In this document: positions 1 to 45,845 of the stretch, piece by piece
Numbering within the stretch: the stretch's first letter is position 1
How the letters are laid out: every line of letters begins with the position of its first letter
Source: Candidatus Wolframiiraptor sinensis
GTDB lineage: Archaea > Thermoproteota > Nitrososphaeria_A > Caldarchaeales > Wolframiiraptoraceae
Assembly: GCA_023261815.1 (NCBI GenBank)
Contig: JALNKA010000006.1
Span: forward strand, 1 to 45,845
Reading direction: 5' to 3'
DNA length: 45,845 nucleotides
Notes under the pieces: generated by a model
What the model saw: the letters and a program-made list of their open reading frames with translations, nothing else
Databases searched by the model: none
Told to the model about the DNA's origin: nothing
Translations under genes and position numbers: made by a program

Positions 1-347
1 CTCTCCTCCCTCTCTCTCCTATCCATGCCATAGAGCCTCGCGTGGAAGTCGAGGTTCTCCCAGCCCGTGAGCCTATCATCGAGGGCGGGATCTTGGAAGA
101 CGACGCCTATAACACGCCTCACCTGGCTCGGCTGCCTGACGACATCGTAGCTGCAGATCCTCGCCTCGCCCTCGGTCGGCTTGAGTAGCGTCGTGAGCAT
201 CTTGATGGTCGTCGTCTTGCCGGCGCCATTAGGCCCGAGAAAGCCGAAGATCTCGCCCTCCTCAACATCTAGGTCTATGTGGTCGACGGTTACCAAGCCG
301 TCATAAATTCTCGTCAAGCTCCTAGCCTCGATGATGCCCAATTTCAA
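1..347 (-). CDS. ABC transporter ATP-binding protein (DrrA/multidrug-type), truncated by window edge
   Basis: Manual minus-strand translation: ...IDLDVEEGEIFGFLGPNGAGKTTTIKML...VFQDPALDDRLTGWENL. Walker A (GPNGAGKT) and Q-loop present; TTG start at 347 or 341. Not in the ORF track. Confidence 0.9.
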   Translation of the reverse strand, partial: MKLGIIEARSLTRIYDGLVTVDHIDLDVEEGEIFGFLGPNGAGKTTTIKMLTTLLKPTEGEARICSYDVVRQPSQVRRVIGVVFQDPALDDRLTGWENLDFHARLYGMDRREREE

Positions 348-871
348 GCCCAGCGCTAGGCCCCCGATATAAGAGGATTTTGTAACTCAGCTCGTTAAAG
401 CCTGTGAAGATCAGCATCCGAATGTTCTGAGCTGATGATCGGTAAAAGTGCTGCTGCCCATTCGGCCCCGCGCTTACGGCAAATGGTGGGGACAAATTGA
501 GACTGGCCGTGAAGGGTATAAAGGGTATATGAGACGTATGAAGAGTTTTTGCGCTTCATAGTATGCCGTCTCGGGAAAAATTAACGAAGAAATGCTTTTC
601 CATTGGGCGGAAGGTCATTGAAGGTTAATTGCGATGCGAAGGGAAGATTCCCGGGGCATCCTCCTCCGCGAAAAGAGGACATCATAGAGGTATTGCGCGT
701 GGCCCTGTAATCAACTCTGAGGCCGCGCATCTTCAAGGATCTTGACCTTCAGTCCTTCCAGCATAGTCATTCATGTTGCGACCGTTAAAGCCTCCGCAAA
801 AAAGCTGATCATTGCATAATTACTGAAGACGGAAAATGCGCGTTCAAGAAGATATCTGGGTTAAATGGTAG

Positions 872-962
872 TGGGCCGGGTGGGATTCGAACCCACGACC
901 TCCGCCGTATCCTCCGTGGAGCAGGTGTGAGGGCGGCGTCATAGCCCCTAGACTACCGGCCC
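872..962 (-). tRNA. tRNA-Val(CAC) with 18-nt anticodon-loop intron (about 909-926)
   Basis: Acceptor GGGCCGG/CCGGCCC-A, anticodon stem CCGCC/GGCGG, CT-CAC, T arm GTGGG-TTCGAAT-CCCAC. Confidence 0.93.
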
Positions 963-1308
963 AAGCCGTCCTAAATCTGCTCCAACTTAAAAATTTTAAA
1001 CAACAGTAAATCATCCTGCTAGGAACAGGTTACGAGGGTTAAGCCACCTTACGGCGAGGATACGCTCGAACTCGAGATCAAGAGGGATGCGAGGTCCTAA
1101 AATCGAGGAACATGCAGAAGGTCAGTCCCATGGCCGAGATCCGAGTTCTAATCGCAGCCGTCTCCGTGGAGAAGAACGAGTTGATGAGAATGCTCAGCCG
1201 CGAGGTTCTGGAAAATGCTAAATGATAAATCGTGGATCATCTGATGATGGGTCCCTATATCATACCCCTAATGAGGGCCGGGGCCTAAGATTATTTAGCT
1301 TCCTCGAA

Positions 1309-1869
1309 TCATTTGGAAGTATCATCGCTTCTCAGCGCCAACACTCTCTTCCCCCTGGGGCTCGGAATTATCCTCAACTTCGCGTTCGAGAACTCTCTAC
1401 GAAGCTCCTCTCCCTCTTGGAGCCAGTCGAGGAATGTAGCTAGGGCCGCGATCTCGCTATGGGGCTGATTTCCGATCGCGATATTGTAGTCCGCTAGGCC
1501 GTAAACCTCTCCCGGAACCCTCTCGCTCCCAATGATTATCAGCAGGCTTCTCCCCTCCCTCCAGATCCTCCTAACCTCATCTATCACATCGGGGAGGTTT
1601 ACGCCATACATGGTCAGGTGGATTATCGCTGCTCCGGCCTCCTTAAACCTGCGGATAACTTCTCTCCAGCTATCCTCGAACCTCGCGGAGAATGATCCTC
1701 CCCACTTCTCCACGACGCCTTCTATGCGGCGTATCAAATCATCATCGCGATCTCCCACGATTATTATCTCGTCGGCGCCATAAGCCCTCGCGACTAGAGC
1801 GGCGTGCGTAGTCACCCTCTTATCTCTCGGCACCCTGTGGCCGAGCCTTAGAACGGTTATCCTCGACAT
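1309..1869 (-). CDS. trm56: tRNA (cytidine(56)-2'-O)-methyltransferase
   Basis: VLRLGHRVPRDKRVTTH, HLTMYG and NQPHSEIAALA motifs of aTrm56. Confidence 0.95.
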   Translation of the reverse strand: MSRITVLRLGHRVPRDKRVTTHAALVARAYGADEIIIVGDRDDDLIRRIEGVVEKWGGSFSARFEDSWREVIRRFKEAGAAIIHLTMYGVNLPDVIDEVRRIWREGRSLLIIIGSERVPGEVYGLADYNIAIGNQPHSEIAALATFLDWLQEGEELRREFSNAKLRIIPSPRGKRVLALRSDDTSK

Positions 1870-1879
1870 GCCTTGAGTG

Positions 1880-2434
1880 CTACTCCGCCTTCTCGGCCAC
1901 CTCAGGCCTCCTTGCCTCCATCATCTCTGTTAAAGCCTTCTCGATCTCCTCTATCCTCCGCCTGAGAGCCTCAATGAGATCCTTGTTCTCATGGGGCTCC
2001 ATGGACTTCTTGCATACGGGGCATTTAAAGAGATGCTCTATGGCCTGGTCGAAGAGGAGCCTCGGGTGGCCCAGGGTCCCGCACCAGTAGAACTGGTTGC
2101 TCTCCTCGGCGCGAAGCTTTTCGAGAAGCCTCTCCTTGATCTTCTGCATGTTCGAGATTATGAATCCTGTTGCCTGCTCCTCCTGAACATACCACTTGAA
2201 TATCCTGTGCCCCGTCTTCTTATCCCTAGCCAGCTCGTAGTAGAGTATCCCGATGCTGTTGAGCTTGTGGAGCAGCTTCCTCACCTCGCGCACATCCATG
2301 TTAAGCTTCTTGGCGATCTGCTCATCGACCACGCCGGGCTTGCTTATTAGAAGCCTCATGACCTTCGCGGCATCATCTCCGCCGACGAGCCTTGCAAGTT
2401 CGACTAGGGTCTCCTTCTCCATTATCAGGAGCAT
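1880..2434 (-). CDS. tfe: Transcription factor E (TFIIE-alpha homolog)
   Basis: Winged HTH (DEQIAKKLNMDVREVRKLL) plus Zn ribbon (YWC..H...FKCPVC); adjacent to trm56. Confidence 0.92.
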   Translation of the reverse strand: MLLIMEKETLVELARLVGGDDAAKVMRLLISKPGVVDEQIAKKLNMDVREVRKLLHKLNSIGILYYELARDKKTGHRIFKWYVQEEQATGFIISNMQKIKERLLEKLRAEESNQFYWCGTLGHPRLLFDQAIEHLFKCPVCKKSMEPHENKDLIEALRRRIEEIEKALTEMMEARRPEVAEKAE

Positions 2435-2483
2435 CCCGATAAATAGAACTTATAGCGTTGCCTAAAAAACTTCCCCCGCGGAG

Positions 2484-3215
2484 ATGATTCTCGCGGAGAA
2501 GGCCGTGGGAAGGCGGGATCTGATCAAGGCGGTTGAAACGTGGCTCAACAGAGTCCTCGAGGAGGCCTCGGATTTCAGGGCCGAGGTGTCTGAAGGCCCG
2601 GGTGGATGGATCACCGTAAAGCCCGACGAGGAGCTCATCGAGACCGTAATCCGGCTTCAAGCAAGGCTCGACCCCACCTCATCCGGAAAGCCGCCCTACA
2701 CCGCCCGCGTCCATGAGATCGGGAGATCGAAGATAACAATCGAGTATCCGCTCCCCAATGGCCTTACGGTGAGGAAGATGCTGTCGGCGAGCTCCTTCGC
2801 GGCCGGCTTAGGCTATGATGGCGATAGGCCCATAGAGTTTCTGGATGTCGCCGGGATCTTTGAAGGCGCTCCCATAAGCCTAGCGGCGGACATGCCCTCA
2901 CTAACCCAACTCGAGCTCTTCGCCGAGCAGATGATAAGAGGTCTCGATAGGGTAATGATTCTAAATGCGGCCATAAGCGAGGTCGATGAGATCAGCCGCC
3001 TCCTCGGAGACCAGATAGCCCATCACGATCATTTAACGCTCTCAACGCACATACTATATCTCCGGCTAGGAGCTAGGCTGGATAAACTCACCAGAAAAAT
3101 GCGAGAGAAGCTGTCCGACGGCGCGATAATCAAGCCGCTTCCATGGAAAGAAGCCGCCCAGCTCCTAGAATCCGGTAGCCTCCGCCTAGAAGAGCTTCTC
3201 GCTAGAATCGGGTAG
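2484..3215 (+). CDS. Hypothetical protein (possibly DUF2110-like, by context near tfe)
   Basis: 243-aa ORF filling the tfe-tRNA gap; family guess is from context only. Confidence 0.6.
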   Translation: MILAEKAVGRRDLIKAVETWLNRVLEEASDFRAEVSEGPGGWITVKPDEELIETVIRLQARLDPTSSGKPPYTARVHEIGRSKITIEYPLPNGLTVRKMLSASSFAAGLGYDGDRPIEFLDVAGIFEGAPISLAADMPSLTQLELFAEQMIRGLDRVMILNAAISEVDEISRLLGDQIAHHDHLTLSTHILYLRLGARLDKLTRKMREKLSDGAIIKPLPWKEAAQLLESGSLRLEELLARIG

Positions 3216-3221
3216 AAGATA

Positions 3222-3313
3222 TGGGCCGGGTGGGATTCGAACCCACGACCTCCGCCGTATCCCCCTCATAAGCGAGTGTAAGGGCGGCGTCATAGCCCCT
3301 AGACTACCGGCCC
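3222..3313 (-). tRNA. tRNA-Val(TAC) with 19-nt anticodon-loop intron (about 3259-3277)
   Basis: Exons identical to 872-962 except the wobble base; different intron. Confidence 0.93.
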
Positions 3314-3373
3314 GCGAGCTCATTCACCGACTAGGGCTCGCCAAGACTTTAACATTTCCACGCATTATCCCGC

Positions 3374-3787
3374 CTAATACTCAATCCTCCAGGTCCAGGC
3401 TCCATCAACCCACTTCAACCCGTATCTTCTCTTGACCTCCTCGCGCTTGCTCTCGACAACCCTCATGAACTCATCATCGACTACGAGCCTCTCGCCATAC
3501 TCCAGGGCATCCAGGATCAAGAGATTGGGCTTCTCGAGCTCCTCCAAGAATCTCCTCGTGCTATATCCATGCGGCTCAACGCGCCCCCGCTTAAGCCTAA
3601 TGAAGTTCTCAGCGGGATCATCTGAAAGATCGTCGGACACTATTAGCAGGTCTATGTCGCTGCTCTCCATCCAGTCTCCGCGAGCCAGCGAGCCGAATAG
3701 AATGACGAGCTTTAGATCGAGCTCTCGCCCGAGCTCCGACAAGTATCTCTCAAGCTCCTCGTATCTTCTCCTTAAGATATCGGACAA
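3374..3787 (-). CDS. Minimal nucleotidyltransferase (MNT) antitoxin, pair 1
   Basis: FGSLARGDWMESSDIDLL = GSx10DxD motif; overlaps the upstream HEPN gene. Confidence 0.9.
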   Translation of the reverse strand: MSDILRRRYEELERYLSELGRELDLKLVILFGSLARGDWMESSDIDLLIVSDDLSDDPAENFIRLKRGRVEPHGYSTRRFLEELEKPNLLILDALEYGERLVVDDEFMRVVESKREEVKRRYGLKWVDGAWTWRIEY

Positions 3788-4145
3788 GCTCCTCAGCCTC
3801 CCTTAAAGCCTTCTCAGCATCCTCTAGAGAATAATAATCGACTGGAGCGCCGGAATAGAACGTGTTCACATATCTTGATTGAATGTAGTGCCTGTCCAAG
3901 CTCAGCGCTTTTCTCCGCATCTCCTCTAGGATCTCGATGCCAAGCTCCCGCGCCTTATCGAGCAGGCTACTCACGCTATGACCTCTCGCCTCAACCCCGA
4001 GGGACTCGAGCAAGGCCTTTGCAGCATACTCAGCCGCCTGATGGGCGAAGAAGCATGAAGCCCAATAATGCCCATCCTCTTTAGAATCCCTAGCCTGAGA
4101 TAGCGCGGCATCCGCCTGCCGGAGCCAGTCGGCAACCCTCCTCAA
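3750..4145 (-). CDS. HEPN domain protein, pair 1
   Basis: ACFFAHQAAEYAAKA-like motif (ASCFFAHQAAEYAAKA), GHSV, LDRHYIQSRY. Confidence 0.9.
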   Translation of the reverse strand: MRRVADWLRQADAALSQARDSKEDGHYWASCFFAHQAAEYAAKALLESLGVEARGHSVSSLLDKARELGIEILEEMRRKALSLDRHYIQSRYVNTFYSGAPVDYYSLEDAEKALREAEELVRYLKEKIRGA

Positions 4146-4216
4146 CTTCTCCTCAAAAGATCATTCGCCACCATCTTTAATCTATTTGCTCAGAATGCTC
4201 AGCCTGGAAGAGGATG

Positions 4217-4549
4217 TTAAATCTCCTCGAATTTTCCCATGAACCTCCTATACCAGTCCTGATATTCCTCCTCTGAGACGATATGCAGCTCCACGGGCAC
4301 GTCATATCCGAGCCTCCTACGAATTTCAGCCTTCAACTCAACGCGCTCCTCCGCTCCAAGATCGCATATCACCAGAACGTCAATGTCGCTTAGCGCTGTT
4401 GCCTTGCCATCGACGACCGACCCGAAGACGAGCACCCTGACATTCCGGCACCTCTCCATGGCGATCCGCTTCACGGCCTCCGCTACTCTGCGATAATCCC
4501 TCAGATAGCCTAGAATCTTTTTACCCGACTCGATGTATTGATCAAACAT
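4217..4549 (-). CDS. MNT antitoxin, pair 2
   Basis: FGSVVDGKATALSDIDVL; ELHIV. Confidence 0.9.
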   Translation of the reverse strand: MFDQYIESGKKILGYLRDYRRVAEAVKRIAMERCRNVRVLVFGSVVDGKATALSDIDVLVICDLGAEERVELKAEIRRRLGYDVPVELHIVSEEEYQDWYRRFMGKFEEI

Positions 4550-4925
4550 CCCTGATCACCTCCTCGAGCTTGTCGGCGAGTTTGAGGAGCTCCTCGACCT
4601 CCCTCCTCTCATATCTTCTCGGGAGATATCTTGACCCTATATACGCGTCCTCCATTTTCGTGAGGAGTATTATCTCCGAGTCTATGAACCTCGCGAGATT
4701 CTTCTCGGGCACGAGCTTATCGAGATCTCTTAAAAGCCTTATGATCGAGTGGGTTCTCGGATAAGTTCCGGTCCTGATCAGCAGCTTATACTTGAGAATT
4801 AACTGGCAGAATTGCTCTATGTTGAATGCCGCCAGGTCATACTCTCCCTCATCTAGGAGTCTCCTGGCGTTGCGAAGAAATGCGTGAGCACGCATCCTGA
4901 GAATCTCGGCTTCATCGGCGGACAT
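4542..4925 (-). CDS. HEPN domain protein, pair 2
   Basis: YDLAAFNIEQFCQLILK, PRTHSI, LTKMEDAYIGSRY. Confidence 0.9.
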   Translation of the reverse strand: MSADEAEILRMRAHAFLRNARRLLDEGEYDLAAFNIEQFCQLILKYKLLIRTGTYPRTHSIIRLLRDLDKLVPEKNLARFIDSEIILLTKMEDAYIGSRYLPRRYERREVEELLKLADKLEEVIRDV

Positions 4926-5018
4926 TCGATTAAACTTGCTGGCTTAGCGTATTTAAGCTTGCCTTAACGCGCGATCGATCGCGGATGCTTAAAGCCAAGC
5001 CGTGTCAAGCATCACATC

Positions 5019-5372
5019 ATGCTCGGAAGAAGCGCTAGGTGCAGGGCTTACATTCTGCTCGTGGAGTACTCCTCCATCCCGCTTCTGATAGGCCTATATC
5101 TCCTTTATCTCTCAGGCTATGGCTTGGTAACTCCTAAGGTCAGGTGGCTGACATTCGGGTTCCTCGGCCATAGGGAAAGCATCATCTTTCACACGGGAAT
5201 TCTCCCCCATGTCACGGGGATCCTCGCAATTCTGCACGCGGTCGGAGGGCTTGGCTTGATGATTAATCGCCGCGTAAGGGATCCCACTCTGAGGGCGGCT
5301 TTGGAGCTCCTGAACATCCTCATCGTCGGCGCATTTCTCTTCATTCAATTGACTTTTCTGGCTCTATTCTGA
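5019..5372 (+). CDS. Small integral membrane protein (3 TM), possibly heme-b/His-ligating
   Basis: Three hydrophobic segments, LSGYGL and spaced His residues (FH...H...LH). Confidence 0.65.
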   Translation: MLGRSARCRAYILLVEYSSIPLLIGLYLLYLSGYGLVTPKVRWLTFGFLGHRESIIFHTGILPHVTGILAILHAVGGLGLMINRRVRDPTLRAALELLNILIVGAFLFIQLTFLALF

Positions 5373-5408
5373 GAAGATTCATTAAGGGAGCTGAGGAATG
5401 CTGGTGCG

Positions 5409-6305
5409 ATGAGCTATGACATCATGAGGTTGATCGGCAACACGCCGGTCATAAGACTCAGAAGGATCGCCGGCGAAGGCTCAGCGGAAGTGCACGTTAA
5501 GCTCGAGTACCTCAACCCGACCGGGAGCCATAAGGATAGGATAGCTTATTACATGATCCGGGATGCTGAGGAGAGGGGGCTGATAAGACCCGGGGATGAG
5601 GTTGTGGAGGCCTCGAGCGGCAACACCGCGATCTCGGTTGCTTGGATCGGCTCCATCCGGGGATACCGGGTCAAGATATTCGTCGAGGAGGGGGTCTTGG
5701 AGGCAAAGCTTAGCCTGATAAGATCATTCGGCGCGGAGGTCATTAAGGTGCCGCCCGCGAAGGGCAGCTACACGGATGTCGCGAGAAAATATGCCGAGGA
5801 TCACGGACTCCTCTTCCTCAATCAATACGATAATGAGGCCAATGTAAGAGCGCATTATGAAACGACGGGGACTGAGCTCCTCAAGCAGCTCGATGGAAGA
5901 ATCGATGCATTCGTAATGGGGATCGGGACATGCGGGACGATCGCGGGAGTCGGAAAGCTCCTCAGAGAAAAGCTCGGGGAAGGAGTAAGGATAGTTGGCG
6001 TGGTTCCTAGGGGCTCGAGGATAATCCGTGAATGTGGGAGGCCCGATAAGATCGAGGGGCTGGCTTCGGACCTAGTTCCAGGAATCTGGAAGCGCTACCA
6101 CCACATCGTGGATGAAATCATCGAGGTGAGCTATGAGGATGCAATCCAAGCCGTGAAGGCGCTGATCAGGCATGAGGGGATTCTCGGAGGCCCCCCAACG
6201 GGCGCGAACATCCACGCGGCCCTCAAGGTAGCTAGGGAGCTCGGGCGGGGGATAGTAGCAACAATCGCCCCCGACACGATCCTGAAGTACCCGCACATAT
6301 TATAG
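5409..6305 (+). CDS. PLP-dependent cysteine synthase family protein
   Basis: IGNTP, KLEYLNPTGSHKDR (PLP Lys), EASSGNT, GIGTCGT, KIEGL. Confidence 0.92.
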   Translation: MSYDIMRLIGNTPVIRLRRIAGEGSAEVHVKLEYLNPTGSHKDRIAYYMIRDAEERGLIRPGDEVVEASSGNTAISVAWIGSIRGYRVKIFVEEGVLEAKLSLIRSFGAEVIKVPPAKGSYTDVARKYAEDHGLLFLNQYDNEANVRAHYETTGTELLKQLDGRIDAFVMGIGTCGTIAGVGKLLREKLGEGVRIVGVVPRGSRIIRECGRPDKIEGLASDLVPGIWKRYHHIVDEIIEVSYEDAIQAVKALIRHEGILGGPPTGANIHAALKVARELGRGIVATIAPDTILKYPHIL

Positions 6306-6379
6306 CCTCTCAACAAACCCAGCCGCATGATTGTGGCCGGAAACCTTCTTATGCATTCTAGCGCATTGATTCTGGGCTG

Positions 6380-6781
6380 ATGAGGGAGGAGTGGCGGCGC
6401 TGGATCGATGAGGCGAGATGGGATCTGGAGACGGCTAGAATACTTCACCAGAATGGGCGATACAACGCGGCCTGCTTCTATGCTCATCAGGCCGGCGAGA
6501 AAGCCGTGAAAGCCCTTCTTTATGGGATCAATGAGGCGCCATGGGGCCGCAGCATACGAGTCCTGCTCGAAAGATACATAGAGAAATCCGGGGATCGAGG
6601 TGCGGAAAAGCTCCTCAGCTATGCTAGGGAGCTTGATAGGCATTACATTCCATCGAGATATCCAAATGCCCATCCCTCGGGAACATCATATGAGGCCTAC
6701 GACCCGGAGACGTCACGCGAGTCCATAAGCTATGCTCAGGAGATCGTGAATTATGCTTCAGAGAGGCTGGGCGTAAAATGA
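6380..6781 (+). CDS. HEPN domain protein, pair 3
   Basis: ACFYAHQAGEKAVKA, LDRHYIPSRYPN. Confidence 0.9.
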   Translation: MREEWRRWIDEARWDLETARILHQNGRYNAACFYAHQAGEKAVKALLYGINEAPWGRSIRVLLERYIEKSGDRGAEKLLSYARELDRHYIPSRYPNAHPSGTSYEAYDPETSRESISYAQEIVNYASERLGVK

Positions 6782-7170
6782 TCGAGGAGCTCCAGGAATA
6801 CGTGAGTAGGGTGATGCGCGCTGTGAAGCTGCATGCGGCCATACTCTTCGGCTCCAGAGCGCGCGGCGATCATGGCCCATGGAGCGACTACGACATACTC
6901 TTGATAGGCGATTTTCACGACCCCTATCTCAAGAGGTTAAAGATGCTCTTTGAGCTAACAGAGGGGTTGCGGATACCGGTGGAGCCGCATCCATATACGC
7001 TCGATGAGGCTTTAGAGATGCTTGAAAGAGGAAACCCGATAATCGTCGATGCTATGGAGGAGGGAAGGATGCTTTACGCGAATGATGTGTTCAAAGTACT
7101 CCTAGCAAAGTATCATGAAATGAAGCGCGCTGGTAAGCTCAAGAGAACGAAAACCTCCATAACGTTCTAA
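6778..7170 (+). CDS. MNT antitoxin, pair 3
   Basis: FGSRARGDHGPWSDYDIL; 4-nt overlap with the HEPN gene. Confidence 0.9.
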   Translation: MIEELQEYVSRVMRAVKLHAAILFGSRARGDHGPWSDYDILLIGDFHDPYLKRLKMLFELTEGLRIPVEPHPYTLDEALEMLERGNPIIVDAMEEGRMLYANDVFKVLLAKYHEMKRAGKLKRTKTSITF

Positions 7171-7257
7171 GTTCTGGCTTGGATGCATAATCATCCGAAA
7201 GTATTAAGAACTGAAATGTTAAATAGCCTGCACGTCCATCGAGCTTTCGGCGTGGTA

Positions 7258-7674
7258 ATGGAGCGATTTGAGGAAGCAAAACGATGGTTTATGCAAGCCG
7301 TGAGGGATCTTAAAGCATCCAAGGACAGTCACAGCATGGGCAACTTTGAGTGGGCTGTTTTCCAAGCACAGCAGTCCGCCGAGAAGGCTCTGAAAGCATT
7401 ACTTCATGCTCATGGGAGGGGTGCCTGGGGCCACAGCGTATTAGAATTGCTTGAGGCTTTGAGGGAGCTCCATGGCTCCGAGGTCGATCTATTCTTATCT
7501 AAGGCTCGTGAGCTGGATAGGCACTATATCCCGAGCAGGTATCCGAATGCGTTTGAGTCGGGTTATCCGGGTCAATACTATGATGAGGAAGTGTCGGGGC
7601 GGGCCATAGGATATGCGGAGGAGATTGTGGATTGGGCGAGGCGGAAGCTAGAGGAGATTGGATTAAAGCTTTGA
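7258..7674 (+). CDS. HEPN domain protein, pair 4 (likely start 7258, MERFEEA)
   Basis: WAVFQAQQSAEKALKA, GHSV, LDRHYIPSRYPN. Confidence 0.88.
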   Translation: MERFEEAKRWFMQAVRDLKASKDSHSMGNFEWAVFQAQQSAEKALKALLHAHGRGAWGHSVLELLEALRELHGSEVDLFLSKARELDRHYIPSRYPNAFESGYPGQYYDEEVSGRAIGYAEEIVDWARRKLEEIGLKL

Positions 7675-8045
7675 GGGCTTTCGAGAAGCACCTCTCCAAG
7701 CTGATCTCGATAGAGGCTTTAATAGTGCATGGATCCGCCTGTAGAAGCGGCCTAGGCCCAACAAGCGATATAGACGTTCTCGTGATAAGCGACGATTTCG
7801 AGAATCTAGCTCTTCATAAAAGATTGAGCATTCTGGAGGAGGCCAGGGTCGAAAGAATACAAGCTTTAGGCTACACGTTCTCAGAGCTCGAGAAAATGGT
7901 TTTACGAGCCAACCCATTGGCCCTAGGAGCATTGGTGGAAGGCATAATGATAACATCTTCGGAGAGGATTCAACAGCTAAAAGAGCGGGCAAAGAAGATG
8001 TATATTAGGGAGGGAAGAGTCTGGAAACCTAGCTCATCTCAATGA
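7632..8045 (+). CDS. MNT antitoxin, pair 4
   Basis: HGSACRSGLGPTSDIDVLVISDDF; start uncertain. Confidence 0.85.
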   Translation: MGEAEARGDWIKALRAFEKHLSKLISIEALIVHGSACRSGLGPTSDIDVLVISDDFENLALHKRLSILEEARVERIQALGYTFSELEKMVLRANPLALGALVEGIMITSSERIQQLKERAKKMYIREGRVWKPSSSQ

Positions 8046-8310
8046 TTAGCTAATCACGTTCGTTATTCTACGAGCCGTATGGTAAGGGGGATTGTGCAGC
8101 GTGGGGTAAATAGATCCTTAAACATAGGGGGACATAGTTTTTAGCGAGCTGTTTGAGGAGATGTTGCTATCTTATGATGAAGCTGGTTTTCTTGATGGCT
8201 TATGCTAGCTCCTCATAAGCTCGGTCAACTGATAAACTTGTAAAGTGAGTGATTGATTAAGGAAATACTTGCTGGAGGTTTTAATGAAACGGCTCTTGCG
8301 CTGAGCATCC

Positions 8311-9711
8311 TCACCTCCTCCTCTTTCTTCTTCCTTTCAGGTAGATTATGGCTATGATTATTGGGATGAATAGTAGGAGTGAGCTTGCTAGGGCGTAGAT
8401 ATCCGCTGGGGTTACTGCGTGCGTTTGGCTTGTTCGCGTCGTCTGCCAGCTCGTCTCGGTCTCCACCCTCTCCGCCTCGATCATCACCTTCTCGCTTCTC
8501 GCTAGGTTACCGTATGGATCTACCACGGCCGCGTATACCTCTGCCCTCATCCCATGATCTACCGTGAATTCCAGCGCGTAGCGGCCATCCTCCTGATTCA
8601 TTTCGTATGTTCTATTCTGCCTCGCTCCTATGAGATCCGGGTAGTAGGCGATTAGGTAGGCTTTGAGGGGTTCTCCATCCGGGTCGCTCGCCTCCAAATA
8701 TGCTCTGAAGACTTCTCCCCCAGCTTTCTCGACCTTGAATGCCGTTATCTTTGGAGGCCTTGAGAGCGGCGCATAGCCTATCCTGCCCTTCGAGGGCTCC
8801 GTGAACCAGATTCTATCCCCTGCGAGGGCTGAGCCTCCTATGCCGGCCATGGTCTTAAACTCGGTTATCCTGTCTCCCTCGATCTCCCCTATGATCCACC
8901 TGGAGGGCGCCACGTAGATTATTCTTCCATCGGCTAGCTGGTAGAGCTGAGCTTCGGTTATGAAGTCTCCGCCGAGGCTCCAGGTCTTCTGAATTCTGAG
9001 GTTGCTCGAGATTTTCAGGATCTTATTGCCGCTTGTTGCTATGAGCGCTCCATCGCTGATGGCTTTTACCGCTATGGCCTGCTCGTCCAGCTCCAGAGCG
9101 CTCTTGCTCCCGGATCTCAGGTCTATTCTCGTGATGCTCCTGCAGTCTTGGTTTATCACCCACAGCGCATTGTCCGAGGCCGAGATCTTCTCCCGCCCAG
9201 CGCATGCGCTGATACTCAGGGTTCGAGCGACCTCAAAGTTCGAGGAGTTAATGCCCACGATCAGGCCCAGAGATGGTATTGATGCCCAGATGACCCCACC
9301 TCCGGCCTCAAGATCCTCTACTCTCCCGGGAGTCTCCAGCCTTCTCTCACCTCGAGCTTTAATGTCATAGATTATGAGGGGGCCCTCGCGGGGGGCTATG
9401 GCCAACAGGTCTCCGAGCACCAGCATGTCGCCGGCGTCCACGCCGGATACTAGGAGCCTGGTCTCCCAGGTTTCCGGGCTAACCAAGTATATGGCCCTCT
9501 GCGCGGCGTCCTGGATTACGAGCCAGCCCTCATACCCTGCTATCAGCTCAGGATAATCTATGGGTATTCTTTGAGGCGGGTAAATGGGCCTTGATAGCGC
9601 GCTTATCGGCTCGAGGAAGACCGAAATCCAGAGGAGGATAATGATGAGGACGATGCGCAATGTGGGGCTCCAGCGCCGCATGCTCGTCATCCATGAATTC
9701 CGGCGCCTCAA
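8311..9711 (-). CDS. Secreted, C-terminally anchored beta-propeller-like surface protein
   Basis: N-terminal hydrophobic signal; Vgb/NHL-like blades (LWVI, IWFTEPSKGRIG); SDPDG motif; Thr-rich linker; C-terminal TM plus basic tail. Confidence 0.75.
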   Translation of the reverse strand: MRRRNSWMTSMRRWSPTLRIVLIIILLWISVFLEPISALSRPIYPPQRIPIDYPELIAGYEGWLVIQDAAQRAIYLVSPETWETRLLVSGVDAGDMLVLGDLLAIAPREGPLIIYDIKARGERRLETPGRVEDLEAGGGVIWASIPSLGLIVGINSSNFEVARTLSISACAGREKISASDNALWVINQDCRSITRIDLRSGSKSALELDEQAIAVKAISDGALIATSGNKILKISSNLRIQKTWSLGGDFITEAQLYQLADGRIIYVAPSRWIIGEIEGDRITEFKTMAGIGGSALAGDRIWFTEPSKGRIGYAPLSRPPKITAFKVEKAGGEVFRAYLEASDPDGEPLKAYLIAYYPDLIGARQNRTYEMNQEDGRYALEFTVDHGMRAEVYAAVVDPYGNLARSEKVMIEAERVETETSWQTTRTSQTHAVTPADIYALASSLLLFIPIIIAIIYLKGRRKRRR

Positions 9712-9911
9712 TATTAAGGGAGAGGTGACGCTCCGTTTTTCATATATTGGAATAAGCCCTTTTTCGGGGCTTTGAGCGCATCTCCGGGTATTACGGTTTT
9801 TACGCCGATTCTAGCGGGCTGAGCCCAAGGTTCTAGAGTTTAGAATCTGATCTAGAATAGTAGGGTCTTTATAGCCACTCGGATGACTCCCTCCCGCAAG
9901 TTTGGAGGTGT

Positions 9912-12900
9912 ATGGGAAAAATGAGTAATAAAATCGGTAGATACAGCATCTCGCTAGTGCTCGCAGTGCTTCTAATAGCCGCAACAGCCGCAGTCGCCAT
10001 AAGCGTAATACCATCACCATCAACAGCCCAAGCAAAATACGAGATATGGATGAAGCTGGTAACAACACAGTGGAAGGGTGATACTACTAATCCGGTGTTC
10101 CCAGATCCCGCGAACACTACTCTGCCCGGGAGATATAATCTGACGGATAGATGGTATTTTGTCGAGGTCTTCCACCAGAGAGGAGCACCCTACAATGATG
10201 TGCTGTATGGTGGGATCTTCAGGCCGAATGGAACGGGCTTCGTGAAAGTATCATGGCCGAAGACCTGGGATAACGCCACAATAGTCGTCAAGGCGAAAAC
10301 CTATGACGGCACAGAGCTCGGGAGAGGAAGCCTAGGAGAGGGAATAATAGTCTACGCATTATATGTAAACATAAAAGGTAATAACACTACGGGGCTCAAC
10401 TACACCGGTAATGACCTTGATATGGCTGCATGGGTTGCCAATTTTAGCAAGCCCGAGAACGCCCTCCTCGCCAAGGCTGCTGTAGCCTTCAAGAGGTTCC
10501 ACGTCCACACATGGTATGATTTGAAGGATAATCTGAGCTATGCCCAGGTCAAGATCTACGATATCAACCACACGGCCGCCTCTGACAGCAAGTCCCTCCT
10601 AAGAGCCTTCATCACAAAGGGTGATGGCTCGGGCAACAGCCTATACGACCCGGCGGCAACAGGAGAGCTCTACCCAGCAGACTCCAAGACAATAAAGGAC
10701 AACGAATGGGTCCCAATACCGCTCCAAGTAATGCGCCTAAACAGGACAGACCCATATTACACTGTGCCGCTAGCTAACCTCGGTAGACAGCCAAACCTTA
10801 ATGCAACCGTCAGAGTCTGGTGGGAGACAGTCCTCGTAAACACGACCTTATTCATTAGACCTGAAGGGAGAAATGATCTGCCAGGCCCATTCAACATAAC
10901 AGCCGGAACATTCAACCTGAACTCCACAGTCTTCTACTTCAGATGCGCGGTAAGGGACAGCGACCCGCAGGTCAACGGAATAGTATACCCGAATAATGTT
11001 GATGTTAAGTCGGCGCTATTCTACGCGAGCTGCAAGGTCAACCTGAGGGATAGGAATGGCGCTCCATACCACTTCATGCACGAGCTAGGAAAGACCAATG
11101 AACTCTATAATAATAGTTATGCGGCCTCGACAAATCCGCATGCATGGCCGGGCTACTTAAGCGAGTACCGCAACTATTTGAGGGTGCCGAACGCCACGAT
11201 GTGGTGGGATCTCTTCCTAAAGTTCAAGGAAATAGCCATAGTTGATGGGGCGGGCAGGGTCTACAACGCGAGCGCCGAGGTATACGTATCCAAATACTAC
11301 ACCGGAACAGATGACCTGAGATATGATGACCCGAGGCGCATAGCCCTCAACGACTACCTATACACCATGACCGTCAGCGATGATCCCGGGCCATACAGGG
11401 GCTTCAGAATGGAGGTCCAGTATGCTGGAGGATTCCGCAACGCATACGGCGGACGCGAAATCTCCGTGAACGTGACGCTGGTCAATAGCCCATACGATTA
11501 TTCGCTCAGGAAGCCCAACTGGATAACTAACCGCGTGAACGGCACGATATTCGTCACGGCGAGGGTCGCCGACATAGTCTTCATAATAACGGATCAGGAG
11601 GGCAACATCCTACACCCCGACTTCACAGAAGCCTATCTGCTCAGGGACAACGGCCCACCGGTAAAGCTTGCATTCTTCCAATACGTATCAACCGATAATA
11701 ATGACAAGCATATATATGAATACTACGGGCGTGTCTCATGGCCGTTCCTCTACCGGGTATTAATTGACTCCGCGCTCGTAGGGTTCCCGAGCGTGCCGCC
11801 GAAATTCATAGCCGTCGCATATCAGGTTCCGATGGAGCTAATGTACGGCATCGTCGTCAACTACCAGGGCGTGAGAATTTACACTGACACCGCGGCGGTC
11901 CCGAAGCTCGTGAGATCGGAGGCAGTGACGGTTAACGCGACGATATTCAGGGTCAAGCTCCTCTTCGTGGACTGCAGAGATAGGCCGCTCACGGACACGC
12001 CGGTCTGGGTCTACGATCCGACGCTCCAGATGGAGGTCAAGCTACTGACGGGCCCAGATGGCGGAATAGACTTCGTTATGCCGAATCAGACCCTCAGATT
12101 CACAAGGCTATACTGGAAGGGTGTTGACGTGAGATTCGTCAACTACAAGCTGCCTGATGGAACGGTCATCAGCGCTGCCGCGAACGGAAGCGTGACTATA
12201 GCCGTTGACAGGAGCTTTAGGGAGCCGATAAAGATCACGGCCATGATCGATGACATAATCTTCAGGACGACGGACTTCGCGGGCATAACCGGAATACCAG
12301 ACCTCAACATAACAATCTCCTGGGTAGGATATAACATAACGAGACCTGGAGAGCCATGGTACTTCCTACAGACGATGGATCCAGGCCCATATGCCGTGAT
12401 CGATAATGAGCTCGCGGTCAGGCTCGGCCTGCCCGACGACTTCGACACCGGTAGAAATGACTATAACACGAGCGTGAGGGTCGCCCAGTTCTTCAGCTAC
12501 GTCATCTTCCACCGCGGCGACACCAACGAGTACATCTTCTACCAGATGCCGGCCACGACATACAACATAACGGTGACGACCGTCGTCAGCAAGGAGTACA
12601 CGTACAGGACTCCTGGAGAGAAGTACTGGCCAGGAAGAGATGTGGCGGTGCCATATGAGTCTGTGATAAGCTGGAGCCCCGGCAGCGAGTCCATGCTACC
12701 AGAGGAGGTTCACGAGCCGGCTACTATTAACAGCAGGGTCGTCCTCAGGCTATTCAACTACCCGATAGTCTACACGGCCTGCGGAGCGACGGCGATCCAG
12801 CTCAGAACATGGGCCCTAACATGGAACCTCGACATGGTTGATGGCGGCCTGAGGATCGGAGACGCCAGCTTCGACGTAGTCAACGACAACGGTAGATCAA

Positions 12901-15900
12901 TCCGTGAGATAACCGGATACTACAACGTCTCGAAGTGGGATGACGTCCTACGCTACAGGACTGTTGTATACGCGGCGGAGAAATGGAAGCCGTACTCGTT
13001 CATATGGTGGAACGGTAGCTATATGCTGAGGGATCTCAGCCTAGAGACGAACCTCACCTTCACCGTGAACATGTTCTACAACGAGTCCGCACTGCCGAAC
13101 AAGGTCTGGCCGGTGCTGAACTTCACGCTCCAGCCCAGCGAGGAGCTCTTCAGGGGAACAGCGGTCTACGCGAACTGGACGGAGATACAGAAGAACTTCG
13201 AGGTCAAGAGGCCAGCCCTCAGAAACAAGGTCATAATCTACGATGGCGAGACCCTGATCGCGCCCCTGCCAGTAACATTCATCAAGCCTAGAGCAGTAGC
13301 AAAGGGCGGAGAACCGCTCGCAAACGCCAGAATAGAACTATGGATACTAGACCTAGACGTAAACGAGACCCGCGCGGTCAAGATATCGGCCGCGGACAGC
13401 GGTAATGGAACGCTACTACTACCTAACAAGCCCGACGCCGGTAATATTAGCATCTCATGGAGGTGGGAGATGAAGTGGGTTGAGAGCGCCACGCCGCAGG
13501 TATTCGAGAGAGTCAGGTGGGACAGGATCACAATAACGTGCCCCGACGGACGTGAATACTACTTGCAGGTGCCTCCGAGCCCCGCCAAGCTCCTGATCAG
13601 GAACTTCTGCGGCAAAGGTGTAGCGGTTGCCATCAGCTCTGACTACATCTACCCGGTGGTGCAGGAGGTCAAGTTCGCGAACTTCACGACGAATGAGCAG
13701 GGAGAGATAGACAGCTTCACGCTACCAGCATACAGCGGATACCTCATGGTGCCGACAAGCGGATACCTCAACGCGACAATGGGCGTTAAAGCAAGGAATA
13801 TTACCGAGGAGTTCCACTACAGGTTCAACGTCATCTGGAGGGATGCGGTCGTATACAGTGACAACTTCGTCTTGACCAAGGAGCCCGTGACCTTCGGAGC
13901 ATCCGAGGTCTATAGCGGGAGATTCATGTTCACACTCAGCAACGCCACCGACCCGGCCTACGCCGTGAGAGGCCTCAACCTGACAATATTCTACCCGAAC
14001 GTCACGACATACGACTGGGCTGCCAACAAATTCGAGAACATCACCATAATCAGCGGGGTTGACGCGGATGGAGTGGTCGAGTTCACGCTACTGCCAGGCC
14101 CGAGATTCATGAACACGACCTACAAGTACTTCTTCGCCGCCAACCACAGCGCAATAGGCTGGCTCGAGAACCTCGTGGCCACCCAGCTGGTCCTGAACAA
14201 CGAGACATTCGGAGACGGCCCGCTCAAAGCCGTGACGAGGACTAGGATAGACGTGCCGATAATGCTCAACGCCGCCAGGGAAGTGATGTTCATAGCCCTC
14301 GCATGGAGAGATGAGGCAGGAATAGCCACAGCATACCCGATACCCAACTACAGGATCAGATACGCTATAAGGAACCTCGACGCCGGCATAGTTGCAGCAG
14401 AGGGAGAAGCAACGACAACGGCCGATGGAGTGGTCAGGGTCGAGAGCGGAAGAGATCCGACAAGGGTCTTCTGGGCCGGAATGACGATCAGGTACAGGGT
14501 CGAGCCGCCAGACCCGACGATGACCCACGCCTTCTACCCAGACGAGGAGCCAACCCACTGGGCAATATCCAGAATCAACGGAACGTCCATAAACCCGATC
14601 ACCGGCAGGTGCAGCGGAATCTGCGTCCTCAATGCTAGGTGCAAGCCATACTTGATAACGATCGACTACACGGCGATAACAGTCAGGGTAACCGACGTAA
14701 ACGGCAGGCCTGTAGTCGGAGCCAGGGTCGACCTAATAGACAAGGCTACGATGAAGCTGGCATCATGGTCCGTCACAGTTGATAGATCCTGGGAGGCCAG
14801 GCCAATAGAGTGGGTCGCCCTAAGAGACAAGCACGCCATCGAGTACCAGACCAGGGCCAGGGTCATCGGAGGAGCAGGCTCCACAAGGCTCATGAACGTC
14901 AGCATAGGGCCGGTCGCATACGACGCCACCGATGACGACGTTATAGATTACAGCATTCCAAGCAGGGGAATAAGCGAGTTCATAACATACATAGTCAGGG
15001 TCTACTACTCGCCGCCTGGAGAGGTCAAGGACGGCCTACTATACCAGAAGGCCGAGGGCAGAAGAGCCAAGGTCTATGACAGCACCGAGGATGAGATAAC
15101 TTGGAAGACGATGCAGCCGAGATACATGTCCGGCGCGAGAATATGGACGCCGCTGCCAACTCAGACCGAGCCAGGAGCCTTGCCGAAGGAGCACGTTGAC
15201 GTCTCGGCCAAGATAATGGATATAAGCTTCAAGTTCGGATACGCCGGCAAGGAGCTGCCTGAGAAAGTGGCCAGGGATGTGACGGCGACACTTGAAGGCC
15301 AGGGAGTAAAGATAACCACGACGGGAGCAGGGCTCAATGCGGTCGGACTCATACCTGGAACCTACACGCTCGAGGTGAAGGCTAAGGGCATAACAGTTGG
15401 AAGGGAGTCAATACAGCTGACCAACACGAACGTCGATAGAATGGTATCGCTGGCATTGAAGGATGTGATTGTCGAGGCGGTCGACCTCCTAGGAAGGCCC
15501 GTAACCGGATTCGCCGTATCGGTTGAGGGACCATACTACGCCGAGATAACGACGCCGAAGGACAACAAGGCCACGATCGTGGCCGCGGTCGCCCATGAAT
15601 TCTACACGATAACGGCATCGGTCGAGAGATATGGCGTCAGGACCGCATCCACCTACATGGGAGTGCCCGAGGACAGGATCAGGCTAATGCTGCCGATAGG
15701 CGATGTCAAGATAACGGTCGTAGACGTATACGGCAACCCGGTTGGAGCCGCGACGGTTAAGCTGGGGACAGTCGAGACCAAGACTGACGCGCAGGGTACA
15801 GCGATCTTCTCAGGAGTGCCGCTTGAGACCGAAGTAGGAGCGCCGGTCAGATATGACGTAGTCGTCGAGAGGGAGACGACCGTCCGAACAACCATCACGA

Positions 15901-16361
15901 CCAGCAGAACGACCACCGAGTTCAGGATATTATTCGGCCTAGGAGACATCAAGGTGATCGTCAGGGGAGCTGCAGGGCAACCGCTCGCCGGAGCCAGGGT
16001 TGACGTGCTCAAAGCTGGAGCCCTAGTAGGAACAGCGGTAACAGATGATAAGGGCGAGGCGGTATTCAGAGGCCTACCAGAGGGCACATACACAGTGAGG
16101 GTCGACTGGAAGACGTTCAAGGACGAGAAGACCGTGACCCTGAGCGAGGCTGAAATAATGGCTAAGGTGCCCAAGACCGTGGAGTTCGCCTTACCGCCAT
16201 TCACCGAGATAGCCGGAGTACCGCTGGACTTCGGAACATTCGTCGCGCTGATCGTCGGCATCATACTGCTGGTGATAGTCCTGGCGATAATCATCAGCGA
16301 GTACGTCCGCTGGCGCGGCCGCAGGCTCGGCATCTACCCGCCACCACCGCCGAAAAAGTAA
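9912..16361 (+). CDS. Very large secreted glycoprotein, probable S-layer/cell-surface protein with C-terminal carboxypeptidase-regulatory-like (Ig-fold) repeats and TM anchor
   Basis: 2149 aa; signal peptide; many N-x-S/T sequons; repeated VxVxDxxGxPV/LxGAxV motifs; C-terminal TM followed by RWRGRRLGIYPPPPPKK. Confidence 0.8.
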   Translation: MGKMSNKIGRYSISLVLAVLLIAATAAVAISVIPSPSTAQAKYEIWMKLVTTQWKGDTTNPVFPDPANTTLPGRYNLTDRWYFVEVFHQRGAPYNDVLYGGIFRPNGTGFVKVSWPKTWDNATIVVKAKTYDGTELGRGSLGEGIIVYALYVNIKGNNTTGLNYTGNDLDMAAWVANFSKPENALLAKAAVAFKRFHVHTWYDLKDNLSYAQVKIYDINHTAASDSKSLLRAFITKGDGSGNSLYDPAATGELYPADSKTIKDNEWVPIPLQVMRLNRTDPYYTVPLANLGRQPNLNATVRVWWETVLVNTTLFIRPEGRNDLPGPFNITAGTFNLNSTVFYFRCAVRDSDPQVNGIVYPNNVDVKSALFYASCKVNLRDRNGAPYHFMHELGKTNELYNNSYAASTNPHAWPGYLSEYRNYLRVPNATMWWDLFLKFKEIAIVDGAGRVYNASAEVYVSKYYTGTDDLRYDDPRRIALNDYLYTMTVSDDPGPYRGFRMEVQYAGGFRNAYGGREISVNVTLVNSPYDYSLRKPNWITNRVNGTIFVTARVADIVFIITDQEGNILHPDFTEAYLLRDNGPPVKLAFFQYVSTDNNDKHIYEYYGRVSWPFLYRVLIDSALVGFPSVPPKFIAVAYQVPMELMYGIVVNYQGVRIYTDTAAVPKLVRSEAVTVNATIFRVKLLFVDCRDRPLTDTPVWVYDPTLQMEVKLLTGPDGGIDFVMPNQTLRFTRLYWKGVDVRFVNYKLPDGTVISAAANGSVTIAVDRSFREPIKITAMIDDIIFRTTDFAGITGIPDLNITISWVGYNITRPGEPWYFLQTMDPGPYAVIDNELAVRLGLPDDFDTGRNDYNTSVRVAQFFSYVIFHRGDTNEYIFYQMPATTYNITVTTVVSKEYTYRTPGEKYWPGRDVAVPYESVISWSPGSESMLPEEVHEPATINSRVVLRLFNYPIVYTACGATAIQLRTWALTWNLDMVDGGLRIGDASFDVVNDNGRSIREITGYYNVSKWDDVLRYRTVVYAAEKWKPYSFIWWNGSYMLRDLSLETNLTFTVNMFYNESALPNKVWPVLNFTLQPSEELFRGTAVYANWTEIQKNFEVKRPALRNKVIIYDGETLIAPLPVTFIKPRAVAKGGEPLANARIELWILDLDVNETRAVKISAADSGNGTLLLPNKPDAGNISISWRWEMKWVESATPQVFERVRWDRITITCPDGREYYLQVPPSPAKLLIRNFCGKGVAVAISSDYIYPVVQEVKFANFTTNEQGEIDSFTLPAYSGYLMVPTSGYLNATMGVKARNITEEFHYRFNVIWRDAVVYSDNFVLTKEPVTFGASEVYSGRFMFTLSNATDPAYAVRGLNLTIFYPNVTTYDWAANKFENITIISGVDADGVVEFTLLPGPRFMNTTYKYFFAANHSAIGWLENLVATQLVLNNETFGDGPLKAVTRTRIDVPIMLNAAREVMFIALAWRDEAGIATAYPIPNYRIRYAIRNLDAGIVAAEGEATTTADGVVRVESGRDPTRVFWAGMTIRYRVEPPDPTMTHAFYPDEEPTHWAISRINGTSINPITGRCSGICVLNARCKPYLITIDYTAITVRVTDVNGRPVVGARVDLIDKATMKLASWSVTVDRSWEARPIEWVALRDKHAIEYQTRARVIGGAGSTRLMNVSIGPVAYDATDDDVIDYSIPSRGISEFITYIVRVYYSPPGEVKDGLLYQKAEGRRAKVYDSTEDEITWKTMQPRYMSGARIWTPLPTQTEPGALPKEHVDVSAKIMDISFKFGYAGKELPEKVARDVTATLEGQGVKITTTGAGLNAVGLIPGTYTLEVKAKGITVGRESIQLTNTNVDRMVSLALKDVIVEAVDLLGRPVTGFAVSVEGPYYAEITTPKDNKATIVAAVAHEFYTITASVERYGVRTASTYMGVPEDRIRLMLPIGDVKITVVDVYGNPVGAATVKLGTVETKTDAQGTAIFSGVPLETEVGAPVRYDVVVERETTVRTTITTSRTTTEFRILFGLGDIKVIVRGAAGQPLAGARVDVLKAGALVGTAVTDDKGEAVFRGLPEGTYTVRVDWKTFKDEKTVTLSEAEIMAKVPKTVEFALPPFTEIAGVPLDFGTFVALIVGIILLVIVLAIIISEYVRWRGRRLGIYPPPPPKK

Positions 16362-16405
16362 AACCCAATATCTTCCCCCACTTTTTTAAACCCCCAAATT
16401 TTTTG
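16362..16405 (+). terminator. Archaeal pyrimidine/T-rich terminator
   Basis: ctttttt and ttttttg tracts directly after the stop of the large surface gene. Confidence 0.55.
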
Positions 16406-16494
16406 TAAAAATCGCCGGAGAGATAATCATATCGCCCGAGATAGCATTCTCTGGAGCAAAACCCTAATACACTAGATCCTCGAGCATATCGGGG

Positions 16495-17553
16495 ATGAGG
16501 CTGAGACGGGCTGCAATGTTGATCATGATGCTCGCGATTCTCGTGGCAATGGCCCAGGCTGCCCTTTGCCAGGAGCCGGGCGAGAGCTTCGAGACCGCTC
16601 CCGCGATCAAGCTCGTGACCGGTGAGATAACTCTACCCGAATCCGGGTACTACATCCTCAACTCGAGCAGGAGTCAGCATATCTATAGGCTCGACGGTCT
16701 CCAGGGCGGCTACAGGCTAACGATAATCCTGGAGTTCGCGGGGATCGAGCAGGGGAGGGCGGCGATATCCCTTCACAAGGAGTCCGGCGAGATCATAGCG
16801 CAGAGGAGGATCCAGTATGGTATGGGAACAAGCCAGGAGATGAGCATAGCGTATCAGCCCAGCATCGAGTCGGCGCCCCCCGGCTCCGCCCACTACCTCG
16901 CCCTAAGCTGGTACAGCGGCTCCATGAAATACCGCATCCGATTATCGCTGGAGAGCATGGAGGATTATGGGCTCGGGAAGGGTGATGCGGGATCGAGCCC
17001 GGAATCCGCCATGCAGCTGCCGGAGCTCTCGCCCGGAAAGATCCTCGAGCTGAAAGGCTACTTAGCATCGCTGGACGATGGGGGAGACATGGCCGATCGC
17101 GTGGACTACTATCTCATGGGAGCCAGGTTCAATAGCAGCAAGAGCATCCTCAGGATCAGCATAAAGCCCCTCAGCGACATGAGGGTCTCCGCATCCCTCT
17201 ACATGGATGATCACAGGGTGGCCTACGGCTCGAGCCGCGAGCCAGGCGGAGAGGTGAGCCTAGAAGTCCCCGGAGAGTGGAAGCTCGATGAGAGGTACAG
17301 CTTCACCATCAGAGTTGATAATCTCGCGGACAAGAATGGCGGGGCATACGTCATCAGAGCCTGGATCGAGGAGCAGAACGCGGCGGAGCATCAGGCGACG
17401 ATGGTCAAGCCGCCGGGAGGGCTGGACGAGCGCGTCCTGACCATGATAGTCATGGCCGGCGCCGCATCCCTGATCGCCATCTCCGTGCTCATGATATTCC
17501 TGAGGAGGAGAAGGATCTACCGCGTCGAGGAGGTCGGCTGGTGGGGATACTAG
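16495..17553 (+). CDS. Secreted membrane-anchored protein with two PPC-like beta domains
   Basis: Signal peptide; GESFETA and DAGSSPESA...DRVDYY motifs; C-terminal TM plus RRRR. Confidence 0.7.
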   Translation: MRLRRAAMLIMMLAILVAMAQAALCQEPGESFETAPAIKLVTGEITLPESGYYILNSSRSQHIYRLDGLQGGYRLTIILEFAGIEQGRAAISLHKESGEIIAQRRIQYGMGTSQEMSIAYQPSIESAPPGSAHYLALSWYSGSMKYRIRLSLESMEDYGLGKGDAGSSPESAMQLPELSPGKILELKGYLASLDDGGDMADRVDYYLMGARFNSSKSILRISIKPLSDMRVSASLYMDDHRVAYGSSREPGGEVSLEVPGEWKLDERYSFTIRVDNLADKNGGAYVIRAWIEEQNAAEHQATMVKPPGGLDERVLTMIVMAGAASLIAISVLMIFLRRRRIYRVEEVGWWGY

Positions 17554-18410
17554 TCGAGGACGAGGTTTAGGATCGCGAGCGCGTAGGCGACCGCCTCCTC
17601 AGTCCTGATAGTCCTGACACCCTGCATCGGCATGACGTTCAACACGTAGTCGAAGTGCTCCTCGAGCTTGAAGCCCTGCCTCTCCGCGATCTCGTAAAGC
17701 CCCTCCCTCGAGGCGCCGAAAGCGGCGCATACACTCCTCCCCTCCGCGCAGGCCTCCCTGAGCGCCGGTAAAATCTCCCGGACATTAACCCCCCTCCGCG
17801 AGGTCGCTACCCTCACATCATAGCCCTCCAGTATCTCGGGAAGCCGCTCATCCACGATAGCGGTCCTGAAGCCCGGGTAAACCTCCGTGCTCCTCCGCGA
17901 TCTAGCCGTTACTCCGATCCTGCCATCGCCCCGCGGCTCTATCCTCAGGACGACCCTGGAGCCCAGGGCGAGCTTCCGCCTCAGCTTTATCGGCTTCTCA
18001 AGGCCCGCCTCCACGATGGATCTAGATCCAGCAGATATGACAAGCCCCTCCCTATAATGAGGGTAGTCAAGGCTCGCGCTCTCCGGGTGAGTTGGAATAT
18101 TGAGGGGCGGCAGCAGCCCCGCGTAACGGAGCTCGGGTCTTAGCTTGAAGAGCCTCCTCCTCAGATATGGTGCGGTGTTCAGATAATCCATCACCAGCTT
18201 TATGAGCTCCGCGTTTCTCCGATCAGGCCTCTCCGGGTCCTCGTGGTATATTATCAGCGCCTCGACCCTCGCCGCCGCGAGAAATCTCGCGAGAAAGCCG
18301 AGCCTCAGCATCTTATCCCTGGGGCTCGATGCCTCCCTCGAGAAAGATGATGGTACCAGGACGTCGAGCCTAACCCTCCTCCTCGGCGCCGCGAAACCCT
18401 CCATAATCAT
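17550..18410 (-). CDS. SPOUT-family RNA methyltransferase (MTH1/DUF171 type)
   Basis: YLNTAPYLRR, LPPLNIPTH, QGVRTIRTEEA. Confidence 0.9.
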   Translation of the reverse strand: MIMEGFAAPRRRVRLDVLVPSSFSREASSPRDKMLRLGFLARFLAAARVEALIIYHEDPERPDRRNAELIKLVMDYLNTAPYLRRRLFKLRPELRYAGLLPPLNIPTHPESASLDYPHYREGLVISAGSRSIVEAGLEKPIKLRRKLALGSRVVLRIEPRGDGRIGVTARSRRSTEVYPGFRTAIVDERLPEILEGYDVRVATSRRGVNVREILPALREACAEGRSVCAAFGASREGLYEIAERQGFKLEEHFDYVLNVMPMQGVRTIRTEEAVAYALAILNLVLD

Positions 18411-18415
18411 CCTCC

Positions 18416-18847
18416 TTAAATGTCCAGGAGAACCCGGATCCTCTTCACAGGCGAATTCGCTTCAATCATCATCATGTGATAGGTGACGCCTTTAACATGA
18501 GTTCCCTGAGAATGCCTCCCGGGATCATATCTCTCGCCCCTCAGCATGGCCTTCAGCCTCCACGCATCCCCTTCCCTCCAGATCCCCTCGACCACGACAC
18601 TGCGCGCCACAAAGCCCTCCGAGTCGAAGAGTATTATCAGCTTCTCGATCCAGTCGTAGAGGAGCTCCTCGAGATCTGCTCCAGACGCCTCAACAACCCT
18701 CTCCTCAGACTCGAGGACCCCAGATGGATCCGTGAGAACCTCGTAGAATGCCAGAGCAGCCTGCCTATAAGCCTCCTCCAAGCTCGGCCCCCAAGCCTCG
18801 AGGAAGACATCACTCACGTGCTCGAGAAACCTATACCCCCCAGACAT
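18416..18847 (-). CDS. Archease
   Basis: YRFLEHVSD, LLYDWIEKLI, VKGVTYH, C-terminal LDI. Confidence 0.93.
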   Translation of the reverse strand: MSGGYRFLEHVSDVFLEAWGPSLEEAYRQAALAFYEVLTDPSGVLESEERVVEASGADLEELLYDWIEKLIILFDSEGFVARSVVVEGIWREGDAWRLKAMLRGERYDPGRHSQGTHVKGVTYHMMMIEANSPVKRIRVLLDI

Positions 18848-18870
18848 CCCGCAAACCAGATACCTCAGGA

Positions 18871-18883
18871 GAGAAACTTAAAG
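18871..18883 (-). promoter_or_regulatory. Probable TATA box of the archease gene (CTTTAAGTTTCTC); putative target half-site of element copy 1
   Basis: TTTAAG about 30 nt upstream of the archease ATG; complementary to the 9-mer at 18935-18943 with one G-T wobble. Confidence 0.6.
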
Positions 18884-19710
18884 GTAAAAAGGGGATGGTG
18901 GGGAGGGGCATTTGGACAGCCCTTCACCTGCCTCAAGCTTCTCACCACTCCCTTGCGGATTTTCAAAATTACGATCACAGGCTTCATCAGGGCTTTTATC
19001 CTGCCCCTCCGCCCGCATCGGCGCCATTGATTGTCCTCAGAATACCCAGTAGCCTCCTCAACACCCTCTTCTCATCTCTCGCCTTCGGCGGAAAAACATT
19101 TCTCTCCTCCTTCAATATGGTGGCTGTCAACGCGTTCAGGCATCTCCTAGCACAGCCGCTATAACGCTTCCTATATTTCCTTGGGATCTTCTCCATCGCA
19201 TTCTCGACGATCTCGCCGCGAACCTCCATTAACCGCATCCTCATGATCCTCGATCTCATCCTCGAGGTCTATCCCGAGCAGGTGCCTCTGGCGCAATCTC
19301 AACAGCTCATCGGCCAGCGCCCTCTCCTTCATCAATAATGGCTTAAACTCCACGTCGAGAGGCGTGATCTCCTTGAAATGGCGATCTCCCCTCCAGCTTT
19401 AGAGCCCCGGAGCAGATCCTCACCAGATATACCTCGTCGGGATCACAATACTCCCTTATCAGCGCCACTCTCTAGCCCTCCTCTCCGACTCCTCATCCTC
19501 CTATGCTCCTCCAGAACCCTTCTCTGAACATCATCCGGGTATAATGCGTAAATGTGCCCGATCCACTCGGATGAGGATGGGCTCCTATTAATCCTCCCGA
19601 CCACGAGGATCCTGCTCCAATACGCTCATCTCAGCCTCATGGATCGAGATGACCCCTCCTCACGCCTATAAGGGCTCGCGGACAAGCCCCACTTTCAACC
19701 ATCCCCCAAT
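18880..19710 (-). mobile_element. Decayed IS110/Nop-domain-like element, copy 1 (pseudogene plus downstream structured RNA)
   Basis: Interrupted frames from ATG 19640 (early in-frame TGA, frameshifts), a coiled-coil piece (FKEITPLDVEFKPLL...IVENAMEKIP), then KYRKRYSGCARRCLN...LRRLLGIL shared with 33923-34204. Upstream boundary uncertain. Confidence 0.65.
18902..19010 (-). ncRNA. Putative dual-guide RNA, copy 1 (9-mers CGTAATTTT at 18965-18973 and GAGAAGCTT at 18935-18943)
   Basis: Nested stems GGAGGGGCA/TGCCCCTCC, GGAT/GTCC, AGCCCT/AGGGCT, GCCTG/CAGGT; conserved with copy 2 except in the 9-mers and loops. Confidence 0.72.
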
Positions 19711-19727
19711 ATCTCGTTAGGAAGGCC

Positions 19728-19961
19728 ATGGATGCCGGGCTTGGAGAGGCCAGAATAGCCAGAATAAGGGGCGTCAAGGGCAGGGGAATATTCTTATACA
19801 ACGTTTATCCGCCAACGATACCCGACATATACGCCATAATAGTCAAGCCGAGGAGAGACCTGGAGATAAAATATCCCTGTGAGGTCAGGATGGAGGATGG
19901 AGCGATAATAGTGATAGATAGGGAGAAAATCCAGAAAATAGTGTCCAGAGAAGGGCCCTAG
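19728..19961 (+). CDS. Small hypothetical protein
   Basis: 77-aa ORF with typical codon usage in an otherwise empty interval. Confidence 0.55.
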   Translation: MDAGLGEARIARIRGVKGRGIFLYNVYPPTIPDIYAIIVKPRRDLEIKYPCEVRMEDGAIIVIDREKIQKIVSREGP

Positions 19962-20197
19962 AAAGGAATCGTAGCAAGAGCTCTACCAAATCTTTCGCAC
20001 ATGCATAAGTTTGCCCCCGAGAATCTCGTTAAAGATTCGGAGAATCCTCCCAGATGAAACTTTCCTTTAAGAGATCGTCCGTCGCCCTTTCTCTCACCGG
20101 CTTTTACCAAAGGATGCTCACCCGCGATCTGCTGGCCTGCCTCTTCCCTCCCACCGGATTTTCGCCTAAACGGCGTGCATCCTCGAGGCCGGGATCC

Positions 20198-20665
20198 CTA
20201 CTTGCCTGCTGGTTGACCCCCTTTGCCAGCTTGCTGGGCTTCGGAGAGTCTCCTGTACAGCGCCTCGACGAGCCTCCTGAGTTCATTAGCCCTCTGAGCA
20301 TAGCTCGCGAGCGCCTCCTCCCTGGTCCGCAAAGCCGCGTTAAGGTTTTCCATTCTCCGCTTGATGAGTTCGATGGCCTGATCGAGGGGCTGCTTAACGA
20401 TCACTCCAGCCCCCAAGCTGACGTGAACCTCCTTGATGCTCCTTACCTCCGCTTGAATCAGGTTTCCGCCGCCTATCGGGATCAACAGGTTGGAGGCCGA
20501 GCCCCGCGCCCTCAGCTCCTCGAGAAGATCGAGGGCGTTCTCGTGATCGCTCAAAACCGCCCTCAAGGCCGCGATCGAGCTCTGAAGCTCGCTCAAAGCC
20601 CTTTCGAGAACCTGGAGCTCCGCCACCGCCCTAGCCAGCTGCTGCTCAAGAGCCGGCGCGCCCAT
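20198..20665 (-). CDS. pfdA: Prefoldin subunit alpha
   Basis: Coiled coils flanking LLIPIGGG...VHVSLGAGVIVK; likely start MGAPALEQQ at 20665. Confidence 0.92.
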   Translation of the reverse strand: MGAPALEQQLARAVAELQVLERALSELQSSIAALRAVLSDHENALDLLEELRARGSASNLLIPIGGGNLIQAEVRSIKEVHVSLGAGVIVKQPLDQAIELIKRRMENLNAALRTREEALASYAQRANELRRLVEALYRRLSEAQQAGKGGQPAGK

Positions 20666-20735
20666 AAAACCTCGACAAGCGAGCAAGGTCGAGGTGACTA
20701 TATATACTGTTCCATCGCAGCCGAGATCCCGGGAC

Positions 20736-21083
20736 ATGAGAATCTCCGAGGCTCAGATGAGGATGCTCGAGTTCGAGAGGGCGCGTGGATGGAATAGGTT
20801 CGCGGAGTCCCAGATCTTCACACACCTCATCGAGGAGATTTCGGAGATCGGGAGGCATATACTCGTCAGGGAGGGGTATAAGGTACGGGGCTTGGGCCAC
20901 GAGGTGCCGGAGGACGATGTTGCTAGGGAGTTCGGACAAGCATTCTCACTCCTCCTCCAGCTCGCGAACAGGCTAGGAGTAGACCTGGAGAAGGCGTTCT
21001 CAGAGGAGATAGATAGGATGGAGAAGAGATTCGACCCGGAGAAGTGGAGGAGCTACTTAGAGAAGGGTTTGAGCCGCGGCTAA
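20736..21083 (+). CDS. MazG-like nucleotide pyrophosphohydrolase
   Basis: HLIEEISEI...EFGQ...LANRLGVDLEKAF; likely start 20736. Confidence 0.85.
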   Translation: MRISEAQMRMLEFERARGWNRFAESQIFTHLIEEISEIGRHILVREGYKVRGLGHEVPEDDVAREFGQAFSLLLQLANRLGVDLEKAFSEEIDRMEKRFDPEKWRSYLEKGLSRG

Positions 21084-21671
21084 GGCGCCCCTCCTCGCCT
21101 CAGCCAGGGAGTCGCCTCCAGCAATCAGGATCACGTCTCCATCCACGGGCCCGAGCTCGCCGACAAGCCGGGACGCGAAGTCGGGCTTCTCCGCCGAGAG
21201 ATCCGAGACGCCGGGCATCAGGAGCCTCCCGCCGAGATACGTCAAGACCATCAGAGCTCTTGCGCCAGCTTTAATCGCCTCATCCCTCTGCTCAAGCCCT
21301 CTGGCGACCCTGCCAGCAGCCCCGTGAACTATCACCGCGTAGCTCGCCGGATAGCTCCATGGAAGCCCCGACCTCACGGGCCCAGCATCCTTAAGCCTCC
21401 TTTCCAGCTCGCGGAAAAGCTCCTCGCCCTTCTCGCTGAGAGCGCATCCACCCCTGCCGATAACCCTCACGAGGGACTCAGATCTCAGCCTCTGAATGAG
21501 CGTTCTCACAGCGCCCTCGCCCAACCCCAGGAGCTCCGCGAGCTTCTTCCTCCCAATCGGCGCCTCCCTCCCTATCACCAGAATGGCCTCGAGAAGGTGC
21601 AGGCTCTGGAAGCTGGGTCGTGGGCCGGGAGAGGCTGAGGCGATGGAATCCAGGAAGCGCTTCAGCTCCAT
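21057..21671 (-). CDS. Winged-HTH protein (DUF4443-like, CggR-type N-terminus)
   Basis: PIGRKKLAELLGLGEGAVRTL, GLEQRDEAIKAGA. Confidence 0.8.
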   Translation of the reverse strand: MELKRFLDSIASASPGPRPSFQSLHLLEAILVIGREAPIGRKKLAELLGLGEGAVRTLIQRLRSESLVRVIGRGGCALSEKGEELFRELERRLKDAGPVRSGLPWSYPASYAVIVHGAAGRVARGLEQRDEAIKAGARALMVLTYLGGRLLMPGVSDLSAEKPDFASRLVGELGPVDGDVILIAGGDSLAEARRGALAAAQTLL

Positions 21672-21713
21672 TCCGGTAATAGGTTTGAGCGCTCCCGGAG
21701 TTAAATCCCTTGC

Positions 21714-22625
21714 CTAGCGCCTGCCGAGGATCAGCGACTTAACGAGCTCCCTCGTGAAGGGCTCGAGGTCATCGAGGCCCTGACCCGTCCCCACGAAGAT
21801 TATCGGCTTTCCCGTCACATAGCTTATCGAGATCGCGGATCCTCCCCTGGCATCCGCATCGAGCTTGGCGAGGATGACATAGTCCACGCCGACGTATTCA
21901 TCGAACCTCTTAGCCTGCTCGACGGCGGCGTTTCCGGCGAGCGCGTCGCCGACATAGATGACGAGATCCGGGCCCACGACCCGCTTAATCTTCCTCATCT
22001 CCTCGAGCAGGTTATGATCCACCTCCGTTCTGCCGGCCGTATCTATGAGGACGGCCTGCACTCTGCTCGCCCTAGCGCTCATCACGGCGTCCATCGCGAC
22101 CGCTGCCGGATCCGCTCCATACCTCTGACTGACAACCCTTATGCCGGCGGCCCCAGCGAGCCTCTGAAGTTGCTCGATGGCTCCAGCCCTGAAGGTGTCC
22201 GCGGCGGCTATCAGGCACCTGAACCCGTGCCTCTGGAGAAATCTCGCGAGCTTGACGACCGTCGTAGTCTTCCCGCCGCCATTAGGCCCCACGAAGAGTA
22301 TCACGAAGGGCTCGCCGCTCGAGGCCTTCTCGCGAATCCTCTTCAGGAGATCATCGGGGGACCCCTCCCTAATCACCGAGTCGAGTATCCCGGCCATGAG
22401 CTCCAGCATCTCGCCCCCGCCATCCCCGAACCTCTTCACCCTGATTAGCCTGAGCCTCTCGGCGAGCTCCTCCCCGAGCTTCTCAGCCACCTCAACAGCG
22501 ACGTCATTCGATATCAGAGCGAGCTTGAAGTCCTCGGCATACGCCTTTATCTCCTCATCCGAGAGCTTCCGGGTCTTAAGCGCCTCGGCAACGCCCTCAA
22601 GAGCTCTTCTGATGCCGTCGAGCAT
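21714..22625 (-). CDS. ftsY: SRP receptor FtsY
   Basis: GPNGGGKTTT, DTFRAGAIEQL, DTAGR, KLDADARGG, GTGQ. Confidence 0.96.
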   Translation of the reverse strand: MLDGIRRALEGVAEALKTRKLSDEEIKAYAEDFKLALISNDVAVEVAEKLGEELAERLRLIRVKRFGDGGGEMLELMAGILDSVIREGSPDDLLKRIREKASSGEPFVILFVGPNGGGKTTTVVKLARFLQRHGFRCLIAAADTFRAGAIEQLQRLAGAAGIRVVSQRYGADPAAVAMDAVMSARASRVQAVLIDTAGRTEVDHNLLEEMRKIKRVVGPDLVIYVGDALAGNAAVEQAKRFDEYVGVDYVILAKLDADARGGSAISISYVTGKPIIFVGTGQGLDDLEPFTRELVKSLILGRR

Positions 22626-22632
22626 CTCCCCC

Positions 22633-23301
22633 TCAGGACCTCCTAGCCTCGGACGCCATGGCGCTAACCATTATCCTACCGGCCAGGAGCATGTCCTCGA
22701 TTGAAAGAAAGTATCTCGCAGAGTAGTTGAACATGAGGTTAGCCTTCGGCTCAACATACTCCTCCCTCTTACCGGCCCAGAGCTGTATGAGAATCCTGAC
22801 CCTCGGCAGGAAGTTGAAGGAATAGCTGATTCCTCCCAGCTTCTCCCTTCTACCGCCAAGCCTCCTGCACGCGGCCTCATACTTCTCGGAGTCGTAGCCG
22901 AAGGTCCTCGCGAGGGGCCTCACCACGTATCTGTCGAAATAGCTCCGGTAAAGCTTCCCCCTCGGAAAGTCCGTGAACTGGGTCCAATCCTCCTTCCTCC
23001 CAACGCCGCCCGAGGATGAGAGATACCTGAGAATGATGTACGCTGTTTCGAGGGGCGCGCTCTTGCCCGCTATCAAGTCCACGACCTCGCCCTCATCAAG
23101 CTCGACCGAGTAAGTCCGCGTGAGCAGGTTCACTATGTATCTCCCGCGCCTGCCGCCGGGCCTGGGAGGCTCGAGGTAGATGACGCCGCAGCGCTTGGCA
23201 ACCTGGTCGCCATCGAGCTTCACGAGCTCTTGGAATATCCGCTTGCACTCCTCCTCACTCGGCTGCATCAGCCTGCTCCAGGAGCTCATTCTCGGAGGCA
23301 C
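22633..23301 (-). CDS. DUF3786-like protein
   Basis: ILRYL...W..F..FP.G.LY...F, FLPRVRILIQLW, ANLMFN..A..FLSIED pattern. Confidence 0.75.
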   Translation of the reverse strand: MPPRMSSWSRLMQPSEEECKRIFQELVKLDGDQVAKRCGVIYLEPPRPGGRRGRYIVNLLTRTYSVELDEGEVVDLIAGKSAPLETAYIILRYLSSSGGVGRKEDWTQFTDFPRGKLYRSYFDRYVVRPLARTFGYDSEKYEAACRRLGGRREKLGGISYSFNFLPRVRILIQLWAGKREEYVEPKANLMFNYSARYFLSIEDMLLAGRIMVSAMASEARRS

Positions 23302-23407
23302 CAGCCCAGGCTGAATTCCTCAGAGAGCCTTATTTTGGTTTTGCTGACAATCCGGCGTGCCAATCGTTATATTGGGCGCATCCCAATCACGCTCGAGGAG
23401 CTCATTC

Positions 23408-24253
23408 ATGCCGCGCGAACCCAAACTCCAGACTATATTCGAGATAATATCCGTGGGATATGAGCTGCTCGACGGCAGGGTCGTCAACACTAATGCGAGC
23501 TGGCTCGCCGGGCAGATAAGCTCCCTCGGCGGCAGGGTCTCCAGGATAACCGTCGTCGGCGATGACGTGGGCGAGATAAGCTCAGCGATAAGGGAGGCGA
23601 TGAGAAGAGGGGCGGACTGGATAATAACTAGCGGAGGACTCGGGCCCACCTATGACGACATGACGCTCCAGGGCGTGGCCAAGGCCGCCGGGAGAAGGCT
23701 CGCCCTAAACAGAAGGGCTCTCGAGATGATAAAGAAGCGGTATGAGGAGCTCGCGAGAGAGGGCGTGGTGGAGTCGGCCGAGCTGACGCCCCCGAGGATG
23801 AAGATGGCAATGCTACCGCGGGGAGCCAAGCCCCTCGAGAACGAGGTTGGAACAGCTCCAGGAGTGCTCCTCAGGGCCGGAAGAAGCTGGATAGTCTGCC
23901 TGCCGGGAGTCCCGAGCGAGCTCCAAGACATATTCCTGAAGAGGGTTAAGCCGATCCTCGAGAAGAAGATTAAGAAGATAGTGTCAGCTGACAGGTGGAT
24001 TCACGTGAAGGGCGTTCCCGAGTCTGTGCTAGCCCCGAGGATCGATGAGCTGAGAACCAGGGCTCCAGGCCTTTACATCAAGTCGCATCCGGATAAGAGG
24101 GAGGGCACATCATTCATACGAGTCTACTTGAGGATTATTGGGAGGAGGAAGCAGGCTTGCGAGAGAGTTCTCGACGAGATAGAGGAGAAGCTGATCAAGG
24201 CGGTTAAGGAGCTCGGCGGAGAGATCCTGAAGCCGGAGGGTGAAGCTGGTTGA
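23408..24253 (+). CDS. CinA-N-terminal/MoCF-biosynthesis domain protein
   Basis: EIISVGYELLDGRVVNTNA, TSGGLGPTYDDMT, GTAPG, LPGVPSE, YIKSHP; start 23408 preferred. Confidence 0.88.
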   Translation: MPREPKLQTIFEIISVGYELLDGRVVNTNASWLAGQISSLGGRVSRITVVGDDVGEISSAIREAMRRGADWIITSGGLGPTYDDMTLQGVAKAAGRRLALNRRALEMIKKRYEELAREGVVESAELTPPRMKMAMLPRGAKPLENEVGTAPGVLLRAGRSWIVCLPGVPSELQDIFLKRVKPILEKKIKKIVSADRWIHVKGVPESVLAPRIDELRTRAPGLYIKSHPDKREGTSFIRVYLRIIGRRKQACERVLDEIEEKLIKAVKELGGEILKPEGEAG

Positions 24254-25299
24254 GCGCGTGGAGCGAGCTCGACGCGGGCTCGAATGACCCCCAACGAAAA
24301 GCCTTCAAGATCATAGCGGACTACATTCGCGATTTCAGACGCGGCCTGGAGGATGGAAGAAGTACGCGCATCAGCGCGAAGCAGGTAGAGAGGATCATCT
24401 TTCTCGGGATCGGCGGCTCCGGTATAATCTGCGATGTCGCCTCCAAGATCCTCTCGAGAGGCGGCGTGAAGACGGCTGTCCAAAGAAGCTATGGGCTTAA
24501 AAGCCTCGACTGGGATCTCGCGATAGCCGTAAGCCACTCCGGAAACACCGCCGAGACCATTAAGCCCGCGATGAGGCTCATCGACGCAGGAGTCCCATGC
24601 ATATTCGTGACGAGCGGCGGAGCGCTCATGAAGCTCGGAGAAAAGTACGGGGTGCCGGTAGTCCCGGTCCGGGGAGACGTCCCTCCGAGATACGCTTTCC
24701 CGAGCATGCTCGGCGCCACGCTGGGGGTGCTCGAATCGCTGGGCCTCATAAAAATTGACCTCGACTACAGAGCGCTGGAGTATCATCGAGCTGGATTGAG
24801 CGAGGTCGTGCCATCCGAGAATAATCCCGCGAAAAGGCTCGCGGAGAGAATAGCATCATCTCTCCCGGTGATCTACGCGTATGAGGATGTCAGGGAGGCG
24901 GGTTACAGGCTTAAGTGCCAGCTAAACGAGAACGCGAAGATGTACTGCTGCTACGCGGAGTTCCCCGAGGCTCTTCACAACGACTTGGAAGCATTACCGG
25001 ATAACGCCATCATAATCGTGCTGAGGAGCATCAAGGAGCTGCCGGAGATCTCGAGGACTATAGAGGCGCTCAGCGCGCTCATAGGTGGCGAGAAGATAAT
25101 CTCCGTGAAGGTGGATGCGCGGGATGAGGTGGAGGAGCTCCTGAAGCTCTTCATATTCGCTGATTACGTCTCACTCTACGCCGCAACTCTCCGCGGAGCG
25201 GATCCGCTCTCGGTTCCGCGAATGAGCGAGCTGAAGAAGCTGAACCCGGTTTATGGCGAGGTGCTGGGAGAGGTGGAGAGGAAAATTGCAGGCTCTTAA
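24250..25299 (+). CDS. Bifunctional phosphoglucose/phosphomannose isomerase
   Basis: GIGGSG, SHSGNTAET, TSGG, PPR, QLNENAK, PEALHN. Confidence 0.9.
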   Translation: MSAWSELDAGSNDPQRKAFKIIADYIRDFRRGLEDGRSTRISAKQVERIIFLGIGGSGIICDVASKILSRGGVKTAVQRSYGLKSLDWDLAIAVSHSGNTAETIKPAMRLIDAGVPCIFVTSGGALMKLGEKYGVPVVPVRGDVPPRYAFPSMLGATLGVLESLGLIKIDLDYRALEYHRAGLSEVVPSENNPAKRLAERIASSLPVIYAYEDVREAGYRLKCQLNENAKMYCCYAEFPEALHNDLEALPDNAIIIVLRSIKELPEISRTIEALSALIGGEKIISVKVDARDEVEELLKLFIFADYVSLYAATLRGADPLSVPRMSELKKLNPVYGEVLGEVERKIAGS

Positions 25300-25849
25300 G
25301 ATCCTCGCGAGAAGGCTGAAGCTCTCCCTCGTGATAGCGGCGATATTCATCGGATTTATGCTCGCGGGAATATTCTACCCCATGAGCGACGAGGAGGGAT
25401 GGGAGATCCAGAAGAAGCTCGAGGAGCTCGGCAAAAATAACCTCGAGCTCGAGATCTTCTCCAACAACATGATGGTCGCCCTCACCGGCATGATACCATT
25501 CGCCGGGCCGCCGCTCGCTGGTTACATAGTATTCAACACGGGAAGGTTTCTCGGCTGGACCTCGGCCCAGCTCGAGATACCGGCCGACATAATGATCGCC
25601 ATGACGCTCATCATCATACTCCTGACGGGCTACGGCATCCTCGAGTTCATGGGCTACGGGATAGCGGTCGCCGAATCCCTCACGATCTCCTACTACATCA
25701 TCGGCAGGAGATGGCTCCTGAAAAGAGAGCTGAAAATGCTCCTCCTAGCAATCGCGCTCTCAGCGCTCTTCCTAGCGCTCGGAGCTGTGATCGAGGCAGC
25801 GCTAGTAAGAAGCTTTGGCAGCCTAATTGAATCAGCTGGAATGATTTGA
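25253..25849 (+). CDS. SpoIIM-like (DUF95) membrane protein
   Basis: IFSNN, IPFAG, GILEF, AVIEA motifs; multiple TMs. Confidence 0.8.
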   Translation: MARCWERWRGKLQALKILARRLKLSLVIAAIFIGFMLAGIFYPMSDEEGWEIQKKLEELGKNNLELEIFSNNMMVALTGMIPFAGPPLAGYIVFNTGRFLGWTSAQLEIPADIMIAMTLIIILLTGYGILEFMGYGIAVAESLTISYYIIGRRWLLKRELKMLLLAIALSALFLALGAVIEAALVRSFGSLIESAGMI

Positions 25850-25857
25850 GGGATGCG

Positions 25858-25974
25858 CGCCGGGGGTGGGATTTGAACCCACGCGCCCCGCACGAGGGGC
25901 ATCGGCTATCCCGGCTCTGACCAGTCCTCCCACGATCTCGAGGCCGACCCACTACCTGGCTATGGGACCCCGGC
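25858..25974 (-). tRNA. tRNA-Ser(CGA) with 29-nt 37/38 intron
   Basis: Acceptor GCCGGGG/CCCCGGC-G, stem TCGGC/GCCGA, CT-CGA, long variable arm, BHB central helix CTCG/CGGG. Confidence 0.9.
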
Positions 25975-26033
25975 TCTCAGAAAATCTACCAGCATAGATT
26001 ACTATTTGGCACTTTCTCCGGGGTTAATGAGAA

Positions 26034-26147
26034 TGGCGCCGGGGGCGGGATTTGAACCCGCGCGGCCCCGAAGGGCCACGGGCTATCTCCCGAGAAGGGC
26101 ATACTCGGCTCAAGGCCCGCGCCTTTTCCTGGCTTGGCTACCCCGGC
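26034..26147 (-). tRNA. tRNA-Ser(TGA) with 24-nt 37/38 intron and encoded CCA
   Basis: GCCGGGG acceptor, stem CGGGC/GCCCG, CT-TGA, long variable arm, TTCAAAT loop, 3' GCCA. Confidence 0.9.
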
Positions 26148-26199
26148 TCAGCTCATGCTGAATCAGCCCTAGCTTTATTGTTTCCGACCTGGGTCGGAG

Positions 26200-27531
26200 T
26201 TATTTCGAGCCCGGCTCCCAGCTTCTCAGGTATCTCGCCTGCTCCTCGGTGAGCTCCTCTACTTCGGCTCCCATGGACTCGAGCTTGAGCCTCGCGACCA
26301 GCTCATCGAGCTCCCTCGGAACATCTAGGACGCCTATGGGCAGCTTTCCCCGATTACTGGCGAGGTACTCGGCGGAGAGTGCTTGGAGGCTGAATGACAT
26401 GTCCATCACGTCGCTTGGGTGGCCCTCCGCGCAGACGAGGTTCACGAGCCTGCCCTCGCCCAGGAGATAAAGCCTCCTTCCATCCTCCAGCACATACATT
26501 TCAACGCACGGCAGGATTCTCTCCTTTCTAATGCTCATGGTCTCGAGATCCCTCTTATCTATCTCGACGTCGAAGTGGCCCGCGTTCGCCAGGATCGCGC
26601 CATCCCTCATGAGCTTGAAGTGCTCTCCCCTTATCACGGAGATGTTCCCAGTTGCCGTTATGAAGAGCTCGCCATGAGCCGCCGCCCTCTTCATGCTCTC
26701 AACCGCGAAACCATCCATGAGCGCTTTCAAGGCCCTTATCGGATTCGCCTCGACTACCGTAACCCTCGCACCCATCCCCCTGAGCCTCTGCGCTATGCCA
26801 GAGCCCACATTCCCATAGCCGGCCACCACGACGTCCCTGCCGGCGAGGAGCATGCCCGTGGCCCTGATCACGCCGTCGAGAGCCGACTGGCCTGTGCCGA
26901 TCGGGTTATCGAAGAGCTTCTTCGACTCGGCATCATTCACGGCCACGACCGGGTATAGGAGCCTACCCTCCCTTGCGAGAGCCCTCAGCCTTAGAACGCC
27001 GGTAGTCGTCTCCTCGCATCCGCCGATCATCCCGCCGACAAGCTCCCGCACATCAAGATCACCGATGACGGGCCTTACATACTTGAGCTCCTCGGACTCC
27101 ACGCTATAATAGAGCTTGTGTATCGTCGAGATCAGGTCGGCCCCATCATCTATGGTGATCTGCGGCTCATCAGCGAGAACGCGGCCTATGCACTCATAAT
27201 ACTCCCTCACCGTCTGGCCCCTGAAAGCATAAACCCTGGTCCCGCGCGCGGCGAGGGCCGCCGCCACATCATCCTGAGTGCTCATGGGGTTTGATGCGCA
27301 GATGCTCACCTCGGCACCGCCTTCCTCCAATACTTCGACGAGGATCGCGGTCTCGGTCGTGACGTGGAGGCAAGCCCCTATCCTCAGCCCTCTTAGCGGT
27401 TTCTCCCTTCTAAATCTCTCCAAAATTTTCATGAGGACCGGCGTGAAGTTCTTGGTCCACTCTATCCTCCTCTCGCCGACCTCGGCCAAGCTCGGATCCC
27501 TAATCCAGCTCGCCCCCATCATCAGCATCAA
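26200..27531 (-). CDS. ahcY: S-adenosylhomocysteine hydrolase family protein
   Basis: CLHVTTET, SNPMSTQD, DDGAD, EETTTG, NAGHFDVEID, EGRLVNL, GHPSDVMD. Confidence 0.96.
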   Translation of the reverse strand: MMLMMGASWIRDPSLAEVGERRIEWTKNFTPVLMKILERFRREKPLRGLRIGACLHVTTETAILVEVLEEGGAEVSICASNPMSTQDDVAAALAARGTRVYAFRGQTVREYYECIGRVLADEPQITIDDGADLISTIHKLYYSVESEELKYVRPVIGDLDVRELVGGMIGGCEETTTGVLRLRALAREGRLLYPVVAVNDAESKKLFDNPIGTGQSALDGVIRATGMLLAGRDVVVAGYGNVGSGIAQRLRGMGARVTVVEANPIRALKALMDGFAVESMKRAAAHGELFITATGNISVIRGEHFKLMRDGAILANAGHFDVEIDKRDLETMSIRKERILPCVEMYVLEDGRRLYLLGEGRLVNLVCAEGHPSDVMDMSFSLQALSAEYLASNRGKLPIGVLDVPRELDELVARLKLESMGAEVEELTEEQARYLRSWEPGSK

Positions 27532-27645
27532 ACAAGCCTATTCGCGGAATTAAGTCTTAGAGACGCGGCATGATATTGCTTGACCTCCTCCAGCTCGAGG
27601 ACGGCGTGCTAGTTTATTAGCTGCCGGTGCGCAGGTAAGCTCGTC

Positions 27646-28089
27646 GTGGAATTGAGCTGGGAGGAGCTCATCAGGACCAAAGAAGGCTATCTCAAGATCC
27701 TAGATGAAGTCTTCTCGGCACTCCCGAAATCCGCCAAGAGCGCCGGTGATAGAATGATAATCCTGAACCCCGAGATACTCCATGAGAGCAGGAGAACTAT
27801 CGTGACGAACTTCAGGGATCTGGCCGATAAGCTTAGCAGGGATCCATCGCATCTCGCGAAGTTCATCGCGAAGGAGTCGGGTAGGCCGAGCTCGATCGAG
27901 GGCGAGAGGCTGATAATCCAGGGCAGGCTCTCCCTCGAGGAGCTGAGGAAACTCCTAGAACTTTACGTCAAGGAGTTCGTGAAATGCCCGATCTGCGGCG
28001 GCCTGGACACGAAGATTACATCCGAGAAGAGGCTTAGATTTCTCGTGTGCGAGATCTGCGGCGCCAAGAATCCCGTTAGAAAGCTCTAA
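27646..28089 (+). CDS. eif2b: Translation initiation factor aIF-2 beta
   Basis: TIVTNF, RDPSHL, YVKEFVKCPICGGLDT...CEICGA zinc ribbon. Confidence 0.93.
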   Translation: MELSWEELIRTKEGYLKILDEVFSALPKSAKSAGDRMIILNPEILHESRRTIVTNFRDLADKLSRDPSHLAKFIAKESGRPSSIEGERLIIQGRLSLEELRKLLELYVKEFVKCPICGGLDTKITSEKRLRFLVCEICGAKNPVRKL

Positions 28090-28137
28090 AGGTCGGAGAA
28101 TTTTTAAGAGCGCCCCGGGCGGAGATTCACGGGAGAA

Positions 28138-28851
28138 ATGCCGAAGAGCAGGCCGCCGGTTGCCATAGAGGTCTTGGACCTCCTGAACTTGGCGCGGCTC
28201 GCGATGAGCATGACGGATATACAGCCTCTCCTCTGGCTCTTCGAGCATAAGGGCGCGCTGATACTCGGAAGCCTCCTATCCATACCATACTGGCGCGGAG
28301 GCCTACCGATCTTCGTATATGCGCAGGCTCCGGATAATGTGCGGGGTGCGTGCTATCTAGCCTACACGAGCATGGAGCGCGAAGAGGCCCTCCTCGCGCG
28401 AAGCACCGATAGCAGCAGATACGTGTATGGGCCGATAATCGAGGTCGAGAGCCCGCCCGAGCCGTTCATCGAGGCACTCTCCTCCAGGCAGGCTCCGAGA
28501 CCCATGCCCATACCTGCTAGAGCTAAGAGCATTTCATCTCTTCTAAGAGCGCTCGTGACGCTGAGCGATGAAGCTTACTCACCGCCAATATGGCATTATG
28601 AGGCTGGAGAGGGGAAGCATATACTCGGCGTGATAACGCCGCTCTACGACTACTATGACGCTGACGCCCTCCCGATATTCCTCTATGTTGAGGTGGAGGA
28701 GGAACCGGGCCCATTCATAAGATACCTAGCGCTAAACGGCGAGGAGATAATCGAGTACTCCTCGAGCATATCCACGCCAAAATACTTCTATGGCCGGGTG
28801 GTGACTGTTAAGCAAATGCCCTTCCTGAGATCATTCAATGATCAGCGTTGA
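28138..28851 (+). CDS. Hypothetical protein with internal domain duplication
   Basis: Two halves of about 110 aa sharing W-x-F/Y...ILG...LPIFxY...Y-x-YG...V...P. Confidence 0.75.
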   Translation: MPKSRPPVAIEVLDLLNLARLAMSMTDIQPLLWLFEHKGALILGSLLSIPYWRGGLPIFVYAQAPDNVRGACYLAYTSMEREEALLARSTDSSRYVYGPIIEVESPPEPFIEALSSRQAPRPMPIPARAKSISSLLRALVTLSDEAYSPPIWHYEAGEGKHILGVITPLYDYYDADALPIFLYVEVEEEPGPFIRYLALNGEEIIEYSSSISTPKYFYGRVVTVKQMPFLRSFNDQR

Positions 28852-28861
28852 TGAATGCATT

Positions 28862-29005
28862 TTACTGCTTCCAAAGCTCCTTTCTCAACAGATCCCTGAC
28901 GGCGGTCCGCATCACAGCGCTCCTACTCGGGTAAGCTCCCCTTTTCACCAGCTCATCCATACCCTCGATCAATGCTTCAGGCATTTTAACAGAGATGAGC
29001 TTCAT
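28862..29005 (-). CDS. Small ribbon-helix-helix (CopG/CdrS-like) transcription factor, 47 aa
   Basis: Manual translation MKLISVKMPEALIEGMDELVKRGAYPSRSAVMRTAVRDLLRKELWKQ; GGTGA SD-like site upstream; below the ORF-track cutoff. Confidence 0.9.
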   Translation of the reverse strand: MKLISVKMPEALIEGMDELVKRGAYPSRSAVMRTAVRDLLRKELWKQ

Positions 29006-29275
29006 ACACCAGATTCACCCCGCGACCCCTAGTATTATCCCGGCCTCTCATAAAACTTTCCGGGAAGCATACACCCTGGGTTCTCAGTTTTACAGCAACA
29101 TGCATTTTACCTATAATTGAAAAATGCAAAAAACGATGCGTCTCTTAGGAGCGTGAAACAGCAGCATATTAGTTCTTCGCCTCCAGCGCTTAAATCCGGC
29201 CATGCCTAGGTTTATAAGTAACCTCTGAGCACATCATCCCTGGAGATATAGTTTGGAGTGAGGTGATCTGGAAAT

Positions 29276-30922
29276 ATGGCAGCGGAAATTCCCGTAATTA
29301 TTCTCCGTGAGGGGACTCAGAGGACGAGAGGAAGAGATGCTCAGCTCAATAACATAATGGTCGCCAAGGTGATCGCCGAGGCCATGCGCTCATCCCTAGG
29401 GCCTAGGGGCATGGATAAGATGCTCGTGGACAGTTTCGGGGACGTGACGATAACGAGCGACGGCGCTACGATCCTGAAGGAGATGGAGGTTGAGCACCCG
29501 GTCGCGAAGATGCTGGTCGAGGTGGCCAAGGCCCAGGACGCCGAGGTCGGAGATGGAACCACGACGGTCGTAGTACTCGCCGGAGAGCTGCTGGCGAAAG
29601 CTGAGGAGCTGATTGAGAAAGAAGTTCACCCGTCAATAATAATCGACGGTTATAAGAAAGCGGCAGTGAAGGCGTTGGAGGTATACGACCAGATAGCGGT
29701 GCCGGTCTCAGTAGAAGATAAGGAGACTCTGAAGAAGATCGCGAAGACGTCGATGTCCGCGAAAGTAGTCTCAGAGGACGCCGATTATTTGGCGGAGATA
29801 GTGGTTGACGCGATCCTGAGGGTCGCGGAGCAGGTCAATGGAAAGTGGACGGTGGATCTTGATAACATAAAGCTGGAGAAGAAGGAGGGCCAGTCAATAA
29901 GAGATACATCAATAATAGATGGAGTAGTCTTAGATAAGGAGGTTGTTCACCCCGGGATGCCAAAGATCGTGCACGACGCGAAGATAGCGCTTCTCGACGC
30001 GCCCCTCGAGATAGAGAAGACGGAGTTCGACGCCAAGCTCCACATAGAGACTCCCGAGCAGATGAAGGCCTTCATGGAGCAGGAGGAGCAGATGCTCAAG
30101 GAGATGGTCGATAAGATCGCCGCGGCGGGAGCAAACGTGGTCATATGCCAGAAGGGCATAGACGATGTCGCCCAGCACTTCCTAGCTAGGAAGGGAATCC
30201 TAGCGGTAAGAAGAGTGAAGAGGTCGGATATCGAGAAGGTCGCGAGAGCCACTGGAGCGAGGATAATCACGAGGATCGAGGAGATCTCGGAAAAGGATCT
30301 CGGCAGGGCGAAGCTCGTCGAGGAGAGAAGGGTCGGCGAGGACAAGATGGTCTTCATAGAGGGGTGCGAGAACCCGAAGGCAATAACGATATTGATCAGA
30401 GGTGGAACTAAGAGGCTCGTCGATGAGGCCGAGAGATCGATAAAGGATGCGCTGAACGTGGTGAAGGACGTGCTCGTAGAGCCCAAAATCGTGGCCGGCG
30501 GAGGTGCGCCCGAGATAGAGATTTCACTCGCGCTGAGGGACTACGCGAAGACGCTGCCCGGCAAGGAGCAGCTCGCGGTGGAGAAGTTCGCCGAGGCCGT
30601 GGAGATAGTCCCAGCACAGCTCGCGGAGAACGCGGGTCTCGACCCCATCGAGGCGCTCGTAAACCTGAGGGCGAAGCACAAGGAAGGCCAGAGATGGGCT
30701 GGGATAAACGTCTTCGAGGGCAAGATCGATGACATGTACAAGCTCAATGTCTTGGAGCCGGTCTTGGTCAAGAAGCAGGCGATAAAATCCGCCGTAGAGG
30801 CGGCTGCAATGATACTCCGGATCGACGACATAATAGCAGCATCGAGACTGGAGGAGAAGAAGGGCGGCAAGGGTAAAGAGGAGAAGGAGGAGGAGGAAGA
30901 GACATCCACATCTACTGACTGA
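29276..30922 (+). CDS. ths: Thermosome (group II chaperonin) subunit
   Basis: [35 protein letters not shown]. Confidence 0.97.
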
Positions 30923-30932
30923 GGATAAGAAG

Positions 30933-31190
30933 ATGAGTGAGGACCCCTACAAGTCCCGTCCCCTCACCAGATACGAGAAGGCCAGAATAATTGCTGGAAG
31001 AGCGTTGCAGCTGGCGCTCGGAGCATTTCCGCTAGTCCCGGTTAAGCCTGACGACACACCGATAGAGATAGCGAGGCGGGAGTTCGAGGCAGGAGTCCTG
31101 CCGATCATAATCAAGAGAAGAAAACCCGATGGAAGCTACGTCAACATACCATTAAAGGACCTGCTAAAGCCTATTGAGGAGATTGCGTAA
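30933..31190 (+). CDS. rpoK: RNA polymerase subunit Rpo6 (K)
   Basis: LTRYEKARIIAGRALQL, IARREF, LPIIIKR. Confidence 0.95.
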   Translation: MSEDPYKSRPLTRYEKARIIAGRALQLALGAFPLVPVKPDDTPIEIARREFEAGVLPIIIKRRKPDGSYVNIPLKDLLKPIEEIA

Positions 31191-31329
31191 AGCGCTCTTT
31201 TCATTTTATCCCCATTTTATTCTTTTCCTGGATTATTTGCAAGCTTTCCTCCCATAGTGTTACCTGCGTATTTACTCGAGGCTTCCTTTCGCGCATAGTT
31301 TAATTTCCGGAAGGGTAGTTAGGCCATAG

Positions 31330-32412
31330 ATGTATCGCGCGGGATTGAGGGAGCTCAAGCTCATCTACTCATCAAAGCCTAAATGGTATTTCAGGCAGGC
31401 TGAGAGGACCCTGACCGCGATACTCGAGTCATATCTCTCAATCTTCGAGCCGAAAAAGCTGCTAAGAGCCCTCGCCTCGCCGACATTCTTCGACGGCTTA
31501 GTTGCATCAGCCTCCCTGGATGAGCTGGGAGGAGGGGCCACGAGCATAGTCGCCGTAACTCTAAAGAATTTCATAAGGCCCGATTCCGGCCTCGCCGTTG
31601 TCGGGGGAAAGAGACCGCATGGATATAAGGTTCCGGAGGAGCTGGATGCGCTCGCGAGCATCTTCGGATTCGATGAAAAGACGTTGGAGCGGCTGAAGTA
31701 TGCCAGCAGGATGGTCGCTAAGGTCGATAGCGCCGCGATACAGGATGGGTTCCAGCTATACCTCCACCTTATGATAGTGAGCTGGGATGGCGCGTGGGTG
31801 ATAATTCAGCAGGGGATTAAGCCCATGACAAACCTCGTCAGGAGATATCACTGGATCTCGGCGCAGTTGAGGAGCTTCGTCGAGGAGCCTCATAGCGGGA
31901 TAGTCTCGGCGGCGAGAGAGGAGATCGTGCTCGACATGACGAGCCGGGATAGCCGAGAGTCCAGGAAAGCATGCGTCGAGGCCGTGAACAACGATATAGA
32001 GGCGCTGAAGAAGTTCAGCAGGGGGATAGCCGGAGGACAATCAACACTCATAGAGTTCGATGCCGGGGAGCCGAGAAAATTCCCGCTAAGCATACCAAAG
32101 GTCAGCTGGTCATCCCTCCTAGCGATTCACGAGTCATCTCCTGAAGATTATGAGGCGCTTCTAGCGATCAGGGGCGTCGGCCCGAGCATGGTGAGGTTCC
32201 TGGCGGCGGCCGCCGCTGCCCTTTACGATGCCCCGCCGAGCTTCAGGGATCCCGCGATATTATTCAGCGAGCTGCCGGTGAAGATGGGGACCGATAAGCC
32301 GCTCTACGAGCTCGTCGAGGCGATAAAAAACTCGAGGCTGAGCTTTGCCGAGAAGAGGAAGGCCCTCAATAGGTTGATATCGGTCTTCAAGCGCCTCGAG
32401 GAGTATTCCTGA
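31330..32412 (+). CDS. DUF763 family protein
   Basis: SRMVAKVDSAAIQDGFQLYLH, WVIIQQG, RRYHW, EEPHSG, HhH-like IRGVGP. Confidence 0.88.
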   Translation: MYRAGLRELKLIYSSKPKWYFRQAERTLTAILESYLSIFEPKKLLRALASPTFFDGLVASASLDELGGGATSIVAVTLKNFIRPDSGLAVVGGKRPHGYKVPEELDALASIFGFDEKTLERLKYASRMVAKVDSAAIQDGFQLYLHLMIVSWDGAWVIIQQGIKPMTNLVRRYHWISAQLRSFVEEPHSGIVSAAREEIVLDMTSRDSRESRKACVEAVNNDIEALKKFSRGIAGGQSTLIEFDAGEPRKFPLSIPKVSWSSLLAIHESSPEDYEALLAIRGVGPSMVRFLAAAAAALYDAPPSFRDPAILFSELPVKMGTDKPLYELVEAIKNSRLSFAEKRKALNRLISVFKRLEEYS

Positions 32413-32417
32413 AGAGG

Positions 32418-33497
32418 CTAGCGCTCCCTCTTCCCGGCTATGAACTCCTCGACCATCTGCCTCGCGACGTCATCCGGGTACTGGATTGGCGGGCTCTTCA
32501 TGAAGTAGGCTGAGGGGCTGATTAGAACTCCGGCAACGCCGCGATCCTTACCTATCTTCGCGCAGCGGATGGCGTCTATGACGACTCCCGCGGAGTTCGG
32601 GCTATCCCAGACCTCGAGCTTCGCCTCAATGTTTAGTGGGCAGCCGCCGAAGGCCGTCCCCTCGATCCTGATATAGCACCACTTCCTATCCTTGAGCCAA
32701 GGCACGTAGTCGCTCGGCCCTATGTGAATGTTCTCCTCTCCTATGTCGTATGGTATTAGACTCGCGACGGCACTCGTCTTCGAGATCTTCTTCGAGGTCA
32801 ACCTCTCCCTCTCAAGCATGTTGAGGAAATCCGTGTTGCCGCCGAAGTTGAGCTGATAAGTCCTCTCGATCTTCACGCCCCTATCAACCAGGAGCTTTAC
32901 AAGTACCCTGTGAAGTATCGTGGCGCCGACCTGGCTCTTGACATCATCGCCTATCACCGGGACCCCGCGCTTCTCGAATATCTCCTGCCACCTGGGCTCC
33001 CTGGCTATGAAGACCGGTATGCCGTTGACGAAAGCGGCGCCGGCGTCGAGGACCTGCTCGACATACCACTTCGTCGCCGACTCGCTTCCGACCGGAAGGA
33101 AGTTCACGACGACGTCTGCACCGGCGCTCTTCAGGACATCGGCGACGTCCACGGTCGGCGATGGATGCTTCTCTATCACCCCTTGGAGGTATTTTCCGAG
33201 GCTATCATGCGTCATCCCTCTCATGACCTCGACTCCGATCCTTGGGACATCGGCGAACTTCATGGTGCAGTTCGGAGGAGCGAAGATCGCCTCTGAAAGA
33301 TCCTTGCCGACCTTATTCTTGTCTATGTCGAATGCTGCCACGAACTCGATATCGCTGACATGATATGGGCCAAGTTTGACATGCATCAGCCCGGGAATAA
33401 AATCATTCTCATCAGCATCCCTATAGTAGTAGACTCCTTGGACTAGGGCTGAGGCGCAGTTGCCAACGCCAATGATCGCGACCCTAACCTTGGGCAT
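32418..33497 (-). CDS. ino1: myo-inositol-1-phosphate synthase
   Basis: [47 protein letters not shown]. Confidence 0.96.
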
Positions 33498-33548
33498 ACA
33501 TATTCGGTGTTCTCGGCGGCTTATAGCTATTTCATGCCCATGAAATAG

Positions 33549-33875
33549 CTATAGCCTCTCCGACAGCTCCTTCAGGAAGCTTTTGGCCGTCTCGAGCGCC
33601 CTCTCACCCTTCCTCGTCAGGACGTAATATTTTCTCTGAGGCCCCCTGCTATCGGCCTCGGAGCCCGCTGAGGCTATCAGCCCCTCTGATTGCAGCTTGT
33701 AGAGGACGATGTAGCAGGTTACTCTGCCGGGCTTAAAGCCGAATCTCTCCTCGATCCTCTTCACGATTTCATAGCCGTAAAGTGGGCCCCCCTTGAGCAG
33801 GCTCAGGACGTAGAGCCAGAGATTCTCGACCGTCAGCTTCCGAACAAGCCTCATGTAAGCCGCGGTCTCCCTCAA
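33549..33875 (-). CDS. PadR-family transcription regulator
   Basis: LYGYEI...YIVLYKLQSEGLI...RKYYVLTRKG; directly upstream of ino1. Confidence 0.92.
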   Translation of the reverse strand: MRETAAYMRLVRKLTVENLWLYVLSLLKGGPLYGYEIVKRIEERFGFKPGRVTCYIVLYKLQSEGLIASAGSEADSRGPQRKYYVLTRKGERALETAKSFLKELSERL

Positions 33876-33899
33876 ACCCCCTCCTCGGCACGAGCACTA

Positions 33900-34313
33900 C
33901 TCCGGGTGGATAAGAAGCTTGCTTGAGGTTCCTAGGACTGTGTAAGCCGACGCGGGAGGAATTGAAGAAGTATGAGGAGAGAAGCGGAGAGAAATACAGG
34001 AAGCGATATAGCGGCTGTGCTAGGAGATGTCTGAATTCGCTGACAATTGCCGTATTGAGGAAGGAGAAGGTGATTTCTCCGCCAAGGGCAAGGAACCGGA
34101 AGGAGATACTGAGGAGGTTGCTAGGAATTCTGAAGGCCTACAATGGGCTATTGTGGGTGGAGGGGCAGGATAAAGCCCTAATGAGGCCTGTGGTGGGATC
34201 TTAGATGCTCCATAAAGGAGTGGTTATCTCTTTGATGCAGGCGAAGGGTCGTCCAAATGCCCCCTCCCTTTCCAAACCCCCCTTTTCTTTTTAGTTTTTA
34301 ATTTTTAGTTTTT
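33900..34313 (+). mobile_element. Truncated IS110/Nop-domain-like element, copy 2 (C-terminal gene fragment, structured RNA, T-rich end)
   Basis: LRFLGLCKPT...SGEKYRKRYSGCARRCLN...LRRLLGIL, homologous to 18996-19259; upstream boundary uncertain. Confidence 0.65.
34159..34267 (+). ncRNA. Putative dual-guide RNA, copy 2 (9-mers GGGATCTTA at 34195-34203 and TATCTCTTT at 34225-34233)
   Basis: Same nested stems and TGGT-N9-GA frames as copy 1, with identical 21-nt spacing between the 9-mers. Confidence 0.72.
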
Positions 34314-34322
34314 TAAGATCCC
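34311..34322 (+). promoter_or_regulatory. Probable TATA box of the HAD hydrolase gene; putative target half-site TAAGATCCC (34314-34322)
   Basis: TTTTAAG about 30 nt upstream of ATG 34347; exact reverse complement of the 9-mer at 34195-34203. Confidence 0.65.
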
Positions 34323-34346
34323 CAAAATTTCCAGCGAGCGAATGCC

Positions 34347-35138
34347 ATGAAGTACCGCGGAGTGATAATGGACTTGGATGGCTGCGTCTACCTCGACTAC
34401 GTGCCCACGGAGGGCGCAGTGGAAGCCCTGAATAAGCTCAGAAGCCTGGGGGTTAGAGTGATCTACGTCACGAATAATCCTGAGACGACATCGGAGGAGC
34501 TTGCTGAGAGGCTCCGCGGACTCGGCGTCGAGTGCTCGCCCGAGGACTTTCTAACAGTTGGGGAAGCAGCCGCATCCTACATATCCTCGAGATCCGGTTC
34601 GAGCAGGGTTCTAGTGATCGCCGGAGATGGTGTCAGGGAGTATTGCAGGCGCATGGGGCATAGGATCTTAGATCTCGATGAGTGGAGCGAGGCCGAGTAC
34701 GTCGTCGTCGGCTTCGACCGCGAGATAAATTACCGGAAGCTCGTGGCGGGATTAAGAGCGCTACTGAATGGCGCGGTGTTCATAGGAACGAATCCCGATG
34801 CGGTTCACCCGGGAAGAAATGGGCCGGAGCCCGGGTCTGGGGCCTTCGTCGTCATATTCGAGTACATGACTGGGATTAAGCCGATAATAGTTGGAAAGCC
34901 CTCCAAGATAATAATGGAGCAGGCTTTGAGGAGGCTCGACATGAGGCCAGAGGAGGTCCTCGTAGTGGGTGATAGAGTAGACACGGATATTAAGGCGGGC
35001 AGGGCCATCGGAGCAGATACAGCGCTCGTCTTAACCGGGATAACTAAGGAGAAGGATCTCCCGAGCATACCGCCAGATCTCAAGCCCACCTACGTCTTCA
35101 GAAGCCTGCGCGAGCTAGTGGAGAGGCTTTATCCCTGA
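34347..35138 (+). CDS. HAD-IIA (NagD-like) hydrolase
   Basis: DLDGCV, VTNN, TNPD, GKPS, VGDRVDTDI, LVLTG. Confidence 0.93.
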   Translation: MKYRGVIMDLDGCVYLDYVPTEGAVEALNKLRSLGVRVIYVTNNPETTSEELAERLRGLGVECSPEDFLTVGEAAASYISSRSGSSRVLVIAGDGVREYCRRMGHRILDLDEWSEAEYVVVGFDREINYRKLVAGLRALLNGAVFIGTNPDAVHPGRNGPEPGSGAFVVIFEYMTGIKPIIVGKPSKIIMEQALRRLDMRPEEVLVVGDRVDTDIKAGRAIGADTALVLTGITKEKDLPSIPPDLKPTYVFRSLRELVERLYP

Positions 35139-35605
35139 GGCGGCCTGCCCGATACTGGAAGCCTGTAATCCTCCTTCACCGTTCTCAGGACTATTTTCGT
35201 CTCCGTGGAAGCCACGCCATCAAGCTTACCTATCTCATCCAAGATCCTCGCGAGATCCTCATTGCTCCTAGCCCTAACCTTGATGAGGCAGTAGTGCTCG
35301 CCGGTGACGTCGTGCACCTCCAGGACCTCGGGCATCTCAGAAAGTTTCTCGAGCACCTCCTCATACTTCGGCGGCCTAACGGTTACGGCGATGAAGGCTG
35401 TCACAGTGTAGCCGAGCTTCTCGGCATCCACGATCGCCTGTATCTTCCTGATAACCCCAAGACTCAGAAGTCTCTTGATCCTAGAGTAGACAGCCGCCTC
35501 GCTCATCCCTATCCTCTTCGCAATCTCGGAGTAGGATGCCCTACCATCCTCCTGCAGCATTTCAATTATCTCCAAATCCTTCCGATCCAAGAATTCCTTC
35601 CTCAT
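35129..35605 (-). CDS. Lrp/AsnC family regulator
   Basis: LDRKDLEIIEMLQEDGRASYSEIAK...RIKRL; VTGEH. Confidence 0.94.
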   Translation of the reverse strand: MRKEFLDRKDLEIIEMLQEDGRASYSEIAKRIGMSEAAVYSRIKRLLSLGVIRKIQAIVDAEKLGYTVTAFIAVTVRPPKYEEVLEKLSEMPEVLEVHDVTGEHYCLIKVRARSNEDLARILDEIGKLDGVASTETKIVLRTVKEDYRLPVSGRPPQG

Positions 35606-35745
35606 CCATCAGAATCTTCACAGCATATCCGATATATTTTTTATTACGCGATTTTTATTAGCTATTAACGATAGGCTGCTTCATAGAGCCCCCACCTATT
35701 CTGTGAAGGCGTAATGGTGGGGGTTGAGAAGGGAGCCGAGCCGGC

Positions 35746-36705
35746 ATGGGCTGCAGGATTGGAGTCGCGTGGGGCGAGGAGCTCTTAGATTACAGCTTCC
35801 CCTTTCCCCACCCATTTAGGAGGGATAGGGCCGTAGCGTTCTACAAGGAGTTGAGCAACCTCGCCGAGCATCTAGCCAACTCTATAATCGCGGTGAAGCC
35901 TGAGCAGGCATCCCTAGAGGATGTCCTCCTCTTCCATGAAGCCGGCTACGTGGATTTCGTCAAGAAGAAGTCCGAGGATGGGCACGGATACCTCGACTAC
36001 GGAGATACTCCCGCGTTCAAGGGGTGCTATGAGGCGTCGCTCTACGTGGTTGGCGCGACCCTAAAGCTCGTCAAGCTCATACTCGCCGGAGAAATAGATC
36101 ATGGTTTCAACCCGATCGGAGGGCTTCATCACGCTAGGAGGAGCTCGGCGGCGGGATTCTGCATATTCAATGACGCGGCCATAGCAATAGAATACCTCCT
36201 GAAGAGAGAGAAAATGCCCGAGATCCTCTATGTAGACATAGATGCGCATCATGGCGATGGAGTCTTCTACAGCTTCTATGATGATGGCCGCGTCAGGATA
36301 CTCGATGTGCATCAGAATGGGAGAACGCTTTATCCCGGAACAGGGTTCCCGCATGAGAGGGGCGCCGGCAGCGCCATCGGAACGAAGCTCAATATCAACC
36401 TCCTGCCAGGAGCAGGAGTCGAGGAGTTCAAGGAGGCCTGGAATGAGATGGCCGAAGAGTTCCTAGCGAAGTCAAGGCCCAGCTTCATAATACTTCAGGC
36501 TGGAGCCGATGGACTCGCGGGAGACCCGCTCACAAGCCTGAACTACACGGAGGAGGTTCACGTCTTCGTGGCATCACGTCTTCATGAACTCGCGCATGAG
36601 AGGTGCGGTGGCAGGCTGCTCGCCCTCGGCGGAGGAGGCTATGATCTTTCGAATGTGGCCAAAGCTTGGACGGCGGTCGTAAGGGCCCTCGTTAATCGAT
36701 CCTGA
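35746..36705 (+). CDS. Zn-dependent deacetylase (HDAC/AcuC family)
   Basis: GGLHHA, GFCIFND, DIDAHHGDG, YPGTG, GADG..GDPL, GGGGY. Confidence 0.93.
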   Translation: MGCRIGVAWGEELLDYSFPFPHPFRRDRAVAFYKELSNLAEHLANSIIAVKPEQASLEDVLLFHEAGYVDFVKKKSEDGHGYLDYGDTPAFKGCYEASLYVVGATLKLVKLILAGEIDHGFNPIGGLHHARRSSAAGFCIFNDAAIAIEYLLKREKMPEILYVDIDAHHGDGVFYSFYDDGRVRILDVHQNGRTLYPGTGFPHERGAGSAIGTKLNINLLPGAGVEEFKEAWNEMAEEFLAKSRPSFIILQAGADGLAGDPLTSLNYTEEVHVFVASRLHELAHERCGGRLLALGGGGYDLSNVAKAWTAVVRALVNRS

Positions 36706-37108
36706 TCTTATAGCCCACGATCTTCTTCTTCGCGACCACCTCTAAGACGCCCTCCTTATACCTCGCTCTCACGGTCCTCGGATCTATCTTCGCCGGAAGC
36801 CTCACGTGGAGGACGTATCTCCTTCCCTCGCCGCCTCTCAAGGGAGACCTGCACGGTGCCTCTATCCTGAAGTAATCCTCTCCCGCGATGAGCCCTATCT
36901 CATCCTTGCTGGATCCCGGCAGATCGGCCGTCAACCTGACCTCATCCCCGGACTCGTAGACATTGTAGAGGGGCATTATGCAGCCGCTCCTCTCCTCCGC
37001 CTCCCTCATTAGCCTGAAGAACTCATCCTCCATCCTGCTCATCTCGGCCTCAATCCTCCTAAACTCGTCGAGAATCCTCCTCCAAATGCTTCTTCTCCAC
37101 TCCTCCAT
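36692..37108 (-). CDS. Small heat-shock protein (Hsp20)
   Basis: ADLPG..KDEI, ARYKEGVLEV. Confidence 0.9.
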   Translation of the reverse strand: MEEWRRSIWRRILDEFRRIEAEMSRMEDEFFRLMREAEERSGCIMPLYNVYESGDEVRLTADLPGSSKDEIGLIAGEDYFRIEAPCRSPLRGGEGRRYVLHVRLPAKIDPRTVRARYKEGVLEVVAKKKIVGYKIRID

Positions 37109-37119
37109 CCCGGATCACC

Positions 37120-37881
37120 TCACAGGTAGACTGGGGGGAGCTCGAGCTCCTTGGACTTCTGTATCCCGCGCATCACCTGATCCGTCCTCATCATCAAATC
37201 CCTGAGCTTGAGTCTGAGCTCCTCAGCGCTCTCGAGCAGAGGCTTAACATCTATCTCGATTCCCAGTAGTCTCGAGAGGTAGGAGACGACCTGGCCCGCC
37301 GCCCCCGGGTCCGGGTAATTATAGTGAGCTTGAGCGAGTATTATCGCGGCGTCGAGCCCGGCTCTCACGGCTTCCCTGAGAAGCATCCCTTTTATCCCCG
37401 CGATGAATCCATCCTTAAACCTATTAGCGCCATTCAGCTTGATCAGCATCTCGGTTATCTCCGGCCTGCTCCCGAGAACGTAGATCTCCGGCTTCTCGAT
37501 GTCGAGCCTATTCGGCTCCGGTATCCCTGAGATAGAGATAAGGAGCTTCCCATCCTTTCTCTTAATCCAGTCCACGATGCTCTGCGAGAGAGGCTTGATG
37601 ATATAGGGCGGTATTGGGACGTCCGAGATTATCGCGACCACCTTATCCCTATGATAAATCCTGATGAGCTCCTTAATCTGCTCATTTCTCACGGAGATCA
37701 ATGGGGGCAGAAGCTCAGCGTCAATATACCCGACCTCCCTCATCTCAAGCCTATCAACGATGTAGGATGCAGCTATGGCCCCCACGAGCCCGACATCCGG
37801 AAACCCCTCGATGAAGATCAGGTCGCCCCCCTGGATCGGCTCGACCTCGACTATGCTTATCCCCTCAACTTGGGACATCAA
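37120..37881 (-). CDS. Proteasome assembly chaperone (PAC2) family protein
   Basis: EGFPDVGLVGAIAA, PDPGAA, IDVKPLLESAE, C-terminal HbYX-like VYL. Confidence 0.88.
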   Translation of the reverse strand: MMSQVEGISIVEVEPIQGGDLIFIEGFPDVGLVGAIAASYIVDRLEMREVGYIDAELLPPLISVRNEQIKELIRIYHRDKVVAIISDVPIPPYIIKPLSQSIVDWIKRKDGKLLISISGIPEPNRLDIEKPEIYVLGSRPEITEMLIKLNGANRFKDGFIAGIKGMLLREAVRAGLDAAIILAQAHYNYPDPGAAGQVVSYLSRLLGIEIDVKPLLESAEELRLKLRDLMMRTDQVMRGIQKSKELELPPVYL

Positions 37882-37978
37882 GTAATCTCCGGAAACCCCC
37901 TAGATAAACTTGCGCAAAATGATGAGGAAAATATTTTTTAAAAGGATTCTCTACCGCCATCACGGGCGGTGAATTCTC

Positions 37979-39976
37979 ATGAGCGAGATGTCCGTTAGCA
38001 GCTCTTCGGTGGCAGCAGCAGAGGCCGGGAAGAGGTATTATGGGCATAAGCTCAAAGAGGTTCTAGCGAGATCTCTGGAGAACCCCGAGGCCTTTTGGAG
38101 CGAGGTCGCGGAGAACATAGCCTGGTTCAAGAAGTGGGATAAAGTCTTCGAGTGGGACCCGCCATTCGGGAGATGGTTCATCGGCGGAGTCCTCAACGCC
38201 TCATACAACGCCCTGGACGTGAACCTGAAGAGAGGCTTGAAGAATAAGGTCGCGATATTCTGGGAGGGCGAGGAGGGATCCACCAAGGCCCTGACATACT
38301 ATCAGCTCTGGAGAGAAGTGAACAGGTTCGCCAACGCACTCAAGAAGCTCGGAGTCAAGAAGGGCGATAGAGTCACAATCTACCTGCCGATGATACCGGA
38401 GCTCCCGATAGCGATGCTAGCCTGTGCCAGGATAGGGGCGATACATAGCGTCGTCTTCTCGGGATTCAGCGCGACAGCTCTAGCGGATAGAATAAACGAC
38501 GCCGAGGCGAAGATACTCATCACAGCCGACGGCCTCTACAGGAGGGGCAAGGTCATTCCGCTGAAGACGACAGCGGATGAGGCCCTCACCATGACGAAAA
38601 CGATCGAGAAGGTTATAGTGGTGAGGAGGGCCGGGCTCGAGAACACGCCCATGAAGGAGGGCAGAGACTTCTGGTGGCATGAGATCATTAAGGATGTTGA
38701 ATCCTACTGCCCGCCGGAGCCCATGGAGTCGACGGATCCACTATTCATCCTCTACACGAGCGGGACAACGGGCAAGCCGAAGGGAGTGGTTCACGGCACT
38801 GGAGGATACTTGGTCTGGGTCTGGGCCACGCTCAAATGGGCATTCGACCCGCAGCCCGATGACATCTGGTGGTGTACGGCGGACATAGGCTGGATAACGG
38901 GCCACAGCTACGTCGTCTACGGACCCATGCTACACGGCTTAACGCAGATAATGTATGACGGTGCTCCTGATTACCCGGCGCCCGACAGGTGGTGGGAGAT
39001 AATCGAGAAATACGGCGTAACCATGTTCTACACGGCGCCGACTGCCATCAGGATGCACATGAAGTTCGGCGAGGAGTGGGCGAGGAGGCACGACCTTAGC
39101 AGCCTCAGGATTCTCGGGTCCGTCGGAGAGCCCATAAACCCGGAGGCATGGAGATGGTTCTACGAGGTCATAGGCAACGGGAGATGCCCGATAATAGATA
39201 CCTGGTGGCAGACCGAGACTGGAGGATTCATGATCTCGCCGGCGGCCGGCATAGAGCTGGTCCCGCTCAAGGCTGGCTCCGCCACCTTCCCGCTGCCCGG
39301 AGTCCACGCGGAGGTTGTCGATGAGGATGGCAGGCCCGTCAAGCCCTTCGAGAGAGGATATCTCGTGATCTTAGCGCCGTGGCCTGGAATGCTGATGACA
39401 TTGTGGAGAGATCCGGAGCGCTACAAGGAGGTCTACTGGTCGAGATTCCAGCCGAACAAGGACCTCCAGTTCAAGATAACTCCGCCGGCAGTATACTACA
39501 CCGGAGACTACGCCATGAAGGATGATGAGGGATACTTCTGGCTCATGGGAAGAGCTGATGACGTGATCAAGGTGGCGGGCCACAGGATCGGGACCGCCGA
39601 GCTCGAGAGCGCCTTCGTAAGTCACCCCGCCGTCGCCGAGGCCGCGGTAGTAGGGAGGCCGGACCCGGTGAAGGGCGAGAGTATAGTCTCCTTCGTTATA
39701 CTGAAGTCCGGCTATCAGCCCAGCGACGAGCTAAGGGACGAGCTGAGAATGCACATAAGGAAGACGATCGGCCCCGTCGCCACGCCTGACGCGATCTTCT
39801 TCGTCTCATCTCTGCCGAAGACGAGGAGCGGCAAGATAATGAGGAGGCTTCTAAAAGCGGTCGTTAGCGGTGGCCAGCTCGGAGACGTCACCACGCTCGA
39901 GGACGCCGCCTCGATCGAGGAGGCCAAGAGGGCCGTCGAGATGCTGAGAAAAGCGATGGAAGAAGAGAGAAAGTAA
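37979..39976 (+). CDS. acs: Acetyl-CoA synthetase (AMP-forming)
   Basis: [55 protein letters not shown]. Confidence 0.96.
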
Positions 39977-40040
39977 ATTTCCACTTCCTATTTTCAACCC
40001 TAGGGAACCTTTTTCTTTTAAGCATCTCATATCCGGTGGA

Positions 40041-40886
40041 TTGAGTTTGGTGAAGGTCGGGGTAGTCGGGGCTGGAAGAGTTGGGAGCACGGCGGCCTAC
40101 ACGCTCCTCATGCTAATGGATCTGGATGAGATCGCGCTCGTAGACGTCCTAGGCGAACTCGCGGAAGGCGAGGCGCTAGACCTGACGCACGCAGCCCATG
40201 CTCTCGGAAAGAAAACGAGGATCATCGGCGGATCGGATTATGGCCTGCTGAGAGGATCAAGACTGATAATAGTGGCGGCCGGCGCTGCTAGGAAACCCGG
40301 GATGTCGAGACTTGATCTACTAGCGGCCAACGCGGAGACTATGAAACATATCGCCGCCGGGCTCAAAGGAGCTCGGGGCGATGCCGTGATAATCGTTGTC
40401 TCGAATCCCGTAGACCCGATGACGTACATTCTTTGGAGGGAGCTCGGAATTCCGAGGAGCAGAATCATGGGGATGGGCGGCGTCTTGGACACCGCGAGAC
40501 TCTGGAGCCTCCTCGGCCGCAAGAGCGATGACATGGTCTTGGGAGAGCACGGTGATAGCATGTTCATCCGCGGCGAGCATCGGGAGCTCGAGGATATGCT
40601 CAGGGGCCAGGCGATGGAGGTGATAAGGAGGAAGGGCGCGACGATCTACGGCCCAGCCGCGTCGATTTACATTCAGGCCAAGGCCATTCTAACGGACTCG
40701 AGAATAATCTTGCCGGTCTCCGCGATCTTGGACGGAGAATATGGGCTGAGAGATGTGGCGGTTGGAGTTCCCGCGAGAATAGGTCGTGAAGGAATACTTG
40801 AGATAATAGAATACGAGGATGCTCGTGAGAGAATCGCTCGATCGGCCTCGATCCTCAGGGAGAGGCTTCGGGAAGTGGGCTACTAG
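40041..40886 (+). CDS. mdh: Malate dehydrogenase (LDH-like MDH family)
   Basis: GAGRVG, ARKPGMSRLDL (Arg at the specificity position), SNPVD, LDTAR, GEHGD. Confidence 0.85.
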   Translation: MSLVKVGVVGAGRVGSTAAYTLLMLMDLDEIALVDVLGELAEGEALDLTHAAHALGKKTRIIGGSDYGLLRGSRLIIVAAGAARKPGMSRLDLLAANAETMKHIAAGLKGARGDAVIIVVSNPVDPMTYILWRELGIPRSRIMGMGGVLDTARLWSLLGRKSDDMVLGEHGDSMFIRGEHRELEDMLRGQAMEVIRRKGATIYGPAASIYIQAKAILTDSRIILPVSAILDGEYGLRDVAVGVPARIGREGILEIIEYEDARERIARSASILRERLREVGY

Positions 40887-40956
40887 CCCCCGGGCCCCCC
40901 AAATCCGCGGAAAGGCGCTTGGAAAACTTTAAGCCTGATTACGCTACCCCCTGAGC

Positions 40957-42234
40957 TTGATGGAGAAGACCAGCAGGATTCCGGGATTCTACAAGCTCAC
41001 TGTCGAGGAGAGGCTGAGGATCGTCGCGGAGTTCGCTGGATTAAGCGACGAGGAGGTGGAGCTTCTGAGAAGATACGCCGCCCTAGATAGGGAAACCGCG
41101 AGCAGGATGATCGAGAACGTTATAGGAACCTTTCAACTGCCGCTCGGGATAGCCGTGAACTTCCTGATCAATGGCAGAGATTACATGATTCCGATGGTGA
41201 TCGAGGAGCCGTCGGTCGTCGCCGCAGCCTCGAACGCGGCTAGGATGACGAGGGAGGGCGGCGGGGTCTTCGCGCAGAGCACGGAGTCCCTGATGATAGG
41301 GCAGATACAGCTCGTGGGCATTAAGGATCCGCACGCGGCGAGACTAGAGATCTTAAGGCACAGGGATGAGATACTCGAGATAGCGAATGAGCAGGACCCC
41401 GTTCTCGTGAAGCTTGGCGGCGGCGCGAGAGACCTGGAGGCGAGAGTGCTGGAGACGAGGCTCGGCCCGATGCTGATAGTCCACTTGATAGTTGATGTGA
41501 GGGACGCGATGGGCGCTAACGCCGTGAACACGATGGCCGAGGCGGTCGCGCCGAGGCTCGCATCAATAACCGGCGGAAGATACAGGCTCAGGATAATCTC
41601 GAACCTGGCCGACAAGAGGCTCGTGAGGGCTTGGACGAGGGTTCCGCCAGAGGCAGTCGGCGGAAAGGAGATAGCCGAGGGAATAGTCGAGGCATGGGCA
41701 TTCGCCGACGCCGACCCATACCGCGCCGCAACGCACAATAAGGGGATAATGAATGGGGTTGACGCGGTGGTTATTGCGACTGGAAATGACTGGAGAGCCG
41801 TCGAGGCCGGCGCCCACGCATACGCGTGCAGATATGGGGTCTACAAGCCGCTCAGCACCTGGGAGATCGATGAAAAGGGAAATCTTGTTGGAAGCCTGGA
41901 GATGCCGCTCGCGGTCGGAATAGTAGGCGGCGCTACTAGGACGAATCCGCTGGCGAGAATATGCTTGAAGATTCTTGGAGTGAAGACCGCGAGAGAGCTT
42001 GCGGAGGTGATAGGGGCGGTTGGCCTCGTTCAGAACCTGGCGGCGCTGAGAGCCCTGGCAGCTGAGGGAATACAGGCGGGCCACATGTCCCTACACGCGA
42101 AGAACATAGCGGTGATGGCCGGCGCGGTCGGCGACGAGATAGATCAGGTGGCCGAGATCATGGTGCGCGAGAAATGCGTCAGGGTTGATCGGGCGAAAGA
42201 GATACTCGAGAAGCTGAGAAGAGAGGGGAAGTAG
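40957..42234 (+). CDS. mvaA: Class II HMG-CoA reductase
   Basis: MIENVIG, EEPSVVAAAS, DAMGAN, RIISNL, THNKGIMNG, GIQAGHMSLH. Confidence 0.93.
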   Translation: MMEKTSRIPGFYKLTVEERLRIVAEFAGLSDEEVELLRRYAALDRETASRMIENVIGTFQLPLGIAVNFLINGRDYMIPMVIEEPSVVAAASNAARMTREGGGVFAQSTESLMIGQIQLVGIKDPHAARLEILRHRDEILEIANEQDPVLVKLGGGARDLEARVLETRLGPMLIVHLIVDVRDAMGANAVNTMAEAVAPRLASITGGRYRLRIISNLADKRLVRAWTRVPPEAVGGKEIAEGIVEAWAFADADPYRAATHNKGIMNGVDAVVIATGNDWRAVEAGAHAYACRYGVYKPLSTWEIDEKGNLVGSLEMPLAVGIVGGATRTNPLARICLKILGVKTARELAEVIGAVGLVQNLAALRALAAEGIQAGHMSLHAKNIAVMAGAVGDEIDQVAEIMVREKCVRVDRAKEILEKLRREGK

Positions 42235-42240
42235 CGCTCG

Positions 42241-42846
42241 ATGAGCGATTACCCAACCGCGCTCCAGAAGAAGGGCGTAAGAGCCCTAGGAGTAGCCGAG
42301 AGCTTCAGGAAGGGTATCGGCGGGAGAGCGGTTCTAGCCGGTGTGGTGATGCGCGGAGACTTCGTTATAGATGGAGTGGTATTCGGCGAGTGCACGGTCG
42401 GCGGAATGGATGCGACGGATGGCATCCTCGAGATGTATAGGTCGCTGGGGAGAGAGGACGTCATGCTCATCATGCTGAACGGCTGCATAATAAGCTGGTT
42501 CAACGTGATCGACCTGCAGAGGCTTCACGAGGAGACGGGGCTCCCGGTTATCTCCGTGACGTACAACCCGAGCGCCGGGATCAGGGAATACTTCATTAAA
42601 TATTTCCCGGAGGATTGGGAAAGGCGAGTCGAGGTCTACGAGAGAAATGGCCCGAGAGTAGAGATGACGAATCGGAATGGCTTCAAGATATACTTCAGAT
42701 CAATGGGCCTTGACCCGGATGATGCCGCCAAAATAATCGACAGGTACACGGTTTTCGGGAGGGTACCGGAGCCGCTGAGGGTTGCTAGGCTCCTAGCCCA
42801 TAGCCTCCTCGACCACGTCGAGAAAAGAAGATTATGGGGCTCATGA
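42241..42846 (+). CDS. DUF99 (endonuclease dU/EndoV-like) protein
   Basis: LGVAESF, VGGMDAT, WFNVID, PEPLRVARL. Confidence 0.88.
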   Translation: MSDYPTALQKKGVRALGVAESFRKGIGGRAVLAGVVMRGDFVIDGVVFGECTVGGMDATDGILEMYRSLGREDVMLIMLNGCIISWFNVIDLQRLHEETGLPVISVTYNPSAGIREYFIKYFPEDWERRVEVYERNGPRVEMTNRNGFKIYFRSMGLDPDDAAKIIDRYTVFGRVPEPLRVARLLAHSLLDHVEKRRLWGS

Positions 42847-43910
42847 GGACTTCATGCTCGGGGCTCATGGCGCTCTATCTAGTCGGGCTGGGGCTCGGGA
42901 GCAGAGGCTACCTGACGAGAAAAGCAATCGAGGCCATAGAGGGATCCAGCAAGGCATACCTCGACGTTTACACGAGCATCATCGAGCCGGAGCTCATAGA
43001 GGAGCTGAGGAGGATCTTGGGGACGAGGCTTATCGAGGCCGATAGGAAGCTCCTGGAGGAGGGCGCTTCTCGGATAATCGAGGAGGCTGAGGGGAGCGAC
43101 GTAGCGATACTGGTTCCCGGAGACCCGCTGATAGCCACGACGCACATCGCGATAATGATCGAGGCGGCGAGAAGAGGAATCAAATGCCGAGTGATTCACG
43201 GGGTCTCAGCGCACTCGGCCCTAATCTCTGCATCATGCCTCCAGGCATACAAGTTCGGGAAGACCGTGACTATGCCCCGGAGCGGCGTCGGCGCCGAGAC
43301 ATGCTACAGGACGATCTTGGAGAACATGGAGCGCGGGCTCCACACGCTCGTGCTCCTCGACACGGCTGATGGCGGCCTGGACATCCCCTCGGCGATAAGA
43401 ATGCTCATGCGAGTCGAGGATGAGGCTGGAATGGGCCTAATAACGCCCAGCAGGCTGATAATATGCTTGGCGAGAATAGGCTTCGAGGATGAGGTAAAAT
43501 GGGCTGGAAGCCTGGCGGAGGCCCTTGAGAGAAGCTACCCGCCCCCGCCGCACAGCATGATATTCCCGGGAATCCTGCACTTCTCGGAGGCGGAGGCGTT
43601 GGAGATTGTGCTCGGCGCGAGACCTGAGGTCGTCGAGTCGCATAAGCTTCCATGGAGCATCTGGCAGAGGCTGCAAAGATACATCGCGAGCGTGGAGAGC
43701 GCGCTGAGAAGCTTCGAGATGCTCGAGGAGTCGCGTGAGGTCAAGGAGATCCGGGATCTCGCGGAAAGATATCTCGATGATTCAAGGAGATTTCTCTCGG
43801 GCGGCCGCGGACTCGACTCGCTGGCCGCGATCTCCTATGCCGAGGGCCTTCTAGATTGTCTCAGGATGCTGGGGAAAGCCCGGTTCTCCTGGAGCTCGGG
43901 GCAGGGCTAA
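42834..43910 (+). CDS. dph5: Diphthine synthase with C-terminal DUF357-like domain
   Basis: LYLVGLG, YTS, GDPLIATTH, YKFGKTVT, GLHTLVLLD, PPHS; tail YLDDSRRF...SYAEGLLDCL. Confidence 0.92.
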   Translation: MGLMRTSCSGLMALYLVGLGLGSRGYLTRKAIEAIEGSSKAYLDVYTSIIEPELIEELRRILGTRLIEADRKLLEEGASRIIEEAEGSDVAILVPGDPLIATTHIAIMIEAARRGIKCRVIHGVSAHSALISASCLQAYKFGKTVTMPRSGVGAETCYRTILENMERGLHTLVLLDTADGGLDIPSAIRMLMRVEDEAGMGLITPSRLIICLARIGFEDEVKWAGSLAEALERSYPPPPHSMIFPGILHFSEAEALEIVLGARPEVVESHKLPWSIWQRLQRYIASVESALRSFEMLEESREVKEIRDLAERYLDDSRRFLSGGRGLDSLAAISYAEGLLDCLRMLGKARFSWSSGQG

Positions 43911-44680
43911 ATGGTCATGAATGACTCGATCGGTATATTGAACTCCTCCATGAGCCTCTCCTTAACCCCTCTCAAAGCTATTATCGAGAACATTCCGGAG
44001 ATATTCGCCCTCAGCTCCTTGCACAGCGCTATCATCGCCCTCATAGTGCCTCCAGTCCTGATTATATCATCAACGAGGAGGACGTATTCGCCTCTCCTCA
44101 CCAGGCCCCTCGGAAGGTAGATGTAGCGGTAGGCTCCCGACTCGAATATCTGCTTGACCTCGATGAACTCCCTCACGCCTATCTTCTTGCTCTTCCTCAC
44201 GATCGCCAGCCCTATGCCCAGTATTGATGCGAGCTGATAGGCCACTGGAATGCCGTCAGACTCCATGGTCATGACCTTATCAACCTTGAATCCCATAAGC
44301 TTCTCGAGCTCGGCCAGGACTATCTGCTTCAACAGCAGCGGGTCATGTATTATCTCGCTCGTGTCGATAGCCCCGACCTCGTCCCTCGCGAGCCTCCGCC
44401 TAACCTCATCGAGCAGAAACTCCCTCTTGAAGGCAGCCATGATCGCCTTAGACTTCTCGGAGCTCGGGAGAACATGCCCATTCACGTAGCGCGAGAGAAC
44501 GGCCGGCGGAAGCCCGAGAATCGATGAGAGCCTATCATAGGACATGTGCTTCTTGAGGATCCTGAGAGCCTCGATGGAGTTCAGCCTATACCAGAGCTCA
44601 TCCAGCCTCTTCAATTCCCGGCGCACCTGGGGAAAGCGGGCTGAACTGAGAATTAAAGCCTCCATCTGCCAGCGCCTCAT
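43907..44680 (-). CDS. HTH-phosphoribosyltransferase (PurR/APRT-like) protein
   Basis: N-terminal HTH (LSRYVNGHVLPS) plus PRPP motif VLLVDDIIRTGGT. Confidence 0.88.
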   Translation of the reverse strand: MRRWQMEALILSSARFPQVRRELKRLDELWYRLNSIEALRILKKHMSYDRLSSILGLPPAVLSRYVNGHVLPSSEKSKAIMAAFKREFLLDEVRRRLARDEVGAIDTSEIIHDPLLLKQIVLAELEKLMGFKVDKVMTMESDGIPVAYQLASILGIGLAIVRKSKKIGVREFIEVKQIFESGAYRYIYLPRGLVRRGEYVLLVDDIIRTGGTMRAMIALCKELRANISGMFSIIALRGVKERLMEEFNIPIESFMTI

Positions 44681-44715
44681 TCAAGAGATATATAGGGTGA
44701 ATCCGGCTGTGTGCC

Positions 44716-45186
44716 GTGATGGGTGAGAGGGCTGGAAGGCGCGTCCTGGCTTCCGGGGCATTCGAGCTCCTTCACCCGGGGCACATAAGATTTCTGGCCG
44801 AGGCGAAGAGGGTCGGTGGCGAGGCCTCAAGACTCATAGTGGTCGTGGCCCGGGATGAAACGATCAGGAGGAGGAAGGGCAGGGAGCCTCTCCTGGGCGA
44901 GGAGGCTCGAAGAGAGCTCGTATCGATGCTCAAGCCCGTTGATGAGGCGATTCTCGGCCACACGCCATTCTCCTTCGAGAAGATAATAGAGGAGGTTAAA
45001 CCGGATATCGTCGTCTTCGGATATGATCAGGATGACTTGATGAGGGAGTTCCTGAGATTCATCGAGTCCAAGGGGCTAAGCATAGAGGTGGTCAAGCTCG
45101 GGAAGTTCGCGTCGCAGGAGCCATCAAGTACATCCGAGCTGATAAAGCGGGCTGCGGATATTCTTGGCAAAAGCTCTTCACGCTAA
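44716..45186 (+). CDS. ribL: FAD synthase (cytidylyltransferase superfamily)
   Basis: GAFELLHPGH, VVVARD, KPVDEA, PDIVVFGYDQ; next to ribK. Confidence 0.85.
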   Translation: MMGERAGRRVLASGAFELLHPGHIRFLAEAKRVGGEASRLIVVVARDETIRRRKGREPLLGEEARRELVSMLKPVDEAILGHTPFSFEKIIEEVKPDIVVFGYDQDDLMREFLRFIESKGLSIEVVKLGKFASQEPSSTSELIKRAADILGKSSSR

Positions 45187-45845
45187 ATCCAGCGGGCTCA
45201 AGCTCACCCTCACGGACACGATATCCCCATCCTTCAGCCCAAGCCTCTCCCTAAGGCACACAGGCGACAGTATCTCGATCACATCCCTCGGGTAATGAGT
45301 TCTCTCTATGAAGATTATCGCGGCATCCTCCTCTCCGACGCGCGCCTTAATGCACCTCGCGCCGCCATAAGACCTCCTGCCATCGCTAAACCTCTCTATC
45401 TCTATTCTCGCGGCTCTCTCCACTAGAGCTCTCTTCAGGACATCATCTCTCCTGATAAGCTTCAGGTTGAGCGTTCCGGGATAGGGTTTGAACCCGAGCT
45501 TCTCCTCGAACTGCCTCATGTAGAATGGTATCTGGATGTAGTAGGCGCCCTCGCCTAGCCCCGTGAAAACCCTGCCCGTGAGAATCATCTCGGATGGGCT
45601 CTCTAATATCTCCTTCAGCTTCGCGTAGAGCGATAGCGCGAGCTCGAGTGCCTCATCCGTCAGCCTTATGATCATGCTCCTACCCGAGATCTCCCTCTCG
45701 ATGAGCCCCTCCCTCGCTAGCTCCATCAAAAGCCTGGATACTGATTGCTGCGAGATCCCGAGTTCCCTGGCGAGCGCGGCGGTCGAGGTCTTAACGCCCT
45801 CGACCACGGCCCCCTTCTCCGCGAGATATAGCAGTATCCTCCCCC
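45178..45845 (-). CDS. ribK: CTP-dependent riboflavin kinase with N-terminal HTH; 5' end likely beyond the window
   Basis: ISQQSVSR HTH; GLGEGAYY, PYPGTLNL, RTHY, EILSP..LR. Confidence 0.92.
   Translation of the reverse strand, partial: GRILLYLAEKGAVVEGVKTSTAALARELGISQQSVSRLLMELAREGLIEREISGRSMIIRLTDEALELALSLYAKLKEILESPSEMILTGRVFTGLGEGAYYIQIPFYMRQFEEKLGFKPYPGTLNLKLIRRDDVLKRALVERAARIEIERFSDGRRSYGGARCIKARVGEEDAAIIFIERTHYPRDVIEILSPVCLRERLGLKDGDIVSVRVSLSPLDLA

Follow-up and report, generated by a model that had tools for sequence, protein, structure and literature searches.

A probable guide RNA in a decayed archaeal mobile element and the two-part DNA sites matched by its family

We analysed 45,845 nt of contig JALNKA010000006.1 of Candidatus Wolframiiraptor sinensis (this whole stretch is the window) and suggest, with a probability of roughly 0.8, that an archaeal mobile element has left a decayed copy here, with the minus-strand segment 18894-19018 as its guide RNA, as judged from sequence comparison. 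The family to which the element belongs is previously unnamed. Comparison with element-free sites in related genomes shows its target rule: one 9-nt guide in sense is followed by the reverse complement of the other, which gives an 18-bp target with the element at its centre. An intact element is 1.3-2.3 kb long (10 bounded examples), and an RNA of ~125 nt stands directly behind the stop codon of its protein gene. Two copies lie in the window (Table 1).

Table 1. Positions of the features of copies 1 and 2 in the window and of the intact protein gene elsewhere in the genome
Feature	Position	Strand	Basis or remark
Guide RNA module, copy 1	18894-19018	minus	covariance model R1, 125.4 bits
Guide g1 CGTAATTTT, copy 1	18965-18973	minus	no matching half-site found
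Guide g2 GAGAAGCTT, copy 1	18935-18943	minus	also g2 of the intact relative L161
Host half-site AAGTTTCTC	18871-18879	minus	complementary to copy 1 g2
T-rich 3' end of copy 1 element	18880-18893	minus	homology among copies stops here
K-turn-like motif, 5' strand (AGCCCU, GAU, GA, then stem)	18980-18994	minus	invariant columns
K-turn-like motif, 3' strand (stem, GA, then AGGGCU)	18918-18928	minus	invariant columns, RNAalifold structure
Archease-like ORF (archease in the initial annotation)	18416-18847		downstream host gene
Whole decayed element, copy 1 (~1.2 kb)	about 18880-20085	minus	relatives' short spacer, X2 contig
Remnants of 303-aa protein gene, copy 1	19008-19389	minus	tblastn and profile search
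77-aa ORF antisense to element	19728-19961	plus	ORF in window
Remnant of protein gene, copy 2 (residues 219-293)	33920-34144	plus	tblastn
Guide RNA module, copy 2	34151-34274	plus	covariance model hit
Guide g1 GGGATCTTA, copy 2	34195-34203	plus	in module
Guide g2 TATCTCTTT, copy 2	34225-34233	plus	in module
Host half-site TAAGATCCC, copy 2	34314-34322	plus	9/9 complementary to copy 2 g1
Intact protein gene, 303 aa	contig C12: 672-1580		this genome (G000)

Copy 1 and its host half-site

The copy 1 module corresponds to a predicted RNA of ~125 nt. Its outer stem is long and is followed, across a K-turn-like motif, by an inner stem and an internal loop; the loop holds g1 and g2, the two variable segments of 9 nt each, and is capped by an apical hairpin. 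Both 9-mers, and the pairing of g2 with the host half-site, are as the initial annotation had described them: g2 and AAGTTTCTC form 8 Watson-Crick pairs and 1 G-T wobble. Two bases separate the half-site from the T-rich end of the element, and the archease-like ORF begins with its ATG 23 nt further downstream. The oligo-T tract itself is probably a transcription stop for the RNA, in keeping with archaeal termination in general.

The interval first assigned to this feature covers the RNA and the half-site; the element reaches further, to about 20085. Copy 1 separates the archease-like ORF from an upstream gene that stops near 20198. The spacer between these two genes measures 43-66 nt in relatives versus about 1.3 kb in the window, and one contig of metagenome run X2 joins 18866 to 20086 and skips 1219 nt. 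From the short spacer and the X2 contig we place the insert from about 18880 to about 20085, with a left border that is uncertain within about 20085-20091. The X2 contig was rejected as a clean empty site, as it keeps 6 possible element nucleotides and has no half-site; we read its 18866/20086 junction as a secondary deletion. Within the element, the remnants of the gene for the 303-aa protein cover residues about 112-293 and are frameshifted, with an internal deletion. Fragments of the 77-aa antisense ORF also adjoin other copies.

The second half of the copy 1 target, which the initial annotation had expected to find as CGTAATTTT in orthologues without the element, did not appear. The orthologous empty sites read TGAGAGTTT/AAGTCG.. 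in G002 and AATGAGTTT/AAGTCC.. in G009 (here and below, a slash marks the insertion point), and the left half of both agrees with g1 at 5/9 positions. A search of 19900-20400 of the window for the g1 half gave 6/9 at best, which is the chance level in 500 shuffles. A sequence similar to the copy 1 half-site, TTTAAGTC..TCT, does occur at the same place in species without the element. The DNA flanking the G002 and G009 orthologues is only 77-82% identical to the copy 1 locus, and the scaffold beside g1 is visibly degenerate in copy 1; for these two reasons we regard the missing g1 half as a non-confirmation, not a refutation. For copy 1, then, support covers the g2 half-site only. An intact metagenome relative, L161, carries the same g2 as copy 1 together with a different g1, CGTGGATTT. 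L161 occupies another site: its right flank shares 93% identity with contig C33 of this genome, where the empty target stands uninterrupted (GAGAAGCTT/AAATCATGC). Since the same g2 is thus found elsewhere, copy 1 may have arisen secondarily, by insertion where it is mainly g2 that fits.

Copy 2 in the window

The half-site of copy 2 is fully complementary to its g1 and lies 24 nt upstream of an ATG at 34347. Deletion has removed two-thirds of the element, at its 5' end, and the upstream half-site from this copy. Its gene remnant abuts host DNA at 33923, which indicates that the upstream half-site was lost together with the 5' part of the element. At the orthologous empty site in G005, TAACTCTTTAAGATCCC, g2 matches at 8/9 and g1 at 9/9, with a one-base overlap of the halves.

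A dispersed RNA family with a conserved scaffold and variable guides

The covariance model R1 was built from 12 copies. BLAST and R1 together located 17-19 RNA modules in the 1.18-Mb genome, among them 17 covariance-model matches at dispersed loci. Per-column identity is 0.8-0.99 in the scaffold and 0.2-0.4 in the two 9-nt guide segments. The RNAalifold consensus opens with a long outer stem, which begins within the end of the protein gene, and continues through the AGCCCU/AGGGCU and inner stems to a large internal loop and an apical hairpin; g1 occupies the 5' strand and g2 the 3' strand of the internal loop. Pairing covers 93.8% of cells across 21 RNA sequences, four of them from distant genera, and changes on both sides were seen in 19 of the 34 pairs. 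None of 500 shuffles reached these values and slid controls gave 45-54% paired, although the alignment was fitted to the model and is therefore biased in favour of the structure.

Where the AGCCCU/AGGGCU stem joins the inner stem, both strands are nearly invariant, with N-A-U-G-A on the 5' side and G-A on the 3' side. We take this motif to fit the K-turn consensus of a 3-nt bulge followed by tandem G-A pairs. The K-turn-like motif is not evident in distant subfamilies. Rfam assigned no C/D family to the module at the gathering score, and no family to the GC-rich cargo upstream of the intact C12 gene.

Guides match the flanks of their own copies

In this genome, the guides of 18 copies were compared with the first 100 nt of the downstream flank of the same copy. 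Eight flanks matched at 9/9, three at 8 plus a wobble, two at 8/9, and five at 7 or fewer, with three copies lacking any match; among mismatched guide/flank pairs, 2/306 reached 9/9. The other guide was found in sense upstream at 9/9 in C23, C33_50447, C14_9095, and C10, and at 8/9 in C32.

The same pattern was seen in metagenomes, where the RNA lies directly behind the gene at 62 of 80 loci. A perfect downstream match occurs at 31/62 of these loci versus 95/3782 (2.5%) mismatched pairs, and a perfect upstream match in sense at 16/62 (at least 200 nt of upstream region being present at only 50 of the 62) versus 185/3782 (4.9%). At ten of the 62 loci both ends are perfect and fall to opposite strands of the loop. 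In other genera we found 15 loci with 35-63% protein identity (best tblastn segment), eight of which have the RNA behind the gene. Five of these eight have a 9/9 match downstream, and three a 9/9 match in sense upstream.

These numbers bear on whether the matches could be short inverted repeats without a role, a by-product of AT-rich repeats. Guides that end in TT and targets that begin with AA do raise the number of background matches, and 6/306 guide/flank pairs taken from different copies reach a score as high as that of copy 1 (at least 8.5), so copy 1 alone is only modestly significant. Yet the excess of matches to the own flank, both in this genome (8/18 versus 2/306) and in the metagenomes (31/62 versus 2.5%), and the uninterrupted 18/18 sites at orthologous positions described below make chance an exceedingly improbable explanation. 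The guides differ between copies and each fits its own site, which bears out the earlier proposal that the 9-mers are programmable rather than coincidental. Insertion in either orientation, likewise proposed, is seen in the choice of the guide that faces the downstream flank: g1 in 11 copies and g2 in 10 (this genome and distant genera), and g1 in 12 and g2 in 19 in the metagenome set.

The halves abut at sites without the element

The covariance model R1 matched none of 40 related species genomes under stricter filters, so that these relatives can serve as empty sites. The 3' ends of both guides meet at a central TT/AA, and the element is inserted exactly there. First, two loci have uninterrupted targets that match at all 18 positions. 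The C23 site is empty in G005 and G007 (TCTAGAATT/AAGGATTGC) and reads g1 in sense followed by the reverse complement of g2 (18/18), with 581 nt between the halves in this genome. The C9_60481 site is empty in G005 (TTAAACCTT/AAATGCAGG) and has the reverse arrangement, g2 in sense followed by the reverse complement of g1 (18/18); a secondary inversion has affected this locus in this genome. Second, four loci match in part. At C14_9095, the G009 site (TGCATATTT/AAGATTCCG) matches at 9/9 on the left and 6/9 on the right, and the own flanks in this genome match at 9/9 and 9/9. In G005, the C32 site (TCCCAGCTT/AAAACCTTT) is empty and matches at 8/9 and 8/9, the C33_50447 site (AATAGGTTT/AAGCCTAAG) at 9/9 on the left and 5/9 on the right (7/9 for the own right flank in this genome), and the C18_593 site (AACCTAATT/AATTTTGGG), which is also empty, at 7/9 and 8/9. 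Third, one half only is supported at two loci, copy 1 of the window and C4_36656, where the left half matches at 3/9 in relatives and the two flanks lie on different contigs in 4/4 relatives. The bipartite target that the initial annotation had envisaged is thus observed as an uninterrupted sequence, at 18/18 in C23 and C9_60481 and at 16-17/18 in C32 and copy 2.

For the element that spans contigs C14 and C18, the only candidate left junction (8/9) disagrees with the orthologous flank and was rejected. At the orthologous site of C33_50447, G007 carries a member of a distant subfamily, whose RNA has a 12-nt match in sense to the left flank.

The 303-aa protein

Structure prediction gives the 303-aa protein a RuvC-like domain, a coiled coil, and a Nop-type domain. 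It has 90 homologues, all unnamed, in Nitrososphaerota and related metagenome-assembled genomes, and falls into protein atlas clusters of 956, 57, and 122 members. Pfam (E up to 10) returned no match for the protein and none among the 90 homologues. A profile search found the superfamily in 14 of the 40 relatives, often in several copies. Four aspartates, D8, D45, D96, and D99, do not vary, and the motif K-T/S-D-x-G-D-A holds the last two. Conservation reaches at least 90% at S215, a residue that may or may not correspond to the IS110 catalytic serine.

The AlphaFold2 model (pLDDT 91.7) has strands only up to residue 117. Its best structural match is TasR (Foldseek E 2.9e-6; VIA Z 16.2; 253 residues aligned), followed by IS621/ISCro4 (Foldseek E about 6e-6 to 2.6e-5; VIA Z 14.6-14.8; 262-266 aligned), the TasH C-terminal domain (VIA Z 12), and RuvC (VIA Z 8.6). 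A link to IS110 at the sequence level was sought and rejected: Pfam, a PDB profile search, and hhalign to the IS110 fragment of G039 were negative or, like the NCBIfam model transpos_IS110 (E 0.27, 10.3 bits, cut-off 140), far below cut-off. PF02371 has canonical matches in G039 and G040 and none in this genome.

The C-terminal half of the protein is matched by Nop56/58 chains (VIA Z 7.3-7.9), which bears on a rival reading. Under it the modules would work on RNA, as antisense regulators or as small RNAs of the box C/D type, and the complementarity would reflect pairing to local or read-through transcripts. Like the RNAs of archaeal box C/D sRNPs (Nop5, L7Ae, fibrillarin), the module has a hairpin between two short guides and a conserved UGAUGA that faces GA beside a 6-bp stem and fits a K-turn; a Nop-type C-terminal domain is predicted for the protein, and several half-sites lie 23-24 nt upstream of start codons. 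An evolutionary link between IS110 and Nop5 has already been proposed (10.1101/2024.06.21.599552). The second guide, however, matches in sense, that is, the opposite DNA strand beyond the insert, so that the guides match DNA on both strands around the insertion. The halves abut only in genomes without the element, which RNA pairing does not predict. The module belongs to no Rfam C/D family, its K-turn-like motif stands outside the guide loop and is missing from view in distant subfamilies, and the RuvC acidic residues are invariant, unlike those of the inactive Nop5 domain (10.1101/2024.06.21.599552). We therefore consider an action on RNA very unlikely.

Recombination or homing

Under our reading of the RNA as a DNA guide, a complex of protein and RNA would have chosen each insertion site, and copies without a gene, such as copy 1, would be served in trans by the few intact copies. 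For the chemistry, we give about even odds to direct RNA-guided recombination or strand transfer at the centre of the target, with a bridge RNA that has a target loop only. The proteins of the IS110/IS1111 elements (IS621, ISCro4, ISEc11) have the same layout (Z 14.6-14.8), with a RuvC-like domain and a coiled coil alongside a helical domain that binds RNA. In the IS1111 group the RNA also lies behind the gene (PMC11187229, PMC11208160). The target geometry equals that of the IS621 target-binding loop, whose left and right guides pair with the bottom and the top strand, respectively, and meet at the insertion point (PMC11208160).

Several features differ from IS110. Neither PF01548 nor PF02371 matches the 303-aa protein, the RNA has one guide loop instead of two, and the K-turn-like motif is present in this subfamily. 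The element ends are not conserved and either orientation is used. In IS621 the pairings overlap at the core dinucleotide (PMC11208160), whereas here the 9+9 nt abut, with a one-base overlap in copy 2. The donor guide was not found either: a search of seven bounded elements for internal partners (8/9 or better) of the terminal 9-mers gave nothing consistent, and the ends of 15 elements matched the guides at means of 3.7 and 3.2 of 9 positions versus 3.2 and 3.1 in mismatched controls. The inserted DNA has no conserved ends, and its likeness to the guides is limited to TT/AA and a possible excess at -3. It is possible that the donor is read in a form other than a second loop. A beta sheet is reported to hold the catalytic serine of IS110 (10.1101/2024.06.21.599552), and the lack of any predicted strand after residue 117, and hence of a sheet to carry a serine, weakens a serine-recombinase mechanism. 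We dropped a supposed 2-bp duplication linked to the two final bases of g2 (by hand count 8/11 with g2 as the left guide and 3/4 with g2 as the right guide), since it is indistinguishable from the general TT/AA bias.

The failure to find a donor loop or conserved ends, the missing beta sheet, and the host-like DNA at the borders make a TasR-like homing nuclease a serious rival. Each copy has a head and a tail of its own that link the conserved body to the half-sites, and some of them look host-derived; in the 116-nt tail of C33_50447, for example, 87 nt match the beginning of a gene at C10:163168 with 78% identity. According to this rival, a homing or retention nuclease like TnpB or TasR cuts only the uninterrupted 18-bp site and repair from a filled copy brings in whatever stands between the half-sites, and new sites arise when a changed guide cuts elsewhere and an element-bearing fragment is captured. 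Besides the fold of TasR, a nuclease, TIGR-Tas offers two 9-nt spacers that address opposite strands of an adjacent 18-bp site (PMC12045711). Both orientations are used, and the insertion splits the target and so confers self-immunity. By contrast, both 9-bp halves are intact at the junctions, as at C23 and C14_9095, which favours precise strand transfer: TasR leaves 8-nt 3' overhangs, and end-joining would be expected to duplicate or delete bases. A first precise placement at a new site is also left unexplained by homing. We regard homing as possible, though less probable than recombination.

The match to TasR is at the level of the fold, and the RNAs have likenesses as well. The TIGR-Tas stem-loop units likewise comprise two 8-12-nt spacers closed by a stem, and the UG behind each guide here is like their 'box D' UG. 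The present RNAs form no tandem array; they are single units at 17 dispersed loci, with one behind each gene elsewhere. Each unit marks the end of a mobile insert and is directed at the very site where that insert stands. The guides are not preceded by a CCA 'box C'. The TIGR-Tas hosts named are phage and parasitic bacteria (PMC12045711); here they are hot-spring archaea.

In comparison, two features of IS200/IS605 TnpB with its omega RNA recur in the present element: the guide matches the own flank, and insertion destroys the target. The guides here differ in that they lie within a conserved scaffold and are not read from the flank, there are two of them, and the protein has another fold.

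Changes of target may have been stepwise. At C23 and C4_36656, g2 is common at 8/9 and g1 differs at 7/9 positions; together with the L161 case, this hints at re-targeting via one retained guide. ISEc11 and ISXne4 are re-directed naturally by replacement of guide bases, and reprogramming of ISEc11 needs changes in both the seekRNA and the flanks of the donor copy (PMC11187229). This flank requirement fits the idea that pairing with the flank also serves excision.

Implications for RNA-guided systems

A search of full-text literature found no description of the family; supplementary tables on TIGR-Tas and IS110-Nop5, which lay outside that search, may list it. Two published IS110 surveys picked proteins by two IS110 Pfam domains (PMC11208160; 10.64898/2026.10.21.760802), and the 303-aa protein matches neither. 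If our reading is right, thermophilic archaea would contribute a further RNA-guided system for DNA insertion, and a compact one, made up of a 303-aa protein and an RNA of ~125 nt; its 18-bp specificity can be read directly from natural insertions. The family also poses a puzzle, in that one genome has come to hold 15 copies with different guides, each fitting a different unique site.

The element joins features so far known from separate systems: the tandem 9+9-nt spacers of TIGR-Tas, the target geometry of bridge RNAs, the RNA behind the gene of IS1111, and a K-turn-like motif as in archaeal C/D RNAs. This combination is relevant to the relationship among RNA-guided recombinases, nucleases, and C/D RNPs. 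We raise one further, rather unlikely idea, that the single guide loop defines the mobile unit, with the DNA between two guide matches being excised and moved. Such a unit would explain the absent fixed ends, the host DNA captured at either end, and the RNA-only derivatives at matching sites. If so, the family would be a living intermediate of TIGR-Tas nucleases, two-loop IS110 bridge recombinases, and K-turn-bearing archaeal C/D RNPs, and it would come from the archaeal branch that work on the origin of Nop5 called missing (10.1101/2024.06.21.599552).

Intact copy and antisense ORF

The C12 copy, which has an intact protein gene, seems to be about 4.2 kb in length, and one of its two 9-nt guides, g1, has a 9/9 sense match at C3:8121 in the genome that contains the window (G000). 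This copy contains about 1.9 kb of AT-rich sequence as well as a 1.3-kb segment with a GC content of 73-78%. The GC-rich segment matched no family in Rfam. We noted that 346 nt of it are present in an intact metagenome relative (L161) at 98% identity to C12, although the proteins of the two are only 74% identical. On the strand antisense to the element, the copy 1 insert carries a 77-aa ORF whose sole database match is weak (NCBIfam PRK00872, E 0.0035); decayed fragments of this ORF adjoin several other element copies. Elsewhere in the window, the spans of four tRNA genes (91-117 nt) suggest that they contain introns.

Coordinates of the element-related loci and other features
Feature	Sequence	Position	Strand
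tRNA gene	Window	872-962	minus
tRNA gene	Window	3222-3313	minus
ORF, 2149 aa	Window	9912-16361	+
77-aa ORF	Window	19728-19961	+
tRNA gene	Window	25858-25974	minus
tRNA gene	Window	26037-26147	minus
Intact C12 copy (apparent span)	G000	C3:8121-10738 + C12:1-1705	
L043 copy	G000	C4, around 36536-36660	
L041, with inverted segment	G000	C9:60300-61100	
285-aa paralogue (outside the window)	G000	C17:28699-29556	minus
Distant subfamily element (L135, L138)	G007	C4:7260-8488	
Short insertion (L126, L127)	G005	C11 ~24612-24704	
Short insertion (L126, L127)	G007	C17 ~13160-13334	

Orthologous sites and rearrangements

In the related species genome G007, a distant subfamily element occupies the same orthologous site as the G000 copy C33_50447, and 8 nt of the left half-site recur in the right end of this G007 element, CATAGGTTT. 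Another short insertion, found in both G005 (a second related species) and G007, lies 15 nt to the right of the target of the G000 copy C32; one of its ends is similar to that of the element family.

At L043, the two flanks of the copy fall on different contigs in 4 of 4 relatives. The cause is either a rearrangement associated with the element or an assembly that became chimeric through the repeat. At L041, the RNA lies in a segment that is inverted relative to G005 and that also includes the left half-site with ~40 nt of the flank on that side. Many contig ends of the G000 assembly share an overlap of exactly 127 nt. Several of its contig breaks fall within element copies, for example, at the junction between the end of C14 and the start of C18.

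A paralogous protein-RNA unit

G000 also encodes a 285-aa paralogue of the element protein (32% identical) on C17. This paralogue has its own, different RNA, and the unit that they form is flanked on both sides by tRNA-like sequences. As in the RNA of the element family, the RNA of the paralogue has a terminal CCAGCCCCTCCC...CCCTCTTTTTCCCC motif.

Follow-up and report, generated by a model that had tools for sequence, protein, structure and literature searches.

Two copies of a guide-RNA hairpin are carried by the stretch of DNA analyzed here (the window: 45,845 nt of contig JALNKA010000006.1 from Candidatus Wolframiiraptor sinensis). The lower stem of this hairpin contains a loop which, judged from its sequence, is a real and conserved kink-turn (k-turn)-like motif, non-standard in form and specific to one subfamily. 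That the RNA is the guide for the insertion site of the element that carries it is strongly supported by the agreement of its variable letters with the flanks of the individual copies. We consider it somewhat likely that the loop represents a module of the k-turn type, set into the lower stem of a guide RNA that belongs to a hitherto undescribed family of archaeal mobile elements.

Architecture of the hairpin and its loop

Both copies had been pointed out in an earlier reading of the letters (the original prediction), whose positions and letters are right for each; copy 1 reads on the minus strand and copy 2 on the plus strand. The hairpin is approximately 110 nt in length and occupies 18902-19010 (-) in copy 1, as placed by its MFE fold with pair counts on an alignment of 25 sequences, and 34159-34267 (+), again by MFE fold, in copy 2. 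From the outside inward it is composed of P0a, P0b, P1, a loop of 6 nt facing 2 nt, P2, a large internal loop, and P3, the five helices of copy 1 measuring 9, 4, 6, 6 and 5 bp, respectively; copy 2 follows the same plan. P1 of copy 1 is formed by 18994-18989 and 18923-18918 (-), and P2 by 18982-18977 and 18931-18926 (-). Between them lie the bulged strand of the k-turn-like loop (18983-18988 (-); a 3-nt bulge, G, A, and an extra purine) and, facing it on the 3′ strand, a G and an A (18924-18925 (-)). The corresponding features of copy 2, all on the plus strand, are P1 (34174-34179 and 34245-34250), the bulged strand (34180-34185) with its opposed G and A (34243-34244), and P2 (34186-34191 and 34237-34242). 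The 5′ start of the RNA is located within the last codons of the upstream gene: in copy 1 the stop codon (18998-18996 (-)) of a degenerate ORF remnant (87 aa; 18996-19259 (-)) lies inside the 5′ strand of the hairpin, so that the RNA overlaps the last codons.

When folded singly, each window copy yields an MFE structure with these helices and this 6x2 loop. The fold of copy 1 has an energy of -57.8 kcal/mol (z -4.85), a value that none of 200 shuffles equaled, and that of copy 2 has a z-score of -1.94. Across the 25 aligned sequences the five helices are 93.8% paired, compared with 42-50% when the partner strand is slid, and ten pairs are changed on both sides, against 4.9 +/- 1.4 in shuffles, a count reached by 1 of 500. 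P1 (6 bp) is 95.3% paired, with two pairs changed on both sides, and P3, the fifth helix, is 98.4% paired.

A pattern search of the window, allowing up to two mismatches, gave three matches where 2.16 were expected, which is chance level, and the evidence is therefore drawn from copies elsewhere. Nhmmer identified 19 copies of the RNA on 12 contigs of the Wolframiiraptor genome (1.18 Mb, 92% complete; the window is contig C5), several of them at contig ends. A covariance model trained on 15 of these 19 recovers 17, including copy 1 (18913-18997 (-), 89.1 bits) and copy 2 (34171-34255 (+), 90.9 bits). It found no RNA match in the GTDB family's 34 remaining genomes, of which 13 are from the same genus, so that one of the family's 35 genomes carries the RNA. 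Among 99 related loci on metagenome contigs, collected by means of the protein and not of the RNA, the model made 12 strong matches (68.6-98.5 bits). The full set accordingly consists of 31 sequences (19 from the genome itself and 12 from metagenomes). From the non-redundant alignment (n=25) we omitted three metagenome orthologues of copies in the genome itself, together with three of the genome's copies that carry an insertion or whose 5′ half has been replaced. Outside the loop the copies are 70-88% identical.

In a standard kink-turn, which is bound by a protein of the L7Ae family, a Watson-Crick C helix is followed by a three-nucleotide bulge, tandem G·A/A·G pairs and, directly after these, the NC helix. 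The loop discussed here is built as a 6-bp helix, NAU-GA-R opposite GA, and then a second helix. It possesses the C helix, the 3-nt bulge and the tandem G·A letters of the standard motif, but its NC helix does not continue straight from the G·A pairs; in 23/25 copies an unpaired purine is found between these and P2, for which reason we call the loop "k-turn-like" and not a standard k-turn. The helix, bulge and opposed GA/GA that had been claimed for both window copies are present in the letters. The claim of one extra purine holds as well, since the register in which this base is unpaired gives six pairs, with an exchange of U-A for C-G in 5/25 sequences, while the paired register fails. Two sequences, one from the genome itself (C25) and one from a metagenome locus (L077), have no extra purine and the canonical form; P2 is one base shorter in these and the purine pairs, producing a textbook k-turn.

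The first position of the bulge (L1) is G in 19, A in five and U in one of the 25 sequences; L2 is always A and L3 always U. In box C and in the 5′ stem-loop of U4, the G·A pairs are likewise preceded by A and U. The original prediction had proposed following the GA/GA positions into a deeper alignment, and across the copies of the subfamily they prove to be conserved: the bulged strand has its G in 25/25 and its A in 24/25, and on the 3′ strand G and A each occur in 24/25. The extra purine is G in 17 and A in eight. The loop letters are thereby as constant as anything else in the RNA. A strict k-turn scanner is satisfied by 18/25 sequences, compared with 63 of 1000 shuffles. In the full set of 31, NAU-GA is present on the 5′ strand of 28 and GA on the 3′ strand of 29, with both in 27; of the four exceptions, one carries mutations in both strands and another in the 3′ strand, and the remaining two have had their 5′ half replaced. 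A miniature element at C14:9112 has a mutated loop, yet perfect target halves (9/9) on both sides, which speaks against a necessary role of the k-turn. The four G and A bases are invariant in intact copies and hence display no covariation, and their conservation could serve a partner other than an L7Ae-type protein.

Guides and insertion sites

Each strand of the large internal loop consists of RRU, approximately nine variable nucleotides, and a GAU-like triplet. In copy 1 the variable nonamer of the 5′ strand (guide A; 18965-18973 (-)) and that of the 3′ strand (guide B; 18935-18943 (-)) are separated by the P3 hairpin (18947-18961 (-)), guide A being preceded by RRU and followed by the GAU-like triplet; in copy 2 the guides are found at 34195-34203 (+) and 34225-34233 (+), respectively. 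The pair of guides is distinct in 25/25 sequences. Guide positions 1-6 are unconstrained, position 7 is T in 11-18/25, and positions 8 and 9 are T in 20-23/25. Elements which are 88% identical over approximately 1010 other positions have only 7-10 of their 18 guide positions in common, and it is very unlikely that a matching site arises by random mutation of a guide.

On the right, at 34-185 nt downstream from the RNA and shortly after a conserved tail of approximately 38 nt that ends in a run of T, lies the reverse complement of one guide. We searched for the reverse complement of guide A or B in the 15-200 nt downstream of each of the 25 copies. It is present at 9/9 in 13, at 8/9 in seven, at 7/9 in three and at 6/9 in two. 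When the guides were compared with the flanks of other copies, 9/9 was reached in 3/600 and 8/9 in 42/600; guides taken in the same sense matched their own flank at 9/9 in 0/25 and at 8/9 in 1/25. Among the 20 copies with a right-hand match of at least 8/9, guide A supplies it in 11 and guide B in nine. On the left, the other guide occurs upstream in the same sense at 9/9 in six copies, against none in each of three control orientations; locus L076 is a seventh case. With one guide in the same sense on the left and the other as its reverse complement on the right, the guides pair with opposite strands. The site can be written as one guide plus the reverse complement of the other, joined at a T/A-rich center and totaling approximately 17 bp. 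The element occupies the center of this site, in either orientation, and two to five central T/A letters are common to both junctions. These shared letters are compatible with strand exchange or with a nuclease, and may be a crossover core or a duplication.

The site of copy 2 can be read completely. The inserted segment (33926-34311 (+), 386 nt) contains a 5′-truncated ORF remnant, the RNA and the tail; where it stands, 14 native letters are missing, among them the left half of the target. The right half (34314-34322 (+)) is native DNA, which is also present in relatives without the element, and equals the reverse complement of guide A at 9/9. Four genomes of the same genus have an empty site, with approximately 20 nt between the neighboring genes and the right half present. 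Empty-site contigs from two hot-spring runs join 33925 to 34312 (X5, depth 64.5) and 33925 to 34320 (X1, depth 44.6), and the letters of guide B lie directly to the left of 34312 in the empty-site contigs. The empty site is thus guide B plus the reverse complement of guide A, overlapping by one base, 17 nt in length and exact. As empty sites contain both halves, these belong to the target and not to the element.

Copy 1 lies in an element of approximately 1310 nt (18883-20192 (-), approximate boundaries) inserted between genes for archease and prefoldin (Pfam). The stretch from about 18883 to 20192 is missing from two genomes of the same genus, one metagenome contig skips 18867-20085, and element-free relatives align up to 18882. 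The right half of the target (18871-18879 (-)) is native DNA and corresponds to the reverse complement of guide B at 8/9. At the left junction there is no match of at least 8/9 within 2500 nt, and the relatives are too divergent there.

The original prediction had spoken of the scaffold of a mobile-element guide RNA. The matches between the two variable loop strands and the halves of each copy's own insertion site bear out the guide part of this claim, while the position of the RNA after the stop codon of a protein with a predicted TasR/IS621 fold bears out its association with a mobile element. When the whole genome was searched for the two guides lying next to each other, in five arrangements, the number of matches was close to that expected by chance; the one informative match is found beside its own copy (C23). 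Comparing the ends with the interior of three complete elements, in search of guides for donor binding, revealed 7-8-mers only. The ends of the elements are variable.

The protein and its known counterparts

In full copies the RNA directly follows an ORF of 304 codons (C12:669-1580), which gives the genome at least one intact gene; both window copies retain degenerate remnants of it. The 304-aa protein matches no Pfam family, DEDD_Tnp_IS110 and Transposase_20 included. The NCBIfam model transpos_IS110 scores 10.1 bits on it against a cut-off of 140, and DEDD_Tnp_IS110 reaches 16.1 bits (cut-off 29) on one of 25 remote full-length relatives. No relative in the PDB was found by sequence, the family profile matching only keratin and FANCI coiled-coil noise among PDB sequences. 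A word-index search returned 69 homologues, all unnamed or "hypothetical," from MAGs of Nitrososphaerota, Thaumarchaeota or Bathyarchaeia, and an exhaustive profile search returned 132 clusters among 1.84 billion representatives, many of these being fragments.

An AF2 model (pLDDT 91, pTM 0.86) aligns in VIA-align with TasR (9mty; Z 16.2, 252 residues), with IS621 (8wt9; Z 14.6 over 264 residues) and with ISCro4 (Z 14.6). Its C-terminal half resembles the C-terminal domain of TasH (Z 12), and its RuvC fold resembles that of Thermus RuvC (Z 8.4). The top ten Foldseek matches are exclusively TasR, ISCro4 or IS621. Four aspartates (D9, D46, D97 and D100), invariant in 30 sequences, occupy in the model the places of the acidic residues of the RuvC fold. 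Past residue 118 the model contains helices only, with no β strand in the C-terminal domain. IS110 proteins bear a catalytic serine in this domain; in the archaeal family the sole invariant serine is S216, and the SG-like position can be S, N or Q. As modeled, the protein (approximately 300 aa) comprises a RuvC-like nuclease domain, followed by a coiled coil and a Nop-like domain made of helices.

Elements of the IS110/IS1111 group, with their bridge RNA or seekRNA (PMC11187229, cited from the accessible part of the text), likewise possess a RuvC-like DEDD domain, a coiled coil and a helical RNA-binding domain. They too encode a non-coding RNA beside the gene, with guides on the two strands of one internal loop that address opposite target strands and share a core. 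The archaeal protein differs in falling outside their Pfam and NCBIfam families, in a C-terminal domain which, in the model, has no β strand, and in having S216 as the only conserved serine of the family. The archaeal RNA has one guide loop in place of the separate target- and donor-binding loops of the IS110 bridge RNA, it carries the k-turn-type loop, and each copy has a target of its own, unlike the single common target of an IS110/IS1111 element. Excision of IS621 depends on recognition of the donor arm, according to the available portion of a preprint (bioRxiv 10.64898/2026.08.31.748434), a component for which no counterpart was found in the archaeal element.

TIGR-Tas is the other close system, TasR (9mty) being the best structural match, although at the level of fold only. 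It shares with the archaeal RNA two spacers of approximately nine nucleotides with short conserved flanking motifs, a terminal stem with a loop element, and the addressing of opposite DNA strands. The archaeal family has no array, but 19 dispersed units, one per element. Its guides correspond to the site at which the element itself is inserted, which makes mobility the purpose of the system, a role not reported for TIGR-Tas in the accessible text of PMC12045711 and bioRxiv 10.64898/2026.09.09.750476. Its terminal stem carries a k-turn signature, which PMC12045711, in the part available, ascribes to snoRNAs only. The taxon names of the family are absent from four supplementary text files on TIGR-Tas.

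With the C/D sRNP (L7Ae, Nop5, fibrillarin) the element has in common a Nop-like fold and a pseudo-twofold RNA with two guides, as well as a 3-nt bulge and then tandem G·A next to the terminal stem, preceded by A and U. The k-turn of a C/D RNA is formed from the very boxes that border its guides; that of the archaeal element is located 6 bp beyond the guide-abutting motifs. The archaeal RNA also differs from a C/D sRNA in its extra purine, in having neither an internal k-loop nor a D-box consensus (the 3′ strand reads YGA), and in its absence of internal C′/D′ boxes. The RuvC domain of the element keeps its acidic residues, in contrast to the C/D sRNP, and the targets are DNA flanks in place of rRNA or tRNA.

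Taken by profiles and by the two loops the family is not IS110, by the array it is not TIGR-Tas, and it does not fit the C/D sRNAs; with IS110 it has the RuvC-like domain with four acidic residues, and with TIGR-Tas the combination of Nop and RuvC (at fold level) and the paired spacers. In its mode of action the RNA is analogous to a bridge RNA's target-binding loop or to a tigRNA unit of the stem-loop type.

The kinship of Nop5 with the RNA-binding domains of IS110 and Tas proteins, on which the original prediction had drawn, is also what the literature holds (PMC11213020; PMC12045711; both quoted from the portions of text available). These two sources report that C/D guide RNPs have been proposed to descend from IS110- or TIGR-like systems and, as far as their accessible text goes, that L7-recruiting k-turns in this family are so far confined to snoRNAs. 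According to the same part of PMC12045711, such k-turns distinguish snoRNAs from tigRNAs and bridge RNAs, and TasR and IS621 function without L7. The accessible text of PMC11213020 describes no extant archaeal IS110 clade ancestral to Nop5 in that study's database. In our literature search L7Ae, kink-turn and IS110 came together only in the available text of PMC11213020, where the k-turns are those of snoRNAs; "Nitrososphaerota" was not mentioned in the literature searched, and supplements of the bioRxiv papers may bear on this point. A 2026 survey of IS110-adjacent RNAs, as described in the part accessible, chose its loci by Pfam architecture, which the archaeal family does not have.

Age and possible role of the loop

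Among 71 distant relatives, the k-turn consensus occurs in six, which is the rate in shuffles (149/1420), and the scanner found it at the homologous place in none of the 71. The RNAs of representatives, inspected by eye, have a plain bulge of 2-4 nt there. Their guides nonetheless look functional: in these distant subfamilies, guide-to-flank matches of at least 10 nt are present at 12/55 loci, compared with 17/434 mismatched pairs, and the matches fall on the two loop strands. Relatives with working-looking guides but no G·A pairs imply that the k-turn is dispensable for the guide mechanism, and the absence of the consensus from the homologous place makes the signature a feature of the subfamily and not an ancestral one. 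As far as can be read from the letters, it seems to have been added late, within one archaeal lineage, and not to be an ancestral trait shared with C/D RNAs. The evolutionary link between IS110/TIGR systems and C/D sRNPs that had been suggested on the basis of this loop is weakened accordingly, the relatives carrying a plain bulge and the consensus at shuffle rate.

By analogy with TasR-tigRNA and IS621-bridge RNA complexes, a protein dimer would hold the two guide strands at the RRU and GAU motifs, and P2 would exit the protein. Six base pairs further out, the loop would kink and bend the long P1/P0 stem away, and host L7Ae, an abundant k-turn protein, would most likely clamp it. Insertion might then proceed by IS110-like strand exchange at the T/A core, or by TasR-like cutting followed by repair that copies the element, i.e. 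homing. The nuclease reading is favored by the absence of a donor-binding loop, the variable ends and a C-terminal domain consisting of helices only. Between the loop and the guides lie 6 bp plus 3 nt, and the guide-flanking motifs correspond, by analogy, to the site of the Nop-like domain; this spacing counts against a necessary or ancestral role of the k-turn.

The host, an inhabitant of hot springs, encodes L7Ae (PF01248, 105.7 bits, in an ORF of 128 aa), and binding of this protein to the k-turn-like loop is plausible, if not quite to be expected, from the letters. The invariant L2 and L3 and the existence of two canonical sequences likewise fit recognition by a protein of the L7Ae type. 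The chief competing explanation, tentative but deserving of weight, takes the loop for a module that serves as a kink or docking point and either folds by itself or is read by the element's own protein, with L7Ae uninvolved. The plain 2-4-nt bulge of the relatives lies at an equal distance from the guide loop, which suggests that what has been conserved is the need for a bend and not for an L7Ae site. The extra purine, moreover, deviates from the standard substrate of L7Ae, and neither TasR nor IS621 needs L7 (PMC12045711, accessible text). Against these points, the subfamily has exchanged the plain bulge for the exact letters of a k-turn, with L2 and L3 invariant, which an unassisted kink would not need, and the host does possess L7Ae.

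It is improbable that the loop is conserved at the level of DNA, as a promoter, terminator or recombination signal, or merely because the copies are young. The invariance of its G and A bases, and with it the lack of covariation, would suit such an explanation, as would an A-rich stretch with the stop codon just upstream, possibly a TATA-like box. However, the copies have diverged to 70-88% identity elsewhere while the loop letters stand at 24-25/25, the helices on both sides of the loop have compensatory changes that point to selection on the RNA, and the hairpin that contains the loop is found by MFE folding without an alignment. That the RNA is an ordinary archaeal box C/D sRNA guiding 2′-O-methylation is most improbable: a box-C-like run does occur on the 5′ strand of 19/25 copies (those with G at L1) and two Rfam C/D models match below threshold (15.6 bits where the cut-off is 42, and 11.8 where it is 41), but no Rfam family reaches its cut-off, the C′/D′ boxes are absent, the guides are 6 bp distant from the loop and correspond to opposite strands of the DNA that flanks the element, and the RNA travels with a transposon-like gene in one of the family's 35 genomes. 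The two sub-threshold matches were judged to be due to chance.

To return to the k-turn-type module, a k-turn signature on the guide RNA of an archaeal protein from the IS110/TIGR fold class provides a natural substrate with which the "acquire L7Ae" step becomes testable. A more far-reaching proposal, which we regard as rather unlikely, is that the element is a living intermediate linking RNA-guided transposons to box C/D RNPs. Its protein would combine an active RuvC domain with a Nop-like domain, its guide RNA would have captured L7Ae by way of the k-turn, and the element would retarget itself by private pairs of guides that spell the insertion site of each copy; if this were true, the rewriting of guides would have to outpace by far the mutation of all other parts of the element. 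The family is of note apart from the k-turn, being small and without a Pfam model, with a single-loop guide and a readable code of approximately 17 bp. Several of the "solo" RNAs are miniature elements (approximately 350-900 nt) with both junctions intact, and such non-autonomous derivatives, together with guides particular to each copy, raise the question of natural guide reprogramming. The ORFs located upstream in the metagenome elements are present in the Wolframiiraptor genome as fragments only.

Guide-flanking triplets and guide change

The guide RNA that directly follows and partly overlaps the end of the protein gene of the element is a hairpin of about 110 nt, in which each guide is preceded by RRU and followed by a GAU-like triplet. 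In all copies these triplets are able to lengthen P2 and P3 via R-U, R·A and U·G pairs; in copy 1 (window 18902-19010, minus strand), for example, 18974-18976 would pair with 18932-18934, and 18944-18946 with 18962-18964. Comparison of the guides of copy 1 (18935-18973) with those of the metagenome element L074, which lies at a different site, revealed that guide B is identical and that guide A has five of its nine positions in common (14/18 for both guides together). This sharing hints that guides may change stepwise or through the swapping of halves.

Miniature elements and upstream ORFs

Some of the solo RNA copies in this genome are miniature elements of approximately 350-900 nt, located on contigs C14 (~8880-9240), C23 (~17010-17600), C33 (~50200-50780) and C10 (~87290-88220). 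Because they lack the protein gene while retaining two intact target halves (9/9 each), they look like non-autonomous derivatives, for which the protein would be required in trans.

In the metagenome elements, either a single small ORF or a pair of them (122 and 181 aa) lies 5′ of the protein gene, with stop and start codons that overlap or are separated by a few bases. Such ORFs are found at L070 (19-890), L015 (contig C13 of this genome) and L067-L077, and the upstream region comes in three distinct types. The 122-aa ORF is present only as fragments in the Wolframiiraptor genome.

The copy-1 insertion and other features of the window

The copy-1 insertion (window ~18883-20192, minus strand) contains a 77-aa ORF (19728-19961, plus strand) without a Pfam match, and the surrounding region (19379-20192) is not common to other copies. 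A single contig from metagenome run X3 links position 19017 to 34028, that is, copies 1 and 2, on opposite strands; it represents either inter-copy recombination or a chimeric assembly of the repeat.

The window has four matches to tRNA (871-962, 3222-3313, 25858-25974 and 26037-26147), whose lengths of 91-117 nt are sufficient to accommodate introns. ARAGORN recovered only the first of these; its label, tRNA-SeC, probably arises artefactually from an intron. Metagenome depth peaks across 25914-26514. The product of a 2149-aa ORF (9912-16361), whose sole Pfam match is a C-terminal CarboxypepD_reg/Ig-like domain, is probably a large surface protein.
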